In this document: positions 1 through 64,000 of the stretch, one piece after another | Position numbering within the stretch: position 1 is the stretch's first letter | How the letters are laid out: every line of letters starts with the position of its first letter | Assembly (NCBI GenBank): GCA_018383975.1 | Contig: JAHAZT010000060.1 | Coordinates: 1,428-65,427 of the forward strand | Direction of reading: 5' to 3' | DNA from: Eubacteriales bacterium | Lineage (GTDB): Bacteria; Bacillota; Clostridia; Oscillospirales; CAG-272 | DNA: 64,000 nt | Notes under the pieces: generated by a model | What the model was told of the DNA's origin: nothing | The model's database searches: none | What the model saw: the letters and a program-made list of their open reading frames with translations, nothing else | Position numbers and translations under genes: made by a program

Positions 1-726
1 TATAAAGCCCCTTGTTCCCTCCGGTCGCGACATTCTGTAAGCGTCGACGTTTTTTTGATTTTCCGTCGGAAATGACGTTTTTGTGATAACGGCTTTATCG
101 CAGAGAAAGTCCATGCAGCGGCTTATTTCTCCCGTCTCCGCTCCGACCTTTTCCGCAATGTATTCAAGACTTATGTATCTGTTTCCGCCGTATTCGTACA
201 TAACGTTAAGAATTTCCCTGTTGACCTTGCTGCTCAAAAACACGAAAAGCTCTTCGGTTTCATCCGTAAACAACTTTTTACCGACGTCATCAATGCCGAT
301 AAAGCCCGTATCCGGAGAATAATAAAGGCATTTTTCATATAGCTTTCCGAGTCCCGTTTCCCATGACGGATGCTCTTTCAGCTGTTCCTTTATCACGTCC
401 ACGCATTTTCTTTTTTCTTCCGCATTTTCCGGACGAAGACCCTTTCCGAAAAACATTCGCACCCTTGCGATAATAAGTCCGACAGTCTCTTCATATGCAC
501 GGCTCGGCGTCACACAGTCCGTGCCCGCATCGCAGCCGATGAGCGTATCGACCGTGATTGAAAACGCAGAAGCAAGCGGTGAAAGCATGCTTATATCCGG
601 TGCGCTTACGCTGTTTTCCCATTTTGATACCGTCTGCACCGAAACACCGATTTTATCCGCAAGCTCCTTCTGCGTATATCCGCATCTTTTTCTGAATTCT
701 GTTATGTTTGCGGCAATATCAACCAT
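1..726 (-). CDS. XRE-family helix-turn-helix transcriptional regulator; the C-terminal part runs off the window start
   Basis: This ORF is absent from the ORF track because it has no in-window stop. My reverse-strand translation from the ATG at 726-724 gives MVDIAANITEFRKRCGYTQKELADKIGVSVQTVSKWENSVSAPDISMLSPLA..., a classic Cro/C1 HTH. The frame stays open to position 1. Confidence 0.8.
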   Translation of the reverse strand, partial: MVDIAANITEFRKRCGYTQKELADKIGVSVQTVSKWENSVSAPDISMLSPLASAFSITVDTLIGCDAGTDCVTPSRAYEETVGLIIARVRMFFGKGLRPENAEEKRKCVDVIKEQLKEHPSWETGLGKLYEKCLYYSPDTGFIGIDDVGKKLFTDETEELFVFLSSKVNREILNVMYEYGGNRYISLEYIAEKVGAETGEISRCMDFLCDKAVITKTSFPTENQKNVDAYRMSRPEGTRGFI

Positions 727-757
727 TTCCGTCCTCCAATGTCCTGTATTTTATATG

Positions 758-786
758 ATTTTACCATTTGTGCGGCAAACTGTCAA
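758..786 (-). promoter_or_regulatory. Sigma-A type promoter of the XRE gene
   Basis: On the reverse strand TTGACA (786-781) is followed by a 17-nt spacer and TAAAAT (763-758), about 30 nt upstream of the ATG at 726. Confidence 0.5.
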
Positions 787-810
787 CCCTTGTGCGCAAA
801 CGTTTGTGCA
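768..810. promoter_or_regulatory. Candidate operator sites overlapping or abutting the XRE promoter
   Basis: An 18-bp imperfect palindrome TGCGCAAAC|GTTTGTGCA lies at 793-810, with 8 of 9 half-site positions matching. A related half-site TTGTGCGGCAAAC lies at 768-780 inside the promoter spacer. Confidence 0.4.
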
Positions 811-864
811 GGAAAAACAAATAGAAAAGAGGGTGTCCGCACGAGTGCCGACTCAGGCGAAATC

Positions 865-1181
865 GGGATTCGAATTCTCGCGTCTCGACGACGTCAGGTC
901 ACCTCGGCTCTGACGCGCCGCAGGCGCCTCATTCACCGCCGAGCCCGTTCGAATCCATTATCTCAAAAAACAATAGGGATTCGAATTCTCGCGGCTCGCC
1001 GCCGTCAGGTCACCTCGGCTCTGACCTGCCACCGGCAGGTCATTCACTACCGAGCCCGTTCGAATCCATTATCTCAAAAAAAATAATCGGGATTCGAATT
1101 CTCGCGTCTCGACGACGTCAGGTCACCACGGCTCTGACGCGCCGCAGGCGCCTCATTCACTACCGAGCCCGTTCGAATCCC
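865..1181. repeat. Three tandem copies of a ~92-nt palindromic-ended structured element, period 111-113 bp (units 865-956, 976-1067, 1089-1181)
   Basis: The three units align directly. Each starts with GGGATTCGAA and ends with TTCGAATCC(C). The A-rich spacer ATTATCTCAAAAAA is conserved. Internal hairpins differ between copies by compensatory changes. Confidence 0.9.
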
Positions 1182-1188
1182 TATAGCC

Positions 1189-1224
1189 AAAAGAAAAGAG
1201 CACCTCTTGGGTGCTCTTTTCTTT
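1189..1224 (-). terminator. Intrinsic, bidirectional-looking terminator downstream of tRNA-Gln
   Basis: The stem GAGCACC/GGTGCTC has a 5-nt loop and is flanked by AAAAGAAAA and TTTTCTTTT. Confidence 0.7.
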
Positions 1225-1298
1225 TGGCTGGGATATAGGGATTCGAACCCCAACATACAGAGTCAGAGTCTGCTGTGCTACCGTTACACAATATCCCA
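1225..1298 (-). tRNA. tRNA-Gln (anticodon CUG), CCA encoded
   Basis: The reverse complement is TGGGATATTGTGTAACGGTAGCACAGCAGACTCTGACTCTGTATGTTGGGGTTCGAATCCCTATATCCCAGCCA. It has a 7-bp acceptor stem, anticodon loop CTCTGAC and T-loop TTCGAAT. Confidence 0.9.
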
Positions 1299-1309
1299 TC
1301 GGTTGCGTA

Positions 1310-1322
1310 TGATAGTATATCA
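1310..1322. promoter_or_regulatory. Possible Fur-type operator upstream of feoAB
   Basis: The palindrome TGATAGTATATCA resembles a shortened Fur box (consensus TGATAATNATTATCA). Its position upstream of an iron-uptake operon is as expected. Confidence 0.25.
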
Positions 1323-1374
1323 AGACAGAAAGGATTTGTCAAGATTTTTTCGCAAAATTCTTGATAAAAATTTT

Positions 1375-1629
1375 ATGCGGAAAGAAAATGCTCTGTTCAT
1401 CGCAAAGGCGGGGGATGTTCTCACCGTCAAGGCCATAAACGCAAACGAAAGAAAACGGAATTTCTATACGTCGCTCGGCATTTTTCCGGGTAGCGAAATC
1501 ACGCTTTTTATGCGCGGAAAACACGGAGCGATTATAAAGTCCGGCAAGACAAAGCTCGCGCTGGCGGGAAAAGCCACCGAAGAAATTATTTGCATCGGAA
1601 CAGTAATAAACGGAAGCGGACGGGTATAA
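1375..1629 (+). CDS. feoA: FeoA-domain protein (ferrous iron transport protein A)
   Basis: This is an 84-aa small protein (…VLTVKAINANERKRNFYTSLGIFPGSEITLFMRGKHGAIIKSGKTKLALAG…) immediately upstream of feoB. I trimmed the start to the ATG at 1375 so that it does not overlap the tRNA. Confidence 0.8.
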   Translation: MRKENALFIAKAGDVLTVKAINANERKRNFYTSLGIFPGSEITLFMRGKHGAIIKSGKTKLALAGKATEEIICIGTVINGSGRV

Positions 1630-1668
1630 ATTTATACAAACCCGAAACAAAGAAAGGACGTCGACAAA

Positions 1669-3438
1669 ATGAAAAATACCCCCGTCATTGCACTTGCCGG
1701 CAATCCCAACAGCGGAAAAACGACGCTTTTCAACCTGCTGACAAAAAGCGGAGAAGCAACCGGAAACCGTGCCGGCGTAACGGTTTCCGCAAAGACTGCC
1801 CCTCTTAAAGCCGGTAATTACAGGGCGGATATCACGGACTTGCCCGGGACGTATTCCCTCTCTCCCTACGGCGACGAAGAAAAAGCGGCGGAACGCTTTA
1901 TAAAAAGCGGTGCGGCGGACGTCGTAATTGATGTTGCGGACGCAACAAATCTTGAAAGAAGTCTTTTTCTCGCAACGGAGCTTGCCGAACGTCACAGCAA
2001 GGTCATTCTTGCCCTGAATATGATGGATGAAGCCGAGCGCGACGGTATAAAAATCGACGCGGGACTTCTCTCGGGACAGCTGGGAATTCCCGTTGTTCCC
2101 ATATCGGCGGCAAAAAACATCGGCATTGAAGCGCTTATCGACGCGGCGCGGAACGCCGTGCCGGGAACGGCGCGATTTACCTTTTCCGGCGGCGAGGAAC
2201 GCAGTCGGTTTTGCCGCAGACTTGCGACGGAGGTGACGCACGGAGAAACCGCAAAAGTGCCTTTTTCGGACAGAGTCGACAGAATAATCTGCAAAAAATA
2301 TATCGGTCTGCCCCTGTTTTTCGCTGTTGTTTTCCTTATGTTTGCCGTGACGTTTTCCGGCGCCGTGAAGGCTCTTTCGGAGCTGCTTGTTTCGCTTTCG
2401 GACAGACTTTCCGAAGCCGTGTCGGCATGGCTTTCATCGATGGGCGCAGGCGCTTTTACGGTCGGACTTATTTCGGAGGGACTTATCAAAGGCACGGGGG
2501 CGGTGCTGTCGTTTCTGCCGCAGACGGCGGCACTGTTTTTTATGCTCGAATTGCTTGAAGACTCCGGCTATATGGCTCGCGCGGCGTACGTTTCGGACGG
2601 ACTTCTCCGCTCTGCGGGGCTTTCCGGAAAGGCTTTCATTCCTTTTCTTATGGGCTTTGGCTGTACCGTCCCCGCCGTTATGGCAACGGAAACACTCGAC
2701 CCTGCCGAGCGTCGTTCCGTGATATTTTCCCTGCCGTTTATACCGTGCAGCGCAAGGCTTCCGGTATTTACGATGATTATCGGAACGTTTTTTCCGGACC
2801 ATTCCGCCGTCGCGGCATTTCTTATATATTTTCTCGGCATTCTGACGGCATACATAAGCTCTCTGATATATTCAAAATCGAAAAAAGGGCGTGCCGCCCC
2901 GCCGCTTACTGTTGAACTGCCGAAATACCGTCTGCCGACCCTGAAAAATCTCGCAACGGCAATCAAGCACAAGCTGTTCGCATTCATATCCCGCGCAGGG
3001 ACGGTCGTTATGCTTTGCAGCGTTGCAGTGCATCTCTTATGCTCTCTTGACGGTCACCTCCGCCTGACCGCCGACCCGTCCAAAAGTCTCATGGCTCTTG
3101 CCGGAGGACTTATCGCGCCTCTGCTCTCTCCTCTCGGCATAGGCGATTGGCGCATCGCCGCATCGCTCATATCGGGCTTTTTCGCGAAGGAAACGATAGT
3201 GTCCTCTCTTTCAGTCATGTGTCCCGACGGATTGTCGCACCTTATCGGTGCCGCGGACGCCGTCGCTCTGTGCGTTTTTGTCCTGCTGTATTCCCCGTGC
3301 GCCGCAACGGTATCGGCTCAGAGACAGTATCTCGGACGCAAAAATTCCCTTTTTCTCATCGTCCGATGCATTGTTTTTGCGTATTTGGCGGCGTTGATTG
3401 CAAGAGCCGCACTTCGGTTTTTTGTCGGTTTTGCGTGA
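1669..3438 (+). CDS. feoB: Ferrous iron transporter FeoB
   Basis: It has an N-terminal G-domain (GNPNSGKTTLFN, DLPGTYSL) followed by a polytopic membrane domain; 589 aa. Confidence 0.95.
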   Translation: MKNTPVIALAGNPNSGKTTLFNLLTKSGEATGNRAGVTVSAKTAPLKAGNYRADITDLPGTYSLSPYGDEEKAAERFIKSGAADVVIDVADATNLERSLFLATELAERHSKVILALNMMDEAERDGIKIDAGLLSGQLGIPVVPISAAKNIGIEALIDAARNAVPGTARFTFSGGEERSRFCRRLATEVTHGETAKVPFSDRVDRIICKKYIGLPLFFAVVFLMFAVTFSGAVKALSELLVSLSDRLSEAVSAWLSSMGAGAFTVGLISEGLIKGTGAVLSFLPQTAALFFMLELLEDSGYMARAAYVSDGLLRSAGLSGKAFIPFLMGFGCTVPAVMATETLDPAERRSVIFSLPFIPCSARLPVFTMIIGTFFPDHSAVAAFLIYFLGILTAYISSLIYSKSKKGRAAPPLTVELPKYRLPTLKNLATAIKHKLFAFISRAGTVVMLCSVAVHLLCSLDGHLRLTADPSKSLMALAGGLIAPLLSPLGIGDWRIAASLISGFFAKETIVSSLSVMCPDGLSHLIGAADAVALCVFVLLYSPCAATVSAQRQYLGRKNSLFLIVRCIVFAYLAALIARAALRFFVGFA

Positions 3439-3528
3439 AAACGGAGCGTTTTTTGTAGAAAATAATTAAATATGAGAAATTGTATCGCATTATTTTTGTC
3501 ATATTTTTATTTTTTAATCAAAATACGC

Positions 3529-3557
3529 TTGACAATCTATTCCTATGCTGATACAAT
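3529..3557 (+). promoter_or_regulatory. Sigma-A type promoter of the sigma-factor gene
   Basis: TTGACA (3529-3534), a 17-nt spacer, then TACAAT (3552-3557). Confidence 0.55.
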
Positions 3558-3598
3558 GGTAATGTTAATAACTGTCTGAAAAAGTATAGTGAAATCAT

Positions 3599-4165
3599 AT
3601 GCAGCAAAGCTCTGAAATGCAAAAACTTATATTGGATATTCAAAACGGAGTGCCGCTCTCGTTTGAGTCGGTCTATTCGCTTTATATCCCCCTCATCAAT
3701 TCCGTTGCGGAAAAATACAGCGGCTCGTCTCTGACGGGCGCCGGACTTGAGGATTTGCGCCAGGAGGCGGCTATCGCTCTTTATGACGCGGCGCTCGCCT
3801 ATAATCCCGAGCGCGGAGTTTCCTTCGGGCTTTATGCAAAAATATGTATTAAAAACAGGATTATATCGTATCTGCGCACGATAGGCGGAAAAAGCGTCCG
3901 TACGGAGCCGCTCGAAAATGCCACGCAGGGAGTGATTATCCCGCAGGGCGATATAGACCCCGAAAAGCTGATAATAAGCAAAGAGTCCCTTGCAGACCTT
4001 GAAAGACGCATTTCCCTTTCCCTTACGGAACTCGAACGTTCCGTATTTGACCTTTACCTCGCGTCCGCTTCTTATGACGATATCTCCGCGGCACTTGGAA
4101 AACCCAAGAAATCCATCGACAACGCAATGCAACGAATCAAAGCGAAATTAAGAGAGCTTTTATAA
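3599..4165 (+). CDS. Sigma-70 family RNA polymerase sigma factor (small, ECF/SigH-like)
   Basis: 188 aa with a region-2-like segment (LRQEAAIALYDAALAYNPERGVSFGLYAKICIKNRIISYLR) and a region-4 HTH (LTELERSVFDLYLASASYDDISAALGKPKKSIDNAMQRIKAKL). Confidence 0.8.
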   Translation: MQQSSEMQKLILDIQNGVPLSFESVYSLYIPLINSVAEKYSGSSLTGAGLEDLRQEAAIALYDAALAYNPERGVSFGLYAKICIKNRIISYLRTIGGKSVRTEPLENATQGVIIPQGDIDPEKLIISKESLADLERRISLSLTELERSVFDLYLASASYDDISAALGKPKKSIDNAMQRIKAKLRELL

Positions 4166-4352
4166 TCTTTTCAATGTCCCTCCGGGACAATCATATACAA
4201 TATACCAAAATAAAACTTTCCGTGTTTTGTTTTCGTTTTCACATGCCCGAATAGCTTAATGGCAGAGCGTTGTAATTCAAAGGTGTCGGTCGGAATCCGT
4301 CTTGGGGCAAAAATAAATAATTTTTCATACAAAACAAAGCGAGGTAGAACAA

Positions 4353-4631
4353 ATGTATCAGGACAAAACATTGGTTTGCAAGGATTGCGGAGCCGAATTC
4401 GTATTCACAGCGGGCGAGCAGGAATTCTATGCCGAAAAGGGCTTCCAGAACGAGCCCCAGAGATGTAAGAGCTGCCGCAACGCGAAGAAGAACGCGGGCA
4501 AGCCCCAGAGAGAAATGCACACGGCAATCTGCGCAAACTGCGGCAAAGAGGCAAAGGTTCCCTTTGAGCCGACAAGCGACAAACCCGTTTATTGCAGCGA
4601 GTGCTACGCGGCAATGAGAGAAAGCAAATAA
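4353..4631 (+). CDS. Small zinc-ribbon protein with two CxxC…CxxC units
   Basis: 92 aa containing CKDCG…CKSCR and CANCG…CSECY. An RBS GAGG lies upstream of the ATG. Confidence 0.8.
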   Translation: MYQDKTLVCKDCGAEFVFTAGEQEFYAEKGFQNEPQRCKSCRNAKKNAGKPQREMHTAICANCGKEAKVPFEPTSDKPVYCSECYAAMRESK

Positions 4632-4647
4632 GTTAATCAAATGACTT

Positions 4648-4682
4648 AAAATCCCTGCGGAAAGCGGGGATTTTGCTTTTTT
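4648..4682 (+). terminator. Intrinsic terminator
   Basis: The stem AAAATCCCTGC/GCGGGGATTTT has a GGAAA loop and is followed by GCTTTTTT. Confidence 0.7.
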
Positions 4683-4716
4683 CCTTTCAAAAAACAGGCA
4701 AACGTCATCTCCGCGA

Positions 4717-4745
4717 TTGACAAAGCCCTCCCTGTTTGTTATAAT
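4717..4745 (+). promoter_or_regulatory. Sigma-A type promoter of the lipoprotein gene
   Basis: TTGACA, a 17-nt spacer, then TATAAT. Confidence 0.55.
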
Positions 4746-4776
4746 AAATATAATGTTTATTTACGGAGCGTAAAAA

Positions 4777-5364
4777 ATGAAAAAGATGAAAATCGCGGCG
4801 GCTTTTCTCGCCGTCATAATATGCATTTCCGCACTCGCCTCGTGCGGAAAAAAGAGCGACGTTCCCAAGGGAATGGTTGAGGTCGTTTCGGAATACACGG
4901 ATTTCCGGCTTTTCGTTCCGGACAGCTGGACTCCGGATGTTTCAACCGGCTTTGTCAGCGCACAGGCCGTCGATAAGAGCAATGTCTCCGTTGAGGTTAT
5001 CGCGGCGGACAGAGTCGACGCTTCGGGCGAGAGCGATGTCGGCTATTCCATAACCTATAAGGGCGTCAGCTATGCGGGAATTTCAAAATTCTTTGAGGAT
5101 TACTATTTCGCAACGCTTTCAAAATCGCTTTCCGGCGTCAAGCTTGAAGAGCAGTACACAACCGACCAGCTTCTCGGCGACAATCCCTATGCCTGCAAGT
5201 ACGTCTATACAGTTGAACTGGACGGCACCTCTTACAGGATAATGCAGATATTAGCTCCGAAAGCGAGCAAAATATATATCCTCACCTACACGGCAACGGA
5301 AGAAAATTACGCAAAACACACAAGCGATATAGATAAAATCGTTAAAGAATTCGTTTTCAAATAA
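4777..5364 (+). CDS. Putative lipoprotein, function unknown
   Basis: It has a signal peptide with the lipobox ISALASC|G; 195 aa. Confidence 0.75.
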   Translation: MKKMKIAAAFLAVIICISALASCGKKSDVPKGMVEVVSEYTDFRLFVPDSWTPDVSTGFVSAQAVDKSNVSVEVIAADRVDASGESDVGYSITYKGVSYAGISKFFEDYYFATLSKSLSGVKLEEQYTTDQLLGDNPYACKYVYTVELDGTSYRIMQILAPKASKIYILTYTATEENYAKHTSDIDKIVKEFVFK

Positions 5365-5408
5365 AAAATCGGGCAGATTTTCTCTGCCTGTTTTATCGGA
5401 GACATAAA

Positions 5409-6590
5409 ATGACTCATTACCTTGATAACAGCGCGACAACGCCGCTTTGCGACGCCGCACGCGCGGCTGTGATTGCAGTTATGGATGAAAACTTCGGCAA
5501 CCCTTCAAGCCTGCACTCTGTCGGAGTCAGGGCGCAGGGCGCGATTGATGCCGCAAGAAAAGCGGTGCTTTCGTCGCTTTTGCCCGCAGGCACGAGAGGA
5601 AAGCCCGAACAGGTGATTTTCACTTCCGGCGGAACGGAGGCGAATAATCTTGCAATCATCGGCACGGCAACGGCAAAGCCGCGCAATTCCGGAAAGAAAA
5701 TAATCATAGGCGAGACGGAGCATCCCTCTGTCATAGCGTCTGCCGAAAGGCTCAAAGCTCTGGGATACAGGGTCGCTTTCATACCGTCGCCGAAGGGCGT
5801 ATGGGATATGACCGTTTTTGAAAACGAGCTGACGCCGGACACAATCCTTGTTTCGGCAATGCTCGTGAACAACGAGACGGGCGCAGTGAACGATATTGCA
5901 AAAATCGCCGCCGCGGCAAGAAAAGCCAGCCCCGACGTCATAATTCATTGCGACGCGGTTCAGGGCTATATGCGCCTTCCGAAAAGCCTTCTGTTCCCTG
6001 CCGATATCGTCACCGTCAGCGCGCATAAAATCGGCGGACCGAAGGGTGCCGGCGCACTTTTCGCAAGCGAAAGCGTCATAAAGAAAAAATCAATGATACC
6101 CGTCATTTTCGGCGGCGGACAGGAACACGGGCTTCGCTCCGGAACGGAAAACGTCCTCGGAATTGCGGGCTTCGGCGCGGCTGTCGACTATTTTGCGAAT
6201 AATCAGACTTCGATATACAGTCATTTTGACAGACTGTATTCTTATGCAGTCGACCGTTTTTCGGCACTCGGAAACGACGGTATAAGCCTTAATATTCCGC
6301 AGACGGAACGCGTCGCGCACCATATTTTAAGCGTCACGGCGCACGGCGTCAGGAGCGAAACCATGCTGCATTTTCTCTCATCGGAGGGAGTGTTCGTTTC
6401 AAGCGGCTCGGCTTGCTCGTCAAACACGAAGTCAAGAAGTCACGTTCTCCGCAGCTTCGGTCTTTCCGATGACGATACAGACTCTACCCTGCGCATGAGC
6501 TTCGGACTCGACACGACGGAGGACGATATCGACGCGGCAGCGAACGCTTTCCTCAAAGGAATAAAAACTCTTTCTCACAAAAGGGGCTGA
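5409..6590 (+). CDS. Cysteine desulfurase (class V aminotransferase, NifS/IscS-like)
   Basis: Supporting motifs are YLDNSATTP, the PLP lysine in SAHKIGGPKG and the active-site SGSACSS. Confidence 0.9.
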   Translation: MTHYLDNSATTPLCDAARAAVIAVMDENFGNPSSLHSVGVRAQGAIDAARKAVLSSLLPAGTRGKPEQVIFTSGGTEANNLAIIGTATAKPRNSGKKIIIGETEHPSVIASAERLKALGYRVAFIPSPKGVWDMTVFENELTPDTILVSAMLVNNETGAVNDIAKIAAAARKASPDVIIHCDAVQGYMRLPKSLLFPADIVTVSAHKIGGPKGAGALFASESVIKKKSMIPVIFGGGQEHGLRSGTENVLGIAGFGAAVDYFANNQTSIYSHFDRLYSYAVDRFSALGNDGISLNIPQTERVAHHILSVTAHGVRSETMLHFLSSEGVFVSSGSACSSNTKSRSHVLRSFGLSDDDTDSTLRMSFGLDTTEDDIDAAANAFLKGIKTLSHKRG

Positions 6591-6591
6591 A

Positions 6592-7014
6592 ATGGACATA
6601 ATTTTCAGAAAAACCACAACGTCGCCGGAGGAAACCGAAAGCGTCGGATTTGAATTTGCAAAAACGCTTTCCCGCGGCGATTGCCTCGCCATGAAGGGCG
6701 ACCTCGGCGCCGGAAAAACGGCGTTCGTGCGCGGAATGGCAAAATATCTCTGTCCGAAGGCACGCGTGCAAAGCCCGACGTACACGATAGTAAACTCATA
6801 CGTCGGCAAAATCCTGCTCTATCACTTCGATATGTACCGCATAGACGGCGAGGAATCGCTTTACAGCACCGGATTTTTCGATTATCTCGACGCGGGCGGC
6901 ATATGCGCCGTCGAATGGAGCGAGAAAATCGAAGATTTTCTTCCGGACGACCGCTATACCGTCACAATAGAAAAAACAGGCGAGGAAACACGCGAAATTA
7001 CAGTGAGCAGGTGA
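6592..7014 (+). CDS. tsaE: tRNA t6A37 biosynthesis ATPase TsaE
   Basis: 140 aa with the Walker A motif GDLGAGKTAFVRG, the YHFDMYR motif, and tsaB immediately downstream. Confidence 0.9.
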   Translation: MDIIFRKTTTSPEETESVGFEFAKTLSRGDCLAMKGDLGAGKTAFVRGMAKYLCPKARVQSPTYTIVNSYVGKILLYHFDMYRIDGEESLYSTGFFDYLDAGGICAVEWSEKIEDFLPDDRYTVTIEKTGEETREITVSR

Positions 7015-7017
7015 AAA

Positions 7018-7731
7018 ATGAAAATTCTTGCAATAGATACAACGGCAAAAACCGCCGCAGGCGCAATCTGCGACGAAAACAAAACGCTTTGCTCGTTTGC
7101 CGTCACGGGCGGATTTACACACAGCGAAACGATGCTTCCCGAGGTAGACAGGCTCTTTGAAAAATCGGGGCTCGCGCCGAAGGATATTGATATGTTCGCC
7201 GTATCGGCAGGCCCCGGCTCGTTTACGGGCGTGAGAATCGGCGTTTCGCTGATAAAGGGACTTGCTTTCGGCAGGAGCGCGGCGTGCGTCGGCATCTCAT
7301 CGCTTGACGCACTTTCCGAAAACGGAATCGGCATAGGCGGAAAATTTATTGCGTGTCCCGTTATGGACGCAAGGCGCAGTCAGCTTTATAACGCGCTGTT
7401 TCTCATAGACAACGGCAAAAAGGAGCGTCTCTGTGACGACAGACTTATTTCCTCTGCCGGACTTGCGGCGGAGCTTTCCGGTTTTTCCCTGCCGATATAC
7501 TTTTTCGGCGACGGCTATTCCATAGCAAAAGCCGCTTTCCCCGCAGCAAAGGAAACTCCGCAGGAGCTGATACTTCAAAGCGCGCCGTCCGTTGCAGCCG
7601 TCGCCCGACGCGTCTATGAAAATGCGACTGACAAAAGCATTTTCACAGACCTTGCGCTTTCCCCGTCATACCTCCGTCCGTCACAGGCGGAAAGAGAATA
7701 CAACGAGAAAAAAGGAGACACAACAAAATGA
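7018..7731 (+). CDS. tsaB: tRNA t6A37 biosynthesis protein TsaB
   Basis: Supporting motifs are MKILAIDTT… and GPGSFTGVRIGVS. Confidence 0.9.
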   Translation: MKILAIDTTAKTAAGAICDENKTLCSFAVTGGFTHSETMLPEVDRLFEKSGLAPKDIDMFAVSAGPGSFTGVRIGVSLIKGLAFGRSAACVGISSLDALSENGIGIGGKFIACPVMDARRSQLYNALFLIDNGKKERLCDDRLISSAGLAAELSGFSLPIYFFGDGYSIAKAAFPAAKETPQELILQSAPSVAAVARRVYENATDKSIFTDLALSPSYLRPSQAEREYNEKKGDTTK

Positions 7732-8159
7732 AAAAAATCGCACTTGCGGCAGACCACGCCGGCTACGAGCTTAAAAATCATCTCGTCGCTTACCTTACGG
7801 AAAAGGGCTACGACTGCATAAACCTCGGCACCGACACGGCGGATTCCGTCGATTATCCCGTATACGCAAACGCGCTCTGCGAAAAAATTCTTTCGGGCGA
7901 ATGCGAAAAAGGAATTCTCGTCTGCGGAACGGGCATCGGAATGAGCATTGCCGCAAACCGTCATAAGGGCATACGCGCCGCGCTCTGCTATGAAGAAAGA
8001 TGCGTCGAGCTGACACGTCAGCACAACAACGCAAACGTTCTCTGTCTCGGCGCAAGAATAATCGACGAAAAAACGGCGGAAAACCTTGTCGATACGTTTT
8101 TTTCGACGGAATTTCTCGGCGGCAGACACGAAAAAAGGGTCGAAATGCTGGATAAATAA
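7728..8159 (+). CDS. rpiB: Ribose-5-phosphate isomerase B (RpiB/LacAB family)
   Basis: Supporting motifs are IALAADHAGYELK, CGTGIGMSIAANR and NANVLCLGAR. Confidence 0.9.
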   Translation: MKKIALAADHAGYELKNHLVAYLTEKGYDCINLGTDTADSVDYPVYANALCEKILSGECEKGILVCGTGIGMSIAANRHKGIRAALCYEERCVELTRQHNNANVLCLGARIIDEKTAENLVDTFFSTEFLGGRHEKRVEMLDK

Positions 8160-8177
8160 AACAAAACTCCGGATCAG

Positions 8178-8216
8178 AAGTCCGAACGGCGTTCCCGTCC
8201 GGACTTTTTTCTTTTT
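8178..8216 (+). terminator. Intrinsic terminator after rpiB
   Basis: The stem AAGTCCG/CGGACTT is followed by TTTTTCTTTTTTT. Confidence 0.7.
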
Positions 8217-8252
8217 TTCGATATATTTATCCCTTGTTAACAATATATTTAC

Positions 8253-8282
8253 TTGACTTTTTGCTCCGACAGGTGATATAAT
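8253..8282 (+). promoter_or_regulatory. Extended -10 promoter of the surface-protein gene
   Basis: TTGACT, an 18-nt spacer, then TGATATAAT. Confidence 0.55.
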
Positions 8283-8357
8283 AAGCGTGTAGAAGTTTGC
8301 TCTGAAAGGAGCAACCTCAAAAAAAGCAATTTATTTTTTGAAAGGAAACTATTCGCA

Positions 8358-10316
8358 ATGAAAAAGATCGTATCAATTCTTATTGCTGCCGTTATGGTTC
8401 TCGGCGTTGCCTCGCTCGGCATTTCCGCCGCAAGCATAACCTACGCCGCAGGTCCGAACAATTCCAAGATAACCTGTGTTGACTTCCTTGATTTCTCGGA
8501 AGCAAACAACAAAGAATGGGTGGAGAAGGACGCGGACGGCAACTGGGTTGCAAAGAGCGTGTCGATGACCCCCAGCGACCCCGACACATTGGTCGCAAAC
8601 TCCGCATACATCCCGTTGAAGCAGAAGAACCTCATAAAGTTTATGAAAGACGGTTCCACAGGCGCAGACCACCTCACATGGACTCTTACCGACAACGGCG
8701 AGATTCTCAAGCTCAAAGCAGTTGACTCAAGCAAAACCCCCGGCATTCCTTTCTGTCTCGACGATATGGGCGTTGACATCACAGCCGGTCAGGAACTCAA
8801 GGGTCGTATGGAATACTGCAAAATCCGTATAAGAAACTACAGCTCCGCAGACCAGGTTTCCCTTGCATTCACTTCATCGAATATCGGCGGCGGCGGCCGT
8901 GTAATATCGAATGTTTCCATAACAAACGTTGATGTTGATGCCGCAAGCCCCGAATGGAAGACATATACGTTCAGCATGATTGAGCAGAACTCCGCAACAA
9001 ACTACGGCAGCTCTCTCCAGGTTGACGAAAAGACAGGTATCGCAGGCTCTCGTTGGGCAGGCAATATCATGGACGTTGTCTTCTTCCCCTTCGGTTACAA
9101 CATAACAGACGGTACAGGTGCTCATGAAGGCGCCGAAATGGACATTGACTATATCGTTTTCGGTACAAAGGAATACTGCGAAAACTACAAGAGCGCACTT
9201 GAAAACAAGGAAAGCCTCGTTTCCAAGATCGAAATCACAAAGCCCGCAACAAAGACAACCTATTATGTCGGCGAAGGCCTCGACACAACCGGTATGGAAG
9301 TTACGGCTACTTTTGAAGACGGCTCAAAGGAAGTCCTCGAAAGCTACAACGTAGTTTACAACTTCAACGAAGAGACAGATTCCTCCGAGGTTACCGTTTC
9401 TTACGGCAGCGCTTCGCAGAAGTATAACGTAAAGGTAATCGGTATCAAGGAAATCGCAATCGAAACTCCCGCAAAAACAACAACCTATGAAAGAGCTTCC
9501 ATAGGCAGCGTTTTCGCTCCCGAAGGACTTTCAATCAAGGTAACCTATAATGACGGTACGACGGCTGTCAAGGCGCTCGGCTCCTTCAAGCTTGAGCATG
9601 ACGCTCTCAAGGTCGGCGATAACGTAATCACAATCAACTTCTTCGGCGCAAAGACGAACTTTACAATCAACGTTATAAACGTTGTCAGCATCAAAATCGA
9701 CGCTCTTGACAAAACATACCGTTACGGCGGCGAAATTTCCGATAAGGACATTTCCGATAAAATCACCTGCGTATACAGCGACGGCTCCGAAAAATCCTAT
9801 GCCGACGCAAAAATCAACGCAACGTTTGAAAAAGAATACGACCTGACAAAGGCAGGCGAAATCGAAGTCAAGGTAAAGCTCACGGCTTCCGCTTACGATA
9901 TCGACTGCTCCGCAACGACGACGGCAAAGGTTGAAGCACCCGCCTCCGTTGAAGCGGACACATCTCTTGCAAAACTCGAATACAACGTAGACGACAGATT
10001 CTCAACAGAGGGACTTATCGTTTCTTATGTTTATGCCGACGGCAAAAAGGTCATCCTGAAGGCTGACGACTATACTGTCAAATACGACTTCTCCGAGCCC
10101 GGAGAACAGAAGGTCACCGTAACCGATAAGTATGCCGGACTTTCCGCAAGCTTTATGGCAACTGTCAAAGGCACGGCAAAACCCACAACAACAAAACCCG
10201 CAACAACGGCGGCTTCTTCCGGCGGTTGTAAATCCGTAATCGGCGCAGGCGCGGCTATCGCGATTGTTTCCGTAATCGGCGCAGGCGTTGTTCTCGGAAA
10301 GAAGAAAGAAAACTGA
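8358..10316 (+). CDS. Cell-surface protein with an N-terminal globular domain, tandem bacterial Ig-like repeats and a C-terminal TM anchor
   Basis: It has a signal peptide and about five ~80-aa repeats of the pattern …YNVKVIG… / …FTINVINV…. A PTTTKPATT linker precedes a hydrophobic tail ending in KKKEN. Confidence 0.8.
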   Translation: MKKIVSILIAAVMVLGVASLGISAASITYAAGPNNSKITCVDFLDFSEANNKEWVEKDADGNWVAKSVSMTPSDPDTLVANSAYIPLKQKNLIKFMKDGSTGADHLTWTLTDNGEILKLKAVDSSKTPGIPFCLDDMGVDITAGQELKGRMEYCKIRIRNYSSADQVSLAFTSSNIGGGGRVISNVSITNVDVDAASPEWKTYTFSMIEQNSATNYGSSLQVDEKTGIAGSRWAGNIMDVVFFPFGYNITDGTGAHEGAEMDIDYIVFGTKEYCENYKSALENKESLVSKIEITKPATKTTYYVGEGLDTTGMEVTATFEDGSKEVLESYNVVYNFNEETDSSEVTVSYGSASQKYNVKVIGIKEIAIETPAKTTTYERASIGSVFAPEGLSIKVTYNDGTTAVKALGSFKLEHDALKVGDNVITINFFGAKTNFTINVINVVSIKIDALDKTYRYGGEISDKDISDKITCVYSDGSEKSYADAKINATFEKEYDLTKAGEIEVKVKLTASAYDIDCSATTTAKVEAPASVEADTSLAKLEYNVDDRFSTEGLIVSYVYADGKKVILKADDYTVKYDFSEPGEQKVTVTDKYAGLSASFMATVKGTAKPTTTKPATTAASSGGCKSVIGAGAAIAIVSVIGAGVVLGKKKEN

Positions 10317-10348
10317 TCTGTTTTCGGACAAAACAAAATAATAAGTCA

Positions 10349-10380
10349 ATGCCCGCACCTTTTACGGTGCGGGCATTTCC
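10349..10380 (+). terminator. Intrinsic terminator
   Basis: An 11-bp stem ATGCCCGCACC/GGTGCGGGCAT, with a weak U tract. Confidence 0.6.
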
Positions 10381-10400
10381 GAAAACAAAAGGAGGACAAT

Positions 10401-11156
10401 ATGTATCCGTATTATATAATCGGCGATATAGATCTGTATTCGATATTTATAATGCTCGCCGTTGTTGCGGCTGTCGCCGTTTACAGAATATGTGCCGACA
10501 GAGCGAAGATAAACGCAAAATTATTCAATTTTACGCTTATCTGTGCCCTGTTTTCAATCGCGCTCGGATTTGTTTTCTCCGTTCTTTTTCAGGCGGTTTA
10601 CAACATAAAGGAGCGCGGAAAATTTATCATCGACTCGCAGACCGGTGCAACCTTCGCCGGCGGTCTTATAGGCGGAGCCGCAACGTTCCTTTTTATATAT
10701 TTTGTTTTCGGCAAAAGGTTTGATTGCAAAAAGGGCTTTCGTCAGGTGCTTGACTGCGCCGCCTGCGCCATTCCCTCCGCTCATTTTTTCGGCAGGATAG
10801 GTTGTCTTATGAGCGGCTGCTGCTACGGCAAGCCGACGGACTCTTCCATCGGCATATATATGGTTAACCTCGGCTATAAAGTAATCCCGACGCAGCTCTT
10901 TGAAGCGATTTTCCTCCTTGTTCTGGCGTCGGTGCTGATTTTACTCCTGTTCAAAGGCAAAACACATCTTATGGAGCTTTATATGCTTGCGTACGGTGTT
11001 TTCAGATTTATAATTGAATTCTTCCGCGATGACGACCGCGGAACGCTTATATCGGGAGTTTTCTCTCCCTCGCAGATAATATCCGTTTTGCTTGTGATCG
11101 GTGCGGGAGCGGTTTATTTTGCGTCCAAAAGGCACAAAAAGGAGGCGATTGATTGA
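10401..11156 (+). CDS. lgt: Prolipoprotein diacylglyceryl transferase family protein
   Basis: A polytopic 251-aa protein with an Lgt-like core (…FFGRIGCLMSGCCYGKPT…PTQLFEA…RFIIEFFRDD). Confidence 0.7.
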   Translation: MYPYYIIGDIDLYSIFIMLAVVAAVAVYRICADRAKINAKLFNFTLICALFSIALGFVFSVLFQAVYNIKERGKFIIDSQTGATFAGGLIGGAATFLFIYFVFGKRFDCKKGFRQVLDCAACAIPSAHFFGRIGCLMSGCCYGKPTDSSIGIYMVNLGYKVIPTQLFEAIFLLVLASVLILLLFKGKTHLMELYMLAYGVFRFIIEFFRDDDRGTLISGVFSPSQIISVLLVIGAGAVYFASKRHKKEAID

Positions 11157-11929
11157 AAAAACGCGCATTTGACTGTAAACACGCCTGCGTGGCGTCGCTT
11201 GTGGTATCGCTCCTCCTTATGGCGCTTGTTATGCTGATAAAAACCGGCGATAGCGTGCTCGATTCGCTCCTTTCCCTTCTGATAACAAGAGCGTCGCTTT
11301 CGGGTTCGTTCTTTTTCCTTGCGAAATATCTTTCGCTTGATATATTTTCTCCGAAAATAAAAAATGCCGCGCTGACAATTCCCTGTCTTTTGGTCGCGCT
11401 GAACAACCTTCCCTTTATCGCGCTTATTCGCGGTACCGCATCCGTAGCGGCTCCCGTCGGCAGAATAATTCTGCTTGCGACAAGCTGTCTTGCCGTCGCG
11501 GCTTACGAGGAGATTGCGTTCCGCGGAGTGCTTTTTCTTTCCCTCTGCAAATCGCACAGGACGAAAAAAGGCATCTTCTTTTCCGCCGTGATATCCTCCG
11601 CCGTGTTCGGACTGTTCCATCTGCTGAACCTTATAGACGGCGCCGGAATAGGCGCTGTGATTATGCAGATCGGCTATTCGTTTCTTATCGGCGGGATGTG
11701 CGCTGTTGTTCTGACAGCCTGCGGGAGCATTTTTCCCTGTATAATTCTTCACGCGATATTCAACTTCTGCGGCGGTCTCGTTCCGACGCTCGGCGCAGGC
11801 TATGAAACCGTATGGGACGCGGCAACCATTATAATAACGGCGGCTCTGGCGATGATATGCGCCGCAATTCTGATAATTTATCTTGTCCGTCGCGGTGACG
11901 AAAACATAAATTCTTTTTATCTGTATTGA
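11153..11929 (+). CDS. CPBP (CAAX/Abi) family intramembrane metalloprotease
   Basis: Supporting motifs are EEIAFRG, FGLFHL and LHAIFN. The TTG start is preceded by GGAGG. Confidence 0.8.
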   Translation: MKKRAFDCKHACVASLVVSLLLMALVMLIKTGDSVLDSLLSLLITRASLSGSFFFLAKYLSLDIFSPKIKNAALTIPCLLVALNNLPFIALIRGTASVAAPVGRIILLATSCLAVAAYEEIAFRGVLFLSLCKSHRTKKGIFFSAVISSAVFGLFHLLNLIDGAGIGAVIMQIGYSFLIGGMCAVVLTACGSIFPCIILHAIFNFCGGLVPTLGAGYETVWDAATIIITAALAMICAAILIIYLVRRGDENINSFYLY

Positions 11930-11940
11930 TTTTGAAAATT

Positions 11941-11975
11941 AAAAACGGCCTGCCTGTCGGCAAGCCGTTTTTTTG
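11941..11975. terminator. Bidirectional terminator between convergent genes
   Basis: The stem AAAAACGGC…GCCGTTTTT has A and T runs on both sides. Confidence 0.7.
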
Positions 11976-11984
11976 TTTCTGATA

Positions 11985-13049
11985 TTACATTCCGCCGAAG
12001 CCGGAGTGCTCGATACCCTGAATGAGATATCTCTGACAGAACAGATACATGATGATAAGAGGAAGTATGATAAGCATACCTGCCGTGTTTTTAACGGCAA
12101 CCTCAAACGTCTCGACGTATGCGCCCGCCTGCTTGCTGATTTCTTCAAGCGATGCGGGAAGTCTCTGCCAGAACGAATTTGACGTCAGCAGTGTGTGTTC
12201 GGAAGCGTTCAGGAACGTATTCGTATAGAAAATATCCGTCCACTGCCACGAGAATGACAGTATGAATACCGTGATAAGCATCGGTACCGAAAGAGGAAGG
12301 ATAATCTTTATAAACGTCTTGAAAACGCCGTAGCCGTCAACATATGACGATTCTTCAAGCTCATCCGGAACGCCGCGATAGAACTGTCTCATAAGGAATA
12401 TGAACAGACCGTTCTTGAATGCAAGTCCCGTAAGTGAGAGGAAGAATATCGGAACGTAGGTATTGTAGAAGCCCTGCGTGAAGCCGAGAGCGTTACACAG
12501 TCTCGACAGGTCTATTCCCAGTATTGACGGGTACATGAAGTGCATTGTAAACGAGGAACCGAGTATTTGATGAGGAACAATCATCGTCAGCACGACGAGA
12601 AGGAAAAGCAATTTGTTTCCCTTGAATTTGAACTTCGCAAAACCGTATCCGACCATCGCGCAGACGAATGTCTGAATGAGCGCGGTCGAAATCGAAAGAA
12701 GGAAGGTATTGAGAAGTGCGCGGAAATAATGGTTCTCAACTATGAGGAATTTCCATGTGTCCGTCGTCGGATACTTCGGAATGAGCTTTATCGTTCCGAG
12801 CTTAAGATACATGATGTCCTTCGGGCTCATGAACGACGTTGAAATCTTGGAAAAGAAGGGGAAAAGAATAATGTATGAAATACCGAGGAGAAGCACGAAT
12901 CTGAATATCGCCACAAGAATTTTCTTATAGAAATATGCGTTCAGATACTTCGCTTTCAGCCTTTCGCGGAGCGGAGCTCTGTCAAATTCCACTCTTATCT
13001 TGTTTTTGCTTTCTTTCTTGACACGGGGTGCCATTGTGTTGTTATCCAT
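11985..13049 (-). CDS. ABC transporter permease (MalG/carbohydrate type), second pair
   Basis: Multi-TM, 354 aa, with an EAA-loop-like segment EESSYVDGYGVFKTFIKIILPLSVP. Confidence 0.85.
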   Translation of the reverse strand: MDNNTMAPRVKKESKNKIRVEFDRAPLRERLKAKYLNAYFYKKILVAIFRFVLLLGISYIILFPFFSKISTSFMSPKDIMYLKLGTIKLIPKYPTTDTWKFLIVENHYFRALLNTFLLSISTALIQTFVCAMVGYGFAKFKFKGNKLLFLLVVLTMIVPHQILGSSFTMHFMYPSILGIDLSRLCNALGFTQGFYNTYVPIFFLSLTGLAFKNGLFIFLMRQFYRGVPDELEESSYVDGYGVFKTFIKIILPLSVPMLITVFILSFSWQWTDIFYTNTFLNASEHTLLTSNSFWQRLPASLEEISKQAGAYVETFEVAVKNTAGMLIILPLIIMYLFCQRYLIQGIEHSGFGGM

Positions 13050-13069
13050 AATTATCTCATCCTCCCTTC

Positions 13070-14083
13070 TCAGTCGTTACGACGCTGATAGAACACGATT
13101 TTTCTTGAAATCAGCGCCACCAGCAGAAGCGTTATTATAACCAGCGCAAAGTATGACCATGCCGCTGCCGCCTGTTGACCGTTGACGGTTGTCGTATCCG
13201 CCATTGAAAGAATATAGGACATTACCTTGTTGCTTTCAGAGGTGAACGAGTCGATAACCGTGTATACGGAGTTTGCAAGGATTATGGGGCTTATCATAGG
13301 AAGCGTTATCTTCCAGAAGATTTCCCATGACGAAGCGCCCTCCATCTGGCACGACTCGTATATCGAAGGCGAGATGGACTGAAGTCCCGCAAGGAATATC
13401 AGCATCTGTACGCCCGAACGGTTTACTATTTCGTAAATGTTCGTGATAAGCTTTGTGACACTGCTTACCAGCGTCGTTCCTATTCCCAGACTTTCAAAAA
13501 GCGCCGCAATATCCATTCCGTCGACAAGGTCGCCGAGGCCTCCTCCGCCGACGCTCCCCATATCAATGGAGCCTGTCGCGCTCATACTTTCGAGCAGAGC
13601 GTTTTCATAGTCTATCTTTGCGATGATTCCCGCGCCGACAACAACCGGCACGAAGAATATTGCTCTGAACGCCGCTCTGCCTATCATCTTCTGGTTGAGA
13701 AGAATGGCAACGAAGAGCGAGAGCATGATAATCGCAATGACTTCGACAATCTGTGTTGCAAATCCGGTGAACATTCTTTCAAGGAAGGTTTCGCCCGTTT
13801 TTGTATCAATCGTCTTTGTGAGAATGGACTGATAGTTTGAAAATCCCACCCATGTCAGCGAATAACCGCCGCCGCGTGCCGCGGGAATTTTTGAATACGA
13901 GGCAAAGCTGTAACCGATGGACTCCGCTATGATTCCGATGTAAAAGACTATAAGTCCTATTACGAACGGAAGCACGAACAGCCATCCGGCTCTTGCCTTT
14001 TTCGCGCTCAGAGAGACTGACTTTTTGGGTATCAACCTTTTTATAAACGCGGAAAATTTATTTTCGCTCTGTGTTTTATCCAT
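13070..14083 (-). CDS. ABC transporter permease (MalF/carbohydrate type), second pair
   Basis: Multi-TM, 337 aa, with the EAA loop ESCQMEGASSWEIFWKITLPMISP. Confidence 0.85.
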   Translation of the reverse strand: MDKTQSENKFSAFIKRLIPKKSVSLSAKKARAGWLFVLPFVIGLIVFYIGIIAESIGYSFASYSKIPAARGGGYSLTWVGFSNYQSILTKTIDTKTGETFLERMFTGFATQIVEVIAIIMLSLFVAILLNQKMIGRAAFRAIFFVPVVVGAGIIAKIDYENALLESMSATGSIDMGSVGGGGLGDLVDGMDIAALFESLGIGTTLVSSVTKLITNIYEIVNRSGVQMLIFLAGLQSISPSIYESCQMEGASSWEIFWKITLPMISPIILANSVYTVIDSFTSESNKVMSYILSMADTTTVNGQQAAAAWSYFALVIITLLLVALISRKIVFYQRRND

Positions 14084-14101
14084 ATAAGGTCAATCCTCCT
14101 T

Positions 14102-17100
14102 TCAGTTTCCGGCATATGCAAAGCTGTGCTTTGCAATTACCGCATATTCGAGCGTGCCCGTCTCGGCAATCACTCTGTCTGCCGTTGTGTTGATATACAT
14201 TATCTTTCCGTCCGCGCCGACAACCTTGAGTACGTTGTTCTGCTTCGGCATGGAAGATACCGTATTTTGAAGTGTTTCCTTTGCGCGTGCAATCTGAATT
14301 GCGTTTCCGGAAGCGATTGCGCTTTCATAGCTTTCGAGCGCGGCTTCAAACGTCTTGAGACCGATTGCCGTGGGCTTGTAAGCCGTTACGGCTTCAACGG
14401 AGCTTATGGGAAGCTCTGTTTCTTTGACATCAGACTTTTCGACAAAGTTTTTCGCGGGAATTGTGAATACTCCCTTTTCTCCTTCGACAACAACATCAAA
14501 GCTGTTGTAGTTGATGAAGAAGGTCTTTGTCTTTCCGTTGTCGGATTCATACGTTACGGAAACGACGTTCTTTTCGTAGTTTCTCTTCATAACCGCTTCG
14601 CAAAAGTCGAGCGCGGATTTTGCGTTGTTGTATGCTGCGAGCTTTGCAACCTCAACCGCCGTTGCCGCAGAATAGTCCTTCTGGTCGGCGACGAGTCTGT
14701 CAACCTCGGCAACCGCTGCTTCATATTCCGCTCTTGCCTTTTTGCAGTCGGCTGTGAGTCTGTTGTAAGTTCCGAAGAGGATTGCTGCGGAGGATTCGTC
14801 AAGGCTGAGTGCCTTTTCGGTTTCGTGCGTTGTGATTGTCGCATTCTGGAGAGTGCCGATTGCGTCATTGAGCGTCTTATAGAGCGACACTACCTGCGGC
14901 AGCCACAAATCAAAGCTTACCGCGTAATAATCGGAAAGCATGCTGCCCTTGAGAAGCTCCGTGTTCTGATACGAAAGCGTGAAATAGAGTGCCGCGCCGT
15001 TTTCAATGGACTTGAGAAGTCTGTACTGAACGTCGCCTTCAAGGTTCATCGGCGTGCCCGCATAGTTCGCATAGCCGTGAAGCACCATTCCCGCAAAAGG
15101 AACGGACGCCGTCGAAACGGAGAAGCCGCTGTTATCAAGGCTGAAGTCAACTATATCGGTTACATAAGGAAGCGTGAATGCGTTTCCGCCGGAAACAAGC
15201 ACCTTGCCGTTGTCGGCTTTGAGCTTTTTAAGGAATTCCGTTGTGTAATATTTTGAGTCCTCGCGGGTGATGGGGTCGTCCTCATCGAAGTCGGACGAGA
15301 GCATCGAGCCGAGAGACGATACGCCGATTGCGCCGACGTTGTATTTGAGATATTTCTTTGCGAATTTCTCATAGATAGCTTCAAAGGAGCCTGTGGATAC
15401 AACGTTTCTTGCACCGCCGGCAAGCACCATCTGCCATACGTAGTCGTAATCGCGGACCATTTTGTATTTGCCTATCATGGATTTTGCCGCATACTTCTTG
15501 AAGGAGAAGCCTGCGTTTGCGTCGAGATAAGAGACGCTTGCAAAATCGTAATCGGGATAAATCGTCGCGCCGTGTTCCTCGGCATATCTGAGCAGCTTTT
15601 CAAAGCCCTTCTTGCCGCCGAGAACGCCCGGCCATTTGACCTTTGTTATAACGTTGCCCGTCTCCGTCATAAGAATACGGACATCGTTTATATTGCTCTC
15701 GCCGAGGATATTGCACATCTTCTGAATGTCTTCATAAGATGTGAGAGCCTTTTTCTTTGATATCGGGAATGAAAGAAACTTCTCATATGCCGTTGTATAG
15801 CCGAAGGTATTGATATAGAGCGGCATTGTCGTATCGTTTTCAAGATCCTTGATCTTTTCCATACCGCCGGTCTTTATAAGATAGTTTCTGTAAGCCGCCG
15901 CCATTCCGACGTAAGACGGATAATAATAGTCCTTTACGTTGTTCTTCTCTGCGGCAACGGGGTCTGTGAGAAGGATATATCTTATAGTGTAATTTCCGAG
16001 GTACTTCGTATCAACCGTGCCGGAAAGAGCTGCCGAGCCGCCGCTGCCGCCGCTTGCCGTCGATCCGGATGACGCCGCCGCGGAAGCGGTTGCGTCCACC
16101 TGCTTTACGGTGAAGCTCGCGGTAACCGTGTTGTATTCGCAGTTGCCGCCGCCGCTCGCTCCGTAAACGTTTCCGATATACGCCGTAAGCGAAGCGAACG
16201 ATTCGCCCTCGGTTATAACTCCGAGCCAGCCCGATTTGTGCGCAACCACATCAACCTTTGCGGCACGACCGGAGCGTTCGGTTGTTATTGTTTCGTTGTA
16301 ATACTGGGTAAGACCGAATACAGGCAAACGGTATTTGGCGATATTTTCGTTCACGTCCGCGCTCGCAAGCTCTCCGCTTACGTAGTCCGGACCGTAAATT
16401 TTTCCGCCCTGCGAGCCTTTCGTCTTTACCGTGCCGTCGTCATTGTAATATTCAATGATTGTGCCGCTGCCGTCGGGAATGAAGAGGTATCCGCCCGTTC
16501 TTGTGATGTTGCCCGTCGACTTTGTCGAGGCGCATCCGAAGTACGGAAGAAGCGATATGCTTTCAAGCATATAGTTTGTCTCGTTGTAACGGATACTCTT
16601 TGAAGGAATCGAAGCGGAAAGCCCGTGCTCGTCGATTGTATACTCAATGGCAAGACGGAACAGTGCCGGCTCCTTCGCGTCACCCTCATACATTGTAAGC
16701 TCGTGGTCATATTCGAGCTCGTCATATGTGTATTCGGGGCAATATTTTCTTATAAGCGCTTCCACCTTTTTTACAACACGCGCGCTCTGCTGATTGAGAA
16801 CGTATATAACCATGTCATGGTTGGCTGCAAGACATTTGTAGCCCGTGTCCGCATCACGCCATATGCTGACGTATACCGCATTGTCGGGGTCTGTCTGGTC
16901 GAGGAGCCTATAAATATTTGCCTGAGAGTCTCTCTCTCCGTTGATGAAGAACGAATTGAACGTATTCAGCTCGTCCTTTGTCATATTGGATCTCTGAGCA
17001 TCGAGAATATTATAAATTTTTTCTTCAAAACGGCTCTTTTCTATCCAGTAAGGAATGAGTCGCTTTGATTCAACCGTACCGAGCGCATACTCAACGCGGA

Positions 17101-17533
17101 CGCCGTTTGTAAGCGTTTTGAACGTAATCTGGTCGCCGTTCATTGCCGCGTCCTTGAAGGAATTGAATATGCCCGTTGACTGCGTCTCGACATCCGTATA
17201 TGAAAGGATGACCTGAGACATCAGCGCCTGACGGTGTGTTTCGTTCGTTTTTGCGTTTACCGCAACGTCATAGGGGTTTGAAAATACATATTCGCCTGTT
17301 TTGAGGTTTTTGAGCGCGAATTCGCCGGACTTTCTGTCGAAATACATCTCGTATCCGTATTCATCGCTCTTATACATCATTTCCATCGTATCGACCTTTT
17401 TCTGCTGATCCGTATACGCCGTGGAATGATAATTTTCAATCGCCACTTCTTCTGCTGCGCGGGCGGAAACGCAGAAAACCGGTATTATCATCAGTGCGGC
17501 AAGAAAAAGTGCCGCGATTCTTTTCATTTTCAT
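14102..17533 (-). CDS. Large secreted protein of unknown function (1143 aa)
   Basis: It has a signal peptide (…VFCVSARAAEE) and a Ser/Gly/Ala linker near aa 480-505. I recognise no catalytic motif. It sits within the ABC operon with 16-18 bp gaps to its neighbours. Confidence 0.8.
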   Translation of the reverse strand: MKMKRIAALFLAALMIIPVFCVSARAAEEVAIENYHSTAYTDQQKKVDTMEMMYKSDEYGYEMYFDRKSGEFALKNLKTGEYVFSNPYDVAVNAKTNETHRQALMSQVILSYTDVETQSTGIFNSFKDAAMNGDQITFKTLTNGVRVEYALGTVESKRLIPYWIEKSRFEEKIYNILDAQRSNMTKDELNTFNSFFINGERDSQANIYRLLDQTDPDNAVYVSIWRDADTGYKCLAANHDMVIYVLNQQSARVVKKVEALIRKYCPEYTYDELEYDHELTMYEGDAKEPALFRLAIEYTIDEHGLSASIPSKSIRYNETNYMLESISLLPYFGCASTKSTGNITRTGGYLFIPDGSGTIIEYYNDDGTVKTKGSQGGKIYGPDYVSGELASADVNENIAKYRLPVFGLTQYYNETITTERSGRAAKVDVVAHKSGWLGVITEGESFASLTAYIGNVYGASGGGNCEYNTVTASFTVKQVDATASAAASSGSTASGGSGGSAALSGTVDTKYLGNYTIRYILLTDPVAAEKNNVKDYYYPSYVGMAAAYRNYLIKTGGMEKIKDLENDTTMPLYINTFGYTTAYEKFLSFPISKKKALTSYEDIQKMCNILGESNINDVRILMTETGNVITKVKWPGVLGGKKGFEKLLRYAEEHGATIYPDYDFASVSYLDANAGFSFKKYAAKSMIGKYKMVRDYDYVWQMVLAGGARNVVSTGSFEAIYEKFAKKYLKYNVGAIGVSSLGSMLSSDFDEDDPITREDSKYYTTEFLKKLKADNGKVLVSGGNAFTLPYVTDIVDFSLDNSGFSVSTASVPFAGMVLHGYANYAGTPMNLEGDVQYRLLKSIENGAALYFTLSYQNTELLKGSMLSDYYAVSFDLWLPQVVSLYKTLNDAIGTLQNATITTHETEKALSLDESSAAILFGTYNRLTADCKKARAEYEAAVAEVDRLVADQKDYSAATAVEVAKLAAYNNAKSALDFCEAVMKRNYEKNVVSVTYESDNGKTKTFFINYNSFDVVVEGEKGVFTIPAKNFVEKSDVKETELPISSVEAVTAYKPTAIGLKTFEAALESYESAIASGNAIQIARAKETLQNTVSSMPKQNNVLKVVGADGKIMYINTTADRVIAETGTLEYAVIAKHSFAYAGN

Positions 17534-17549
17534 GCAGATTCCTCCCTTC

Positions 17550-19727
17550 TTATCTTTGCATCGCTATCTCTTCTATTATGCCGGATATAAAGCCCACCAT
17601 CTTCTGAAGAAGATTGAAGAACAGCATAACTATGAACATAATGAAAAGCATACCGAGTATCGTGCCGAATGTTGCAAGAATGTTTTTGCCCATTGAGTAG
17701 CCGTGTGTTGTCATTGTGCCGAAGAAGATGAGAAGTCCTACCCAGACGAAGCCGAGCGTGTTTACAAGCGTAAGCATCGCGCCTTCTCCTTCAACCGCAA
17801 CGTTTGAAAGGATCGTTGTCGGTATCAACGTGAGCGTCATCGGGAGGAGCGAATACGACGTCGCTATGAAAATATCCTTAAGGGTTCCTTCGCCGTCGAA
17901 AAGCGTCGTTACGCACCAGTTTGCAATGCACCAGAGTGCAAGCGGAACAACAACCGTCGCAACCATATAAAGTATGTTGAAGGTGTTGCCCGAATAAGCG
18001 GAGTAAGGATTGAAGATATATGCCATGCCGACGGAGTTATATATAACCGTGACGCATGCAAGCGCAACATGGAATATCGCGCCGCGAAGCGATCCGCGCT
18101 TTTCGTGCTTCAGATCCCAGAAGCCGTCGAACGGGTGCAGTATCAGATGGAATGCAAAGAGCACTTCCTCCCAGAAGGTGCGCTTGCCGGTTTTCGTCGT
18201 TCCCGCGTCGTTCTTCTTCTTTATCGCCGAGAAGGCTTTCACGAGAAGGAATATAATTACCGCCAGAACGACAAGAACAACGAGGAAATACTTTTCAACC
18301 CACTGCTTGCGGAGCATTCTGAAACATTCGGAATAGTTCGTTGTGTCAGTTGCGGCTTTGAAGTATGTCATTGCCTCTTTGTACTCGTTCTGAAGGAAGA
18401 GGTTTTCGCCTATTCCGACGTAAGCGGAGTCAAAGTTGTTGTTTCTCTGGAGAATTTCTTTCCATTTTGTAAGGGCGTTATCGTAATCGCGCGCGTTGTT
18501 ATACTGAATTGCGGAGTCGATAAGAGAGCCGTATTCCGTGCGCTTGAACACCGTGATAACGCTTCCCCTGCCCTGTACTATGCTCTGACCGAGAACATAA
18601 ATATCGGAGCCGACATAAACAATCGCTGTCGGGGATTTAAGGTTGCCGAGCTGGCTTCCCGTGTCGCCGAAGGCGTAAAGAAGCTGACCGCGGCTGTCGT
18701 AGGTGAATATTCTGGAGCGGTCACGGTCGATTGTCGACCATGTTCCGTTCGGTCCGAGGGTGACGTCAACGAGCTTTGAAGGTCCCTTTACGGGAGCGCT
18801 GGACTTGGTGTCCTGCTTAGATACGAATTTAACCTCGCCTATCGGCATAAAGAAGCCGTTACGGATCATAATGTCCTGACCTGCCGCATTGAGCTGCTTG
18901 ACGGTTGCATAGTCGGCATCGCCGCCGAGAAGCTTTGTTTCAAGGCTCGTGTCCGCGGTTGAATCCTTTGTGTCGCCGAAGGTTGTAACCCAGATGAAGT
19001 CCTCTTTGTCGATTGAAATATTCTTGTATGCAACGGAGTTGTAGGTTTCGGTTACGGTGTTCGGGAAGAGCACCCTTCTGATTCTTACCGCGAGCGGAAC
19101 GGACGATTTCTGAACACCGACAAAGCCCTGGAAGGAGCCGTCGGCATTGATTGCGAAAATGCCGCTGAACGTCTGGTTTGAAACGATATACATTCTGCCG
19201 GAGGAGTCAACCGCCATTGCGATCGGACGGAACTTTTCGCTCGAACCCATAACGTCCGCTTCGGGAGCGTTTATGATATGGTCAAAATTGAATTCAAGAT
19301 CGAACACAACGATTCTTGCGTTTTTTGTATCGCAGATGTAGATGTTCTTGTTGTTTACAAATACGCCTTCACATTCGGAGAGCTTATCCGGAACACCCTG
19401 CTCGTTTACGAACTCTTTGATTTCCGTGATATACTGGGCGTTGCTGTCAAGCACGACCACCCTGCTGTTACCCTTGTCGGCAATGTAGAGCTTGCCGTCG
19501 GGAGCGACGAACAGATCCGCTGCGTCGCTGAGCGGCGTATCCATATTCATCGTGTAATAATCTATTTCCCTGTCGGGAACGTATGCCGCGGGAGAATAGG
19601 CCGGATCCCCGTCCATTGTATAAGTATAGGTCTTATACGGAGTTGAAGCCGCCGATACCGAAATCACCGAGGATATGAGCAGCAGCATAACGAACACGAG
19701 GGATATTGTTTTGATGGTTTTCTTCAT
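17550..19727 (-). CDS. Signal peptide, NHL-like beta-propeller, helical/TPR-like segment and C-terminal Yip1-like multi-TM domain (725 aa)
   Basis: Repeated blade motifs are present (KGNSRVVVLD, KNARIVVFD, …RMYIVS…, DRSRIFTYD). The C-terminus has about five TM helices after FHLILHPFDGFWDLK. Confidence 0.75.
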   Translation of the reverse strand: MKKTIKTISLVFVMLLLISSVISVSAASTPYKTYTYTMDGDPAYSPAAYVPDREIDYYTMNMDTPLSDAADLFVAPDGKLYIADKGNSRVVVLDSNAQYITEIKEFVNEQGVPDKLSECEGVFVNNKNIYICDTKNARIVVFDLEFNFDHIINAPEADVMGSSEKFRPIAMAVDSSGRMYIVSNQTFSGIFAINADGSFQGFVGVQKSSVPLAVRIRRVLFPNTVTETYNSVAYKNISIDKEDFIWVTTFGDTKDSTADTSLETKLLGGDADYATVKQLNAAGQDIMIRNGFFMPIGEVKFVSKQDTKSSAPVKGPSKLVDVTLGPNGTWSTIDRDRSRIFTYDSRGQLLYAFGDTGSQLGNLKSPTAIVYVGSDIYVLGQSIVQGRGSVITVFKRTEYGSLIDSAIQYNNARDYDNALTKWKEILQRNNNFDSAYVGIGENLFLQNEYKEAMTYFKAATDTTNYSECFRMLRKQWVEKYFLVVLVVLAVIIFLLVKAFSAIKKKNDAGTTKTGKRTFWEEVLFAFHLILHPFDGFWDLKHEKRGSLRGAIFHVALACVTVIYNSVGMAYIFNPYSAYSGNTFNILYMVATVVVPLALWCIANWCVTTLFDGEGTLKDIFIATSYSLLPMTLTLIPTTILSNVAVEGEGAMLTLVNTLGFVWVGLLIFFGTMTTHGYSMGKNILATFGTILGMLFIMFIVMLFFNLLQKMVGFISGIIEEIAMQR

Positions 19728-19749
19728 TTATTATATATCCTCTCTTTCG

Positions 19750-20622
19750 TCAGTCTTTCATACCGGAGGTCGACATCGTTTCAACGATCTGGCTCTGGCT
19801 GAATACGAATACGGCAATAGGCACGAGCATCATTACAACCGTTGCCGCACAGCCTACGCCGGCACGCGCAACGCCGCCCGATACTATCTGCTGAACCGCA
19901 TAGTTGAAGGTTTTGAGCTGCTCGCTCATGATATACGTGGACGAACCCATATTCCAGAGATCCTTGAACGAATACACGATAAGCGTCAGCCATGCGGGCT
20001 TAACCATCGGCATTGCGATTGTCCAGTATGTGCGAAGCTCCGAGGAGCCGTCCAGACGGGCGGACTCAAGCACCGCGTCCGAAATGCCCTGCTCCATGAA
20101 CTGCTTCATAAGGAACATTCCGAGAGTCGAACCCCATGCGGGAATAATGATTGCAAGATATGTGTCAACCCAGCCGAGTCGGCTCATCGTGATGTAGTTT
20201 ACAACGCTCGCAACCGTGGGGTGGAACATGAGCGAAAGTCTTACAAGACGGAACAGAAGCGTTCTGCCGGGGAATTTTATCTTCGATACGACGTATGCCG
20301 CAAGCGAGCCGCAGAAAAGGTTTCCGAACGTTCCGGCTACGGAAATAAGTATCGTATTGAAAATATATCTTGAGAAAGGCACCCATGAGTTTGACATCGC
20401 CTTGAACATGTCTGAAAAGTTTGAAAGAGTCGGCTTTACAACATAGAATTTCGGGGGATACGTCCAAAGCTCATCCATGGGTTTGAGTGACTGAATTACA
20501 ACATAATACATCGGGATAAACATGAAGAGTCCGAACACGATGAGGAATATGCTTATTCCGACGTCGCCGCCTGCCGAACGGCTGAGGACAACTTTATGGT
20601 TTCTTGTTCTTAATTTTGCCAT
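19750..20622 (-). CDS. ABC transporter permease (MalG type), first pair
   Basis: 290 aa with the EAA loop ESARLDGSSELRTYWTIAMPMVKP. Confidence 0.9.
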   Translation of the reverse strand: MAKLRTRNHKVVLSRSAGGDVGISIFLIVFGLFMFIPMYYVVIQSLKPMDELWTYPPKFYVVKPTLSNFSDMFKAMSNSWVPFSRYIFNTILISVAGTFGNLFCGSLAAYVVSKIKFPGRTLLFRLVRLSLMFHPTVASVVNYITMSRLGWVDTYLAIIIPAWGSTLGMFLMKQFMEQGISDAVLESARLDGSSELRTYWTIAMPMVKPAWLTLIVYSFKDLWNMGSSTYIMSEQLKTFNYAVQQIVSGGVARAGVGCAATVVMMLVPIAVFVFSQSQIVETMSTSGMKD

Positions 20623-20623
20623 A

Positions 20624-21586
20624 TCACTGCCCCACTTTCGAAAGTACTTTGTTTACGAGGAGGTTACATCCTATCATTATTACAAACAGGATGGTCGCAA
20701 TCGCGGAAGCGTAACCGACCTCATATCGCTGACCGCCGTAGTCCTGAAGGTGGTGAACTATCGTCCATGCGCAATAGTTTACGCTGGGGAAGCCCGCAAG
20801 CGCGGTAACTATATCACCGAAGCCGAAGGACTGCGTTATTGCCATTACCGCACCGAACAGAAGCTGCTGCTTCATGTTCGGAAGGGTGATATACCAGAAC
20901 TCCTGCCAGCGGTTGCGGACGCCGTCCACCGCGCCTGCTTCGTACTGCGATTTGTCGATGGTCTGAAGACCGCCGATAAATGCAAGGAATGCGGTACCGA
21001 GCGATGTCCACAAGGCAACGACTATACAGAGCGGCATAACGTATTTTTCGTTCTGGAAGAACTGAATCGGCGATGTTTCAATGCCGTAACGGAGCAGCAG
21101 GTAGTTGACATAGCCGTAGGAGTCGCCGTCGAATGCAACCTTCCATATAAGGTATACACCGCCGGAGATCGAGGGTGCGTAGAAGATAAGAGTTACAACA
21201 GCTCTTACCTTCGGCGGCAGCTCGTTTATGAACCACGCCGTTATAAGCGAAAGCAAATAGGAAACGGGTCCTGTGATTACCGCAAATATAAGCGTGTTCT
21301 GAATTGCCGTAAGGAATATATCGTCGTCAAAGAGGAGACGAAGATAGTTTTCGATAAAGACGAATTTCGCGTCTTCGATAAGGTTGAACACCGTAAAGCT
21401 GTAATATATCGAAAGGATAACGGGACCGACCGTGAACGTAAAGAATATAAGGAAATACGGCAGCGCCATGATATAAGCGTGATAATTGCGCTTTATTTCC
21501 TTCCATGTCCACTGCAGCTTCGTCATATCCTTGCGCGATACGGGTCTGCGCACGGCTTTTACGGGCGTTTTGGAATTGTCAGACAT
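20624..21586 (-). CDS. ABC transporter permease (MalF type), first pair
   Basis: 320 aa with the EAA loop EAGAVDGVRNRWQEFWYITLPNMK. Confidence 0.9.
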   Translation of the reverse strand: MSDNSKTPVKAVRRPVSRKDMTKLQWTWKEIKRNYHAYIMALPYFLIFFTFTVGPVILSIYYSFTVFNLIEDAKFVFIENYLRLLFDDDIFLTAIQNTLIFAVITGPVSYLLSLITAWFINELPPKVRAVVTLIFYAPSISGGVYLIWKVAFDGDSYGYVNYLLLRYGIETSPIQFFQNEKYVMPLCIVVALWTSLGTAFLAFIGGLQTIDKSQYEAGAVDGVRNRWQEFWYITLPNMKQQLLFGAVMAITQSFGFGDIVTALAGFPSVNYCAWTIVHHLQDYGGQRYEVGYASAIATILFVIMIGCNLLVNKVLSKVGQ

Positions 21587-21634
21587 ATTCCGGTTTTCTC
21601 CTTTTCTTGTGATTTGGATTTGACGTTTATCTGC

Positions 21635-24600
21635 TTAAGCATCCTTTTTGTCGTCATCGGATGATTTTGAAGGAATGTAGAACTGTCTTGAAAGCTCTTC
21701 TCTCTTTCTGTCCATTTCGCTGTTGATTGTGTTGATATAGGTCATAATGGATTCTGCGGGGTCTGCCTGCTTGTTGTAAACGGCAAGGAAGGCAAATCCG
21801 ACGTAACGCGAGATGATATAGCTTCCGGGCATTTCGTTCACGCAGTAAAGATTCGGGATGATACGCTTCAGCTCCTTAACCTCGGACGCCGTCCATGACA
21901 TCTGGTCAAAAGCGTTGACGTTCGCCGTGGCATATTTACCTGCGGGACCGAGCAGCGCGATAAGTTCGTTTGCATAACGGCTCTGGATGTTGTCTCTCAT
22001 CCACCATTCCATGAAGCAGAAGCCCGCCTCGTCCGTGCCGCGTTCCTTTGCGTCCTTCATGAGTACCATTGCGGATACAGCGGAGGGGGTTGCGTGGTTT
22101 ACGGTGCCGTCTTCACGTTCAACGCCGGGAAGAAGCGTGAAGCCCCAAAGGCCTTTAAGCTCCGTAGCGTAGATTGTGAACTGGTTGTAGAATGAAATAT
22201 AGTCGGCTATCAGTACCGGCATTTCGCCCGTGCGGAAACGGTTTGCCGAGTCATACGTTATCGGGAAACGGTACTGAGTATAGAATCTGCACATCTGGTC
22301 GAATGCGCGGAGCGATGCGTCCTCTCCGAACGATACCGAACGTCCGCCGTCGGTATAGAGCGAGCCGCCGTTCTGATACATGAACATATAGAACGTTGTC
22401 GTCGCCGCGCCGGAGGTTCCCAGTCCGACCATGTAGTTTTTGGACTGGAGCTTCGGCACCATCGACTTGAATTCAGTCCATGTCTGCGGAATCGAAATAC
22501 CGAGCTCCGCGAGAATGTCCTTACGATAGAACATTACGTTGAACGACTGCGCCTGCGGAATACCGTAGACCGCCGTCTGTCCGTTCGTTGAGTCAAGCGC
22601 AACGGTGAGAGGCGTCATCGAAGCCTCGCTGAAGCGCGATTTCAGCTCTTCAAAGCCGTCATATCCGCTGACGTCAAGAAGCGCGCCACGGACGGCATAG
22701 TCGATAACCGTCGTCTGACCTTCGCCCATCATGACATCGGGTCCGACGCCGGCAAGCGTCGCGGGGAGAAGCGTTCCGCCCGCCACCAGCTTGAGGTTGA
22801 CGGATATATAGGGATAGCTGTTTCCGAAGTCCTCGTCTATAAGGTCGCGGATTATCTGCGCATACTCGCGCGATACCGTCGTCCATACGCTGACCTGAAC
22901 GACATCATGGTCACCGGAGGAGGAAGCAAAGGAATAGCCGTTGTAAACAAAGCTGTATGCAAAAGCCTTGACCTCGAAAGCAAACTCCTGGAAGAAGTTT
23001 CCGTTTGCCTTGGGGAGCTTGTCGCCGGCGGGCTGGACTACGATATAGTCTATCGTGAGCGACTGCTCGGTGATGTTGTTCAGCCATGTGCCGAGAGTAC
23101 CGATGTGGTTTTTGAGAGCCGTGAAGTTCTTTGCAATCTGCCCTTCACTGTCTCTGTTCATTTTTGCAAGTATCTGGGCAACGTTGAGAAGCGTTGCGGA
23201 GTTTGAGCTTGCCTTGTTTTTGTTTATCTTTCTGAATTCTTCGGAAAGCGCGGTGAGTCTTTCGGAAAGGACCTTCATCTCCGCAATCTCGTTCGGAATA
23301 CGGGTGTAGAAGTCGTAGTTCATATACGAGTCGGGGTTGGTGCCCGTTATCTGAAGAATTTTGAGATAAATCGCATTTATTTTTGTCAGGCAGTCGCTGA
23401 CCTCGGAATAAATCTCGCCGAAGTGACCGAGCGTAACCTCAAGGGAAAAGGTATGCTTGCCTTCGGAAAGGTAAATTTCAAATTCCGTTGTGCCGTCCGA
23501 AAGAGGACCTATCTGCCAGCTCTTGTCGTATGTGAATTCAAGGTTGTTCGCTTCTTCAAAGGGAACCTTGCCGTCGACGCGGAGTCTTCTCGAAACGAAA
23601 AGTCCCGCAACCGCGTTCTGAAGGTATCTCGGGTTTATCGTGTACATTCCCGCCTTGCCTTCTTCAACGGTTATCGTCCATTCATACCACTGACCCGTTG
23701 AGCTCCAGTTGGAGCCGCCGATTGTGTTGAGTCGCTGATAGCAGGCGTGCTGCGGACTCGTTATGGACGATGTCGAATCGCTGACGGCATATAGGGTACC
23801 GTCGGACGTTGCGGAGTAATGCTCCGCTTCGATATATATTTTCGATCCTGCGGGAGCTGCCGTGTAGCCCTTGCTTCTGCATTCTTCCAGATATTCCGCA
23901 TAGGTTTTCTGAATGTTTCTCTTGCGGAGGGTTACGGTTTCAAGCACGAGCGCTTCCTTCTGGGCTTCAAGCGTTATCGTGTTCGTGCCTTTTTCAAGGT
24001 AGAAATAGAAATCGCCGCTGTAATAGCCCGTGGGGTCGCAGACCGAATAAGTAAGCCATTCGGGCGCGTTTACCTTTGAGGGTCGCTTTTCGTTATGGTT
24101 TCCGTCTTCCTCGAAATAGATTTTGCCCTCCTCGTTGCGGAGGTAGTTGTCTGTCCATCTCTTCGGGAAAACGATGTTTCTGACCTCGTTTACCGGAACG
24201 TGACCGTTTATACGGAGAGTACGCTCGACGTTTGTCGCTCTTTCGCTTATCGGATAGTATCCGAATTCAATGGCATAAAGCCCGCTCTCCGGAACGTCGA
24301 ACGTCCACGTAACAGAGCCTGCGTCGGTCGTCATAAGTACGTTCTTTCTGCCGTCAAGCTCGTCGATTACGCCGAACTTGCTGTCGGCGCCTTCGCCGGA
24401 TCCCGCCTTATGCTCCGAATAATCAACCGCGCGAACGGTTATCGGCTTTCCGTTATAAGACGGTGCAGAGGCATATTTTTCCCTGTACTCTGCCCATTTG
24501 ATGTCGCTGAGAATTTCAAGCGTCTCCTTCACGTAGTCCTCTTCGCCGGAACCGGACGAAGTGAGGACGGGCTCTGCGGCAATCGCCACAAGAAGCGCGG

Positions 24601-24661
24601 AAGTGAGAACGAACAGTGAAAGTATCGCTGCGACAATTCTTGCAAAGAATTTCTTTCTCAT
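21635..24661 (-). CDS. Giant extracellular solute-binding protein (1008 aa) with two N-terminal carbohydrate-binding-like modules
   Basis: It has an N-terminal anchor or signal. Two related beta-sandwich-like segments are present (…TLRINGHVPVNEV… and …RRLRVDGKVPFEE…). The C-terminal ~450 aa look like an SBP family-1 domain (…VSVWTTVSREYAQIIRDLIDEDF…). Confidence 0.8.
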   Translation of the reverse strand: MRKKFFARIVAAILSLFVLTSALLVAIAAEPVLTSSGSGEEDYVKETLEILSDIKWAEYREKYASAPSYNGKPITVRAVDYSEHKAGSGEGADSKFGVIDELDGRKNVLMTTDAGSVTWTFDVPESGLYAIEFGYYPISERATNVERTLRINGHVPVNEVRNIVFPKRWTDNYLRNEEGKIYFEEDGNHNEKRPSKVNAPEWLTYSVCDPTGYYSGDFYFYLEKGTNTITLEAQKEALVLETVTLRKRNIQKTYAEYLEECRSKGYTAAPAGSKIYIEAEHYSATSDGTLYAVSDSTSSITSPQHACYQRLNTIGGSNWSSTGQWYEWTITVEEGKAGMYTINPRYLQNAVAGLFVSRRLRVDGKVPFEEANNLEFTYDKSWQIGPLSDGTTEFEIYLSEGKHTFSLEVTLGHFGEIYSEVSDCLTKINAIYLKILQITGTNPDSYMNYDFYTRIPNEIAEMKVLSERLTALSEEFRKINKNKASSNSATLLNVAQILAKMNRDSEGQIAKNFTALKNHIGTLGTWLNNITEQSLTIDYIVVQPAGDKLPKANGNFFQEFAFEVKAFAYSFVYNGYSFASSSGDHDVVQVSVWTTVSREYAQIIRDLIDEDFGNSYPYISVNLKLVAGGTLLPATLAGVGPDVMMGEGQTTVIDYAVRGALLDVSGYDGFEELKSRFSEASMTPLTVALDSTNGQTAVYGIPQAQSFNVMFYRKDILAELGISIPQTWTEFKSMVPKLQSKNYMVGLGTSGAATTTFYMFMYQNGGSLYTDGGRSVSFGEDASLRAFDQMCRFYTQYRFPITYDSANRFRTGEMPVLIADYISFYNQFTIYATELKGLWGFTLLPGVEREDGTVNHATPSAVSAMVLMKDAKERGTDEAGFCFMEWWMRDNIQSRYANELIALLGPAGKYATANVNAFDQMSWTASEVKELKRIIPNLYCVNEMPGSYIISRYVGFAFLAVYNKQADPAESIMTYINTINSEMDRKREELSRQFYIPSKSSDDDKKDA

Positions 24662-24679
24662 GAATTTCCTCCTGCGGAT

Positions 24680-24726
24680 TAAAAAATGCGAACCGTCCCA
24701 GCCGGCTGATTTCCGGCGCGGGACGG
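24680..24726 (-). promoter_or_regulatory. Leader stem-loop plus U tract (candidate attenuator/terminator) between the promoter and the SBP start codon
   Basis: The reverse strand reads CCGTCCCGCGCCGGAAATCAGCCGGCTGGGACGG followed by TTCGCATTTTTT. The RBS AGGAGG and the ATG at 24661 follow. Confidence 0.45.
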
Positions 24727-24743
24727 AAAAATTTTATACACAG

Positions 24744-24773
24744 ATAATATCATAAATATTCATATAAAGTCAA
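24744..24773 (-). promoter_or_regulatory. Sigma-A type promoter of the 7-gene ABC operon
   Basis: On the reverse strand TTGACT (24773-24768) is followed by an 18-nt spacer and TATTAT (24749-24744). Confidence 0.5.
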
Positions 24774-25045
24774 TTGTTAAATTTCGTTTCGGCGGCGATA
24801 TTTTTCAGATTTTGCCGCCGTTTTTCGTACTTTTCGGCAGATATTCCCTTGCGGCTCCGCAAATTCGGTTTTCGTGTTTTCGTCTGCGGATTGCCGCTTG
24901 CGCGGTCGACAGAGTTTCATTCCCGCCCTCCGTAAATTTTTATTACCGAATAATCAAGCAGTCATCGGGGTTTTTGGGATTTGTTGTTTTCGCTCCGCCG
25001 TCAACGGTAAATATAATTTAACACAATCCGCAGACGTCGGAACGG

Positions 25046-25098
25046 AAAAAGCACCGCGCCGTTTGTGCCTGTTGCACAAAAAGCGGGGTGCTTTTTTT
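25046..25098. terminator. Long bidirectional hairpin terminator
   Basis: The outer stem AAAAAGCACCGCG…CGGGGTGCTTTTTTT encloses an inner stem TTTGTGC/GCACAAA. Confidence 0.6.
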
Positions 25099-25254
25099 AC
25101 TCTTTGTTATAATTGACAAAAATCCGACGCTCAAATATCGCATATGTCGATTTTTCAAATATTATTCTAATAATTATGTACAAACGATTGCCAAATTATT
25201 AGAAAATCCTTATATTGCCATATTCAGTCCGTTTCGTCCGAGAGACGTCGGACC

Positions 25255-26289
25255 TCATTCCTCTCGCTCTATAACGCCACCGAAGGCGATTGCGTCGCCG
25301 TCGTAAAACACAGCCGACTGTCCCGGCGCCGCCGCGCGGACAGGCTCCGAAAAACAGACCTTCGCCGTTTCCCCGTCAATCGTCACCTTTGCCGCGACGG
25401 GTGCCGCCGCATATCTTACCTTGACCGAAAGCCCGTATTCGCCGCTTTCCGTCGGTAACAGCTTCTGAAAATTGAGTTTGCCGACAGTTATCCGGCTTTT
25501 GTACAGGTCTGCGTCGTCGCCGACGGTAACGGTGTTTTTCACGGGGTCGATATCCGTCACGAAAACGCGCCTTCCCGCCGCAATTCCGAGTCCCCTTCTC
25601 TGACCTATCGTATATGCCGCAATCCCCTTGTGTCTGCCGAGAATTTTCCCGTCCGCATTTATGAAATCACCCTCCGGCATATCGCCCTTGACCCTGCGTA
25701 CAAAGTCGATTGCGTCCTCATCCGGAAGAAAGCAGACGTCCTCGCTCTCGGCTATATCGGCAGACGGCATATTCGCGCTTCTCGCGCTCTCACGCACATC
25801 GGTCTTGACCATATCTTCAAGCGGGAAAATTATTCTCGCGAGCTGCTCCTGCGCAAGATTCCAGAGCATATAGCTCTGGTCCTTTGCGGCGTCGCGTCCT
25901 TTTACGACAAAATATCTGCCGTTTTCGTTCCGCACGCCGGCATAATGACCGGTTGCTATACAGTCACAGCCGAGCCTGTCGGCTTCGCTTATAAGTCCTG
26001 CAAATTTCACGTTTCTGTTGCACACGACGCACGGATTCGGAGTCCTTCCGCCCGCATACTCGTCCGCAAAATACGTTTTGACCTTCTCATCAAACTCTTT
26101 CCGCAAGTCAAGCGAGGAAAAAGGCACGGAAAGCGAATCGGCGCACTCGCGTGCGCCGGTTGTATCCGTAAATTCGTGCATTATAAGCGTTGTCCCGAAG
26201 ACCTCGTAGCCCTCGTTTTTCAGTTTGAGCGCGGAAAAACTGCTGTCAAGTCCTCCGCTCATTCCGAGAAGAACCCGCTTTCCCATCAC
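25255..26289 (-). CDS. mnmA: tRNA 2-thiouridine(34) synthase MnmA
   Basis: It has the PP-loop motif LLGMSGGLDSS and catalytic Cys motifs; 344 aa. Confidence 0.95.
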   Translation of the reverse strand: MMGKRVLLGMSGGLDSSFSALKLKNEGYEVFGTTLIMHEFTDTTGARECADSLSVPFSSLDLRKEFDEKVKTYFADEYAGGRTPNPCVVCNRNVKFAGLISEADRLGCDCIATGHYAGVRNENGRYFVVKGRDAAKDQSYMLWNLAQEQLARIIFPLEDMVKTDVRESARSANMPSADIAESEDVCFLPDEDAIDFVRRVKGDMPEGDFINADGKILGRHKGIAAYTIGQRRGLGIAAGRRVFVTDIDPVKNTVTVGDDADLYKSRITVGKLNFQKLLPTESGEYGLSVKVRYAAAPVAAKVTIDGETAKVCFSEPVRAAAPGQSAVFYDGDAIAFGGVIEREE

Positions 26290-26756
26290 TTTTCCTCTCC
26301 GTCGCGGGAGTGAAAATGACCGTGCTCCTCTGCGTGGCAGCAGGAGGAGCAGCAGCCGTCGCAGGCACCGGGAACTTCCTTGTCTATTCCGTTGCGCTTA
26401 TAGTAATCGGCGATAGCCGCCTTGACCGCCTCCTCCGCAAGCACGGAGCAATGTATCTTTGCCGGAGGCAATCCGTCGAGGGCCTCAACAACCGCCTTGT
26501 TGGTCAGAGTGAGAGCCTCGTCTATGCTGTGACCCTTTATCATCTCCGTTGCCATACTGGACGTTGCGATTGCCGAGCCGCAGCCGAAGGTCTTGAACTT
26601 GACGTCAACGATTATTCCGTCCCTGACCTTGATGTACATTTTCATTATATCTCCGCAGACCGCATTGCCGACCTCGCCGACGCCGTCCGCATCCGGTATT
26701 TCACCGACGTTTCTCGGATGGGTGAAATGATCCATTACCTTTTCGCTGTAAAGCAT
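26286..26756 (-). CDS. nifU: Fe-S cluster scaffold NifU/IscU-like, with a Cys/His-rich C-terminal tail
   Basis: Scaffold motifs are GNAVCGDIMKMYIKV, FKTFGCGSAIA and IHCSVLA. The tail is PGACDGCCSSCCHAEEHGHFHS. Confidence 0.9.
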   Translation of the reverse strand: MLYSEKVMDHFTHPRNVGEIPDADGVGEVGNAVCGDIMKMYIKVRDGIIVDVKFKTFGCGSAIATSSMATEMIKGHSIDEALTLTNKAVVEALDGLPPAKIHCSVLAEEAVKAAIADYYKRNGIDKEVPGACDGCCSSCCHAEEHGHFHSRDGEEK

Positions 26757-26775
26757 ATGTTCATATTCCTTTCGA

Positions 26776-27945
26776 TTAAACTTTTACGTTGTAAATCGGG
26801 CTCATATCGCGCAGCCTCTGAACTATCGGAGGCAGCTTTTCGAGGATATAATCGATGTCCTCGTCCGTCGTTTCGTGCGTTATCGAAAGACGGAGTGAGC
26901 CGTGCGCCTGCTCGTGCGGAAGACCTATCGCAAGCAAAACGTGCGAAGGCTCAAGCGAACGAGAGGAGCAAGCGGAGCCGGTCGAAGCGCATATTCCCTC
27001 CTCGTTGAGAAGGAGCATAAGGCTTTCGCCCTCTATAAATTCAAACGAAACGTTCACGTTTCCGGGGAGTCTTCCCTCTCTCGGCCCGTTGAGACGGGAA
27101 TACGGTATTTTTGCAAGTATTTCGTCTATAAGTCTGTCGCGCTTTTTCGCAACGAGGTCGAGCTTGTCGATTTTCGACGTCGCAATTTCAAGTGCCTTTG
27201 CAAAGCCGACTATATACGGGACGTTCTCCGTTCCCGAGCGCTTGCCGGACTCCTGCCCGCCGCCTTCGATGAGATTACGGATTCTCACTCCGCGTCTTAT
27301 ATAAAGCAGTCCGATGCCCTTCGGAGCGTGGAGCTTGTGTCCCGATGCGGACAACATATCAACGCCGAGCTCGTGAACGTTTATCGGCACATTGCCGACA
27401 GCCTGAACGGCGTCCGTAAAGCAAAGAACGCCTTTTTCGTGGCATATCTTCGCAATTTCCGGAATCGGCATTATCGTTCCGATTTCGTTGTTTGCATACA
27501 TTATTGCAACGAGCGTCGTGTCCGGTCTTATTGCCTTTTCAACGTCCGCGGGCGATACTCTGCCCTCGGAATCGACGTCGAGATAAGTGACCTCAAAGCC
27601 CTCTTTTTCAAGCTCCTCGCAGGTGTAAAGTGCCGCATGATGTTCAACCTTTGACGTTATTATGTGCTTACCTTTTTTGATGTTTGCGTATGCCGCGCCG
27701 CGTATCGCCCAGTTGTCGGACTCCGTGCCGCACGAGGTAAAATATATTTCGGACGGAAGTGCGCCGAGACATGCCGCGACTCTCGCTCTTGCGTCATCAA
27801 GTATTTCTCTTGCGTGCTGACCCTTGTCGTGCAGGCTCGAAGGGTTTCCCCAATCGGTTGTAAGACACGGCATCATCGCCTTTATTACTTCCTCTGAAGG
27901 CGCCGTTGTAGCCGCGTTATCGGCATAAACGAATCTTTTTTCCAT
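26776..27945 (-). CDS. nifS: Cysteine desulfurase NifS
   Basis: Supporting motifs are [14 protein letters not shown]…, [10 protein letters not shown] and GSACSS. I trimmed the start from 28041 to the ATG at 27945, which has an AAGGTGA RBS and avoids overlapping rnhA. Confidence 0.9.
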
Positions 27946-27964
27946 TGTATTCACCTTATCTTTT

Positions 27965-28411
27965 TTATTGATTTGCTTTGTATTTTTCGCTTTCGGCAAC
28001 AGCCAGTCTGTCACATCTTTCATTGTACGGATGGCCGGCATGACCCTTTATCCATACAAAGCGCACGGTGTGTTTTTCAAGAAGTCCGAGAAGCTTTTCC
28101 CATAAGTCAACGTTCAGCGCGGGTTTTTTGTCGCTCTTTATCCAGCCCCTGTCGCGCCAGCCGTACACCCAACCCTTTTCGATTGCGTCTATGACGTATT
28201 TCGAATCCGAGGTTATCGTCACGTCGCACGGCTCATTCAGCGCGGAAAGACCGGCAATCACGGCGGAAAGCTCCATTCTGTTGTTCGTTGTGTCAGCCGC
28301 GCCCCCCGAAATTTCCTTTTCTTTTTTTCCGTACACAAGTATGCAGGCATACCCTCCGGCACCGGGATTTCCGCTGCACGCGCCGTCGGTATAAATATCA
28401 ACCTTTTTCAA
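27965..28411 (-). CDS. rnhA: Ribonuclease HI
   Basis: Supporting motifs are [20 protein letters not shown] and [12 protein letters not shown]. The probable TTG start at 28411 lies 8 nt after GGAGG, and an extended -10 TGTATAAT lies at 28449-28442. Confidence 0.85.
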
Positions 28412-28572
28412 AACGTGCGCCTCCCCTCCCGATATCCGACCTATTATACAATAAGTCATCGGCAAAATGCAATAATATTTTTATGAATTTTCGTAAAAAT
28501 TATCATAAAATTTGCGTTTTTTTCGTTTCAGACGCAATTTTCTGCCGTCTCATGCTCTTTTTTGTTTACGGT

Positions 28573-29838
28573 TTACTTGTTTCCGCCGTTTTTTATCAGC
28601 TCCCAATAAGCCTTTGCCGCCTGCTCTGTCTTGTTCTCTCCGAACTCGTAATATTTTTTGTTTTTCAGGTCGTCCGGCAGATATTGCTGACCGACATAAT
28701 GATTTTTGAAGTCGTGCGGATATTTGTAATTCTGTCCCTTCTGCGCGACGTTTTCGCCGTCGAGATGGACGTTTTGGAGCGTTCTCGGAGGTACCGCTCC
28801 CTTGCCGGACGCAACGTCCGCCGCCGCCGCGCCGTAAGCGAGATAGGCGGAATTCGATTTCGGTGCCGTCGCAAGCATAACCGTTGCATTGGCAAGCGGT
28901 ATTGACGCCTCCGGCAGTCCGAGCTTGAGCGCAGACTCAACACATGCGTGCGTTATTGCCGCCGCCATGGGATATGCAAGCCCGATGTCCTCGCTTGCGA
29001 TAACCTGTATTCTGCGGCACGCGGAAAGCAGGTCTCCTCCCGAAAGTATCTTTGCAAGGTAAAAAACCGCCGCATCGGGGTCGGAGCCGCGTATCGACTT
29101 CTGATATGCGGAAAGCAGGTCGTAATGGCCGTCGCCGGACTTATCAAATCCGCTCATCATAACATCGGGCAGGAACGTCCGCACGCTCTCCGCCGTTATA
29201 TGTCCGTCGGAAATGACGGCTATGTTTTCAAAAAGATTTATCGCCCTGCGCGCGTCCCCCGCCGACGACTGCGCCATTATGCGCACGGCGTCCGCATCAC
29301 AGATAATTTCGGCTCCTTTTTCGTCGGAAAGAAACTTTCTCGCCCTCTCAATCGCCTTTGAAAGCGCGTCGGCGGAAAGCGGCTTGAATTCAAACACCGC
29401 AGAGCGCGAAATGATTGCGGAATATACATAAAAGTAAGGATTTTCCGTTGTCGAAGCAATCAGCGTTATGCGTCCGTCCTCAATGAATTCAAGGAGAGAC
29501 TGTTGCTGCTTTTTGTTGAAGTACTGTATCTCGTCGAGGTACAGAAGAACACCGTCCGAGCCGTAAAGCGACGACGTTTCCGCAACCACCTCTTTTATGT
29601 CCGAAAGTGAAGCCGAGGTTGCATTGAGACGTCGCATGGTTTTTCCCGCCGCCTTGGAAAGAATGTTTGCCGCAGTCGTTTTTCCGGTGCCGGACGGACC
29701 GTAAAAAATCATATTCGGGATGTGCCCCGTTTCAATCATTTTCGGGAATATGCCGCCGTCCGAAAACAGCTTTTCATCGCCGAAAACGTCCGCAAATGTT
29801 TCCGGTCTCATTCTGTCCGCAAGAGGTCTTGTAATCAT
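28573..29838 (-). CDS. rarA: Replication-associated recombination protein A (AAA+ ATPase)
   Basis: Supporting motifs are RPLADRMRPETFADVFG, GPSGTGKTT and a MgsA C-terminal domain. Confidence 0.9.
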   Translation of the reverse strand: MITRPLADRMRPETFADVFGDEKLFSDGGIFPKMIETGHIPNMIFYGPSGTGKTTAANILSKAAGKTMRRLNATSASLSDIKEVVAETSSLYGSDGVLLYLDEIQYFNKKQQQSLLEFIEDGRITLIASTTENPYFYVYSAIISRSAVFEFKPLSADALSKAIERARKFLSDEKGAEIICDADAVRIMAQSSAGDARRAINLFENIAVISDGHITAESVRTFLPDVMMSGFDKSGDGHYDLLSAYQKSIRGSDPDAAVFYLAKILSGGDLLSACRRIQVIASEDIGLAYPMAAAITHACVESALKLGLPEASIPLANATVMLATAPKSNSAYLAYGAAAADVASGKGAVPPRTLQNVHLDGENVAQKGQNYKYPHDFKNHYVGQQYLPDDLKNKKYYEFGENKTEQAAKAYWELIKNGGNK

Positions 29839-29900
29839 AGTATCCTCCGTAAAATCAAGCGTTTATCTGTGTTTTTTGCATTTTATACATTCGTATATAA

Positions 29901-30539
29901 TTATCCGGTTATGCATTTCATATCGGCAAACGGGCAACCGTCGCACTTCGGCTTTTTCGCATCACAAACCTCTCTGCCGAACATCACGAGTCTGTGACAG
30001 AAGTCGCTCTGCTCCTCCGGCGGAACGATTTCCGAAAGCTGTTTTTCAACCTTCGCTGGATCCTTACTTGTGCAGAGTCCGAGCCTGTTTGATATCCTTA
30101 TGCAATGCGTGTCCGCAACTATAGCCGGCAATCCGTATATGTCACCGATGATAAGATTTGCAATCTTTCTGCCGACTCCGGGAAGTTTCAGAAGCTCGTC
30201 CATCTCCTTCGGGACAACGCCGCCGAAGTCTCTTACAATCATCCCGGACATATCCTTTATGTTCTTCGCCTTCACGCGGTAAACGCCGCAGGGATAGACG
30301 ATTTTCTCGATTTCGGCAAGGTCTCCCTCTGCCATTTTTTCCGCCGTCGGAAAGTGTTCAAAAAGCTCCTTCGAAACGATGTTCACACGCTTGTCCGTGC
30401 ACTGGGCGGACAGCCTTCCCATCACGAGAAGCCTCCACGGGTCGCCGTCATAGCGAAGCTCACATTCCGCCGCGGGATACTTTCTTTTCAGTATGCCGAC
30501 GACCTTCTCCGCGCGCTCTTTTTTCTCGGTTACAGTCAT
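29901..30539 (-). CDS. nth: Endonuclease III
   Basis: It has HhH-GPD motifs (LPGVGRKIANL) and a C-terminal 4Fe-4S cluster CX6CX2CX5C. Confidence 0.9.
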   Translation of the reverse strand: MTVTEKKERAEKVVGILKRKYPAAECELRYDGDPWRLLVMGRLSAQCTDKRVNIVSKELFEHFPTAEKMAEGDLAEIEKIVYPCGVYRVKAKNIKDMSGMIVRDFGGVVPKEMDELLKLPGVGRKIANLIIGDIYGLPAIVADTHCIRISNRLGLCTSKDPAKVEKQLSEIVPPEEQSDFCHRLVMFGREVCDAKKPKCDGCPFADMKCITG

Positions 30540-31165
30540 TTTTCTTCACCTTTCAGAGCAAACGAAAGCTCAAGAGCGTCCGTTTTGAAGTAGTTTTTCA
30601 GCATCGACGAAAGCGTTGAAACGGGCAAGCCCATAACGTTGAAAAAGTCGCCGTTTATGCGTTCGACGAGCTCTGCTCCTCTCGCCTGAATTGCATACGC
30701 CCCTGCTTTTCCCATCGGCTCTCCGCTGCGGACGTAATCGTTTATCTGACGCTCGCTTATCGCCGCAAACTTTACGTCGGTTGCGCAGCTTTCCGAATAT
30801 CTGCAATCTCCGAGTTGCAAAGTCAGCCCGGAATAAACGGTGTGCCAGGAATCCGAAAGAACGCCGAGCGTCAAAGCCGCGTGCAGCTCGCTCTGCGGCT
30901 TTCCGATGACCATTCCATTGTAATATACAATTGTATCACACGATATTATCAAGGTATTATCGAGGTTTTCTCCTCTTTCTATAAGTTCTGCTCTTGCGGC
31001 TTTGCCCTTTCTCTCGGAAAGAGTGCAGACGTATTCCTCCGGCGAAAGCGCCTCTTTTATATCCTCATCGGCATCGGGAGAAACGACTTCAAAAGGCAAA
31101 CCCAACATTGCAAGTATTTCCTTTCTCCTCGGCGACGATGACGCCAGAATTATTCTCTTTATCAT
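30536..31165 (-). CDS. maf: Maf-like nucleoside triphosphate pyrophosphatase
   Basis: Supporting motifs are ILASSSPRRKEIL and GKAGAYAIQ. Confidence 0.9.
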   Translation of the reverse strand: MIKRIILASSSPRRKEILAMLGLPFEVVSPDADEDIKEALSPEEYVCTLSERKGKAARAELIERGENLDNTLIISCDTIVYYNGMVIGKPQSELHAALTLGVLSDSWHTVYSGLTLQLGDCRYSESCATDVKFAAISERQINDYVRSGEPMGKAGAYAIQARGAELVERINGDFFNVMGLPVSTLSSMLKNYFKTDALELSFALKGEEK

Positions 31166-31167
31166 AA

Positions 31168-33228
31168 TCAGATCCTCTTGAATGCGCCCTTCGGCTTTCC
31201 GCCGATTTTATAAGCGCAGATTATTTCCGCAACATCTTTTTTACTCTCGCACGTGAATATAAAGTGCTGAAAAAGTCCCGCACGGGTATATTCGGAAAGC
31301 CTGTCCTCCATGCGGACGGGAACGCTGTTATAAAGAACGTTGCGATGTCTGAATTCCCTTCTTATCGGGAATTCCGCGCCCGTTCTGTCCTTGATAAATA
31401 CAAATTTCCCGTCGCCGCAGAAATTGCATTTTTCAATTTCCGAGGGCAGATTCATTATGTCCCGTATCACGCATTTTTCAAGCGTCATAAGAGGGAGCCT
31501 GCCGTATGCAACGGCACCGTATCGACCGCTCGCCTGCATTGCCGCACCCCTCGCAAGCCCGATTTCACACGATTGTATAAAACCGGAAATGCCCATGGAG
31601 TATAGTTTTTCGGCACTTTGCGAATTCCAGACGTTCAAGCGCAAATCGCCCGTCATTTCAAAACCGAGACGGCGGCAGATGGGAATTTGCCACATTCCCG
31701 TGACAAGCGCATAGCGGATGCCGAGAGTCTTTGCCCTCTCCGCCATCTTCTCTATTTCGGCGGTTTCCGTATCAAGCGCGACGGGCGGAAACGCGATTCC
31801 GAGCCTTTCCGCGCTTACAATCTTATATGCTTTTTCGGTCACCGCAAGCGGAACGAATATTCTGTCAAAGAATGTTTGCGCCTCGTCGGGAATATTGTTC
31901 ACATCTGCAAAATACGCCGTTTTCATATCCGACGACGTTCTCTTTTCGAGCGGCGGCGCAGATTTCAAATTTATATGTTTTTCCGCAGACAGCTTTTTCA
32001 GCAGTTCTTCGCACGCATTACGGCGAAGAGCGTTTATCTGCGCGACGCTCATGCGCAGTCCGTCATCAATGTTGACCGTTATATTCTCCGGATCTGCAAA
32101 AAACGGCGTTCCTCCAAGTTTTGCCAGCGACTCCCGCACACGCTCCGGACTCATTGAGTTTCCGGCAGCTTCGGGGACGTCGCCGGAAGCCGTAAACGCA
32201 ACTTTATTTCCGAAAAAAGTCCCGCTCGCGACGACGGTCGCAGGCACACCGCGTTTTATATCGGCACGGAGGAAAATCTCCGCTTTCTTTTCCGGAATTG
32301 CCGCGCCGGAAAGCTTTGCGCTCTCTTTTTTGTCATCCGCCGTGCGGACGCCGAGCATTTCCCTGTCGATTTTTCCCGTGTAGTAACCGCATGTAAATCC
32401 CGAACGCGAAAACAGCGCGGAAAGCTCCGCAATTTCCTTTTCGCCGGCATTTCTGCCCTCGTCAAGTAGCGTTCTGTATATTTTCGTGACCCCGTAAACA
32501 TATTCCGGAGACTTCATTCTTCCCTCGATTTTCAGCGACGCAACGCCCATTTCGGAAAGCTCCGTCAGATGTTCCGCAAGGCACATATCTTTAAGGCTCA
32601 GAGCATAGCCGCTCTTGCCGTACGGCAGTCTGCAGGGCTGTGCGCACTCGCCTCTGTTGCCGCTCCTGCCGCCTATGACCGAGCTCATAAGGCATTGCCC
32701 CGAACAGCTGACGCACATTGCCCCATGAACGAAAAGTTCTGTTTCGATCGGCGACTTTTTTATCAGAATTTCAAGATCACGCCTCGATATTTCTCTCGGT
32801 GCGACCATCCTCGAAAAGCCGATTTTTTTCAGTTCTCCGGCGGAATAAGCATTGAGTCCCGTCGCCTGCGTGCTTGCGTGAAGCTCGATTTCGGGACATA
32901 CAGTGTGTATATAACCGGCCAGCCCGACATCGGCAACTATGAAAGCGTCGACGCCGTAGCGGTAGGCTCTGAAAACCGTTTCCGCCGCGTCTTTAAGTTC
33001 TCTGTCCGAAAGCTGCACGTTGACAGTCATATAAGTTTTTACGCCGAGCGCGCGACAATAGCAAACGGCATTTTTTATTGCGTCGTCATCGAAATTCTCC
33101 GCAAAGCTCCTTGCCGAAAAACTCTTTGCGCCGAAATATACGGCGTCCGCACCGCCCGCGACGGCTGCGCGGAGAGCCTCCGGCGATCCCGCGGGAGACA
33201 GAAGCTCCGGCAGATTATTTGTCCGCAT
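31168..33228 (-). CDS. Peptidase U32 family protein (long form)
   Basis: Supporting motifs are ELLSPAGSPEALRAAVAGGADAVYFG and the U32 core (…EGRMKSPEYV…). I trimmed the start to the ATG at 33228 (MRTNNLPELL). Confidence 0.85.
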   Translation of the reverse strand: MRTNNLPELLSPAGSPEALRAAVAGGADAVYFGAKSFSARSFAENFDDDAIKNAVCYCRALGVKTYMTVNVQLSDRELKDAAETVFRAYRYGVDAFIVADVGLAGYIHTVCPEIELHASTQATGLNAYSAGELKKIGFSRMVAPREISRRDLEILIKKSPIETELFVHGAMCVSCSGQCLMSSVIGGRSGNRGECAQPCRLPYGKSGYALSLKDMCLAEHLTELSEMGVASLKIEGRMKSPEYVYGVTKIYRTLLDEGRNAGEKEIAELSALFSRSGFTCGYYTGKIDREMLGVRTADDKKESAKLSGAAIPEKKAEIFLRADIKRGVPATVVASGTFFGNKVAFTASGDVPEAAGNSMSPERVRESLAKLGGTPFFADPENITVNIDDGLRMSVAQINALRRNACEELLKKLSAEKHINLKSAPPLEKRTSSDMKTAYFADVNNIPDEAQTFFDRIFVPLAVTEKAYKIVSAERLGIAFPPVALDTETAEIEKMAERAKTLGIRYALVTGMWQIPICRRLGFEMTGDLRLNVWNSQSAEKLYSMGISGFIQSCEIGLARGAAMQASGRYGAVAYGRLPLMTLEKCVIRDIMNLPSEIEKCNFCGDGKFVFIKDRTGAEFPIRREFRHRNVLYNSVPVRMEDRLSEYTRAGLFQHFIFTCESKKDVAEIICAYKIGGKPKGAFKRI

Positions 33229-33451
33229 TTGTTTTTTCCTTGAGCAGGGATTTGAGCTTGACGTTCTCATCAAGCAAGTCCAGCGCGCAGACAATCGCCG
33301 CCTTTGTCACGTCGACGTCCGCTCCGGAAAGCATCAATGTATGTATTCTTTTGGTCAGCTCTCCGGCGAGCCTTTCGACGTAGGCGGGATTGTCACCCGA
33401 GCAGAGCGAGAGATTTTCCCCCGCGACCGATATGCTGTGCTTGTATTTCAT
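33215..33451 (-). CDS. zapA: Cell division protein ZapA
   Basis: 78 aa (MKYKHSISVAGENLSLCSGDNPAYVERLAGELTKRI…) with a coiled-coil tail. Confidence 0.75.
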   Translation of the reverse strand: MKYKHSISVAGENLSLCSGDNPAYVERLAGELTKRIHTLMLSGADVDVTKAAIVCALDLLDENVKLKSLLKEKTNADK

Positions 33452-33643
33452 AAATTATCTCCTTTCGGCGACAAAACATTCCGTTTTGCTATTGAATACG
33501 GCGAAGATTTGTTATATTATAATATTACCGTGCCGCTCCGGCACGCATTTACTCGGATACATTATAATACAAACGGGCGTTTTTTGAAAGACTTTTTCAA
33601 AAATTCCGCAAAAAATAAGCAAAAAACGAAAGGAAACGCTGCT

Positions 33644-34825
33644 ATGCGTGAAATAATACTTTGTAAATACGGCGAAATCACACTGAAAGGCGCAAACCGC
33701 GCGTATTTTGAAAATCTCCTGCGTGACAGAATCCGCAAGAGAATCGCTCCTTACGGGAAATTCAACGTCTGCTATATGCAGAGCACCGTATATATCGAGC
33801 CGACAGACGACAACTGCGATATCGACTCGGCATACGTCGCCGCGAAAAACACATTCGGAGTTGCGGCGGTGACAAGAGCAATCGAAGCCGAAAAGGACAT
33901 AGAAAAGATTATCGAGACGGCAAAAACGTCGTTTATTCCGTATCTTGACGGCTACAAAACGTTCAAGGTCGAGGGCAAGCGTTCGGACAAAACATTCCCG
34001 ATGACCTCTCCGGAAATCGCAGCCGAGGTCGGAGGCGCAATTCTTGACGCAACAAACGGCAGAATAAAGGTTGATATTCATCATCCCGAGGTAATTGTCA
34101 GAGTTGAAATACGGGATAAAGCCGCATATCTCTGCGCTGGACAGGAAAGGGCTGTCGGCGGAATGCCGACGGGAAGCAACGGCAGAGGACTTCTTCTCCT
34201 CTCCGGCGGTATCGATTCCCCCGTCGCGGGCTATATGATGGGCAAGCGCGGCGTGCTTATTGAAGGACTGCATTTTGAAAGTTTCCCTTATACGAGCGAG
34301 CGTGCAAAGCAGAAGGTCGTCGACCTTGCGGAAATACTCTCCGATTATACCGGCGAAATTCACCTTCACGTCGTTTCGCTGACAAAAATTCAGGAAGCCC
34401 TCCGCGACGGTTGCGAGGAGGACTATTTCACTCTGCTTCTCCGTCGTTCAATGATGAGAATTGCGGAAAGAGTTGCCGAGGAATACAAATGCGAGGCGAT
34501 AATAACGGGAGAATCGCTCGGTCAGGTCGCAAGCCAGACAATGCAGGCGCTGTGCGTTACGAACATTATGGCACACCGCCCCGTTTTCCGTCCGCTCATA
34601 GGTATGGACAAGGAAGAAATCATTGAAGTCTCACGCAAAATCGGCACGTTTGATACGTCTATTCTGCCCTTTGAGGATTGCTGCACCGTATTCACCCCGC
34701 GTCATCCGAGAACGAAGCCGGAACTCTGGAAGGTCGAACGCGAGGAAGCAAAGGTCGATCTCGCCCCGCTTGAGGACGAGGCTTTCCGGACACTTTCGAC
34801 AATCGTTGCGGGCAGAAAATCTTGA
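33644..34825 (+). CDS. thiI: tRNA 4-thiouridine synthase ThiI
   Basis: It begins MREIILCKYGEITLKGANR, has a THUMP-like middle region and the PP-loop LLLLSGGIDSPVA. I trimmed the start from 33341 to the ATG at 33644. Confidence 0.9.
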   Translation: MREIILCKYGEITLKGANRAYFENLLRDRIRKRIAPYGKFNVCYMQSTVYIEPTDDNCDIDSAYVAAKNTFGVAAVTRAIEAEKDIEKIIETAKTSFIPYLDGYKTFKVEGKRSDKTFPMTSPEIAAEVGGAILDATNGRIKVDIHHPEVIVRVEIRDKAAYLCAGQERAVGGMPTGSNGRGLLLLSGGIDSPVAGYMMGKRGVLIEGLHFESFPYTSERAKQKVVDLAEILSDYTGEIHLHVVSLTKIQEALRDGCEEDYFTLLLRRSMMRIAERVAEEYKCEAIITGESLGQVASQTMQALCVTNIMAHRPVFRPLIGMDKEEIIEVSRKIGTFDTSILPFEDCCTVFTPRHPRTKPELWKVEREEAKVDLAPLEDEAFRTLSTIVAGRKS

Positions 34826-34883
34826 CAGACTATATATTTTGTGATATTATAATTTTATACCCGAATATGAAAGGAGCGAGCCC

Positions 34884-35672
34884 ATGCCCGAAAATGCATT
34901 TCGTCCGTCGCGGATAATTCTTTTCACATCGTGCAAGGGCGGCGTCGGCAAGTCGACCGTGTGCGCAAACCTTGCAATGTCGCTCGCTCTGCGCGGCAAA
35001 AGCGTGCTGATGATTGACTGCGACTTCGGAAGCCGCTGTCTTGACCTCGTCGCCGGCTTTTCGGATGACGTCGTCTATGATATTGCGGACGCCGTGCTCG
35101 GCAGAGTTTCGCCGGAAAGAGTCATAGTGGCCGACAGGCGCACCGACAAGCTCTTTTTTATTGCCGCACCGTATAATTTCGATACGAGAATGAATATTTT
35201 CTCGTTCCGACGCACCGTTTCCGCTTATGCCGCGTGCGGAAAATATGACTATATATTCATAGATACCCCCGGCGGAATCGGCGAGCCGCTTGCATTTGCT
35301 TCTTCCGTTGCCGATACGGCGTATATCGTCACATCGCCGACAAGGGCGTCAGTCCGCGCGGCGGACAAAACAGCCGCTTTCCTCTATGACAGAGGCGTAA
35401 AGCATCTGCGATTGATAATAAATCAGGTGACCGGCAAGCGGGCGTCCGCGGAAAAGCTCCGCCTTATCGACATAATCGACGGCGCAGCCGTAAAGCTGAT
35501 AGGCGCCGTTCCCTACGATTACGAGCTTGTCCGCGCGGGAGACGAAGGAAAGCTGACAGACGAGCTTTACAGCAGGAACATAACCCGTGCGTTCGACAAT
35601 ATCGCCGGACGTACCGAGGGAGAAAACATCCCGCTGTTTTACAAAATAAGAAAACTCAAAACATTGAAATAA
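34884..35672 (+). CDS. MinD/ParA-family P-loop ATPase (orphan; no minC or minE nearby)
   Basis: It has the deviant Walker A CKGGVGKST and a Walker B motif in YDYIFIDTPGG. Confidence 0.8.
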   Translation: MPENAFRPSRIILFTSCKGGVGKSTVCANLAMSLALRGKSVLMIDCDFGSRCLDLVAGFSDDVVYDIADAVLGRVSPERVIVADRRTDKLFFIAAPYNFDTRMNIFSFRRTVSAYAACGKYDYIFIDTPGGIGEPLAFASSVADTAYIVTSPTRASVRAADKTAAFLYDRGVKHLRLIINQVTGKRASAEKLRLIDIIDGAAVKLIGAVPYDYELVRAGDEGKLTDELYSRNITRAFDNIAGRTEGENIPLFYKIRKLKTLK

Positions 35673-35700
35673 ACAGGCAAGCGAAAGGAGAATTCCCCGT

Positions 35701-36135
35701 ATGGAAATAGCTTTGATAGCAAACGACACGAAAAAAGAGCTTATGACCCAGTTCTGCATAGCGTATTGCGGCGTCCTTGCAAAACACAACCTCTGTGCAA
35801 CGAAAATGACGGGCAGACTCATTTCGGAGGCAACGGGGCTTAAAATCGAACACGTCCTTCCCGGCAGACAGGGCGGCGTTCAGCAGATATCCTCACGCAT
35901 TGAATTCAACGAAATCGACGCCGTTGTATATTTTCACGACCCCGCCGACGTTTTTGACGCAAACGACAATTCCCTTATCCGCAAGTGTGACGCAAACAAC
36001 GTCCCGATAGCGACGAACATCGCGACGGCGGAGCTTATAATAACCGCCATCGACCGCGGCGACCTTGACTGGCGCGAGCTTGTCAATCCCAGCTCGGAAT
36101 ACAACCGCAGAAAGCGCGAGCTTTCCGGAAAATAA
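35701..36135 (+). CDS. mgsA: Methylglyoxal synthase
   Basis: Supporting segments are IALIANDTKKELM…, GPLGGDQ-like GRQGGVQQISSRI and DAVVYFHDP. Confidence 0.85.
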   Translation: MEIALIANDTKKELMTQFCIAYCGVLAKHNLCATKMTGRLISEATGLKIEHVLPGRQGGVQQISSRIEFNEIDAVVYFHDPADVFDANDNSLIRKCDANNVPIATNIATAELIITAIDRGDLDWRELVNPSSEYNRRKRELSGK

Positions 36136-36142
36136 GAAAGCA

Positions 36143-36176
36143 ATTTCCGCTCCGGCGCAGGCAGGAGCGGATTTTA
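36143..36176 (+). terminator. Intrinsic terminator after mgsA
   Basis: The stem TCCGCTCC/GGAGCGGA is followed by TTTT. Confidence 0.6.
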
Positions 36177-36224
36177 CCGAATATACGATTTTTTTCGGAT
36201 TAAAAAACGAAAGGATGATGATTT

Positions 36225-38093
36225 ATGTCCGAAATTGAAAAGGGCGGAATATCCGTTCAGACGGAACACATATTCCCCATCATAAAAAAATGGCTCTATT
36301 CGGAAAAGGAAATTTTTATCCGCGAGATAGTTTCAAACTCCGTGGATGCCATAACAAAGCTCCGCAGGCTCTCGTCAATAGGAGAAGCGGATTTTGCCTC
36401 TGAAAATTACAGAGTTGACGTAACCGTCGACAAGGACGCAAAAACGCTGACCGTTTCCGACAACGGTATCGGAATGACGGAGGACGAGCTGAAAAAATAC
36501 CTCTGCAACATCGCTCTTTCCGGCGCTATGGACTTCATCTCAAAATATGAAGGCTCCGAGGAAAGCGGAACGGGTATCATAGGGCATTTCGGTCTCGGCT
36601 TTTATTCCGCTTTTATGGCTGCCGACAGGGTTGAGGTTATCACAAAATCGTTTTCGGACGCGCCGTCCGTCCGCTGGACATGCGACGAGTCCGGCGAATA
36701 CGAAATAACCGAAGGCGAAAGAGAAACGCACGGAACGGACGTCATAATGCATATAAACGCAGACAGCGAGGAATACCTTGATTATCACCGCGTTCTCGCC
36801 GTTCTTCAGAAATACTGCTCGTTTATGACGGAGGATATCTATCTTCACGGCGAAGACGAGCACGAATGCGAATGCGGTCACGACCACGGCGAAGACGAAG
36901 AATGTGAATGCAAGCATGAGGAAAAGCCGATAAACGACAAAGCCCCGCTCTGGCAGAAGTCGCCTTCGGAATGTACGGAGGAGGAATACAAAGAGTTTTA
37001 CCGGAAGGTATTCCCCGGCAGGCGCGACCCGCTTTTCCACATTCATATAAACGCCGACTATCCGCTGAATTTCAAGGGAATTCTCTATTTTCCGAGAATC
37101 GACAGCGAGTTTGAATCGCTTGAGGGCGAGGTCAAGCTGTATTATAACTCCGTCTTCGTTGCGGACAATATAAAAGAGGTCATACCCGAATATATGCTTA
37201 TGCTCTGCGGCGTGCTTGACTGTCCCGACCTGCCGCTCAACGTTTCGAGAAGCTATCTGCAGAACAGCGCATACGTAAGCAAGATAAGCGCGCATATTGC
37301 AAAAAAGGTCGCCGACAAGCTGACGTCGATGGCAAACACGGAGCGCGAAGCTTATGAAAAAATCTGGGGCGATATCAGAACGTTCATCGAATACGGCTGT
37401 CTGAAGGACAGAAAATTCAATGAAAAGGTAAAGGACGCCGTGCTTTTCCGGGACACGGACGACAAGTGCGTAACCCTCTCGGAATATCTCGAAGAAGCGA
37501 AGGACACTCACGAAAAAACCGTCTACTACACGACAGACAAGACGGCGCAGGCGCAGTACATTTCAATGTTCCGCGCCAAGGGATTCCGCGTATGCGTGCT
37601 TGATACCGTTATAGATTCGCAGTACATCACAATGCTTGAACGCGAAAACGACGGTTTGAAATTCCTGCGCGTCGATTCCGACATTTCCGGTGCGCTTTCG
37701 GATAAAGAGGCGGAGACCGCTGACAGCGAGGCTGTCAAAGCCGCTTTCGTAAAAGCGTCGGGTGACGAAACGCTTGAGGTCAGATTCGCAAAGCTGGATG
37801 ACGAAAACGTCCCCGCGATGCTCGGAACGTCGGAAGAAAACCGCCGTTTTGAGGATATGATGAGGATATACGGCGTCAGCAAGGGCGACATTCCGCCGAA
37901 AGCCGCGCTGACCGTAAACACGTCGTCGCCGCTGATAAAATCGCTTGAAGAAAAGCTCTCCTCCGGCGATGAAAAGGCAGATATTCTTGCAAAGAGCATA
38001 TATCGCCTTGCAACCCTTTCTTTCCGCCGTCTCTCCGGCGACGAAATGAAGGATTTCCTTTCGGAGAGCTATGAAATTCTTAAAATGATATGA
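36225..38093 (+). CDS. htpG: Molecular chaperone HtpG (Hsp90)
   Basis: It has the GHKL ATPase motifs EIFIRELVSNSVDA, DNGIGMT and GHFGLGFYS; 622 aa. Confidence 0.95.
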   Translation: MSEIEKGGISVQTEHIFPIIKKWLYSEKEIFIREIVSNSVDAITKLRRLSSIGEADFASENYRVDVTVDKDAKTLTVSDNGIGMTEDELKKYLCNIALSGAMDFISKYEGSEESGTGIIGHFGLGFYSAFMAADRVEVITKSFSDAPSVRWTCDESGEYEITEGERETHGTDVIMHINADSEEYLDYHRVLAVLQKYCSFMTEDIYLHGEDEHECECGHDHGEDEECECKHEEKPINDKAPLWQKSPSECTEEEYKEFYRKVFPGRRDPLFHIHINADYPLNFKGILYFPRIDSEFESLEGEVKLYYNSVFVADNIKEVIPEYMLMLCGVLDCPDLPLNVSRSYLQNSAYVSKISAHIAKKVADKLTSMANTEREAYEKIWGDIRTFIEYGCLKDRKFNEKVKDAVLFRDTDDKCVTLSEYLEEAKDTHEKTVYYTTDKTAQAQYISMFRAKGFRVCVLDTVIDSQYITMLERENDGLKFLRVDSDISGALSDKEAETADSEAVKAAFVKASGDETLEVRFAKLDDENVPAMLGTSEENRRFEDMMRIYGVSKGDIPPKAALTVNTSSPLIKSLEEKLSSGDEKADILAKSIYRLATLSFRRLSGDEMKDFLSESYEILKMI

Positions 38094-38104
38094 GGTAAAA
38101 TAAA

Positions 38105-38671
38105 ATGAGCAAAAGTCTTTACAAAGGTATTCCCTTCAAAGAGGAGGAAGAGGTAAACGAGCATTTTTCGCAGTTTGCCGTCGCCGCAAAGCCGACAAAA
38201 AAGGATAAGCTGACGCGTTTCTTCTTCGTCCTGCTTTATGTGCTTTTTACAGGCGGATATATCGTGCTTTTCACGGTTGTGACAAAAATTCCGTATGTTA
38301 TCGCAATTCTTCCGTTCTTCCTCTGGATGCTCTGGTATTTTACCTGGAAGCACACGCAGAGAGAATATGTTTATATCGTTTGTCGCGGCGTTTTCTATGT
38401 TTACGCCGTCAACGGCTACGGTAATGCAAAGGAAATCTATAATGCCGGTATTTCCTCGTTTGACGCCGTCGCTCCCGCAAATATGATAAATGCCTCAGCC
38501 GACAAAAAGCTGATGTACTGCTCCTCGCCCGACCTTCGCGAGCTTTACTGCGCGCTCTCGTCGGGCAACGGAACAACGACCGCCGTATATTTCGATCCTT
38601 CCTCGAAACTGCTTTCTTCCCTGCGCTACTACGGCGGGGACAAAGTAACCGTTGTGCAGGTTTCAAGATAA
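38105..38671 (+). CDS. Hypothetical membrane protein (two TM helices)
   Basis: 188 aa with the hydrophobic hairpin FFFVLLYVLFTGGYIVLFTVV…VIAILPFFLWMLWYF. Confidence 0.6.
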   Translation: MSKSLYKGIPFKEEEEVNEHFSQFAVAAKPTKKDKLTRFFFVLLYVLFTGGYIVLFTVVTKIPYVIAILPFFLWMLWYFTWKHTQREYVYIVCRGVFYVYAVNGYGNAKEIYNAGISSFDAVAPANMINASADKKLMYCSSPDLRELYCALSSGNGTTTAVYFDPSSKLLSSLRYYGGDKVTVVQVSR

Positions 38672-38762
38672 GGTCGTTTCCGGTTGACAAAATTCTCTGA
38701 AACGGTATAATATTTATTGATGCGTTTCCGCACAAGCGAAAATTTAAGGGGGATTTTTTACC

Positions 38763-39041
38763 ATGAGAAAAACACTTTCCGGTTTGCCGTGGCTCGTACA
38801 GCTTTTGCTTGTCATCTTTGTTGACGGTCTCTTCGGCGGACTTTACAGACTCGGCGGGAGAAAAACTTCGTCAAAAATTGTCGGCGCGATACTGCTTACG
38901 TCGTTCATTCTTTCAATCGTTTCCTTCATCGGACTTCCGGCGGTTCTCGGTTGGATTGTAAGAGTTGTTTATGCCGTATGTCTTGTATGCGACATTATCA
39001 CAATGATTTTTGTAAGAAAAATCACGCTCTTCGCCGCCTGA
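38763..39041 (+). CDS. Small hypothetical membrane protein
   Basis: 92 aa with 3 predicted TM segments. An RBS GGGGGA lies upstream. Confidence 0.55.
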   Translation: MRKTLSGLPWLVQLLLVIFVDGLFGGLYRLGGRKTSSKIVGAILLTSFILSIVSFIGLPAVLGWIVRVVYAVCLVCDIITMIFVRKITLFAA

Positions 39042-39052
39042 CCATACTTTTC

Positions 39053-39253
39053 TTTGAAAAGAAAAGTAGGCAAAAGAAACTTCATTTATCGGTTTGTACA
39101 AACTTTATAAAAAGAAAACAGAGGTGATTTTTCATCTCTGTTTTTTGTTTCGTTATGTTTGAAAAGAAAAGCAGGCAAAAGAAACTTCGGCTATTGTTTT
39201 GTACAAACTTTATAAAAAAGAAAACAGAGGTGATTTTCTCATCTCTGTTTTTG
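39053..39253. repeat. Two tandem ~95-nt copies (period 105 bp), each with a 12-bp palindrome and a terminator-like hairpin
   Basis: The shared pattern is TTTGAAAAGAAAAG(T/C)AGGCAAAAGAAACTTC…GTTTGTACAAACTTTATAAAAAGAAAACAGAGGTGATTTT(T/C)…CATCTCTGTTTTT. The copies lie at 39053-39146 and 39158-39253. Confidence 0.85.
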
Positions 39254-39309
39254 TTTTGAGCAAAAACTCCGGTTATCGGGCTTTTGCAAGGTGCATCGTC
39301 CGAAAGCAA

Positions 39310-39345
39310 TCAAAAAGAGGAAAAGCCTTTCGGATTTTCCTCTTT
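39310..39345 (-). terminator. Intrinsic terminator of the GT2 gene
   Basis: On the reverse strand, stem GAGGAAAA/TTTTCCTC is followed by TTTTT. Confidence 0.6.
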
Positions 39346-39351
39346 TCATTT

Positions 39352-40071
39352 TTATTTAAGTTCCATTTTCTTTATGCGCTTTTTCATCTTGCGGACATCG
39401 GAAAGCATTTTCAGAGCGTCCCGCAGGACTCTGACCTTTGATTCGCGGTGATTTATTATCGTGACGGGCATTTCCGCAATCTTAAAGCCCGCTTTTTGCG
39501 CAATCATTATCGCTTCAAGGTCAAACGCGAAGCGGTCGACCTCGCAGTTGCGGAAAATTTTCTGCGCCGCTTCCCTGCGGAAGCCCTTTATGCCGCTCTG
39601 CGAATCGGAGAGCTTGAAGCCCGCCGCAATCGCGATGATTTTTATATATGTTTTGGACGCAATCCTTCTTATAAACGTATAGTCCTTGTATCCGTCCTTT
39701 GAAAGATTGCGCGAGCCGATTATAACGTCTGCGTCGTTTTCGGAAAACATATCTATCATTCTGCCGACGGCGTCCTCTCCGTAGGCATTGTCGCAGTCCG
39801 TGAAAACAACGATATCGCCGTTCGCGGCGAGCATACCCGTTCTGACGGCGCAGCCCTTTCCGCGATTATCCGGATAGCCCTCGAGGCGGATTCTCGGCTC
39901 CTCCTCCGAAGCCTTGCGGACGGCGTCGCCGCATCCGTCCTTCGACCCATCGTCGACGAATATCAGCTCCCAGTCCTCATATTTTGATTTCAGATATTCA
40001 GAAAAGGTCTTGATTGCATCATCAATTATCGAGCTTTCGTTATACATCGGAATTACAAGAGATACCTTCAT
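39352..40071 (-). CDS. Family 2 glycosyltransferase (polyprenyl-phosphate sugar synthase-like)
   Basis: Supporting motifs are VSLVIPMYNES, FVDDGSKDG and FTDCDNAY. Confidence 0.85.
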   Translation of the reverse strand: MKVSLVIPMYNESSIIDDAIKTFSEYLKSKYEDWELIFVDDGSKDGCGDAVRKASEEEPRIRLEGYPDNRGKGCAVRTGMLAANGDIVVFTDCDNAYGEDAVGRMIDMFSENDADVIIGSRNLSKDGYKDYTFIRRIASKTYIKIIAIAAGFKLSDSQSGIKGFRREAAQKIFRNCEVDRFAFDLEAIMIAQKAGFKIAEMPVTIINHRESKVRVLRDALKMLSDVRKMKKRIKKMELK

Positions 40072-40090
40072 TTCAAGCTTCCTCCGACCG

Positions 40091-41236
40091 TCAATAAACC
40101 GACTTGTATCTTACAAGCTTATAAACCCTTGCGTCGTAAGGCTCAATTCTCATGTTCTGCTTATATGCTTCAAGAACGTCGTTATACACCATATAGCTTA
40201 CGGAATTGGTCGACGCGCCGACATAGGGATATTTGAACATTGCCTCCGCTTCGTCGGATGCGCCGTAAAGGAATTTTTCGTCAAAACCGAGGCGCTGTAC
40301 TATTGCAAAATATGCGGTGCCGTCCTCGCCGTCACCCATCATTATGTCGCTGTATCCGCCTTCCGATATGGCTTTTATAGCCTCGGTTGTCGTCTGTCCG
40401 AGCGAGTTGTTCGTCGACGATGCGACAATGTTTCCGTAAATATCAAAATAGAATTCTCCGCCGTATACGCCCTGATTGTATTTTCCCATGACGTCGTCAA
40501 TTGAGGCGCCGCCCTTCAGCTCGTCATAAGCCTTCATTATGTTTTCGCGGGCTTTCATCTCCTGCGCGTCATCGCCCTTTGTATATTCGATATACACCTG
40601 CTTGAAGTGATAATAACTCTGCTCCGCATACGCGCGCAGCTCCGGCACAAGCGCCTGCTTTACGCGTCTTGTGAGAATATTTTTATAATAGAGATATTCG
40701 ATGTATTCGTCCGTCATTCCGAGCTTTTCAACGACCTTGTCATAGAGATATTTCGCGTATTCGTCATCCGTGCCCCTGAAATTCTTTCTGTCCTCATCGC
40801 TTATTCTGGATTTGAACTGTTCGATTCTCGCGGCATAGTCGCTCTTGAATTTTTCTCTGTCTTCATCGGTGATGGAAAATCCGTATTTATCCGCAATCGC
40901 AACGAGCGAATAATATTCGCAAAGCTCATCCTCCGTATACTCCTTGAGAACGGCGGTTTTCTGACTGTCCGTGACGATTTCCTGCGAATCCTCCGTTTTC
41001 TTTATAACGTCGGACACGAGCGGCTGATAATAAACGAAAAGATTTCTGTATTCGTCAAACGGAACGTTATACGTCTTTTTCCCATCGCCGGCGTCGACCG
41101 TCAGTTTAAGTATATAATCAACCTTCACCCTGCCGTACCATGTGTAAAGCCCGGGTTTTTTTGTGCATGACGCAAGCGAAAGCAAAAGCATCACAGCCGC
41201 CGTCGCCGCGCAGACGAGTTTTGTTATTTTTCTCAT
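40091..41236 (-). CDS. Putative lipoprotein, function unknown
   Basis: It has the signal and lipobox LLSLASC|T. I prefer the ATG at 41236 (MRKITKL) over the GTG at 41248. Confidence 0.7.
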   Translation of the reverse strand: MRKITKLVCAATAAVMLLLSLASCTKKPGLYTWYGRVKVDYILKLTVDAGDGKKTYNVPFDEYRNLFVYYQPLVSDVIKKTEDSQEIVTDSQKTAVLKEYTEDELCEYYSLVAIADKYGFSITDEDREKFKSDYAARIEQFKSRISDEDRKNFRGTDDEYAKYLYDKVVEKLGMTDEYIEYLYYKNILTRRVKQALVPELRAYAEQSYYHFKQVYIEYTKGDDAQEMKARENIMKAYDELKGGASIDDVMGKYNQGVYGGEFYFDIYGNIVASSTNNSLGQTTTEAIKAISEGGYSDIMMGDGEDGTAYFAIVQRLGFDEKFLYGASDEAEAMFKYPYVGASTNSVSYMVYNDVLEAYKQNMRIEPYDARVYKLVRYKSVY

Positions 41237-41363
41237 TGCAATAAACACTCCGATAATTTATTTTATCCCGGAAAACCTGTTTTTCCTTTTAGTTTAAATA
41301 ATATTATCACATATCCGAAAAAATTTCAATGTTATTTTGGATTATTTACATTTTCGCAAAACG

Positions 41364-42407
41364 TCAGCCGAATATTTCCGAAATAATTCTCTCCGCAAGA
41401 ACGTCGGCAAAGCGGAAATCCATAGCGGAGGAATATATTTCTTCAAGCCCGCGATGACAGTCCGCTGCGCGCGAAAAGCATGTCACCGCTCCCTCCTTCA
41501 GCGCCGTTTCGCACCTTGCGGCAAAACGGAGCCTTCCGCGGACGGCAGCAAGTTTTTTCGCCGAAACAAAGCGCATAATATTCAATCGTTTATCGCTTTC
41601 GGTATCGCCGCCGACGTCGATAAAAAAGTACACTCCGTCGTTTTCAAACCACAGCGCCTCCGGATATTCGGGCGTGACGGGGTCGGAAAAGACGGTGCAA
41701 TGCGCGCCTCTTTCGTGCGAAAAGTCCAGAATGAGCCGCAAAAGCACGTGTCCGAGCCCGAATTTGTCCGTCACCGCAATTTTCGTTTTCGCAAGGCGCA
41801 GGTACGTATCAAGCGACTTTTCGCCGTCCTTGCCGATTGAGCTTATGAACCTGCGCTTTTCCGTGCCTCCGACGCAAAGCGCCGATGCCTCCCGTCTCGC
41901 CGCGCGGGCGGCTTTTTCTTGCCTGAACGCATATTCCGCGCCGGAAATTTTTTCGCGCTTCATTTTCGCCGCCGCAGAGAGATATTCATACGCCGCCGAC
42001 GTTTCTTTTTTCGCCGTTTCGGAAAGAGCGATTATTTCGTCGCGCCTGCCGCGCAGCACCGTCCCGCTCAATGCCGGATAAAGTTCCGCCGTAGTCTCAA
42101 CCGCGCCGGGATACACAGGCTCTGCGGAATGGGGAGAGGTTGCGTCAAATACGGCTGTCGACTTTTCGGGGATTATCACCCCGTCAAGCGAGTCCGCGTC
42201 CGACGAGCACACGATATAATGGACGGAAAGTCCTTCCGCTTCCGCCCTTTTACCGATTTTCTTCATCAGCGTCGATTTGCCCGTTCCGGCGCCGCCGCGG
42301 AGCAGATAGATTTTTTCAAGCGTTTTCCTGTCGAAAACACTGTCAAAAAGGCTGTAAAAGCCTTCGCCGGAATTCGCCGCCGCAAAGTATTTTTCCGTGT
42401 TACCCAT
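41364..42407 (-). CDS. Uncharacterised P-loop NTPase
   Basis: The Walker A motif is LLRGGAGTGKST; 347 aa. I recognise no other motif. Confidence 0.7.
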   Translation of the reverse strand: MGNTEKYFAAANSGEGFYSLFDSVFDRKTLEKIYLLRGGAGTGKSTLMKKIGKRAEAEGLSVHYIVCSSDADSLDGVIIPEKSTAVFDATSPHSAEPVYPGAVETTAELYPALSGTVLRGRRDEIIALSETAKKETSAAYEYLSAAAKMKREKISGAEYAFRQEKAARAARREASALCVGGTEKRRFISSIGKDGEKSLDTYLRLAKTKIAVTDKFGLGHVLLRLILDFSHERGAHCTVFSDPVTPEYPEALWFENDGVYFFIDVGGDTESDKRLNIMRFVSAKKLAAVRGRLRFAARCETALKEGAVTCFSRAADCHRGLEEIYSSAMDFRFADVLAERIISEIFG

Positions 42408-42500
42408 TGAAATTTCTCCTTATAAGAATATATTTTTTGTTTTCGGTTTATTTTATGCGAAAGGATTTTATCGCGTCATTGATTTTTTTGCGATTTTATC

Positions 42501-42529
42501 TTGACACGGAAAAAAACTGCGTGTATAAT
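42501..42529 (+). promoter_or_regulatory. Sigma-A type promoter of rpsU
   Basis: TTGACA, a 17-nt spacer, then TATAAT. Confidence 0.6.
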
Positions 42530-42592
42530 AACGTGTGAGGTATTTGAATATCTCTGTAATTTTTACGCTGCGAGGGGAGGGAAAATAAAATC

Positions 42593-42772
42593 ATGGCAGA
42601 AGTAAGAGTCAAAGAAAATGAATCGCTTGACAGCGCTCTTCGCAGATTCAAGAGACAGGTTGCCCGCGACGGCAAAATCGCCGAGGTCAAGAAAAAAGAG
42701 CACTACGAAAAACCGAGCGTTAAGCGCAAGAAGAAATCGGAAGCTGCAAGAAAACGCAAATTCAAGAGCTGA
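42593..42772 (+). CDS. rpsU: 30S ribosomal protein S21
   Basis: This ORF falls below the ORF-track size cutoff. My translation is [59 protein letters not shown], and an RBS GAGGGGAGGG lies upstream. Confidence 0.9.
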
Positions 42773-42852
42773 AAAGCAAATTCAGATTGCCCCGGAAAGC
42801 GCATAGCTTGCCGAGGCAATTTTTCATAATACATTTCGGAAAAGGAAGCAAA

Positions 42853-43347
42853 ATGAAAAAGGAATTTCTTGAAATCGGAAAAATCATCAATACTCACGGC
42901 GTATCCGGCGAAATGAAAATCGAGCCTTGGTGCGACTCGCCCGACGTGCTGAAAAAGATAAAGAAATTTTATATAGGCGAAACGGAATATACCGTCGCAG
43001 GCATCCGCACGGGAGGCGCCTTCCCTCTCATAAAATTCGAGGGGATAACGAAACTTGAAGACGCTTTGCGTCTCAAAAACAAAGTCATATCCGCAAGGAG
43101 AGAGGATATCCCCGTAAAAGAAGGGCGGACATTTATCTGCGATATGATAGGGCTCCCCGTCATAGACAAAAACACCGGCAGACGTTACGGAACGCTGACG
43201 GACGTAATGCAGTATAATCCGCATGATATTTTCGTTATAAAAACAGATACCGGCGACGTTTTGATGCCGAACGTTCCGGAATACGTCGCCTCCGTCGACA
43301 CCGAAAAGGGCATTTTCGTAACTCCCATTGACGGTTTTTTTGATTGA
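42853..43347 (+). CDS. rimM: 16S rRNA processing protein RimM
   Basis: It begins MKKEFLEIGKIINTHGVSGEMKIEPW…. I trimmed the start to the ATG at 42853. Confidence 0.9.
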   Translation: MKKEFLEIGKIINTHGVSGEMKIEPWCDSPDVLKKIKKFYIGETEYTVAGIRTGGAFPLIKFEGITKLEDALRLKNKVISARREDIPVKEGRTFICDMIGLPVIDKNTGRRYGTLTDVMQYNPHDIFVIKTDTGDVLMPNVPEYVASVDTEKGIFVTPIDGFFD

Positions 43348-43359
43348 AAGGGGCTTTTT

Positions 43360-44073
43360 GTGAGATTTGATATAATGACCCTCTTTGATGGGCTCGTCCG
43401 CACGGTTCTTTCGGAAAGTATCGTCGGCAGAGCGGAAAAAGCGGGTATAATAGAAATAAACGTGCATAATATACGCGATTATTCGGAGGACAAGCACCGT
43501 CGGGTCGACGATACTCCCTACGGAGGCGGCAAGGGAATGGTTATGTCCGCCGTGCCGATATACAATTGCTTTTCCGCAATAACGGCTCCGGAAGTAAACC
43601 CCTGTGAACGCAGACGGGTGATATATATGTCCCCTCAGGGCAAAATATTGACGCAGGCTCGCGCAAAGGAGCTTGCGGAAAACTATGATAATCTCGTCAT
43701 ACTCTGCGGTCATTATGAAGGCGTCGACGAGAGAATAATAGAGGAAATAGTCGATGAAGAAATATCAATCGGCGATTACGTTCTCACGGGAGGCGAGCTT
43801 CCCGCGTGTATCCTCACGGACTGCGTCAGCCGCATGATAGACGGCGTGCTTGCCGCGCCCGAATGTTACGAGGACGAGAGCCTTTCGGACGGAACACTCG
43901 AATATCCGCAGTATACCCGTCCGTACGATTTTCGCGGCAGGCTCGTACCGGACGTACTGCTCAGCGGTCATCACGCGAATATAGAAGCGTGGCGAAAGGA
44001 AAAATCGCTTGAACGCACAAGAGAAAAACGCCCCGACCTTCTCGGCGGCGAAAACACGGAAAAAGAGGATTGA
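43360..44073 (+). CDS. trmD: tRNA (guanine37-N1)-methyltransferase
   Basis: Supporting segments are MRFDIMTLF, DDTPYGGGKGMVM and LLSGHHANIEAWR. Confidence 0.95.
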   Translation: MRFDIMTLFDGLVRTVLSESIVGRAEKAGIIEINVHNIRDYSEDKHRRVDDTPYGGGKGMVMSAVPIYNCFSAITAPEVNPCERRRVIYMSPQGKILTQARAKELAENYDNLVILCGHYEGVDERIIEEIVDEEISIGDYVLTGGELPACILTDCVSRMIDGVLAAPECYEDESLSDGTLEYPQYTRPYDFRGRLVPDVLLSGHHANIEAWRKEKSLERTREKRPDLLGGENTEKED

Positions 44074-44074
44074 A

Positions 44075-45619
44075 ATGAAAGAAAAGAGAGCCGGATTTAC
44101 CGTCGGAACGATGATATGCGCCACGGTGGTTTCAAAGCTGCTCGGCATGCTCCGACAGATAATGCTTGCGAAAAGACTCGGCGGCGGCGTTTATGCCGTG
44201 GCGTTTTCCGCGGCGTCCAAAATCCCGCTCTCCGTTTTCGATATACTTCTTTCGGCGGCGATAGTCGCGTGTTTTGTCCCGTTTTACAGCGATAAGCTGC
44301 GCAGGGACGAAAAGAACGCACGGCTGTTTTCGTCGTCTTTTTTTACGCTCACGCTCCTTACGTCGACAGTTATAGCCGTTCTCGGAGCCGCATTTTCGCG
44401 GCAAATTCTGTCCGTCTGCGCGCCGAATCTTACAGAAGAAGCGGCGGTGCTCGGCGCAAAGCTGCTCTCCGTTATGTTCCCGATGATAATCTTTACGGGC
44501 GCGGCTTACGTACTTGTCGGAATTATGCAGTCGCGCGGGAGCTTCATTCTCCCCGCGCTCGTCAGTTCCGTTTCAAATCTTGCAATGATAATTTATCTTG
44601 CCGCCGCAAAAAATGCGGAAAGCGAAAAATCAATGCTTGTCCTGTCCGCAATCTACGTCGGCTCCTGGGCTTTGCAGTTTGTGACGCTCGCCGTCCCGCT
44701 TGCAATAAAGAAGCAGTTCCCGAAGCCGACCTTGCGCATAAGGGGCAAAGGACTTTCTCCTGCGCTGAAAATGGTTCCCTCCGTTATGGCGGGGGCGTGG
44801 CTTCTGCCGGCATGCTCCCTTCTGCTGACGTTTTTTGCAACCTTCGTTTCCGACTCCGCCGTTGCCGAATTTGATTATTCCTCCGCCATATGGCTTATGG
44901 CGTCCGGCGTGCTGACGTACGGCGTCTGCAATTTTATTCTGCCGTCGCTTTCAAGAATTTTTTCCGGCGGCGACGAAAGAGAGTTTTCCTCCCGTCTGAC
45001 AAAGGCCGTGACCGCCGCATTTGCTCTCTCGCTTCCGGTTTCCGTCGGACTTTATCTGCTTTCGGACAATATCGTATGCATGCTCTATCTGCGCGGAAAT
45101 TTCGGCGCGGAGTCTGCAGTATCGTGCGGTGAAATACTCCGTTATCTTGCGTTTTCGGTGCCGTTTTTCTGTGTTTACGAGGTTCTCTCCCGCGGATTTT
45201 TCGCAAGGAAAAGCGCAGTTCCGCCGATGATTGCGTCGCTTGTCGGCATAGGCGCGTTTGCGATTTGCGGATCAGTTTTTGTTTTCGGCTTTGACGGCGG
45301 CGCGCGCGGACTTGCGATCGCATACGGCATAGCCTACGTTGCCGCTTCGCTTACGCTTTTTATATTCACGTCAACAAAAATCAGGGGTTTTTTCGGCAAA
45401 GCATTACTCTTGCCGACGGCAGAAATCATGGCGTCCGGTGCGCTCGGAGCAGCATTTGCAGCATTTCTGCGCCGATTTTTTGAAAAAAATGCCGTAAATC
45501 TTTCGGTTTTTCAAAATTTTCTCGTTTGTGCTATTGTCTTTTCGGGGGAATGTGTGGTATATTTAATATGTATAAGTATTTTGCGCGGGATTACGCGCAA
45601 TAAAAGCAAGGAGGTGTAA
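44075..45619 (+). CDS. murJ: Lipid II flippase MurJ (MviN family)
   Basis: A polytopic protein of about 514 aa starting MKEKRAGFTVGTMICATVVSKLLGMLRQIMLAKRLG. I trimmed the start from 44009. Confidence 0.85.
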   Translation: MKEKRAGFTVGTMICATVVSKLLGMLRQIMLAKRLGGGVYAVAFSAASKIPLSVFDILLSAAIVACFVPFYSDKLRRDEKNARLFSSSFFTLTLLTSTVIAVLGAAFSRQILSVCAPNLTEEAAVLGAKLLSVMFPMIIFTGAAYVLVGIMQSRGSFILPALVSSVSNLAMIIYLAAAKNAESEKSMLVLSAIYVGSWALQFVTLAVPLAIKKQFPKPTLRIRGKGLSPALKMVPSVMAGAWLLPACSLLLTFFATFVSDSAVAEFDYSSAIWLMASGVLTYGVCNFILPSLSRIFSGGDEREFSSRLTKAVTAAFALSLPVSVGLYLLSDNIVCMLYLRGNFGAESAVSCGEILRYLAFSVPFFCVYEVLSRGFFARKSAVPPMIASLVGIGAFAICGSVFVFGFDGGARGLAIAYGIAYVAASLTLFIFTSTKIRGFFGKALLLPTAEIMASGALGAAFAAFLRRFFEKNAVNLSVFQNFLVCAIVFSGECVVYLICISILRGITRNKSKEV

Positions 45620-45621
45620 GC

Positions 45622-47538
45622 TTGGCAAAAAACACAAAGGCGCCTTTCAAAAAGAGAGTCGGAAGGCTTCTCCGCAGGGGCGTTATAATATCCGCGCTCA
45701 TGCGCTTTGCCGACTTTATCTGTAAAGCCGCGAGAAACAGCTTTGCCGCAAGCATTCTCCTTTCGTATGACAAAGCCGAAGAATGTGCCGAAAGCTCGCT
45801 TGCCGGCAGCATAGCGCAGTCGCTCGGCTCGTCCGAAAGCGTGGGCTTCAGAAAGGTAAAGCACAGGATCGCCTCGGCACTTGAAAACAGCTTCATAATT
45901 TCGTCCGTGGGAAAGCTCTCCTCCACCCTGCTCACAATGTCGCTCGCCTCTTACGGAGTGTTTGCGTTCTCCTTCGGATTTTATGTTGTTGCAACGTATC
46001 TTCTGAAAAAGTATTCGTTTGCGCACGAGGTTTCCCTCGCGTCCCTGATAACGGGCATTGCGTTCATAGCGTTATCGTTTGTTCTGTTCATGTCAAAAAA
46101 GAGCCTTGCTCAGGCGATATCCGACTCTGCGATAATGCGGTTTGTATTTTTTGATGTTCTCAGTCTGCGCTCGGTCACGCTTGACTATGCGGCGTCATGC
46201 CCCGCGACCGCTGGAATAAGCGTTTCGTTCATTTTCGGCATGGTCTGCGGCACCGTTTCGATTTTCGTTCCGGCGGAGTATGTGCTGCTTGCGATTGCGG
46301 CGCTCATCGCCATACACGCGGTGACGGTCTCGCCGGAGGCGGGCGTAATCGGTGTGTGCCTGCTTCTTCCCTTCCTTCCGACGATGGCTCTCGCAGGGCT
46401 TATGTGCCTTGTGATGTTTTCCTGCCTTGTGAAATTTCTCTGTGGAAAAAGGGTTATCAAGCTCTCGCTGATAGATCTCCCCGTTTTCCTCTTTGCAATA
46501 CTCACGCTGTTCGGCGGAATTTTCACAAGGTCTTCTTCAAGCGCAAAGAAAATGCTGCTGATGATATGCTTCATGATGGCATATTTCGTTATCAAAAATC
46601 TCATCCGCTCGCGCGCACTGCTGAAAAAATGTCTGTCCGCGATTGCGTTTTCGGGCGCGATAGTTTCCATTTACGGTATAATAGAAAACTTCATCGGAAC
46701 GCCCTCTGTCATCTGGCAGGACATGGCGGATTTCGGCGAAATAAAAGGACGGGTTGTTTCAACCTTCGCAAATCCGAACGTTCTCGGCGAATATCTCATC
46801 ATCGTCATTCCGATAACCGTTGCCCTTGCGATAACGTCAAAGAGCATAAAGGAGCGCTTTGCTTTTGCCTGCGGCGCCACCTTCGACGTTTTCTGCCTTG
46901 TGCTGACATGGTCACGCGGGGCTTGGGTGGGCTTTGCCGTGGCGACCGTTGTATTTCTTCTGCTTGCCGATAAGCGCTGTCTGACGGCGGGAATACTTCT
47001 TCTCCCCCCGACGGCGGTTGCGATATCGCTCAGCGACAGCATTTCAAACAGAATCGCAAGCATTTTCTCCCATTCGGACACCTCCTCATCATACCGTCTC
47101 GGCATATGGAAGGGCGTATGGAGAATGCTTTCGGACGTCTCGCCTTACGGAATAGGCATAGGCGAGGGCGCGTTTGCGGCGGTATATCCTTCATATGCGC
47201 TGCACGGGATAGAAACCGCGCCGCACAGTCACAGCCTTTATTTGCAGATACTCACCGAGCTCGGAATTTCCGGCGCAGTGATATTCTCTGTATTTTTGTT
47301 TATTCTCGTGCAGATGAACCTCTCTCATATCGCCTCGCCGGATTCAAAAAGCGGCAAAATGGTTGAGGTTGGTATTTTCTGCGGACTCATTGCGTTTCTT
47401 GTGCAGGGCGTGACGGATTACGTCTGGTATAATTACCGCATATTCCTTATGTTCTGGATAACGGTCGGGCTTTCGGTCGGAGCGGTGCTTATGTCCAAAA
47501 ACGCGCTGGACGAATCTTCCGAAGAGTTCTTCTGCTGA
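45622..47538 (+). CDS. O-antigen ligase/polymerase-like (Wzy_C) polytopic membrane protein
   Basis: 638 aa with at least 10 TM segments and the Wzy_C-like segment LTWSRGAWVGFAVATVVFLL. Confidence 0.7.
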   Translation: MAKNTKAPFKKRVGRLLRRGVIISALMRFADFICKAARNSFAASILLSYDKAEECAESSLAGSIAQSLGSSESVGFRKVKHRIASALENSFIISSVGKLSSTLLTMSLASYGVFAFSFGFYVVATYLLKKYSFAHEVSLASLITGIAFIALSFVLFMSKKSLAQAISDSAIMRFVFFDVLSLRSVTLDYAASCPATAGISVSFIFGMVCGTVSIFVPAEYVLLAIAALIAIHAVTVSPEAGVIGVCLLLPFLPTMALAGLMCLVMFSCLVKFLCGKRVIKLSLIDLPVFLFAILTLFGGIFTRSSSSAKKMLLMICFMMAYFVIKNLIRSRALLKKCLSAIAFSGAIVSIYGIIENFIGTPSVIWQDMADFGEIKGRVVSTFANPNVLGEYLIIVIPITVALAITSKSIKERFAFACGATFDVFCLVLTWSRGAWVGFAVATVVFLLLADKRCLTAGILLLPPTAVAISLSDSISNRIASIFSHSDTSSSYRLGIWKGVWRMLSDVSPYGIGIGEGAFAAVYPSYALHGIETAPHSHSLYLQILTELGISGAVIFSVFLFILVQMNLSHIASPDSKSGKMVEVGIFCGLIAFLVQGVTDYVWYNYRIFLMFWITVGLSVGAVLMSKNALDESSEEFFC

Positions 47539-47612
47539 ACAGATCTGCGCGCTTCATTCGACGGAGGAGCGCGCGGCGGGCATAAAATTCCGTCGGGAAA
47601 GAGTTGATTTCT

Positions 47613-48113
47613 ATGGAAAACAGAGAAAGGACAAGGGGTCGGTTCAATTTTGTCGATGTGCTTATAATCGTTATGGTGCTTGCCATAATCGCCGTCATCG
47701 TTTATATGACCGTCTCCGACAAAAAAGTTGCGGTGTCAAGCGAAAAAAGCGTGACATACACGGTTAGACTTTCCGGGGTGAACGAGGACTTCCTCCCGAT
47801 TATCCGGAACGGAGAAACCGTTTACGATTCGTCGACGGGAAAATCCGTCGGAACGATAACCTCCGTGCGTTCGGAGAAAACGAAATACATCGGCAAAACA
47901 ATCACGTCGGATACCTTGGGCAACCGATATATCAATATCTCCGAATACGATAATCTCTATGACGTTTACGTTACGATAAACGTCATCGCCGACGTCGACC
48001 GCCGCGGCATAGCCTATGCGGGCAAAAACAAGATACTTGTCGGATCGAGGATATATTTCAGGTGCGGAACGTTCGCCGGAACATCCTTCTGCACCGAATT
48101 CAATATCGGATAA
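47613..48113 (+). CDS. Small N-terminally anchored protein, paralog A (DUF4330-like; family name recalled from memory)
   Basis: It begins MENRERTRGRFNFVDVLIIVMVLAIIAVIVYM, followed by a soluble domain. It is paralogous to the next ORF. Confidence 0.65.
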   Translation: MENRERTRGRFNFVDVLIIVMVLAIIAVIVYMTVSDKKVAVSSEKSVTYTVRLSGVNEDFLPIIRNGETVYDSSTGKSVGTITSVRSEKTKYIGKTITSDTLGNRYINISEYDNLYDVYVTINVIADVDRRGIAYAGKNKILVGSRIYFRCGTFAGTSFCTEFNIG

Positions 48114-48125
48114 GGGGGCGAAATT

Positions 48126-48620
48126 ATGGCAAAACAAGAGACAAAATCCCGTTTCAATATTTTTGATGCGCTGCTGATACTCCTTATTCTTGCGTGTATT
48201 GCCGCGCTCGTGTTCAGATATTATTACAATTCAAAGGACGCCGTCGGAGAACAGGTGAAAGTCAGCTTCATAGTTCCGGCAATAATGCCGTCCACAGCCG
48301 ACGCGATGACCGAAAAGCTCCGCATGGGAACGGTTCTCTATCTTTCCGACGGAGACAGCGTCATAGGATATATACAGAGCGTGACGAAGGAGCCGTCCAA
48401 GGTTTATGCGGAAAACAGCTCCGGCAAACTCGAACGCATTGATAATCCGCTCTCGATGGACGTCATCGGCACTGCCGTTCTCTACGGAAGAAGCGGCGAA
48501 AGCGGATTTTATATCGGCGGAAACAAGCTGGCAACCGTCTCCGACGTAATTTACGTCTATTCAACCGACATTGAATTTTCAATGTCGCTCACGGGAATAG
48601 GCGTTCCCACCGCGAAATGA
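48126..48620 (+). CDS. Small N-terminally anchored protein, paralog B
   Basis: It begins MAKQETKSRFNIFDALLILLILACIAALVF… and has the same architecture as 47613-48113. Confidence 0.65.
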   Translation: MAKQETKSRFNIFDALLILLILACIAALVFRYYYNSKDAVGEQVKVSFIVPAIMPSTADAMTEKLRMGTVLYLSDGDSVIGYIQSVTKEPSKVYAENSSGKLERIDNPLSMDVIGTAVLYGRSGESGFYIGGNKLATVSDVIYVYSTDIEFSMSLTGIGVPTAK

Positions 48621-48743
48621 CAAAAAATATAAAAAAACTATTGATTTTATTTGAAGTGTTTGTTATAATGTAGTATAACAAAAGTAATTTGCGCGCCGTT
48701 TTTATAAAAACGCGTATTTTATAGCGTCAAAGGAGCATAAGGT

Positions 48744-49001
48744 ATGATTTCAAGAGAGGTTACAATCAAAAATAACGTAGGTCTTCACGCAAGACCCGCA
48801 ACGTTTTTCATTCAGAAAGCAAATTCTTATGCCAGCTCTATTTGGATTCAGAAGGATGACCGTCGCATAAGCGCGAAAAGTCTCCTCGGTGTGCTTTCTA
48901 TGGGCATCACCGGCGGGATGACCATCACTCTGATTGCCGACGGCCCGGACGAAGCCGAGGCTCTGAACGGTCTTGAAGAGTTGGTCAGCAATTCTCTCTG
49001 A
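48744..49001 (+). CDS. ptsH: Phosphocarrier protein HPr
   Basis: It has the active-site motif GLHARPA and the regulatory Ser motif SAKSLLGV. Confidence 0.95.
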   Translation: MISREVTIKNNVGLHARPATFFIQKANSYASSIWIQKDDRRISAKSLLGVLSMGITGGMTITLIADGPDEAEALNGLEELVSNSL

Positions 49002-49024
49002 CCGAAAAATCCGGAAAACAACCG

Positions 49025-49054
49025 CGGCAGGTGCTTTGCAGCTGCCGTTTTTTT
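49025..49054 (+). terminator. Intrinsic terminator after ptsH
   Basis: The stem CGGCAG/CTGCCG is followed by TTTTTTT. Confidence 0.7.
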
Positions 49055-49074
49055 CTTGAAAGGAGGTCTTGTAT

Positions 49075-50898
49075 ATGGTAAATCCCGCATATGCGGAAAG
49101 TCTGCGCGAAAAGGCTTCCCTGCTTCCGCTCTCTCCGGGGGTATACGTTATGCGCGGCGACGGCGGAAAAGTCATCTATGTGGGCAAGTCCAAAAAGCTG
49201 AAAAACCGCGTTTCGCAATACTTTCACGAAACGGATTTCAAAAGCGTCAAAACGGATATAATGACCTCCCTCGTCCGCGATTTTGAATATATTGTGTGCG
49301 ATACGGAAATGGAAGCGCTGACGCTTGAAAACAGCCTGATAAAACTGTACAAGCCGAGATATAACATCAAGCTGAAGGACGACAAAGCATATCCTTATAT
49401 CTCCGTCAATATGCACGAGGAATACCCGCGCTTTTCCGTCACAAGAAAGCGTGACGACCCGAAGGCGCTGTATTTCGGGCCCTATTCGGGAACGACAGTT
49501 GTATACGGAATCATCAACGCAATGCAGAAAACATTCGGTCTGCCGCCGTGCAAGCGTCGGTTTCCGAGGGACAAGGGCAAGGTCGGGCATTGCATATACA
49601 GGCAGATAGGCTGCATCGCTCCGTGCGATGAGAGCGTAACGAGCGAAAAATACAGGGAGAGCTTTTCGGAAGCCGTTGATTTTCTTTCCGGCGACTACAA
49701 AAAAATAACCGACAGGCTTACCGAAAAAATGCTTTATGCATCGGAAAACGAAATGTACGAGGCGGCGGCTGTCTGTCGTGACAGGCTCCGCGCGATTGAA
49801 AAACTCCGCGAAAAACAGAAGGTCGTTGCGTCGCCGGATACGGAGCGCGACGTAATCTCCGCTTATTCGGGACAGGGCGTCGGAGCGATATGCGTTTTCT
49901 ATATCCGAGGCGGCAAGCTGACAGACTCCGAAATTTTCTATTTTTCGGGCGGGGAGATACTGGATTCCTCCGCCATATGCTCGTTTATCTGCGAGCTTTA
50001 CGTCCGCAGGGAGTACATTCCGAAGGAGATAACCGTCGGCGGGGAGCTTTCGGAGAGCGACAGAGAGCTTTGCGAGGGCTGGCTTTCCGAAAAAATGAAG
50101 AGGAAGGTCACGGTTTCCGTGCCGCAGAGAGGCGAAAAGAAAAAGCTCTGTGACATGGCAATTGAAAACGCAGAGCAGAAATGCCGCGAATATCTGATGT
50201 CATCTCAGAAAACAGACAAAACTCTTGCGCGTCTCGCCTCGCTCGCAGGGCTTGAAGCGTTGCCGGAGAGAATTGAAGCGTTTGACATTTCAAACATCGG
50301 CGATGAGCATATAACGGCGGGAATGGTCGTTTTTGAAAACGGCAAGCCGAAAAAGAGCGACTATCGCCTTTTCAGAATGAAAACCGTTGTATCCCGTGAT
50401 GACTATGCGTCAATGCGCGAGGCTGTCGGCAGGCGATGCGCTCATCTTTCGGACGAAGGCGCCGTCATGCCGGATTTGATCCTCATCGACGGAGGCGCGA
50501 CTCACGTTTCGGCTGCAAAGCAGGCTATGCGCGGGGCAGGCTATGACATTCCGACGCTCGGCATGGTGAAGGACGACAGGCACAGAACGCGCGCGCTCGT
50601 CGGAGAGGACGGAGGCGAAATCGAAATACTTTCCGAGCAGCAGGTTTACTCGCTGATATATAAGATTCAGGAAGAGGTACACCGCTTCACAATATCAAAA
50701 ATGATGGGCGGAAAGCGCAAAGCGGAGAAAACGTCAGTCCTTGAAAACGTAAAAGGGGTCGGGACGGCAAAGGCGAAAGCACTTCTCCGCGAATTCGGCG
50801 GACTTGCGGCAATAAAAAAAGCGGAGATATCCGAACTTTGCCGCGTCAAAGGTATAACGGAAGAAATTGCAAAGAATATAAAAGATTATTTCGGATAA
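49075..50898 (+). CDS. uvrC: Excinuclease ABC subunit C
   Basis: It has a GIY-YIG N-terminus (PGVYVMRGDGGKVIYVGKSKKLKNR), a UVR domain and a C-terminal HhH. The ATG at 49075 lies 8 nt after AGGAGG. Confidence 0.95.
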   Translation: MVNPAYAESLREKASLLPLSPGVYVMRGDGGKVIYVGKSKKLKNRVSQYFHETDFKSVKTDIMTSLVRDFEYIVCDTEMEALTLENSLIKLYKPRYNIKLKDDKAYPYISVNMHEEYPRFSVTRKRDDPKALYFGPYSGTTVVYGIINAMQKTFGLPPCKRRFPRDKGKVGHCIYRQIGCIAPCDESVTSEKYRESFSEAVDFLSGDYKKITDRLTEKMLYASENEMYEAAAVCRDRLRAIEKLREKQKVVASPDTERDVISAYSGQGVGAICVFYIRGGKLTDSEIFYFSGGEILDSSAICSFICELYVRREYIPKEITVGGELSESDRELCEGWLSEKMKRKVTVSVPQRGEKKKLCDMAIENAEQKCREYLMSSQKTDKTLARLASLAGLEALPERIEAFDISNIGDEHITAGMVVFENGKPKKSDYRLFRMKTVVSRDDYASMREAVGRRCAHLSDEGAVMPDLILIDGGATHVSAAKQAMRGAGYDIPTLGMVKDDRHRTRALVGEDGGEIEILSEQQVYSLIYKIQEEVHRFTISKMMGGKRKAEKTSVLENVKGVGTAKAKALLREFGGLAAIKKAEISELCRVKGITEEIAKNIKDYFG

Positions 50899-50911
50899 AA
50901 AGGAGAAATAT

Positions 50912-51478
50912 ATGAGAATTATAACAGGAACAGCGAGAGGTATTCGCCTTTCAACTCCGGAGGGAGAGGAGATCACCCGCCCGACGACGGAGAAAGTCAA
51001 GGAAGCGGTGTTCTCGTCCATACAGTTTGATATTGAAGGACGCGAGGTGCTCGACCTTTTCGCAGGCTCCGGACAGATGGGTCTCGAAGCGCTTTCAAGA
51101 GGCGCCGAAAAATGCACCTTTGTTGACAGCTCACGGGACGCGATAAAATTTGTAACGGAGAACGCACAGAAAACCAAGCTCTATAAAAAATCCAACGTAC
51201 TCTGTATGGATTACGAAAAATACGCCGTCTCCGCTTCCGGAAAGAGCCGGTTTGATATCGTTTTTATAGATCCTCCCTATGCCGAAAGGCTCCTCCCCTC
51301 CGCCCTCAAAGCCCTCTTTGATAACGGTCTCCTCAAGGATACAAGCATCATCATCTGCGAGGACGAGCGGGACGGTCTTATGGAAAACACCGACATTTCG
51401 TCACGCTATTCCCTTTCAAAGCAGGCGCGCTACGGCAGAGTATTCATATATTATCTTTCACCGAAGGCGGCAAAATGA
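50912..51478 (+). CDS. rsmD: 16S rRNA (guanine966-N2)-methyltransferase
   Basis: Supporting motifs are RIITGTARG…RPTTEKVKEAVFS, DLFAGSG and DPPY. Confidence 0.9.
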   Translation: MRIITGTARGIRLSTPEGEEITRPTTEKVKEAVFSSIQFDIEGREVLDLFAGSGQMGLEALSRGAEKCTFVDSSRDAIKFVTENAQKTKLYKKSNVLCMDYEKYAVSASGKSRFDIVFIDPPYAERLLPSALKALFDNGLLKDTSIIICEDERDGLMENTDISSRYSLSKQARYGRVFIYYLSPKAAK

Positions 51479-51948
51479 TGGAATACGGTATTGCGCTTAC
51501 GGCAGGCACCTTTGACCCCGTGACAAAGGGTCATCTCGACATAATCAGAAGAGCGGCGGATATGTGCGCCGTGCTGATTATCGGAATTTTTGAAAATCCG
51601 GATAAAAAACCGCTTTTCTCTCTTGAAAAAAGATTTGAAGCGCTTTGCGCGGCAACGATGGATATCGACAATGCAATTGTCATAACGAATGACGGTATGC
51701 TTTTTGAATACGCAAAGGAAGCGGGGGTCGACGTCATCATAAAGGGCGTTCGTGACGAAAATGACCTCGCGTATGAGCAGAAGCAGGCGGATTTCAATTT
51801 TGAACACAGCGGGATAAAGACCGTTTTCCTTGAAGCCGACCCCAAGTACAAAAACGTCAGCTCGACCCTCGTCCGCAAGCTCATTTCCGAGGGAAAGGAC
51901 GTCTCGCGCTACGTTCCGAAGGAGGCAATTTCGGTTTTCAAGGGCTGA
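51475..51948 (+). CDS. coaD: Phosphopantetheine adenylyltransferase
   Basis: Supporting motifs are GTFDPVTKGHLDII and ISSTLVR-like VSSTLVRK. Confidence 0.95.
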   Translation: MMEYGIALTAGTFDPVTKGHLDIIRRAADMCAVLIIGIFENPDKKPLFSLEKRFEALCAATMDIDNAIVITNDGMLFEYAKEAGVDVIIKGVRDENDLAYEQKQADFNFEHSGIKTVFLEADPKYKNVSSTLVRKLISEGKDVSRYVPKEAISVFKG

Positions 51949-51983
51949 AAACGGGTCGTATATAATAGGTAAGAAGAAAAAAT

Positions 51984-52037
51984 ACGCATGAAATTTCATT
52001 TGTGATGATTTTCCATGCGTGTTTTTTTATTTTTTTT
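51984..52037 (+). terminator. Intrinsic terminator after coaD
   Basis: The stem ACGCATG…CATGCGT is followed by GTTTTTTTATTTTTTTT. Confidence 0.7.
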
Positions 52038-52047
52038 CAAAAAACCC

Positions 52048-52076
52048 TTGTATTTTTTTCATCAATCATTTATAAT
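52048..52076 (+). promoter_or_regulatory. Pmra: promoter of the dcw cluster
   Basis: TTGTAT, a 17-nt spacer, then TATAAT. Confidence 0.55.
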
Positions 52077-52085
52077 TAAACCATA

Positions 52086-52144
52086 AAAGTGGCGCAAAGT
52101 GGAGCAAAGTGGTGGATTTCCACACTTTCCACAGAGTTATCCAC
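52086..52144 (+). promoter_or_regulatory. MraZ operator: AAAGTGG boxes at 10-bp phasing, followed by inverted CCAC boxes
   Basis: AAAGTGG occurs at 52086-92, 52096-102 and 52106-112. TTTCCAC occurs at 52117-123 and 52126-132, and CCAC at 52141-144. All lie directly downstream of the -10. Confidence 0.65.
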
Positions 52145-52172
52145 ATTCCAAAGGGAAAAAGGAGGGCAAAAA

Positions 52173-52592
52173 ATGTTTTTGGGCGAGTTTATCCACACGA
52201 CAGACTCAAAGGGCAGAGTTTTCGTGCCGGCAAAGTTCCGTCAGGAGCTGGGCGAGACGTTCGTCGTCACTCGCGGAATTGATAACTGTCTCTCCGTTTA
52301 TCCTCTTTCCGAATGGGAAAAGTTCTCCGCCAGAATAGACGCTATGCCGCTCGTCTCCGCTCGTGATGTCCGCCGCTTCTTCTATTCCGCCGCGTGCGAC
52401 ACCTCCCTTGACTCTCAGGGACGAGTCCTCATTCCGCAGGTTCTGCGCGAATATGCAAAGCTCGAAAAGGACACCGTCGTTATCGGCGTGAACAGCTATA
52501 TTGAAATCTGGTCACAATCCGCGTGGGAAGCGAAAAAGGCTTCCGAAAATGCGGAGGATATTCAGAATATAATGATGGGGCTCGGCGTCTGA
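52173..52592 (+). CDS. mraZ: Transcriptional regulator MraZ
   Basis: It begins [26 protein letters not shown] and has a second SpoVT/AbrB-like half ([17 protein letters not shown]). I trimmed the start to 52173. Confidence 0.95.
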
Positions 52593-53530
52593 TGGGTGAA
52601 TTCAATCATTTTTCCGTAATGCTCGGCGAATGTATTGACGCTCTGAATGTCCGTCCCGACGGAACATACGTCGACTGTACGCTCGGCGGAGGAGGTCATT
52701 CCGAACAGATCGCAAAACGTCTCTCCGGCGGCAGGCTCGTCTGTATCGACCGTGACGACGACGCAATCGAAGCGGCAAAAAAACGGCTCGCTCCGTATGC
52801 GGACAGAATAACCTATGTAAAAGACAATTTTTCAAATATAAAAAATATACTTTCGTCGCTCGGTATCGAAAAAATCGACGGCGTGATATTCGACCTCGGC
52901 GTATCGTCCTATCAGCTCGACACAGCCGAAAGAGGCTTTTCATATAACTCCAACGCTCCGCTCGATATGAGAATGGACCGCTCCTCCCCGCTCTCCGCAT
53001 ATGACGTTGTAAACGGTTATCCGGAAAGCGAGCTCCGCCGGATATTCTATGAATACGGCGAGGAGCCGAACGCACCGAAAATCGCCCGCGCGATAGTCGA
53101 AAAGCGACGCGAAAAGCCCATAGAAACCACCTTTGAGCTTGTCGACATAATAAAATCGGTCGCTTCAAGGAAAGCTCTGACAGAGGGTCATCACCCCGCA
53201 AAGCAAGCCTTCCAGGCGATAAGAATTGAGGTCAACGGCGAGCTTTCGATAATTGCTCCCGCAATAGAGGACGCAATCGACTCGCTTGCAAAAGGCGGCA
53301 GAATTGCAGTGCTGACGTTTCATTCCCTTGAGGACAGAGCCGTAAAGCAGATTTTCGCAAGACTTGAAAAAGGCTGCACGTGCCCTCCGTCGTTTCCCGT
53401 CTGCGTTTGCGGAAAGAAGCCGCAAATAAAGACGCTGCAAAGAAAACCCGTTCTTCCGTCGGAAGAAGAACTCAGGCTAAACAGAAGGTCGCACAGCGCA
53501 AAGCTCCGTGCCGCCGAGAAAATACAGTAA
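52592..53530 (+). CDS. rsmH: 16S rRNA (cytosine1402-N4)-methyltransferase
   Basis: Supporting motifs are [23 protein letters not shown] and [10 protein letters not shown]. Its ATG overlaps the mraZ stop (TGATG). Confidence 0.95.
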
Positions 53531-53556
53531 ACGCATTACGGAAAGGAAGGAAGATT

Positions 53557-54090
53557 ATGAACTCGAACCAAAACCCAAACTCCAAAAACTCCAAAACTCC
53601 AAAAAATTCTTCAAACCATCGTTCTCCCTCCAAAAAGAGTGTCATATCTTCCCTTTCCGATATGTGCGGAGGCGGAGGCGACAGATACAGTACCGTCCGC
53701 GCCAAGGGACGCACGCCGTTCCCGATCGCGCTTATCATCGGAATGATAGTCGCAACAGTGCTTTTTATGTTCATCATATTTTCCTTTGTCCAGGTTTCGG
53801 AGCTTTCCTCCGAAATATCATCAATGAAGGGCGATATAAAAAGTCTCTCTGCGGAGGCGAAAACGCTTGAAGGCCGTCTTGATTACAAATATACAAAATC
53901 GGAGATAGAGTCGACGGCGTCAAGCCTCGGACTTGATTCTTCCCGCAGAACAACCGTATATTTTGAGGGCGAGGCGTCCGAGGACGTGAGCGAAGTAATC
54001 GAGCCTGAAAACGCCTTAGGCGGCGCAATCGACTCGCTGCTCAGCGCGATTGCCAAAAACTTCGGAAAAATAATTGAATTTCTGAACTGA
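53557..54090 (+). CDS. ftsL: FtsL-like cell division protein (single TM plus coiled coil)
   Basis: It has a low-complexity N-terminus, the TM segment FPIALIIGMIVATVLFMFIIFSF, then a coiled coil. It occupies the conserved position between rsmH and the PBP gene. Confidence 0.7.
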   Translation: MNSNQNPNSKNSKTPKNSSNHRSPSKKSVISSLSDMCGGGGDRYSTVRAKGRTPFPIALIIGMIVATVLFMFIIFSFVQVSELSSEISSMKGDIKSLSAEAKTLEGRLDYKYTKSEIESTASSLGLDSSRRTTVYFEGEASEDVSEVIEPENALGGAIDSLLSAIAKNFGKIIEFLN

Positions 54091-54234
54091 TTTTTTGTGC
54101 GCCCTCTCATTGAGGGCGTGCATAATTTTGAAAGTCGCAAATATAATGTAATATTGTAATAGCTTTTTTGAGTAAAGAGAATATAATAATGCTCTTTGCT
54201 CTTTTTAATTATCCGGAAAGGAGTAAAATTGCCG

Positions 54235-56475
54235 ATGAAAAAAGCAAAGCCGGAATCCATTCTCGGTAAACAGGGACCGCAGATACGGACGCGCTCGTTC
54301 GTTCTCTTTTCGATAGTTTCGCTCATCGCCGTAATGCTCATCGGCAGACTGTTTTACCTTCAGATAATAAATTACAAAAAATATCGCGCCGCCGTAATCG
54401 AACAGATGATATACGAAACGCCGATTTCGGCGTCAAGAGGACTTATCACGGACAGAAACGGCGTCGTTCTTGCCACAAATTACACAACGGAAAGAATTTT
54501 CATCTCCCCTTACGATATCGAAACGGAGGAGGAGCGCACGCTTATATGCAAGGGCCTCTCCGAAATTCTGGACGTCGATTACGACTATATCTATGAACAG
54601 TCGACAAAGACAAAATATAAAGACAGAACGATAAAAAAGAACGTCGACGAGGCAACAGCCGATATAGTCCGTAAATACATAGCGGATAACGAGCTTGAAA
54701 GAAAGATCTGCCTTGCGGAAATGACGACGCGCGTCTATCCCTTCTCCACCCTCGCGAGCCACGTCATCGGCTTCTGCGGCACTGACGGCGGCAGTTACGG
54801 ACTTGAATATTATTACAACAGCGTTCTTTCCGGCGTCAGCGGAAAGATAGTCGCCGCGCAAAGCGGAAATATGGGGTCAATGCCCTATAACTACGAAACA
54901 TATATTGATGCTTCCGGCGGCGCAAGCCTTGTGACAACGATAGATTATAAAATCCAGAGCATACTTGAAAATTACCTTGAACAGGCGGCTGTTGAGTCGG
55001 GCTGTAAATCGCGCGCACAGGCAATTGCAATGGATCCCGCAACGGGCGAAATACTCGGCATGGCGGTTTATCCCAGCTATGACCTCAACAGCCCAACAAC
55101 CTTCCCCGAATATTATCAGAAAAAAGCAGAATCCGCAAAAACGGCATACGGAGAAGGCACGGTTGAATATCAGAAGGCACTTTCCGCGTTCTTGCTTGAA
55201 ATGTGGAACAACAAAACGATAACCGAAACATACGAGCCGGGCTCAACCTCCAAAATATTCACAACGTCGATGGCTCTTGAAGAAAAGAGAGCCAAAACGA
55301 GCGATACATTCTATTGCAGCGGGTCGTATACCGTTTCCGGATGGAAAATCAAATGTCACAAAACAACCGGTCACGGGCTCGTTACCTTCTCCCAGGGACT
55401 TATGCAGTCGTGCAACCCCTGTATGATGATGCTCGCGGAGCGCATAGGAATACCGACGTTCTGCAAATATTTTTCCGCCTTCGGACTCGACTCGAAAACC
55501 GGAATTGACCTTCCCGGCGAAACAGGCTCGGTTTACAGAAGTGAGGACAATATGTCCGCACTCGACCTCGCCGTTTACTCATTCGGTCAGAGATATAACG
55601 TAACGGCTGTACAGCAGATAGCCGCTGTTGCGGCTGTTGCAAACGGCGGCACGCTCGTCACTCCTCACGTTGTCAAAGCCGTAAAGGACGACAACGGAAA
55701 TATAAAGGCGACCTTCGGCACTACGGAAAAGCGACAGGTTGTAAGTCGTGAAACTGCAACGACGATCTCCTCCATACTTGCGGAGGGCGTCGCGACCAAC
55801 GGCGGCGCAAAAAACGCATACGTTGCGGGATATTCCGTCGCGGCAAAGACAGGTACATCGGAAAAAGGCACCGTCGGCAACAAGAGAATTGCGTCAACGG
55901 TGGCTTATGCGCCGTCATATGACCCGAAAATAGTCGTGCTTCTGGCAGTCGACGAGCCGTCAATCGGCTCTATTTACGGAAGCACCGTGGCTGCGCCTTA
56001 CGTTGCGAAAATGCTTTCCGAAATACTTCCCTATCTCGGCGTTGAGCCGGTATATACGGCGGAGGAAATGGCAAAGCTCGAAAAGCCCGTAAAAAATTAT
56101 CGCGGTCTTTCGCTCGATACGGCAATAAAAAACATAAGTGACGCCGGATTGAAATACGAAATAATCGGAACGGGAAAATCCGTAATAACGCAGGTTCCCG
56201 TTTCGGGAAGCAGGATGTCCTCCGAAAACGGCAAAATTATTCTTTACACAAGCGAGGACGTTGCGTCCGCATATGCAACGGTACCCTCCGTCATAGGAAA
56301 AAGTGCGGCGGAGGCAAATAAACTCCTTGCCGACGCAGGCTTCAATATTCATCTTACGGGCGTCACGAGCGGAAGCTCTGCGGTCGCCGTCAGACAGTCG
56401 GTTGAGGCGGGCACCTCTGCCGAAAAAGGAAGTATAATCACGGTGGATTTCAGAATCACGGACGTTTCCGACTGA
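54235..56475 (+). CDS. Class B penicillin-binding protein (FtsI/SpoVD/PBP2B type) with two C-terminal PASTA domains
   Basis: The transpeptidase motifs STSK (PGSTSKIFT), SGW-like and KTGT (AAKTGTSE) are present, with two PASTA repeats at the C-terminus. Confidence 0.9.
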   Translation: MKKAKPESILGKQGPQIRTRSFVLFSIVSLIAVMLIGRLFYLQIINYKKYRAAVIEQMIYETPISASRGLITDRNGVVLATNYTTERIFISPYDIETEEERTLICKGLSEILDVDYDYIYEQSTKTKYKDRTIKKNVDEATADIVRKYIADNELERKICLAEMTTRVYPFSTLASHVIGFCGTDGGSYGLEYYYNSVLSGVSGKIVAAQSGNMGSMPYNYETYIDASGGASLVTTIDYKIQSILENYLEQAAVESGCKSRAQAIAMDPATGEILGMAVYPSYDLNSPTTFPEYYQKKAESAKTAYGEGTVEYQKALSAFLLEMWNNKTITETYEPGSTSKIFTTSMALEEKRAKTSDTFYCSGSYTVSGWKIKCHKTTGHGLVTFSQGLMQSCNPCMMMLAERIGIPTFCKYFSAFGLDSKTGIDLPGETGSVYRSEDNMSALDLAVYSFGQRYNVTAVQQIAAVAAVANGGTLVTPHVVKAVKDDNGNIKATFGTTEKRQVVSRETATTISSILAEGVATNGGAKNAYVAGYSVAAKTGTSEKGTVGNKRIASTVAYAPSYDPKIVVLLAVDEPSIGSIYGSTVAAPYVAKMLSEILPYLGVEPVYTAEEMAKLEKPVKNYRGLSLDTAIKNISDAGLKYEIIGTGKSVITQVPVSGSRMSSENGKIILYTSEDVASAYATVPSVIGKSAAEANKLLADAGFNIHLTGVTSGSSAVAVRQSVEAGTSAEKGSIITVDFRITDVSD

Positions 56476-56542
56476 CAACGGCGGAAACGGACGCGGGAAG
56501 TTTGAAGAATATTTCAAATTAAACCGCGGAGGTGACCGTAAA

Positions 56543-57985
56543 TTGAAATTATCATCGCTTATATCGGAAAACGAGCTTGTATTTCCGTCGCCCGAAACGG
56601 CGGAAACCGACGTTGCCGGCGTTTGCGCCGACTCAAGAAAACTGCGCGCGGGAGAGCTTTTCTTCTCTCTTGACGGAAGCAGAGCAAATATGTATGACGC
56701 TGTCCTGAAAGGCGCAATTGCCGTCGTCACGGACGGCAGGCGTGACGAAAGGTTTCCCGTTCCCGTATTGACGGTAAAGGACGCAAGGGAGGCATTCGCG
56801 CTTGCCTGCCTGCGCATATGCGGAAATCCGCAAAAGAAGCTCCGGCTCTGCGCCGTAACGGGCACGAACGGGAAGACAACCGTTGCCGCAATGCTTTCGG
56901 ATATCCTCCGCGAAGGCGGATATACCACGTTTTTAATCGGAACGGAGGGCGCAGGCAGCGGAAGCAATCCGGAAAAAACGGGATATACAACTCCCCCTCC
57001 CGAAATTCTCGCTCCTCTGCTGAAAAAAGCCGCGGACGAAAAGGCGGACTTTGTTATAATGGAAGCAAGCTCACATTCGCTTGACCAAAAACGCCTGTCC
57101 GGACTGCATTTTGAGCTTGGAATTTTCACAAATCTCTCTCGTGATCATCTCGACTATCACAATGATATCGAAGCGTATTCGGCGGCGAAGGCAAAGCTGT
57201 TTTCGCATTGCCGCTGCTCCGTAATCAATTTCGATGACCCTCACGCCTATGAAATGGCATGGGCAGCGACAGAGGAAATCCGCTATTATTCGATAAATGA
57301 CTATGACTGCGACTTCTTCGCAGACAACATAAACCTCTCGCCCGTCGGAGTTGAATTTGACTTCTGCGCCGTCGGGATGAGAGAACACATCTCCTCGCCT
57401 CTCGTCGGGATTTATTCGGTGTACAATATGCTCGCGGCGGCATCGGCGGCGTCTGCTCTCGGAATAAAGGGGAGTATCGCCGCAAGAGCTATGTGCAGAT
57501 TCCGCGGAACGGCGGGGCGAATGGAAAAAATCACAACCAAAGGCGGAGCGACTGTCGTAATTGACTTTGCACACACTCCGGACGCTATGAAAAACGTCAT
57601 CACCGCGGCAAAGCAGTTTACCCCCGGAAAAGTAATCACGGTTTTCGGTTGCGGCGGCGAAAGGGACAAAGGCAAACGCGCCGAAATGGGACGCATTGCC
57701 TGCGCACTTTCGGATAAGGTCATAATCACAAGCGACAATCCGCGCTCGGAGGATCCGGGCGAAATAATCAAGAATATAACCGCAGAAATAAAGGTCTGCG
57801 AAAACCGCAGAACCGAGCCTGACAGAAGGAAGGCAATAGAACTGGCGATAACGTCCGCCGAAAAGGGCGATACGGTGCTTATTCTCGGCAAGGGAGCCGA
57901 AGAATTTATCACGGCGGACGGAAAGAAGCTGCCCTTCTCCGACAGGAAAACGGCGGAAAACATAATTATTGAAAAGGGACTTTGA
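56543..57985 (+). CDS. murE: UDP-N-acetylmuramoyl-L-alanyl-D-glutamate--2,6-diaminopimelate ligase
   Basis: Supporting motifs are VTGTNGKTT and the Mur ligase middle and C-terminal domains with DNPR (TSDNPRSEDP). Confidence 0.9.
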   Translation: MKLSSLISENELVFPSPETAETDVAGVCADSRKLRAGELFFSLDGSRANMYDAVLKGAIAVVTDGRRDERFPVPVLTVKDAREAFALACLRICGNPQKKLRLCAVTGTNGKTTVAAMLSDILREGGYTTFLIGTEGAGSGSNPEKTGYTTPPPEILAPLLKKAADEKADFVIMEASSHSLDQKRLSGLHFELGIFTNLSRDHLDYHNDIEAYSAAKAKLFSHCRCSVINFDDPHAYEMAWAATEEIRYYSINDYDCDFFADNINLSPVGVEFDFCAVGMREHISSPLVGIYSVYNMLAAASAASALGIKGSIAARAMCRFRGTAGRMEKITTKGGATVVIDFAHTPDAMKNVITAAKQFTPGKVITVFGCGGERDKGKRAEMGRIACALSDKVIITSDNPRSEDPGEIIKNITAEIKVCENRRTEPDRRKAIELAITSAEKGDTVLILGKGAEEFITADGKKLPFSDRKTAENIIIEKGL

Positions 57986-57987
57986 AA

Positions 57988-59388
57988 ATGAAATTCGGAT
58001 GTACTGAACTTGATATAAATATTCGGACGCTTGCCGGAATGTGCGGCGGTAAGTTGTTTTGCAAGGGCAACCCGTCGACGTCGGTTTACGGCGTTTCTAC
58101 CGACTCGCGCGTCGACTGCACGGGAGAATGTTTTTTTGCAATCACGGGCGAAAATTTTGACGGTCACGATTTTGTCGGCAAGGCAAAGGAAAACGGCGCG
58201 GTATGTGCCGTCGTGAGCAAAAAGCCCGATTGCGATATCCCGTATATCCTCGTAGACGATACGGTGAAGGCGCTCGGCGCTCTCGCAAAGGCTTATAAAT
58301 CGCACTTCCGCGTGATAACAATCGCCGTGACGGGCAGCGTCGGCAAAACGACAACAAAGCAGTATATCCATTCAATTCTCTCACAAAAATACAAAACTCA
58401 CAAAACAGAGGGCAATTTCAACAGCGAAATAGGCTTGCCGCTCACGGTTCTTTCCCTTGAAAAAGATGACAGACTCCTCGTCCTCGAAATGGGCATGAGC
58501 GCGGCAGGCGAAATATCCGCGCTTTCAAAAATCGCAGAACCGGATATCGCCGTTATAACATGTATAGGAAATTCGCACATAGAAAAGCTCGGGTCGAGAG
58601 AAAATATATGTGCGGCAAAGCTGGAAATAGCAGACGGAATGAAGGGCGGAGCAATCGTCGTTCTTGACGGCGACGAGCCGCTTCTCTCCGATGTTCTGCG
58701 TAAAAAACAGCTGTGCAGAATTTATTTCGGTATAAAAAACAAAAGAAGCGATTATCTTGCGGAAAATATCGTCCGCTCGGAGGACGGTATGCGTTTTGAC
58801 GTGAAATCAAACATCGGCGGCGATATGAAATCGCTTGAAATAAAGCAGATAGGCGCACACAACGTAAAAAACGCGCTCGCAGCGGTCACCGTTGCAAGCC
58901 TGCTCGACATTAGCGATGACGAAATAAGCGCCGGACTTCTCGCTTTTTCGCCCGTAAAGCTCCGTCAGAGCATTGTGAGCGCAAAAGGATTTACTGTTAT
59001 CGAGGACTGCTATAATGCCGGTCCGGAGTCGATGTCGGCTGCGCTTGACGTGCTGGATGACGTCGCAAAGGGCAGAAAGATTGCCATACTCGGCGAAATG
59101 CGTGAGCTCGGCGAATATTCCGCTTCCCTTCACCGCGAGGTCGGGAAAAAGGCGGCGGCGCTTGGCGTTGACAGGCTTGTGACAATCGGCGCGCTTGCCG
59201 GAGAAATCGCCAACGGCGCAAAGTCCGGCGGAATGTCACCCGAAAACATAACCGAAATAGCCGATTGGGAGGACGCAAAGTCCGCCGCAGACGCTATAAA
59301 GGCCATCATCTGCGATGGCGACACGGTGCTTATAAAGGCAAGTCGTGCGCTTTCGCTTGAAAGAATATCAAAACTGCTTCAGGAGTAA
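57988..59388 (+). CDS. murF: UDP-N-acetylmuramoyl-tripeptide--D-alanyl-D-alanine ligase
   Basis: Supporting motif VTGSVGKTTTK plus the conserved position. The ATG at 57988 has better RBS spacing than the TTG at 57982. Confidence 0.9.
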   Translation: MKFGCTELDINIRTLAGMCGGKLFCKGNPSTSVYGVSTDSRVDCTGECFFAITGENFDGHDFVGKAKENGAVCAVVSKKPDCDIPYILVDDTVKALGALAKAYKSHFRVITIAVTGSVGKTTTKQYIHSILSQKYKTHKTEGNFNSEIGLPLTVLSLEKDDRLLVLEMGMSAAGEISALSKIAEPDIAVITCIGNSHIEKLGSRENICAAKLEIADGMKGGAIVVLDGDEPLLSDVLRKKQLCRIYFGIKNKRSDYLAENIVRSEDGMRFDVKSNIGGDMKSLEIKQIGAHNVKNALAAVTVASLLDISDDEISAGLLAFSPVKLRQSIVSAKGFTVIEDCYNAGPESMSAALDVLDDVAKGRKIAILGEMRELGEYSASLHREVGKKAAALGVDRLVTIGALAGEIANGAKSGGMSPENITEIADWEDAKSAADAIKAIICDGDTVLIKASRALSLERISKLLQE

Positions 59389-59392
59389 AGTA

Positions 59393-60364
59393 ATGACTAT
59401 TTATCTTGCAATCGTACTTGCGTCGGCATTTGTCTGCACCGCGGTGCTGGGAAGAATTTTCATTCCCGTGCTTATGACAAAAAAACTCGGTCAGCCCGTA
59501 AAGGAAATAGGACCGAGATGGCATAAATGCAAGGACGGCACACCGACAATGGGCGGACTGTTCTTTATTGTCGGGGTTGCGGTTGCCCTCTGCGCAGCGT
59601 TCTTTTTCCTTGACAAAAAGGAAATCGTCAAGCTATGGATATGCTACGGATTTACGCTCTTTTCCGGTATGATTGGCTTAATCGACGACGGAAAAAAGCT
59701 CTTCGAGCATAAAAATGACGGCATACGCGCATATCAGAAAATACTTCTTCAAGCGGCAATATCATCGCTCTTTATGATCGCGGCTGAAAAAACCTTCGGA
59801 CTTTCAAAAACTCTCTATATCCCGTTTTTCAAAGCGGAAATTGAGCTCGGCTTCTGGTTTTATATACTTTTTATCGCGTTTTTTGTGTTCACGTCAAACT
59901 CCGTAAACCTCACGGACGGCATTGACGGTCTCGCTTCGTCCGTCACGGCGGCGGTGTGCGCGTTTTTTGCCGTAAAGGCGGTTGTAAGCGGCGAGGGCGC
60001 CGCGGCGACGCTTGCCGTTGCGGTTTTCGGAGGTTGTCTCGGTTTTCTTGTATACAATGCTCATCCCGCAAGGGTATTTATGGGCGATACGGGGTCGCTT
60101 TTTCTCGGCGGAGCGGTTGTTGCGCTGTCCGTTATGACCGGCGACCCGCTGATACTTGTCATTGTCGGCATAGTCTATTTTATAGAGGCGATATCGGTCA
60201 TTCTTCAGGTTTCATATTTCAAGCTGACCCACGGAAAAAGACTTTTCAAGATGTCGCCGTTGCACCATCATTTCGAGCTTTGCGGCTGGACGGAGGGGAA
60301 AATCGTCCTTGTGGCGATTGCCGTAACCGTTGCGATGGCTGTAATATCTTATTTCTTTGAATAA
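59393..60364 (+). CDS. mraY: Phospho-N-acetylmuramoyl-pentapeptide transferase
   Basis: Supporting motifs are GTPTMGG, NLTDGIDGLA and MGDTGSLFLGG. I trimmed the start to 59393. Confidence 0.95.
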   Translation: MTIYLAIVLASAFVCTAVLGRIFIPVLMTKKLGQPVKEIGPRWHKCKDGTPTMGGLFFIVGVAVALCAAFFFLDKKEIVKLWICYGFTLFSGMIGLIDDGKKLFEHKNDGIRAYQKILLQAAISSLFMIAAEKTFGLSKTLYIPFFKAEIELGFWFYILFIAFFVFTSNSVNLTDGIDGLASSVTAAVCAFFAVKAVVSGEGAAATLAVAVFGGCLGFLVYNAHPARVFMGDTGSLFLGGAVVALSVMTGDPLILVIVGIVYFIEAISVILQVSYFKLTHGKRLFKMSPLHHHFELCGWTEGKIVLVAIAVTVAMAVISYFFE

Positions 60365-60387
60365 TTTGCGAAAGGAGGAGCTTTTTC

Positions 60388-61566
60388 GTGACAGACGAGC
60401 AAAAAAGAAAAAGTGAAGGCAGTTCTTTTCTGAAAGAGCTTCTTCACCCGCAGATAAATACCGTCTACCGCGTGCGCGGCGGCGTCGACAGAATTTTTCT
60501 TATAATTGTCGTGCTTCTTCTCTGCTATGGGTCGGTTATGGTATTTTCATCGAGTTATATATTTGCCAAAGTCAAAATGCACGACAGTCTGTGGTTCGTC
60601 AAAAAGCAGATATTCTTCGCCGTGGTGGGGATTGTCGTCATGATGCTTATCTCTTTTGTCGACTACGGCTTTGTGAAAAAATTCACGGTTCCGATATTCG
60701 CCGTCAGCTTTCTGATGCTCGCCGCCGTACCCTTTATAGGTGAAACAAACAAAGGCGCGACGAGATGGCTCCGCTTCGGACCCATTCAGTTTCAGCCGTC
60801 CGAGATAATGAAATTTGCCCTTGTCCTTCTGCTCGCATCTTATATATCGTTTTTCAGCACGAAAATAAAGGAGTTCAAATACGGAATTTTAATTCCCGCT
60901 ATGATAACCGGCGTCGTCTGCGTCATAACCCTGCTCGAACATCATATGTCCGGAACGATAATTCTCTTTCTCATCGGCGCTTCGATGATATTTATGTCGG
61001 GCGCAAACTGGAAAATTCTCGCAACAATCGGCGGTGTATTCGGCGCGGGAGCGCTCGGCGTAATGCTCTTTACAAATTATATGAAAAAACGTATCGACGC
61101 GTGGCTGCATCCCGAGCTTTATCTTCAGACAGGCGGCTGGCAACCGTACCAGAGTCTGCTCGCCATAGGCTCCGGCGGACTTTTCGGCGTCGGACTCGGA
61201 AACAGCTATCAGAAGCATATGTGGCTTCCCGAGCCGCAGAACGACTTTATCTTTGCCATTCTCTGTGAGGAACTTGGCTTTCTCGGTGCGATTGCTCTCA
61301 TTGTTCTGTTTGTACTGTTCATATGGCGCGGTTTTGTCATCGCGAAGCGCGCACCGGACACGTTTTCTTCCGTTCTTGTTGCGGGACTTACCGCAAAGGT
61401 CGGTATTCAGGCAATGCTCAATATCGCAGTCGTGACATCATCCATCCCGACGACGGGAATTGCGCTTCCCTTCTTTTCATACGGCGGGACGGCGCTTGTA
61501 ATGCAGTTGGCGGAGATGGGAATCATACTTTCCGTTTCACGTTATTCGTCTCAAAAGCGGGTATAA
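60388..61566 (+). CDS. ftsW: SEDS-family peptidoglycan glycosyltransferase FtsW/SpoVE
   Basis: It is polytopic with the motifs IQFQPSEIMK, LPEPQNDFIF and LPFFSYGGT. It has a GTG start. Confidence 0.9.
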   Translation: MTDEQKRKSEGSSFLKELLHPQINTVYRVRGGVDRIFLIIVVLLLCYGSVMVFSSSYIFAKVKMHDSLWFVKKQIFFAVVGIVVMMLISFVDYGFVKKFTVPIFAVSFLMLAAVPFIGETNKGATRWLRFGPIQFQPSEIMKFALVLLLASYISFFSTKIKEFKYGILIPAMITGVVCVITLLEHHMSGTIILFLIGASMIFMSGANWKILATIGGVFGAGALGVMLFTNYMKKRIDAWLHPELYLQTGGWQPYQSLLAIGSGGLFGVGLGNSYQKHMWLPEPQNDFIFAILCEELGFLGAIALIVLFVLFIWRGFVIAKRAPDTFSSVLVAGLTAKVGIQAMLNIAVVTSSIPTTGIALPFFSYGGTALVMQLAEMGIILSVSRYSSQKRV

Positions 61567-61604
61567 AAAGGCTGTAAAATATCATCTTTTTCGGAGGAGC
61601 TTAA

Positions 61605-62753
61605 ATGAAGATTATTCTTGCAGGCGGAGGCACGGGCGGTCATATATATCCGGCAATAGCCGTCGCCGACACAATAAAAAGTCGTGACAAAAGCGCGGAA
61701 ATCCTCTTCATTGCTACAAAAAAAGGAATGGAGAAGACCCTTATCGAAAAGGCGGGATACAAAACCGCGCACATAGAAATGAGCGGACTGCAAAGAAGTC
61801 TCTCTCTTAAAAATATAAAGACGGCTATATGTTTTTTCACTTCGCAGATTGCGGCAAAAAAGTTACTGAAAGCGTTTCAGCCCGACGTCGTGTTCGCAAC
61901 GGGAAATTATCTCTCCTATCCTCTGATACACACCGCTGCGAAAATGGGCATACCGACGGCAATCCACGAATCAAACATTGCCCCCGGCAGAGCCATCAGA
62001 ATGCTTGAAAAAGACGCCGATGTAATATTTATAAACTTTCCGTCCACAGCGGACTCCTTCGGGGATAAGTCAAAGGTAATGTGCGTCGGAAATCCTATGC
62101 GGACAGAAGGACTTTCGCTCTCAAAGCGTCAGGCACGCGCAGAGCTTGATATTCCGCAGGACTGCGAATACGTCCTGCTTTCGTTCGGCGGAAGTCTCGG
62201 CGCACGGGCAATCAATAACAGCGTAATCGAGCTTATGGAAGGATTTTCGTCAAAGCATCCCGAAATTTTTCATATTCATTCGACCGGAAAAGGCGGGTAT
62301 GACGCATTTATGCGCAGCTTCCGCGAAAAAGGGCTTGACGCCTGCAAAAATCTGCGTCCTGCCGAATATATTTACGATATGCCGAAATGGGAGGCTGCGG
62401 CGGACGCGGTTATTTGCCGTTCCGGCGCAATGACCGTTTCCGAGATTGCGCTTATGGGCAAGGCGTGTGTGTTTATCCCCTCCCCGAATGTGACGGAAAA
62501 TCATCAGTTCAAAAATGCGGAGGGACTGAAAAATTCGGACGCCGCGCTCCTCATAGAAGAAAAAAATCTGAACTTCAACTCCCTTTCCTCCGCCGTGCAT
62601 GACCTGCTTTTCACTCCGCTCGGAGCAAAACTCTCGGAAAATATCCGCGCGTTTGCAAAACCGGAGGCAAGAGATTTGATTTACAGGGAGCTTGTCCGCC
62701 TTTCAAACCGCGAACTGCTGTCGCTTGTCGGAAAGGAGGAGGCGAATGAGTAA
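61605..62753 (+). CDS. murG: Lipid II synthase MurG (UDP-GlcNAc transferase)
   Basis: Supporting motifs are ILAGGGTGGHIYPAIAVA and RSGAMTVSEIA. Confidence 0.95.
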   Translation: MKIILAGGGTGGHIYPAIAVADTIKSRDKSAEILFIATKKGMEKTLIEKAGYKTAHIEMSGLQRSLSLKNIKTAICFFTSQIAAKKLLKAFQPDVVFATGNYLSYPLIHTAAKMGIPTAIHESNIAPGRAIRMLEKDADVIFINFPSTADSFGDKSKVMCVGNPMRTEGLSLSKRQARAELDIPQDCEYVLLSFGGSLGARAINNSVIELMEGFSSKHPEIFHIHSTGKGGYDAFMRSFREKGLDACKNLRPAEYIYDMPKWEAAADAVICRSGAMTVSEIALMGKACVFIPSPNVTENHQFKNAEGLKNSDAALLIEEKNLNFNSLSSAVHDLLFTPLGAKLSENIRAFAKPEARDLIYRELVRLSNRELLSLVGKEEANE

Positions 62754-63513
62754 AAAAGAGCTTGAGTCGTTTCGGCTCAAAGCGTTTATAATAAAGATAT
62801 GCTTTTTTGCGCTTATGCTCGCCCTCATTATTATATTCGTTTTTTCGGTGAGAATAAAAAGCGTAACGGTTGAGGGAAATGCCGTCTCTTCGGAGGAAAA
62901 CATAATCGCGGCGGCAAATCTGCGGCGCGGCGCGCATATGTACTCAATCGACAAAAACGCGCTTTCAAAGTCCATTCTTGAAAAAAATCCGTATGTAAGC
63001 TCGGTGACCGTCAGGCGACGTCTGCCGTCGACAATAATAATCACCGTAACGGAGGACAAGCCCTCTTTTTTCATGGCGTTCGGCTCGGACTTTCTGATTC
63101 TCTCGGACAGGCTGCGCGTGCTTGACGTCGTGCAGTCTCCGCAGGGGCTTTCGTCAAGCGGGATAATTCCCATTTCCCTGCCGACCGTAACCGAGGCAGT
63201 CCCGGGAAAAACTCTCGTTTTTGAGTCCGCAAGGGACTATCGGTTGAGTGCGGAGCTTATCGGTCAGTTTGCCTCGTGCGACTTTGCGGACGGAATAACC
63301 ATGATTGATATTTCAAACAGATTCGCCGTTAAAGCGGTGTATAAAAGCAAGTATACGATTGTATTCGGAAGTTATACAGATTTAGAAAAAAAGCTGAAAT
63401 TCTGCAAAAAAACAATCGGTTATGTTGAAAAAAACATGCCCGGCGTTGCAGGCACGATATACGCAACCGGCACTGCGGAGACGTCCTTCCTTGTGACCGG
63501 CACAGCCGATTGA
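62746..63513 (+). CDS. ftsQ: Cell division protein FtsQ/DivIB (TM plus POTRA)
   Basis: It has a TM segment near the N-terminus and a POTRA-like VTVEGNAVSSEENIIAAANL…VTVRRRLPSTIIITVTE. I trimmed the start to 62746. Confidence 0.85.
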   Translation: MSKKELESFRLKAFIIKICFFALMLALIIIFVFSVRIKSVTVEGNAVSSEENIIAAANLRRGAHMYSIDKNALSKSILEKNPYVSSVTVRRRLPSTIIITVTEDKPSFFMAFGSDFLILSDRLRVLDVVQSPQGLSSSGIIPISLPTVTEAVPGKTLVFESARDYRLSAELIGQFASCDFADGITMIDISNRFAVKAVYKSKYTIVFGSYTDLEKKLKFCKKTIGYVEKNMPGVAGTIYATGTAETSFLVTGTAD

Positions 63514-63714
63514 CAAATTTTGTCACCGAAAAAGTATATATAAATGCCCGAAAATGACCTCCGACTGCCCCGTTTTTCATTATTTTTTCCCTTTTGGGAC
63601 GAATTTCTGCGATTTTTATGATTTTTTTATAAAAACATATTGCAAAATTCGAAAATAAATATTATTATATTATTGTATCTATTTTTGGAGCAAAATTTTA
63701 GGAGGTTTAATATC

Positions 63715-64000
63715 ATGGGTTTTGAATTTGACAACAATTATGACAGTGGCGTAAAGATTAAAGTCATCGGCGTCGGCGGTGGCGGCGGTAACGCCGTAAA
63801 CCGTATGATTGAAACAAACATACAGGGCGTTGACTTTATCACGGTAAACTGCGACAAGCAGGTTCTTCTCACGTCCAGCGCAAACACAAAAATAGCCATC
63901 GCCGAAAAGATTACAAAGTGTCACTGACCATGATACGACACCGAAATAAGTAAGCGCGCGTAAGAAGAAAACATCGAAGACATCCATAACATCATCCGCT
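63715..64000 (+). pseudogene. ftsZ: ftsZ 5' region; the reading frame as given is interrupted by in-frame TGA (63925), TGA (63931) and TAA (63961)
   Basis: The product [52 protein letters not shown]… is unmistakably FtsZ. From about codon 68 the conserved GLGAG…G…A segment reads CH*P*YDTEISKRA*EEN. The AGGAGG RBS is intact. Confidence 0.6.

What the first reader, a model, noticed from the sequence alone, without database searches (positions are those of the whole stretch)
865..1181. Three tandem ~92-nt structured elements with compensatory stem changes, next to tRNA-Gln
Seen in sequence:
- Units at 865-956, 976-1067 and 1089-1181 are near-identical. Each is bounded by the inverted repeats GGGATTCGAA and TTCGAATCC(C), which could form a closing stem of about 10 bp.
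- The end motif is the palindromic core of the canonical tRNA T-arm (GGTTCGAATCC).
- The few differences between copies concentrate in two internal hairpins and preserve pairing.
- Hairpin 1 (plus strand) is TGACGCGCC-GCA-GGCGCCTCA in units 1 and 3, and TGACCTGCC-ACC-GGCAGGTCA in unit 2. Two base pairs are swapped, and a C-C mismatch becomes a C:G pair.
- Hairpin 2 is CGTC…GACG in units 1 and 3, and CGGC…GCCG in unit 2.
- On the minus strand (the tRNA-Gln strand), units 3 and 2 are followed by U runs (GAUUAUUUUUUUU and UAUUGUUUUUU).
- On the same strand, units 2 and 1 are preceded by TGAGATAAT, which resembles an extended -10.
- The unit 3 end together with the tRNA terminator and the tRNA 3' end forms a large imperfect palindrome centred near 1207.

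Inference: selection is acting on structure, so this is either a tandem array of small structured RNAs or a structured DNA element such as a MITE/REP-like or recombination site. I cannot match it from memory to a known RNA family. It is not a cloverleaf, a hammerhead core or a CRISPR array.

Caveat: the -10-like box abuts the unit, so a transcript started there would lose part of the closing stem.
Basis: partly seen in the sequence, partly recalled or inferred. Interest (0 to 1): 0.75.

Follow-up and report, generated by a model that had tools for sequence, protein, structure and literature searches.

The report
tRNA-linked structured DNA repeat family
The three repeats after the tRNA-Gln gene are real, partly decayed copies of a widespread, undescribed hairpin-forming element of gut Clostridia and their phages that sits next to tRNA genes and evolves like folded DNA, probably a small mobile element, rather than like an RNA gene.

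Summary
Three about 92-nt units (865-956, 976-1067, 1089-1180; period about 112) lie downstream of tRNA-Gln on its strand. No Rfam family matches them.

They belong to a large family. In 24 of 27 related genome loci the element lies 45-60 nt after a tRNA gene and its terminator. Metagenome loci add more tRNA types and tmRNA. Its 3' stem strand begins a copy of that gene's own T-loop-to-CCA end. Its 5' stem strand is the reverse complement of that copy.

The same 65-78-nt core also occurs in phage and chromosomal intergenic DNA, in either orientation, at the tip of other hairpins.

- Covariation is strong: 18 of 20 pairs change on both sides.
- Wobble pairs are almost absent: 13 G-T against 24 A-C in 2224 pairs. 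tRNA stems from the same loci show 35 against 1.
- The core is present or absent between near-identical sequences.
- Once it interrupts a tRNA-Arg T-loop between TTCG repeats.
- No enzyme gene is linked.

Best reading, confidence about 0.45: a non-autonomous DNA module that folds as single-stranded DNA. The window array is a recombining, degenerate tandem cluster. An RNA role is not excluded.

The parts
1089..1180 (-). Unit 3, next to the tRNA. Sub-parts: P1 5' strand 1172-1180; P2 5' strand 1163-1170; internal loop TAGTGAA 1156-1162; P3 hairpin 1135-1155; P2 3' strand 1127-1131 (one mismatch); junction GTGACCTGA 1118-1126; P4 hairpin 1105-1117; CGAGAA 1099-1104; P1 3' strand 1090-1098.
   Evidence: Core model hit at 1105-1184, 59.9 bits.
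976..1067 (-). Unit 2. Sub-parts: P1 5' strand 1059-1067; P3 hairpin 1022-1042 (variant TGACCTGCC-GGT-GGCAGGTCA); P4 hairpin 992-1004 (CGGC...GCCG); P1 3' strand 977-985.
   Evidence: Core model hit at 992-1071, 63.4 bits. The same P3 occurs in L011, L034, L041 and L061.
865..956 (-). Unit 1, farthest from the tRNA. Sub-parts: P1 5' strand 948-956; P3 hairpin 911-931; P4 hairpin 881-893; P1 3' strand 866-874.
   Evidence: Core model hit at 881-960, 56.2 bits.
1068..1088 (-). Spacer between units 3 and 2 (GATTATTTTTTTTGAGATAAT). It looks like what remains after loss of the tRNA 3'-end copy and terminator hairpin that separate units in other species.
   Evidence: compared with the full modules of L039 and L012. 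The deletion origin is inferred.
957..975 (-). Spacer between units 2 and 1 (TATTGTTTTTTGAGATAAT). With the C that ends unit 2 it reads CTAT, the first four bases of the tRNA-Gln 3' end after the T-loop (CTATATCCCAG).
1225..1298 (-). tRNA-Gln(CTG) gene with encoded CCA. Its T-loop and 3' end supply the sequence repeated in the stems of the units.
   Evidence: ARAGORN. Rfam tRNA, 61 bits. Promoter-like TTGACA-17-TATACT at 1342-1314.
1187..1227 (-). Terminator hairpin of the tRNA (CCAAAAGAAAAGAGCACC / GGTGCTCTTTTCTTTTGG), which includes the CCA.
   Evidence: Hairpin-type matches.
1172..1247 (.). Large imperfect palindrome. It comprises the tRNA T-loop and 3' end, the terminator, and an inverted copy (CTATAGGGATTCGAA) that is also the P1 5' strand of unit 3.
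   Evidence: The 8 bases 5' of TTCGAA match the reverse complement of the tRNA 3' side at 8 of 8 positions.
811..852 (-). Imperfect hairpin (835-852) and T-rich tract (811-833) after the last unit, possibly the distal terminator.
   Evidence: Read from the sequence. Not flagged by the scan.

Best explanation
The three units are tandem, partly degenerate copies of a non-coding DNA module. Its core is 65-78 nt. It has a long arm (P2-P3) with a conserved internal loop TAGTGAA/GAG, a junction GACCGAG, a short hairpin P4 and then CGAGA.

The core always sits at the tip of a host hairpin. Next to tRNA and tmRNA genes, that hairpin is built from a direct copy of the gene's T-loop-to-3' end and an inverted copy of the T-loop and T-stem 3' strand.

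I propose that the module works as folded single-stranded DNA. It would be a non-autonomous insertion or recombination element that lands in hairpin loops, the T-loop TTCGAA above all. An enzyme encoded elsewhere would move it, either an HUH/Y1-type single-strand transposase or a recombinase that accepts folded substrates. Once at a tRNA locus it would expand and contract by unequal recombination between the repeated stems.

Shown:
- family membership;
- position after tRNA and tmRNA genes;
- the direct and inverted copies of the tRNA 3' side;
- covariation without wobble pairs;
- presence/absence polymorphism;
- one clean T-loop insertion;
- copy-number variation among strains;
- no linked gene.

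Inferred:
- single-stranded DNA as the active form;
- mobility in trans and the type of enzyme;
- the route by which the inverted copy arises.
For: 1. Family and context.
- A genome scan found 27 true relatives, all in Clostridia/Eubacteriales assemblies. In 24 the element lies 45-60 nt after a tRNA gene on the same strand. The other three follow a partial tRNA or a contig end.
- Targets include Gln, Ser, Ala, Arg, Thr, Gly and tmRNA.
- The 3' stem strand is followed by an exact copy of that gene's 3' end and CCA.
- The 5' stem strand matches the reverse complement of the cognate 3' side at 5.9 of 8 positions (4.7 contiguous). A direct copy of the T-arm 5' half would give 3.3 of 8 (0.25 contiguous).

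2. DNA-like stems.
- P2 and P3 of 137 distinct units hold 2144 Watson-Crick pairs, 13 G-T, 24 A-C and 43 other mismatches.
- Acceptor and T stems of 50 tRNA genes from the same loci hold 559 Watson-Crick, 35 G-U and 1 A-C. Fisher p = 7.6e-9.
- Covariation is nevertheless strong.
- The version not next to a tRNA carries covarying mini-hairpins with GNA triloops (GCGAAGC, ACGAAGT, GTGAAAC). These are known as unusually stable DNA hairpins (my own knowledge).

3. A discrete, movable segment.
- L147 and L149 have flanks 98-100% identical. The 77-nt core in L147 is replaced by GC in the loop of a host hairpin in L149.
- In L077 the core sits inside the T-loop of a tRNA-Arg gene between TTCG repeats. 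Deleting it in silico restores a tRNA that ARAGORN calls.

4. Behaves like dispersed repeats.
- There are 1-3 copies per phage contig.
- It is intergenic, and its orientation relative to flanking ORFs is about random: 20 same, 18 opposite, 20 mixed.
- Identical P3 variants occur in different species and backgrounds.
- Strains of the window's species carry 1, 2 or 3 units with mosaic differences.

5. No match in Rfam 15, GenBank phages or PLSDB plasmids.
Against: - No transposase or recombinase is linked to the element in about 160 loci, so mobility in trans is only inferred.
- There are only two filled/empty pairs and one T-loop insertion. One pair has flanks only about 83% identical, and the junctions do not show one consistent footprint or target duplication.
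- Precise loss by replication slippage would also give present/absent pairs.
- One position at the base of P2 alternates G-U with A-U (34 against 28). That is strand-specific and looks RNA-like.
- Several copies have a -10-like box upstream and a terminator downstream, so transcription is possible.
- The conserved junction with tandem G-A next to P4 would also fit an RNA tertiary motif.
- Retrieval used fixed sequence patterns and many sequences are related, so the counts are not independent events.
- The origin of the inverted copy of the tRNA 3' side is unexplained.
Confidence: 0.45

Rival explanations
1. The element is a folded attachment site of small integrative elements. It would be the single-stranded attP-like site of elements that integrate into the T-loop of tRNA and tmRNA genes through a tyrosine recombinase supplied in trans, as CTX phage attP(+) and integron attC do. 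The inverted and direct T-loop copies would pair to mimic the target. After exchange of one strand and replication, the hairpin ends up next to the displaced original tRNA 3' end, and the element supplies a new 3' end and terminator. The units seen would be cargo-less mini-elements or scars, stacked by repeated integration.
For: - The order tRNA, new 3' end with CCA, terminator, spacer, inverted copy, core, direct copy, original 3' end is exactly what this model predicts.
- The direct repeat starts in the T-loop and runs 24-35 nt past the CCA, as at T-loop integration sites (the site classification is my own knowledge of Williams 2002).
- In L039 and L012 the modules repeat together with their tRNA 3' end and terminator.
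- In L012 a 4.7-kb insert with a MobA/MobL relaxase fragment lies inside one module's terminator.
- The stems are DNA-like.
Against: - No integrase lies next to any copy.
- The same core occurs at many different tRNAs, each with a matching 3' end. A site-specific element would have to re-acquire that end each time.
- The same core also lies in hairpins unrelated to tRNAs in phages and chromosomes.
- The islands seen at these loci use other crossover points or insert elsewhere.
- The paired stem gives one half-site plus the overlap, not a full two-arm core site.
Confidence: 0.2
2. The units are genes for, or processed parts of, a small structured RNA: a three-way junction closed by pairing with a T-loop copy and carrying a tRNA-like 3' tail. 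It would be made from its own promoter or by read-through from the tRNA. It would act on tRNA metabolism or as a decoy or ribozyme.
For: - Covariation is strong and junction nucleotides are highly conserved.
- Tandem G-A pairs flank P4, and this G-A changes together with the junction in the tRNA-Ala subgroup (GAG...CGAGAA against AAG...CGCGAA).
- One position alternates G-U with A-U.
- The element always lies on the same strand as the tRNA.
- Some copies have -10-like boxes such as TGAGATAAT, and terminators follow many copies.
- Elements at the same tRNA in several species suggest retention.
Against: - G-U is no more frequent than A-C in 2224 stem pairs, while tRNA stems from the same DNA show 35 against 1.
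- A terminator separates the element from the tRNA.
- The -10-like box abuts the stem in the window, so a transcript would lose it.
- Orientation is random relative to genes in phages.
- In contig L045, copies lie antisense between the terminase and portal genes.
- There are present/absent copies and no Rfam match.
- The hammerhead core is not met.
Confidence: 0.2
3. The element is a single-strand replication or priming signal, like the single-strand origins (sso) of rolling-circle plasmids and conjugative elements. It would be recognised as folded DNA by RNA polymerase or primase.
For: - The stems are DNA-like.
- The element occurs in phages and near mobile DNA.
- It shares hexamers with the two conserved ssoA elements: TAGCGA against CS-6 TAGCGT, and GCGAGAA against RSB GCCGAGAAAA (sequences from PMC4598088).
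Against: - The two motifs are in the opposite order to ssoA, and they match only at hexamer level.
- blastn found no similarity to PLSDB plasmids.
- A priming role explains neither the tRNA 3'-end copies nor the tandem arrays nor the present/absent copies.
- Known sso are about 160 nt and sit in replicons that pass through a single-stranded stage.
Confidence: 0.05
4. The array is a functionless by-product: decaying tRNA pseudogene fragments or local duplications made by template switching at the tRNA terminator, with apparent structure inherited from the tRNA.
For: - The palindromic TTCGAA and the terminator hairpin would favour template switching.
- The window's units are degenerate: shorter P2, an altered junction and no 3'-end copy.
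Against: - The core has no similarity to tRNA-Gln beyond the T-loop.
- The core is conserved with covariation across many species, many tRNAs and phages.
- The inverted copy tracks each cognate gene.
Confidence: 0.05

Closest known systems
REP/REPIN elements and IS200/IS605-derived palindrome-associated elements (moved in trans by HUH Y1 transposases)
   Same: - Short, non-coding and dispersed in intergenic DNA in either orientation.
- Defined by imperfect hairpins with conserved unpaired bases.
- Stems kept Watson-Crick at DNA level.
- No gene of their own.
- Present/absent copies without a regular target duplication.
   Different: - The core here is a branched three-way junction at the tip of a host hairpin, not one or two simple hairpins.
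- A long stem strand, not a 4-nt guide, is complementary to the neighbouring tRNA sequence.
- No TnpA or RAYT gene was seen near any copy.
- Copy number per genome is unknown.
Folded single-strand recombination sites: integron attC and CTX phage attP(+)
   Same: - Structure rather than sequence is conserved in the stems.
- Specific unpaired bases are conserved.
- Two inverted copies of a target-like sequence, separated by tens of bases, pair to mimic the target.
- After integration the hairpin stays at one end, next to the original target half.
   Different: - There are no attC R/L core motifs.
- There is no integron integrase, and no Xer/dif-like two-arm site.
- The target is a tRNA T-loop.
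- The same core also occurs far from any tRNA.
T-loop integration sites of tyrosine-integrase genomic islands in tRNA and tmRNA genes
   Same: - The direct repeat starts in the T-loop and runs through the 3' end of the gene.
- The functional gene keeps a complete 3' end.
- Tandem accretion occurs at the same gene.
- tmRNA is also used.
   Different: - The 'island' is only about 150-170 nt and carries no integrase.
- The repeat is joined to a conserved structured core and an inverted copy.
- One core family is found at many different tRNAs.
Bacterial MITE-like structured repeats (ERIC, BOX, RUP, Correia elements)
   Same: - Intergenic, about 100-170 nt and highly structured.
- Modular, with optional internal segments.
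- Copies are present or absent between relatives.
   Different: - There are no family-wide terminal inverted repeats. The 'terminal repeats' are copied from the target.
- No parent insertion sequence is known.
- The link to tRNA genes is strict in one subgroup.
ssoA-type single-strand origins
   Same: - Firmicute mobile DNA.
- Function (for ssoA) depends on a folded single strand with two short conserved motifs.
- TAGCG and CGAGAA hexamers are shared.
   Different: - The motif order is reversed and the element is half the size.
- The genomic context differs.
- Activity was not tested.

Membership tests
tRNA / tRNA-like gene | Cloverleaf with D, anticodon and T arms, detected by ARAGORN or the Rfam tRNA model | tested here: not met
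   ARAGORN and Rfam call only tRNA-Gln at 1225-1298, plus a weak hit at 4245-4309. Nothing is called in 865-1181 on either strand at E up to 10.
Any Rfam 15 RNA family | Covariance-model match at or near the gathering score | tested here: not met
   No match overlaps the units in the window, in phage-type copies or in host hairpins.
Hammerhead ribozyme | Three-way junction with invariant CUGANGA and GAAA strands and a UH cleavage site | tested here: not met
   The junction is YGACC(G/A)AG ... CG(A/C)GAA. The U of CUGA is not conserved, extra bases are present, and no Rfam hammerhead model hits.
Structured RNA in general | Stems tolerate G-U far more than A-C | tested here: not met
   13 G-U against 24 A-C in 2224 pairs. 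The tRNA control gives 35 against 1 in 600 pairs, p = 7.6e-9. One position is an exception.
Structured RNA in general | A discrete transcript | not testable with these tools
   No expression data are available. The promoter and terminator scan found nothing at the units.
Integron attC site | R''/R' core motifs RYYYAAC ... GTTRRRY closing an imperfect hairpin | tested here: not met
   The stem ends read TTCGAAC ... ATTCGAA, which do not fit the motifs (sequence).
Integron attC site | Arrays of gene cassettes near an integron integrase | tested here: not met
   Units are separated by about 20 nt with no cassettes, and no integrase family appears among the neighbours.
REP/REPIN or IS200/IS605-derived element | Hairpin with a conserved 5' tetranucleotide guide, many dispersed copies, and a Y1 transposase or RAYT in the genome | tested here: inconclusive
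   GTAG precedes the P3 arm, and dispersed copies occur in either orientation. No Y1 gene lies within about 5 kb of any copy. Whole genomes could not be surveyed.
MITE | Family-wide terminal inverted repeats and a fixed target-site duplication | tested here: not met
   The stems differ by host and are copied from the target. A TTCG repeat is seen in L077, but there is none in L147/L149.
T-loop-class integrative element (att sites) | Direct repeat from the T-loop through the 3' end, flanking the inserted DNA | tested here: met
   Repeats of 24-35 nt begin at TTCGAATCC in L012, L014, L015, L021, L025, L027, L039 and others. They are not retained in the window's own spacers.
T-loop-class integrative element (att sites) | An integrase gene inside the element | tested here: not met
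   The inserted DNA is about 150-170 nt and non-coding. There is no integrase among the neighbours.
ssoA single-strand origin | RSB (TTATGCCGAGAAAATTT) followed by CS-6 (TAGCGT) in a hairpin of about 160 nt | tested here: not met
   Only hexamers are shared, and they are in the reverse order. blastn finds no similarity to plasmids. Priming activity was not tested.
CRISPR array | Short repeats of 24-40 nt separated by unique spacers of similar length | tested here: not met
   92-nt units are separated by near-identical 19-21-nt T-rich spacers.

The most novel reading that the evidence does not exclude
The element represents an undescribed class of mobile DNA in gut Clostridia and their phages. 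It would be a gene-less module of 65-78 nt that folds as single-stranded DNA into a three-way junction. It would home to hairpin loops, especially the T-loop of tRNA and tmRNA genes. It would be flanked there by a target copy and a newly made inverted copy of the target. An enzyme not yet identified would move it.
Probability: 0.3. Interest if true: 0.8.

Novelty: new variant of a known kind. Interest (0 to 1): 0.6.

Why it matters
If the DNA-level reading is right, this is an abundant, unannotated repeat family in human and animal gut Clostridia and their phages.

- It marks and reshapes tRNA and tmRNA loci, which are the main landing sites for genomic islands.
- It is a natural case in which a tiny element carries a sequence complementary to its target.
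- It points to a single-strand DNA enzyme that has not been identified.

Practical consequences:
- The repeats can mislead RNA-motif discovery, because they show strong covariation without being RNA.
- They can confuse tRNA annotation and metagenome assembly at tRNA loci.

If instead the element is an RNA, it would be a new, widespread tRNA-linked RNA class.

Tried and rejected
Hypotheses rejected:
- tRNA, selenocysteine tRNA or allo-tRNA. I tried to fit 9/3 or 8/4 cloverleaves by hand on both strands. There is no anticodon arm, and ARAGORN and Rfam are negative.
- Hammerhead or another known small ribozyme. The resemblance CUGA..GAG[stem]CGAGAA does not survive the family alignment.
- Decayed tRNA 5' half as the origin of the 5' stem strand. 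It is the reverse complement of the 3' side, not a direct copy of the 5' half.
- A link between the units and the islands beside them:
  - L012, relaxase fragment: it interrupts a terminator loop.
  - L031, filamentous-phage-type Rep: it uses an anticodon-loop crossover.
  - L041, CBASS and type I restriction-modification: it also uses an anticodon-loop crossover.

Searches that found nothing:
- A conserved neighbouring protein. The two largest clusters were spurious antisense ORFs through the repeat itself. One was an artificial N-terminal extension of a MatE gene. The rest were housekeeping genes.
- blastn of the array and of a phage-type copy against GenBank phages and PLSDB plasmids.
- The stem-based pattern in viral contigs: no hit.
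- Literature searches by sequence strings and by context: nothing relevant.
- The pMV158 record, wanted for a direct ssoA comparison, was not in the plasmid collection.
Full report
**1. The observation**

The region holds one tandem array at 861-1180, with period 111-113 and about 3 copies at 84-86% identity. The units are best read on the minus strand, which also carries tRNA-Gln(CTG) at 1225-1298. On that strand they are 1180-1089, 1067-976 and 956-865.

Unit motifs occur three times in the window, against about 0.1 expected by chance. A covariance model built later finds only these three copies in 64 kb: 56-63 bits, next best 11 bits.

- the closing stem GGATTCGAA/TTCGAATCC;
- the two hairpins whose differences are paired;
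- the T-rich spacers and TGAGATAAT;
- the large palindrome with the tRNA terminator, which I place at 1172-1247.

Each unit folds better than shuffled sequence on either strand. No Rfam family matches the units at E up to 10 on either strand.

**2. Variation within the species**

I fetched contigs that encode the identical FeoB protein next to the array. They carry 1, 2 or 3 units at this site. The differences are mosaic: two hairpin-1 variants, three junction variants, and hairpin-2 intermediates that break a pair. One contig, L001, has different DNA directly after the tRNA.

The array is therefore unstable in copy number and recombines. Collapse of repeats during assembly cannot be excluded for individual contigs.

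**3. A large family tied to tRNA genes**

I scanned one genome per species for the two stem ends. This gave 32 loci. Twenty-seven are true relatives, all in Clostridia/Eubacteriales assemblies from gut or rumen.

In 24 of them the element lies 45-60 nt downstream of a tRNA gene on the same strand, after that gene's terminator. The other three follow a partial tRNA left by an island, or the contig ends there. The genes are Gln-CTG, Ser-GGA/CGA, Ala-CGC and Arg-ACG/CCG. Metagenome loci add Thr, Gly, other Ala genes and tmRNA.

The layout is constant:
1. the tRNA ending in CCA;
2. a terminator;
3. a short A-rich spacer;
4. the 5' stem strand;
5. the core;
6. the 3' stem strand TTCGAATCC;
7. an exact copy of that tRNA's own T-stem 3' strand, acceptor 3' strand, discriminator and CCA, plus a few more bases;
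8. often a second terminator.

So the 'T-arm-like' end motif is a real copy of the neighbouring gene's T-loop-to-3' end. The repeat is 24-35 nt long.

The 5' stem strand is the reverse complement of that copy. The 8 bases beyond TTCGAA match the inverted cognate sequence at 5.9 of 8 positions, with 4.7 contiguous. A direct copy of the T-arm 5' half would match at 3.3 of 8, with 0.25 contiguous. This is over 28 distinct units, and the window scores 8 of 8. Where the T-loop differs, the 5' strand follows it: TCGACTCC in tmRNA, TCGAGTC, GATTCTCC.

In L039 and L012 the tandem period includes the tRNA 3' end and the terminator. The window's 19-21-nt spacers look like what remains after these were deleted. 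That origin is an inference.

**4. The same core away from tRNAs**

I then searched with a pattern from the internal conserved motifs instead of the stem. It hit 11 true viral contigs.

Most of these copies have other closing stems and extra hairpins. They lie in intergenic DNA of contigs with portal, terminase and endolysin genes, and of ordinary chromosomes. There are one to three copies per locus. Orientation relative to flanking ORFs (crude six-frame calls) is about random: 20 same, 18 opposite, 20 mixed.

In contig L045, one copy lies antisense between the terminase and portal genes, and a second also lies antisense to the genes around it. Rfam, GenBank phages and PLSDB plasmids give no match.

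**5. Structure**

The family consensus, read on the tRNA strand, is:
- closing stem;
- C or AAGC, which in the non-tRNA form lies in a mini-hairpin NN-GNA-N'N';
- P2, 7-10 bp;
- (U/G)AGUGAA;
- P3, 8-10 bp with a 3-nt loop;
- GAG;
- P2';
- (Y)GACC(G/A)AG;
- P4, 2-6 bp, often with a CGCA loop;
- CG(A/C)GA(A);
- closing stem.

I aligned 117 hits to the core model. 93% of cells pair, against 30-44% when partners are slid. Eighteen of 20 pairs change on both sides. No shuffle out of 500 reaches the observed values.

The window's units score lower than typical members. Their P2 is cut to 5 bp, with a mismatch in unit 3. The junction reads GGUGACCUGA instead of CCUGACCGAG. The tRNA 3'-end copy is missing. 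In other strains the tRNA-proximal unit still has the consensus junction.

**6. RNA or DNA**

This is the main discriminating result.

| Stems counted | Watson-Crick | G-T (G-U) | A-C | other |
|---|---|---|---|---|
| P2 and P3 of 137 distinct units | 2144 | 13 | 24 | 43 |
| Acceptor and T stems of 50 distinct tRNA genes, same loci | 559 | 35 | 1 | 5 |

The difference is large. Fisher's test gives p = 7.6e-9 for G-U against A-C. The G-U share of pairs is 0.6% against 5.8%, p = 1.4e-14.

Wobble pairs are thus as disfavoured as A-C, even though many stem columns show all four Watson-Crick types. That is what pairing in DNA predicts, and not what an RNA predicts.

Other points in the same direction:
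- the covarying GNA-triloop mini-hairpins such as GCGAAGC, which I know as unusually stable DNA hairpins (stability from my own knowledge);
- the random orientation in phages;
- the terminator that separates the element from the tRNA.

Against this:
- one position at the base of P2 alternates G-U with A-U (34 against 28), which is strand-specific;
- some copies have a -10-like box upstream and a terminator downstream.

Transcription is therefore not excluded.

**7. A discrete, movable segment**

L147 and L149 have flanks 98-100% identical. L147 holds the 77-nt core GTAGCGAAGC...GCAGCGAGAA. L149 has GC in its place, in the loop of a host hairpin GCTCGAGGGG[..]AAAGGCCCCACTCGA. L172 and L097 show the same kind of difference, with more diverged flanks.

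In L077, tandem tRNA-Arg(CCG) genes carry the core inside the T-loop, as GGGG-TTCG-[63 nt]-TTCG-AATCCC. Removing the 67 nt between the repeats in silico restores a tRNA that ARAGORN calls. An intact copy follows. This is the only such case among about 160 units.

Identical P3 hairpins occur in different species and backgrounds. The 'compensatory changes' between the window's units are therefore different family variants brought together, not changes that arose in place.

**8. No linked enzyme**

I clustered ORFs within 2.5 kb, and then across whole loci. No recurrent family appeared beyond spurious antisense ORFs through the repeat and housekeeping genes.

Islands seen at some loci are unrelated to the core:
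- L012, MobA/MobL fragment with an AAA ATPase: it interrupts a terminator loop.
- L031, filamentous-phage-type Rep: it uses an anticodon-loop crossover.
- L041, CBASS with type I restriction-modification: it also uses an anticodon-loop crossover.

**9. Interpretation**

Best reading, confidence about 0.45: the element is a non-autonomous DNA module that functions as folded single-stranded DNA and sits at hairpin tips. It has a strong preference for the T-loop palindrome TTCGAA of tRNA and tmRNA genes or of their displaced 3' fragments. Unequal recombination then amplifies it locally. The window array is a degenerate example.

What is shown:
- family membership;
- the tRNA context;
- the direct and inverted target copies;
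- wobble-free covariation;
- presence/absence polymorphism;
- the T-loop insertion;
- copy-number variation among strains.

What is inferred:
- the single-stranded DNA form;
- movement in trans;
- the kind of enzyme;
- how the inverted copy arises.

The rivals are:
- a folded attP-like site of mini integrative elements that use a T-loop-class recombinase (0.2). This explains the gene order well, but not the non-tRNA copies or the many targets;
- a small structured RNA (0.2);
- a single-strand priming signal (0.05). It shares only two hexamers with ssoA, in the wrong order;
- functionless tRNA debris (0.05).

**10. Caveats**

- Retrieval used fixed sequence patterns, so conservation of those motifs is partly built in.
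- Many sequences are related, so counts are not independent events.
- ORF calls in GC-rich DNA are crude.
- There are few filled/empty pairs.
- There are no expression data.

Noticed in passing
window 4245-4309 (+): Rfam calls a weak tRNA (39.7 bits, gathering score 29) that ARAGORN does not report. It lies just upstream of a small zinc-ribbon gene (4353-4631, zf_Tbcl family in the related loci) and after a sigma-70-type gene. It could be a degenerate or unusual tRNA.
   Followed up: no
L001 (same species as the window; locus coordinates about 1-3560): In one strain the tRNA-Gln is followed at once by different DNA with three ORFs (one has a weak SnoaL_2 hit) and an inverted tRNA-like T-arm fragment, instead of the repeat array. 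This is probably an island integrated at the tRNA 3' end. The contig ends before its far side.
   Followed up: partly
L077 7560-7951 (-): Tandem tRNA-Arg(CCG) genes. The upstream copies carry the structured core inside the T-loop between TTCG repeats, and the last copy is intact and has the terminator. Removing the insert in silico restores a tRNA that ARAGORN calls.
   Followed up: yes
L147 about 2860-3300 against L149 about 3320-3750: Many metagenome loci share a small unit: a -10-like GATAAT, the hairpin GGGGAGCTCGAGGGG...CCCCACTCGA, then a terminator. It exists with or without the 77-nt core in its apical loop. It may be an unannotated small RNA gene or another repeat that hosts the core.
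   Followed up: partly
L031 5120-7860: An integrated element that encodes a filamentous-phage-type replication protein (REP_ORF2-G2P) and an HTH protein. It abuts a partial tRNA-Ser(GGA) that starts in the anticodon loop, directly upstream of a terminator, the core and the tRNA 3'-end copy.
   Followed up: partly
L041 276-5760: A defence island lies next to a partial tRNA-Ser(TGA), followed by two copies of the core. The island holds a CBASS-like pair (SMODS cyclase and an HNH-SAVED effector) and type I restriction-modification genes (HsdM, HsdS).
   Followed up: no
L034 about 1162-1294 (-): The tRNA-proximal unit of a related species carries an internal duplication of the junction and P4 segment (GGTGACCTGACGTCGTCGAGACTGACCGAGCGTCGTCGAGACG). 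This suggests slippage or recombination between the two junction variants.
   Followed up: no
L045 4400-4600, 9040-9240, 12560-12800: In one phage contig the three copies share about 40 further conserved bases after the closing stem (GGGGTCGCC..GGTG..TGCCAATGGGGAAAAGA). The repeated unit there is at least 170 nt. It may include a promoter-like or regulatory phage repeat.
   Followed up: no
window 1-724 (-) and 758-786 (-): The gene after the array is an XRE-type HTH protein (266 aa in related contigs) with its own near-consensus promoter (TTGACA-17-TAAAAT). XRE-type HTH genes (356 and 371 aa scanned) also lie near the element in four other tRNA-linked loci (L012, L021, L144, L146). This may be shared synteny rather than a functional link.
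   Followed up: no

Follow-up and report, generated by a model that had tools for sequence, protein, structure and literature searches.

The closest described relatives of the locus analyzed here are the CUT1 ABC sugar importers of Firmicutes, which are of the MalEFGK2 type and include AraNPQ and RafEFG, systems energized by an MsmX or MsmK ATPase shared in trans. The cassette found in the window (the whole 64-kb stretch of DNA) shares with CUT1 importers an SBP_bac_1 domain and MalF/MalG-like BPD_transp_1 permeases with EAA loops and, with those energized in trans, the lack of an ATPase gene in its operon. It differs from them in carrying two divergent permease pairs in one operon, a substrate-binding protein (SBP) that is twice the normal size, has tandem CBM-fold modules and is without a lipobox, and two large accessory genes that are obligatorily inserted between the permease pairs. 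The original prediction had set the cassette apart from standard importers on account of its two permease pairs, oversized SBP and two large accessory proteins, and this view is upheld. We tentatively read the operon as encoding a multi-subunit CUT1-type ABC system for the capture, processing and import of glycans at the cell surface, and give this reading close to even weight.

Organization and Conservation of the Cassette

The cassette occupies the minus strand from 24661 to 11985 and comprises seven ORFs, separated by intergenic gaps of 48, 1, 22, 16, 18 and 20 bp. The seven minus-strand genes with gaps of 1 to 48 bp that had been predicted were all recovered where they had been placed. In transcription order, the features are:

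24744..24773, minus strand: promoter-like site, TTGACT, 18-nt spacer and TG-extended TATTAT (consensus match only)
24681..24726, minus strand: leader stem-loop (13 base pairs, then a U-run) immediately 5' of the ribosome-binding site for the SBP
21635..24661, minus strand: giant SBP, 1008 aa (Pfam SBP_bac_1; AlphaFold/Foldseek)
20624..21586, minus strand: permease P1, 320 aa, MalF/UgpA-like (BPD_transp_1, E 2e-12)
19750..20622, minus strand: permease P2, 290 aa, MalG/UgpE-like (BPD_transp_1, E 2.5e-10)
17550..19727, minus strand: NHL-TPR-Yip1 membrane protein, 725 aa (Pfam Yip1, NHL, weak TPR)
14102..17533, minus strand: secreted DUF5696 protein, 1143 aa (Pfam PF18952, E 4e-121)
13070..14083, minus strand: permease P3, 337 aa, divergent MalF-like with long extracytoplasmic loops (BPD_transp_1, E 1.9e-9, residues 227-326)
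11985..13049, minus strand: permease P4, 354 aa, MalG-like (BPD_transp_1, E 1e-14)
11941..11972, minus strand: intrinsic terminator-like hairpin at the operon end, 14 base pairs and a U-run (RNA fold)

The promoter-like site agrees with the consensus at 10 of 12 positions, is the top minus-strand match in the scan and is kept in the close relatives L005-L007. The leader stem-loop (-30.7 kcal/mol, z -3.2 by RNA folding) returned no Rfam family match; its outer stem is kept in the same relatives, and L008 has other sequence at this position. It may function as an attenuator. At the other end, the terminator-like hairpin (-23.6 kcal/mol, z -7.1, with none of 200 shuffles folding equally well) is placed between P4 and a convergent CAAX-protease gene. 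A purine-rich, Shine-Dalgarno-like stretch lies 5' of six of the seven genes and is weak for P2, which begins 1 bp after P1. The flanking genes are housekeeping genes (mnmA, iscU and iscS upstream; the CAAX protease and lgt convergent downstream), and neither a regulator nor a classified CAZyme was found among them. The operon itself holds no regulator gene either, as predicted.

Of 171 related loci, 168 show the collinear order SBP-P1-P2-NHL-Yip1-DUF5696-P3-P4 (139 complete and 29 collinear but cut by contig ends), which is far beyond chance. These loci belong to gut and soil Firmicutes of the Clostridia and Bacilli (Oscillospiraceae, Lachnospiraceae, Paenibacillus and Cohnella). Conservation of the arrangement outside this genome had been named as a point on which the prediction could fail, and the collinear loci settle it in the prediction's favor. 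The identical order in relatives down to 20-35% protein identity, together with the cassette's own promoter-like site and terminator, supports treating the seven genes as one unit. The literature search found no paper describing the seven-gene cassette.

Two Permease Pairs and a Giant Binding Protein

All four permeases carry BPD_transp_1 (Pfam) and an EAA-type loop (YEAGAVDG...ITLP in P1, LESARLDG...IAMP in P2, YESCQMEG...ITLP in P3 and EESSYVDG...IILP in P4), confirming two MalF/MalG-like pairs and implying that an ATPase dimer should dock to each. In NCBIfam, P1 matched UgpA, GlcT and MalF below the cut-offs, and P2 matched UgpE and GlcU. Similarity between the pairs is limited to 38% across just 58 aa for P3 versus P1 and 25% across 243 aa for P4 versus P2, and by sequence comparison P1P2 and P3P4 are anciently diverged paralogues rather than products of a recent duplication.

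No ABC ATPase signature (LSGGQ) was found in the 64-kb window, extending the earlier observation that the operon has no ATPase. Of 172 related loci, only 4 have ATPase-like ORFs within 10 kb of the cassette, which makes supply in trans the rule; a MalK-sized ORF lies upstream of the cassette in two "Treponema" loci. It is plausible that a MalK/MsmX-type ATPase from elsewhere in the genome powers the cassette.

The SBP consists of an N-terminal hydrophobic helix, two CBM6/35-fold modules (residues ~74-246 and ~275-410), a helical bundle (414-531) and the SBP_bac_1 domain (PF01547, E 2e-22), which Pfam confines to residues 602-887 of 1008 and which identifies it as an SBP_bac_1-type binding protein. 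In the AlphaFold model of residues 1-590 (pLDDT 90.5), the N-terminal modules have the CBM6/CBM35 β-jelly-roll fold, and Foldseek matched them to CBM35 2w1w (target TM-score 0.72-0.74) and CBM6 2cdo (target TM-score 0.61-0.63). The 1008-aa SBP with two N-terminal β-sandwich modules thus stands as first described. No Pfam CBM match was found for the window SBP, but a few homologues score Pfam CBM_35 (PF16990) directly. Homologues of the N-terminal region were found only in SBPs ~920-970 aa long. A lipobox cysteine was not found in the SBP sequence.

A second, ordinary SBP of ~460 aa adjoins the cassette in 60 of the 87 more distant loci, which suggests that the general design gives each permease pair an SBP of its own. 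This second SBP was found neither in the window clade (~10-kb flanks) nor anywhere in the 64-kb window. The window clade does have a single SBP for its two translocator pairs, but the proposal that the pairs share it is uncertain in view of the distant loci. The second SBP also provides two complete sets of SBP and permeases, and enzymes and transporters of Gram-positive glycan loci are normally co-expressed from one locus. On these grounds, the cassette might form no supercomplex and instead comprise two independent, ordinary ABC importers co-expressed with two unrelated proteins, secreted or membrane-bound, of the same substrate pathway. We regard this as quite improbable, as co-regulation alone seldom holds eight genes in one exact sequence at 20-35% identity from Clostridia to Bacilli, the accessory genes always lie between the permease pairs, and the window clade has a single SBP for both pairs. 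Moreover, the big SBP and DUF5696 are mostly without lipoboxes and would need another tether.

Two Accessory Proteins

On the favored reading, of a surface system for capture, processing and import, such a tether could be the 725-aa membrane protein. Its signal peptide is followed by an NHL β-propeller, TPR, a TM helix (~481-499) and a multi-TM Yip1 domain (527-700), as expected from the predicted signal peptide, NHL-like propeller and Yip1-like domain (Pfam: NHL E 8e-10; Yip1, PF04893, E 7e-15, residues 527-700; TPR weak). The NHL part matches the propeller of the PknD extracellular sensor (1rwi) and TRIM NHL domains. Some lineages have NHL-TPR fused to Yip1, and in Vallitalea, Niameybacter and several Paenibacillus loci the two are adjacent genes; whether as one gene or two, they always lie between both permease pairs in the related loci.

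The 1143-aa protein, in which no motif had been recognized, is in fact a strong member of DUF5696 (PF18952), a family of ~5,000 clusters at 50% identity for which no paper was found in the literature searched. Its AlphaFold model (pLDDT 84, pTM 0.81) shows N-terminal β domains, a (β/α)8 barrel (~541-905), and a C-terminal helical hairpin and β domains. In Foldseek, the model matched GH129 (5opq, E 4e-23, target TM-score 0.69; 5wzp, E 4e-16) and GH101 (5a58, E 6e-10), followed by GH13, GH31 and GH66; target TM-scores were 0.67-0.72 for GH129 chains versus only 0.27-0.34 for GH101. By fold, the predicted structure has the β-sandwich and (β/α)8 architecture of GH129 and GH101, so the earlier statement that the operon lacks a glycoside hydrolase signature fails at this level. 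Aligned identity to GH129 and GH101 is only 9-11%. Sequence searches with nine DUF5696 members gave no GH family match, returning only PF18952 even at E up to 10, and a DUF5696 profile found no match among PDB sequences. Both large proteins fall in no characterized enzyme family of a described locus; had they done so, the cassette would have been routine. None of six long DUF5696 variants was fused to a Yip1, NHL or permease domain.

Conservation among 166 homologues bears on catalysis. The loop P353-D354-G355-x-G357 is 100% conserved; D354, the only 100% conserved acid, sits in the β domain before the barrel, and no invariant acidic residue was found inside the barrel. E844 is conserved in 98%, and D748 and N784 each in 94%, with D748 replaced by Asn in 9 of the 166. 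D748, N784, N830 and H819 are conserved polar residues that follow predicted barrel strands, and N784 occupies what we take to be the position of the GH101/GH129 acid/base, going by the spacing from the nucleophile. A natural D748N, an Asn at the presumed acid/base position, the lack of an invariant barrel carboxylate and the missing sequence link to GH families all favor an alternative in which the complex is the same and DUF5696 is a non-catalytic glycan holder, lid or dock. The cassette would then be a generic uptake engine for large oligosaccharides, with the substrate set by neighboring enzymes and SBPs. This alternative seems to us unlikely: D748, N784, N830 and H903, together with the invariant P-D-G-S-G loop, resemble a maintained pocket.

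Genomic Settings

The neighborhoods of the cassette bear further on the role of DUF5696. In distant relatives, it lies among genes for GH32, GH38, GH76/GH125, GH18 and GH33/GH123 and a pectate-lyase-like protein, with LacI, AraC and sensor-kinase genes alongside, as is typical of inducible glycan loci. The adjoining CAZymes vary widely between genomes, which sits poorly with one fixed enzymatic specificity and is again in keeping with a non-catalytic DUF5696. Against this, GH13 and GH31, which are also large, likewise span many specificities, and the window clade has no other nearby enzyme for cutting.

In that clade (84 loci), the cassette is flanked by core genes (mnmA, iscS/iscU, RNase H and a ROK kinase), and no regulator, second SBP or CAZyme was found nearby. 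Such surroundings fit a constitutive core function, and the cassette could serve in this clade as a housekeeping system that recovers or remodels a glycopolymer of the cell's own envelope or capsule, instead of foraging on dietary or host glycans. We consider this very improbable, because in cultured relatives the cassette lies inside nutrient-glycan loci that are inducible and carry LacI, AraC or two-component regulators, the leader hairpin points to regulation, and cell-wall synthesis genes are not adjacent.

Proposed Mechanism and Relation to Known Systems

If the operon does encode a system for glycan capture, processing and import, the giant SBP would hold a polymeric or large oligomeric glycan through its two CBM6/35-fold modules and bind a transportable piece with its C-terminal domain. 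The secreted DUF5696 protein, with its GH129/GH101-type fold, would trim or cleave the captured glycan. P1P2 and P3P4 would be distinct MalFG-type channels for uptake of the products; a MalK/MsmX-type ATPase whose gene lies elsewhere in the genome would energize each, and the two channels presumably divide the labor. NHL-TPR-Yip1 may be a membrane scaffold holding the extracellular proteins, themselves without lipid anchors, beside the channels. We infer a physical complex of the seven products from synteny and from the occurrence of NHL and Yip1 as one fused gene or two separate ones, depending on lineage. The machine for capture, processing and import envisaged at the outset agrees with an SBP that carries CBM6/35-fold modules and a DUF5696 protein that has a glycosidase fold, and its assembly into one complex is the inferred part. 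That two ABC translocators, bridged by an NHL-bearing Yip1 scaffold and fed by a CBM-bearing SBP and DUF5696, constitute an unrecognized class of Gram-positive glycan-import supercomplex is a more doubtful proposition. Were it true, DUF5696 would either found a new glycoside hydrolase family or be a pseudo-enzyme passing glycan chains on.

Parts of the cassette have counterparts in other systems. YknW, an accessory subunit of the YknWXYZ ABC transporter of B. subtilis, is a Yip1-family membrane protein (PMC4887032), and in both cases a multi-TM Yip1 domain is encoded together with ABC transporter genes. YknWXYZ, however, is an exporter of the MacB type that includes a membrane-fusion protein, whereas the cassette pairs its Yip1 domain with a type-I importer, and this domain carries, or adjoins a gene for, an extracellular NHL propeller and TPR. 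DUF5696 shares its β-sandwich, (β/α)8 barrel and C-terminal β domains with GH129 (ZgGH129, a 3,6-anhydro-D-galactosidase, and NagBb, an α-N-acetylgalactosaminidase) and with GH101 (endo-α-N-acetylgalactosaminidase), but differs in its family-specific invariant PDGSG loop and in being genetically locked to an ABC importer.

Like Gram-positive polysaccharide utilization loci (gpPULs), the cassette combines a transporter with an extracellular glycosidase-fold protein, and its distant copies lie among CAZymes and LacI/AraC regulators. The gpPUL combination of transporter, degradative CAZyme and regulator is absent from the window and present in distant relatives. Whereas gpPULs vary in gene content and order, the cassette keeps its seven or eight core genes in a fixed order in 168 of 171 related loci. 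The logic proposed here, with glycan binding, cutting and import coupled at the surface, may be analogous to that of the Sus-like SusCD "utilisomes" of Bacteroidota. SusCD systems are built from unrelated proteins in a different envelope, and the likeness is functional only; if the supercomplex exists, it would be the Firmicute counterpart of the SusCD utilisome.

Layout and boundaries of the cassette

The cassette consists of seven minus-strand genes, in exact agreement with the original prediction, and its ORFs and predicted flanking signals are listed in transcription order.

Genes and predicted regulatory features of the cassette (window coordinates)
24773..24744, minus strand: promoter-like site, TTGACT, 18-nt spacer and TG-extended TATTAT; the region's best minus-strand match
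24726..24681, minus strand: leader hairpin, 13 bp, GC-rich, followed by a U-run; -30.7 kcal/mol, z -3.2
24661..21635, minus strand: giant substrate-binding protein (SBP), ORF of 1008 aa; 48 bp to next gene
21586..20624, minus strand: MalF-like permease P1, ORF of 320 aa; 1 bp to next gene
20622..19750, minus strand: MalG-like permease P2, ORF of 290 aa; 22 bp to next gene
19727..17550, minus strand: NHL-TPR-Yip1 protein, ORF of 725 aa; 16 bp to next gene
17533..14102, minus strand: DUF5696 protein, ORF of 1143 aa; 18 bp to next gene
14083..13070, minus strand: MalF-like permease P3, ORF of 337 aa; 20 bp to next gene
13049..11985, minus strand: MalG-like permease P4, ORF of 354 aa; last cassette gene
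11972..11941, minus strand: strong terminator-like hairpin 3' of P4, facing the convergent gene; -23.6 kcal/mol, z -7.1

A Shine-Dalgarno-like purine-rich stretch lies 5' of six of the seven genes, with only a weak one at P2, which begins 1 bp after P1. The intergenic region 5' of the SBP gene spans 590 bp. The leader hairpin follows the promoter-like site, precedes the SBP ribosome-binding site and looks like a leader terminator or attenuator; its outer stem is kept in three related loci (L005-L007), the sequence of L008 differs there, and an Rfam scan of the window from 11 to 26 kb found no known RNA family in the leader. The promoter-like site, the 3' terminator-like hairpin and a terminator scan of the cassette region that listed no strong internal minus-strand candidate support the prediction of a single operon.

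Distribution and conservation of gene order

Homologues of the DUF5696 protein are abundant among uncultured Clostridia. When 1.84 billion representative proteins were searched with a profile, 5,062 clusters scored E ≤ 1e-3 and 2,923 scored E ≤ 1e-30, giving a family of ~5,000 clusters at 50% identity. Lengths range from 711 to 2,545 aa among the 150 matches listed and from 742 to 867 aa in the retrieved loci. Two scans of one-genome-per-species contigs confirmed at least 534 and at least 587 relatives (the sets probably overlap); species-representative genomes hold at least ~590 cassette loci, and the true number is higher.

Gene order was compared in 172 retrieved loci, 171 of them non-duplicate, with all cassette proteins placed by tblastn. 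The full order SBP-P1-P2-NHL-Yip1-DUF5696-P3-P4 was present on one strand in 139/171; a further 29 were collinear but cut by a contig end, and three deviated. Carriers include Oscillospiraceae, Acutalibacteraceae and Lachnospiraceae MAGs, the cultured Vallitalea pronyensis, Niameybacter massiliensis, many Paenibacillus and Cohnella species and a Bacillus sp. Within the window's clade, conservation is highest in the permeases (52-99% for P1/P2) and lowest in the SBP and DUF5696 (33-94%). Two separate whole-cassette copies were found as the locus pairs L133/L143, L130/L156, L089/L094 and L106/L129, in genomes that include P. terrigena, Paenibacillus sp. MBLB4367, P. castaneae and a gut Ruminococcaceae MAG; such double copies suggest specialization for different substrates.

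Eight Oscillospiraceae/Ruminococcaceae loci carry a ~3-kb insert between P3 and P4 (L105, at 13199-19445, L103, L106, L125, L129, L132, L153 and L161). In L105, the one insert locus examined, there are two extra ORFs of 392 and 842 aa that match no Pfam family, and P4 is followed by an ordinary SBP. Separately, three cassettes (L034, L162 and L165) come from contigs assigned by binning to the archaeon Methanocorpusculum sp. and to Treponema sp., reflecting either mis-binning or horizontal transfer.

The SBP and two divergent permease pairs

Pfam assigns SBP_bac_1 to only residues 602-887 of the SBP. An AlphaFold model of residues 1-590 (60 homologues as input; pLDDT 90.5) contains an N-terminal hydrophobic helix, two β-sandwich modules and a helical bundle. 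In Foldseek, the sandwiches matched CBM35 (2w1w; target TM-score 0.72-0.74), CBM6 (2cdo; ~0.61) and the CBM35 modules within GH31 and GH66 enzymes, and some SBP homologues score Pfam CBM_35 directly. The carbohydrate-binding-like modules originally proposed for this protein are thus borne out. No relevant paper on CBM35 with a solute-binding protein was found in the literature searched. The large SBP and the DUF5696 proteins mostly lack a lipobox, and an SBP without one is unusual in Gram-positives.

All four permeases contain BPD_transp_1 (Pfam), and their nearest NCBIfam models are UgpA/UgpE, GlcT/GlcU and MalF/MalG, all scoring far under equivalog cut-offs. P1 and P3 can be aligned over 58 residues only and P2 and P4 are 25% identical; because they barely align, the pairs are, as judged from their sequences, ancient paralogues, and recent duplication of one pair is ruled out. 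Each permease retains an EAA-type coupling loop, from which P1P2 and P3P4 should each dock one ATPase dimer. Rather than parts of one complex, the pairs could be two independent importers that are merely co-expressed.

No LSGGQ signature was detected in the whole 64-kb window, and ABC-ATPase-like ORFs occur within 10 kb of the cassette in only 4/172 loci, which suggests that the cassette depends on an ATPase encoded elsewhere in the genome. The MsmX/MsmK-dependent CUT1 systems of Firmicutes are a well-established case of such an arrangement. The two 'Treponema' MAG loci have a MalK-sized, 380-aa ABC-ATPase-like ORF ~2.9 kb upstream of the cassette.

The NHL-TPR-Yip1 protein

Pfam searches of the 725-aa protein identified NHL repeats, weak TPR matches and a Yip1 domain at 527-700; the NHL part is similar to TRIM NHL domains and to the PknD extracellular sensor propeller. 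A single gene encodes NHL-TPR and Yip1 in the window and in P. harenae; Vallitalea, Niameybacter and Paenibacillus sp. 2TAB19 have two adjoining genes instead. Fusion in some genomes and separation in others is a classic hint that the two parts are physically associated. A homologue search with the Yip1 domain brought up nothing but NHL-TPR-Yip1 family fragments on short contigs and is uninformative on Yip1 outside the cassette. YknW, a Yip1-family protein, is an accessory subunit of the ABC transporter YknWXYZ (PMC4887032); this is an exporter, whereas the cassette is of importer type, and what they share is a Yip1-family protein with an ABC transporter. No paper linking Yip1 to sugar importers or polysaccharide utilization was found in the non-subscription literature searched.

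DUF5696 has a glycosidase-like fold

The 1143-aa protein is a strong match to DUF5696 (PF18952; E 4e-121 in Pfam), and no paper mentioning either name was found in the non-subscription literature searched. The best Foldseek match to its AlphaFold model (50 homologues as input; pLDDT 84, pTM 0.81) was the GH129 enzyme ZgGH129 (5opq; E 4e-23, target TM-score 0.69); NagBb, also GH129 (5wzp), matched at E 4e-16, and GH101 and then GH13, GH31 and GH66 ranked after GH129. Searches of PDB sequences with the single protein and with a 50-sequence profile gave nothing meaningful, and a lenient Pfam search (E up to 10) of nine members returned PF18952 only, with no cross-match to any GH family. The earlier statement that no glycoside hydrolase signature is recognizable therefore holds for motifs but not at the level of the fold. 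As the DUF5696 fold is similar to that of GH129 and GH101 but the protein fails sequence membership of either, it is not filed as a member.

Conserved residues of DUF5696 (166 distinct members, aligned; numbering of the 1143-aa protein)
P353-D354-G355-S-G357: P353, D354, G355 and G357 100%; S356 96%
P812-F813: 100%
E844: 98%
N830: 98%
H903: 95%
D748: 94%, Asn in 9 sequences
N784: 94%
R757: 93%
D383: 90%, plus 7% Glu

In the secondary structure of the model, D748, N784, H819 and N830 come after predicted barrel strands 4, 5 and 7, where the active or binding site of such barrels lies. In GH101 and GH129, ~30-45 residues separate the nucleophile from the acid/base; by this spacing, the conserved N784 presumably falls on the expected acid/base position. 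The alignment revealed no invariant carboxylate in the barrel, and the sole invariant acid, D354, sits in a β domain N-terminal to it. DUF5696 is a candidate enzyme of glycosidase type.

Many family members are far longer (up to 2,545 aa among the matches listed), through C-terminal extensions or internal insertions. Six long variants contained no fusion to Yip1, NHL or permease domains and no extra Pfam domain except one weak match to a hyaluronate-lyase N-terminal β-sheet.

Genomic context

The window carries mnmA, iscU and iscS upstream of the cassette and genes for a CAAX protease, lgt and a Big_3 protein downstream and convergent. Across the 84 loci of its clade (L001-L084), the flanks hold housekeeping genes (mnmA, iscS/iscU, RNase H and a ROK kinase), with no regulator or classified CAZyme. 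The same upstream neighborhood (mnmA, iscU, iscS, RNase H and ROK-family kinase) recurs in many clade species, which suggests that the locus is a core one, inherited vertically. A mobile-element or phage origin is unsupported because these core flanks are common to relatives. No second small SBP was found in the window or adjoining the cassette in the 84 loci. For this clade, envelope-glycan recycling is a rival to uptake of external glycans.

Two neighboring features were also noted:
8358-10316, plus strand: Big_3 Ig-like-domain protein, 652 aa, convergent to the operon
10401-11929, plus strand: lgt (prolipoprotein diacylglyceryl transferase) and CAAX/Rce1-like protease

A ~654-aa relative of the Big_3 protein lies downstream of the cassette in nine clade loci; the protein may act at the surface in connection with the system. 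That lgt and the CAAX/Rce1-like protease adjoin an operon with a lipobox-free SBP is probably a coincidence.

In the more distant set of 87 loci, an ordinary ~460-aa SBP directly adjoins the cassette in 60; a LacI regulator is present in 21, and AraC or sensor-kinase/AraC-response-regulator sets in others. The adjoining CAZymes differ between loci: GH32, GH38, DUF4838, GH76 with GH125, GH18, GH33 with GH123 and a Pel9A-like protein. With such varied CAZymes and regulators around a constant core, the cassette acts as an invariant unit that is combined with glycan loci of differing specificity. This variety also fits a rival view of the same complex, where DUF5696 is a pseudo-enzyme that holds or hands over glycans.

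A proposed surface machine and its relation to known systems

The analysis shows the domain set, the fold similarities, the predicted operon boundaries, the synteny and the lack of an ATPase in cis, and we infer that the seven proteins work together as a single machine at the cell surface. Its CBM-bearing SBP would capture a large glycan, DUF5696 would trim or present it, and the products would be imported via two distinct MalFG-type channels, both powered by a shared MalK/MsmX-type ATPase. The NHL-TPR-Yip1 protein would tether the extracellular components; a tether seems necessary, given that lipoboxes are mostly missing from the large SBP and DUF5696. The system is widespread and conserved, with a predicted role in glycan uptake. 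Cultured Paenibacillus and Cohnella species in which it adjoins GH32 or GH76/GH125 genes may make it approachable in culture with defined candidate substrates.

If the parts do form one machine, it would be an ABC-importer architecture of a new kind, would provide both a large DUF and the Yip1 proteins of bacteria with a function, and may explain large-glycan uptake by abundant uncultured Oscillospiraceae and soil Paenibacillus. In the usual picture of glycan uptake by gut Firmicutes, one lipoprotein SBP serves two permeases and a shared ATPase; beyond these, the cassette encodes, in constant order, a further channel, a membrane protein of Yip1/NHL type and a large glycosidase-fold protein. 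Its closest likeness is a CUT1 ABC sugar importer within a Gram-positive glycan locus, from which it differs in having a duplicated but divergent translocator, an SBP of double size with CBM-fold modules, obligatory Yip1/NHL and DUF5696 proteins, and a gene order that is rigid across classes.

Follow-up and report, generated by a model that had tools for sequence, protein, structure and literature searches.

Broken ftsZ frame at the 3' end of the contig

ftsZ is an essential gene, and the copy that begins near the 3' end of the window (the whole stretch of DNA that was analyzed, 64,000 nt) is interrupted by stop codons. Does the organism carry a dead ftsZ, or does the assembly misrepresent an intact one? 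A sequence-only reading had pointed to the interruption and had offered a local error of sequencing or assembly, a chimeric contig end, a decayed second copy of the gene, or hypermutation as possible causes. The window corresponds to C60:1428-65427, and only 7 nt of this 65,434-nt contig remain past it. Thus, the broken stretch is the extreme 3' end of the contig. The relevant features, in window coordinates, are the following.

62692..63513, + strand, ftsQ/DivIB-type gene directly upstream of ftsZ (ORF; Pfam POTRA_1, FtsQ-type, E 7.6e-17)
63715..63869, + strand, genuine 5' part of ftsZ, codons 1-52 (PF00091 positions 1-76; identical to contig C10 wherever the two contigs overlap, i.e., from 63803)
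63803..64000, + strand, stretch duplicated on C10 (205-nt dovetail that extends 7 nt beyond the window to the end of C60)
63870..64000, + strand, probable error-laden tip (20 substitutions in the window, 2 past it)
63925..63927, + strand, in-frame TGA at codon 71 (true codon GGC, Gly71, according to C10 and relatives)
63931..63933, + strand, in-frame TGA at codon 73 (true codon GGA, Gly73, according to C10 and relatives)
63961..63963, + strand, in-frame TAA at codon 83 (true codon GCA, Ala83, according to C10 and relatives)

The beginning of the gene is as normal as the sequence-only reading had described it, with an ATG at 63715 and an AGGAGG Shine-Dalgarno sequence upstream. The ftsQ-type gene is the final gene of the dcw cluster ahead of ftsZ, and it is preceded by ORFs that, by their sequence, appear to be mraY-, ftsW-, and murG-like. 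Residues 1 to 56 of the C60 product constitute an ordinary FtsZ N terminus, and the GVGGGGGNA sequence (the GGGGGN nucleotide-binding loop) is located in the clean part. The clean first 70 amino acids score 32.3 bits against PF00091, just below the cut-off of 33, and the product read through its stops scores 41.1 bits. The three stops that had been noted do break the frame, at codons 71, 73, and 83, and the translation given for them was exact. A fourth in-frame stop, TGA at codon 96, has its first base at the final base of the window (64000). The first change of the tip is a synonymous T>C at 63870, which may be a real single-nucleotide polymorphism, and a dense run of changes begins at 63883.

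The rest of ftsZ on contig C10

The sequence-only reading had proposed to search the genome for another ftsZ. The only match was the C10 part of the same gene: when the 90 contigs were searched with the tip, the single other match was at the right end of C10 (5,570 nt), at C10:5374-5570 on the minus strand, with 90% identity. The ends of C60 and C10 overlap by 205 nt, the first 67 of which are identical, while the last 138 carry 22 substitutions. The alignment has no gaps over the 205 nt. A cluster of 22 mismatches in 138 nt, adjoining 67 nt with none, is far beyond chance.

The reverse strand of C10 contains an open 346-aa frame that runs from FtsZ codon 31 to a terminal TGA (codons 31-376). 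It lacks codons 1-30 and breaks off at the contig end. This part of FtsZ scored 142-145 bits against PF00091 (cut-off, 33) and 115.9 bits against PF12327 (FtsZ_C), and it contains the GGGTG(T/S)G signature GMGGGTGTGAAP. Scanning the whole genome with PF00091 yielded exactly two matches, one on C60 that covers model positions 1-103 and includes two TGA codons and one TAA codon, and one on C10 that covers model positions 41-189 and includes no stop. From their sequences, the two matches are best read as two halves of one gene, not as two genes.

Comparison with relatives and independent assemblies

Each of ten genomes of the same genus showed one ftsZ match, with 78-96% amino acid identity to the C10 part, and we compared the loci of the nine closest. 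In all nine, the terminal 900 nt of C60 and the initial 1,500 nt of C10 (reverse complement) matched one continuous locus, and the two matches overlapped by the same 205 nt (for example, 809-1703 and 1499-2594 of L011). Aligning the close relatives' ftsZ genes, another check that had been proposed, gave a clear outcome at the 22 mismatch sites: among the 198 cells (22 sites in nine relatives), the base of the relative was that of C10 in 167, that of C60 in 18, and that of neither contig in 13. All nine relatives sided with C10 at 15 of the 22 sites. Their translations read SSA(P/T)TKIAIGEK.TKGHGAG(A/S)DP..GKRAAEE, and N57, A63, C69, the stops, and the remaining changes were private to the C60 tip.

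The same alignment bears on the residues that had appeared odd to the sequence-only reading. NCD, which it had listed as an anomaly together with IA, is found in 9/9 same-genus FtsZ proteins and is no anomaly, whereas IAIA is indeed an error for IAIG. The motif GLGAGANPE that it had expected is not that of the genus, which has KGHGAG(A/S)DPE(I/V)GKRAAEE in the nine genomes. As the NCD and GHGAG motifs are common to all nine, they are genuine and lie outside the artifact. FtsZ of this genus thus departs from the textbook protein in having NCD for NTD and KGHGAG(A/S)DPE for GLGAGANPE (window 63715-63869; L002:658-1695, minus strand).

Other records of the protein gave a similar picture. The 90% cluster around the best database match includes the FtsZ of 'Eubacterium sp. 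CAG:841' and a 346-aa record that is evidently the product of C10 itself. Residues 1-54 of the C60 product are identical to those of nine full-length members of the cluster that have the same start Met. They are also identical to those of P0129, a 386-aa protein from another assembly (ENA), once the 10-residue upstream start extension of P0129 is taken off. P0129 consists of residues 1-56 of the C60 product (identical) followed by the C10 part, with 1 difference in 346 residues, and P0134, a 376-aa protein from another assembly (ENA), matches the C10 part at 344/346 residues. A degenerate pattern covering both variants of the stretch had no match in public collections of genome and metagenome contigs, from which the records of this genome itself may be left out. 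The 205-nt overlap, the colinearity in nine relatives, and the near-identity to P0129 and P0134 suggest that ftsZ is one uninterrupted frame at the dcw locus, which would be split over two contigs in this assembly.

The sole difference between C10 and P0129 is at FtsZ codon 136 (L002:1378-1380, equivalent to C10:5251-5253, minus strand), which is ACC (Thr) on C10 and CCC in 9/9 same-genus genomes. This position, in a VTKPFxFEG motif, is Pro in 131 of 132 fetched homologues. The change is again C>A, about 318 nt from the contig end, and is likely another base error, the alternative being a real variant.

Substitution spectrum of the C60 tip

With C10 taken as the true sequence, the 22 changes of the tip are C>A (10), G>T (7), G>A (2), G>C (2), and T>C (1), and the variant bases in C60 are A (12), T (7), and C (3). 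Changes affected 21 of 81 G/C sites versus 1 of 59 A/T sites (Fisher p 4e-5), and neither A>C nor T>G occurred at any of these 59. Both C>A and G>T changes occur, intermixed, along one strand. The spectrum is unlike that of the differences among the relatives over the same 205 nt: transitions make up 3/22 changes in the tip versus 144/243 (59%) among relatives (Fisher p 6e-5), and C:G>A:T changes make up 17/22 versus 36/243 (Fisher p 2e-9). By codon position 1, 2, and 3, the changes number 10, 5, and 7, and 16/22 are nonsynonymous. Judged by its composition, the tip spectrum does not look like the divergence of a coding sequence but has the profile of substitution-type sequencing error.

As a control, we counted private differences, i.e., positions at which this genome alone departs from all aligned relatives, in contig interiors. 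These comprised the ftsZ body carried by C10, the 5' region of ftsQ-ftsZ from C60, the final 1 kb of C12, and the part of C7 past nt 141. In ∼4.2 kb, 74 private differences were found at a density of 1-3%, only 7 of which were C:G>A:T. Since the spectrum of the interiors is normal and mixed, the anomaly is confined to the tip. The ordinary spectrum of these ∼4.2 kb also speaks against C>A/G>T damage throughout the assembly.

Other contig ends of the assembly

An all-versus-all comparison of contig ends showed that 72 ends (36 pairs) overlap another end by exactly 101 nt with 100% identity, so that many of the 90 contigs could be joined by overlap. In de Bruijn assemblers, the overlap of contig ends equals the largest k (Chen et al. 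2020, PMC7111523), and the largest k of this assembly was probably ∼101. The comparison also revealed a second imperfect dovetail.

C7 left end (C7:1-141; L016:1-141) against C12:38517-38724 (L015:793-1000), 208-nt dovetail with 67 nt exact, then 39 mismatches, no gaps

At these mismatch sites, five same-genus genomes backed C12 over C7 by 154 to 23. As the relatives side with C12, C7:1-141 is a further error-laden tip, which affects a gene pair unrelated to ftsZ. Its false sequence repeats the 3' end of a glgC-like gene and removes the start codon (ATG) of the gene that follows, so that the ORF of the latter appears to begin at GTG 182 on C7. The two tips are 138 and 141 nt long and each lies behind an exact overlap of 67 nt, which argues for a technical cause that depends on read length or on k. 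The C7 spectrum is broader than that of the C60 tip, so the two may not share a single error process.

Two other pairs of contig ends overlap imperfectly. The right ends of C3 and C25 share 376 nt at 93.6% identity, with mixed, transition-rich differences (12/24 transitions), and those of C40 and C82 share 302 nt at 85% identity with one gap. Both pairs resemble strain variants or paralogs more than error tips. When all 180 contig ends were screened without a reference for an open frame in their final 140 nt, 84% had one, versus 95% of interiors, and contig breaks favor intergenic repeats. The tip of C60 keeps an open frame on the opposite strand and thus passes such an open-frame screen.

At 39040-39260, the window contains two tandem copies of a noncoding repeat of ∼115 nt, composed of an A-rich stretch followed by tttgtacaaactttataaaaagaaaacagaggtgatttt.catctctgtttt, which in sequence resembles a terminator hairpin that has a T run. 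Members of this repeat family are found at or near many contig ends (C8, C9, C11, C28, C31, C32, C52, C59, C66, C85, and others), and the repeat seems to be a main cause of the fragmentation of the assembly.

Evaluation of alternative explanations

Of the options listed in the sequence-only reading, a local error of sequencing or assembly, here at the end of a contig, gained support from the C60/C10 overlap, the open frame of C10, the relatives, and the spectrum. We consider it very probable that the broken ftsZ stretch is a technical artifact, namely, an unclipped, error-laden 3' tip of C60. Metagenome bins do mix strains, and a real ftsZ pseudogene allele of a co-occurring strain could have been co-assembled into the bin beside the intact allele. 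The C3/C25 (93.6%) and C40/C82 (85%, gap) overlaps look like natural variants, and the first mismatch of the tip, T>C at 63870, is a synonymous transition of a natural kind. However, such an allele would be a broken form of an essential gene, and its divergence would leap from 0/67 to 22/138 inside one exon-free gene, with 14% transitions, 16/22 nonsynonymous changes, and alterations of invariant Gly and Ala residues. The variant also stops exactly at the contig end, a tip of similar length exists in an unrelated gene on C7, and the intact version of the same 205 nt is present on C10 in the same genome, all of which make a genuine pseudogene allele very unlikely. Another candidate is a real but damaged or hypermutated DNA molecule that was faithfully sequenced. 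8-Oxoguanine produces C:G>A:T changes, the class to which 77% of the tip changes belong, and these fall only at G/C sites; clustered G:C>T:A changes over about a quarter of the G/C positions might then reflect, for example, oxidative damage in dead cells or free DNA. If this were true, the broken frame would be a property of one molecule, not of the genome, and would represent a burst of mutation, local and independent of strand, that struck an essential gene of a Clostridia bacterium from the gut. Yet the interleaving of C>A and G>T on one strand does not agree with damage to a single template strand, which gives one type only, the proportion of G/C sites changed (26%) is extreme, and the C7 tip has a different, broader spectrum. 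We give this explanation only a slim chance.

A decayed paralogous ftsZ with an intact copy elsewhere in the genome would account for the two PF00091 matches, and the earlier reading had reasoned that a second intact ftsZ would make the C60 copy a pseudogene or a paralog remnant. Instead, these two matches, the only ones in the genome, are complementary halves, share 67 identical nucleotides, and both lie on the single ftsQ-ftsZ locus of the relatives. C10 is the continuation of the same gene, as it lacks codons 1-30, overlaps C60 colinearly, and belongs to one locus with it, and a paralog is therefore highly improbable. Programmed diversification of the stretch as the target of a diversity-generating retroelement, or recoding with TGA read as an amino acid (genetic code 25), has a negligible probability in our view, even though all three TGA codons align with Gly, as recoding would have it. 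Recoding under code 4 or 25 is contradicted by ftsZ itself, which terminates with TGA on C10, by the TAA that is also present in the tip, and by nine further missense changes that it does not explain. A search for the reverse transcriptase profile PF00078 had no match in the 92.6%-complete genome, and the changes fall at G/C sites of C10 and are not adenine-specific; the hypermutation evoked earlier was thus not supported.

Proposed origin of the tip and consequences for the assembly

In the technical-artifact reading, the real genome would contain one intact ftsZ directly after ftsQ, which the assembler would have split over two contigs. C60 would contribute the promoter region together with ∼52-56 correct codons from the start of the gene, and C10, on its reverse strand, codons 31-376 along with the DNA downstream of them. 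In its final ∼125-138 nt, C60 would repeat the same locus with ∼16% substitution errors, nearly all of them G/C miscalled as T/A, and no indels. These false bases would have made the four stops and blocked the merging of the C60 and C10 ends. The source of the errors may have been a local-assembly step or a very small number of low-quality reads, perhaps a single one. On Illumina instruments, C shares a laser or dye channel with A, and G with T, and the pairing of C>A with G>T fits base-call confusion within these pairs. The one-way character of the changes, with no A>C or T>G, is stricter than a generic low-quality read tail predicts. We also considered extra green signal in two-color chemistry, which would give C>A and G>T without altering A or T; the C60 tip agrees with such a cause, but the broader C7 spectrum does not.

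The earlier argument, that a dead copy is unlikely for a gene that is essential and single copy, agrees with the intact continuation on C10 and the one colinear locus in relatives. Going by these sequences, ftsZ is almost certainly single copy, intact, and ordinary, and the stop-containing version would not be a real feature. The broken frame is thus biologically without consequence, the organism having a normal single ftsZ. What it reveals is that the 90-contig draft genome carries error-laden tips that make false stops or gene starts, in ftsZ on C60 and at the glgC end and the start of the next gene on C7. C60 can be joined with C10, and C12 with C7. In the deposited annotation, the 346-aa fragment from C10 appears to be listed as a separate protein, and any feature of this assembly that lies within ∼150 nt of a contig end should be treated with distrust.

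Comparison with known assembly errors, read errors, and FtsZ proteins

Metagenome assemblers are known to produce local assembly errors without any supporting read and to keep nonunique sequence at scaffold ends (Chen et al. 2020, Genome Res, PMC7111523). The present case resembles these contig-end errors in that the error is at a contig end, overlapping contigs were left unjoined, and other ends have perfect overlaps of fixed length. It differs in that the C60 tip is a colinear, substitution-only copy with a strong G/C>A/T bias, and thus neither a chimeric join nor an error in repeat number. Sequencing errors of Illumina platforms consist almost wholly of substitutions, which cluster and increase toward read ends, with G mostly misread as T (Schirmer et al. 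2016, PMC4787001). The clustered substitutions of the C60 tip, the absence of indels, and the reading of G as T conform to this profile, whereas ∼16% errors over ∼138 nt are far above the average and would require either a read whose tail is very poor or a consensus built from poor reads. Another departure from the profile is that, along the same strand of the tip, C>A changes are no rarer than G>T changes. The gene itself is in line with the canonical bacterial FtsZ of the dcw cluster: with the C10 sequence in place of the tip, the gene that follows ftsQ would encode an ordinary FtsZ of 376 aa that includes both the GGGTGTG loop and the FtsZ_C domain.
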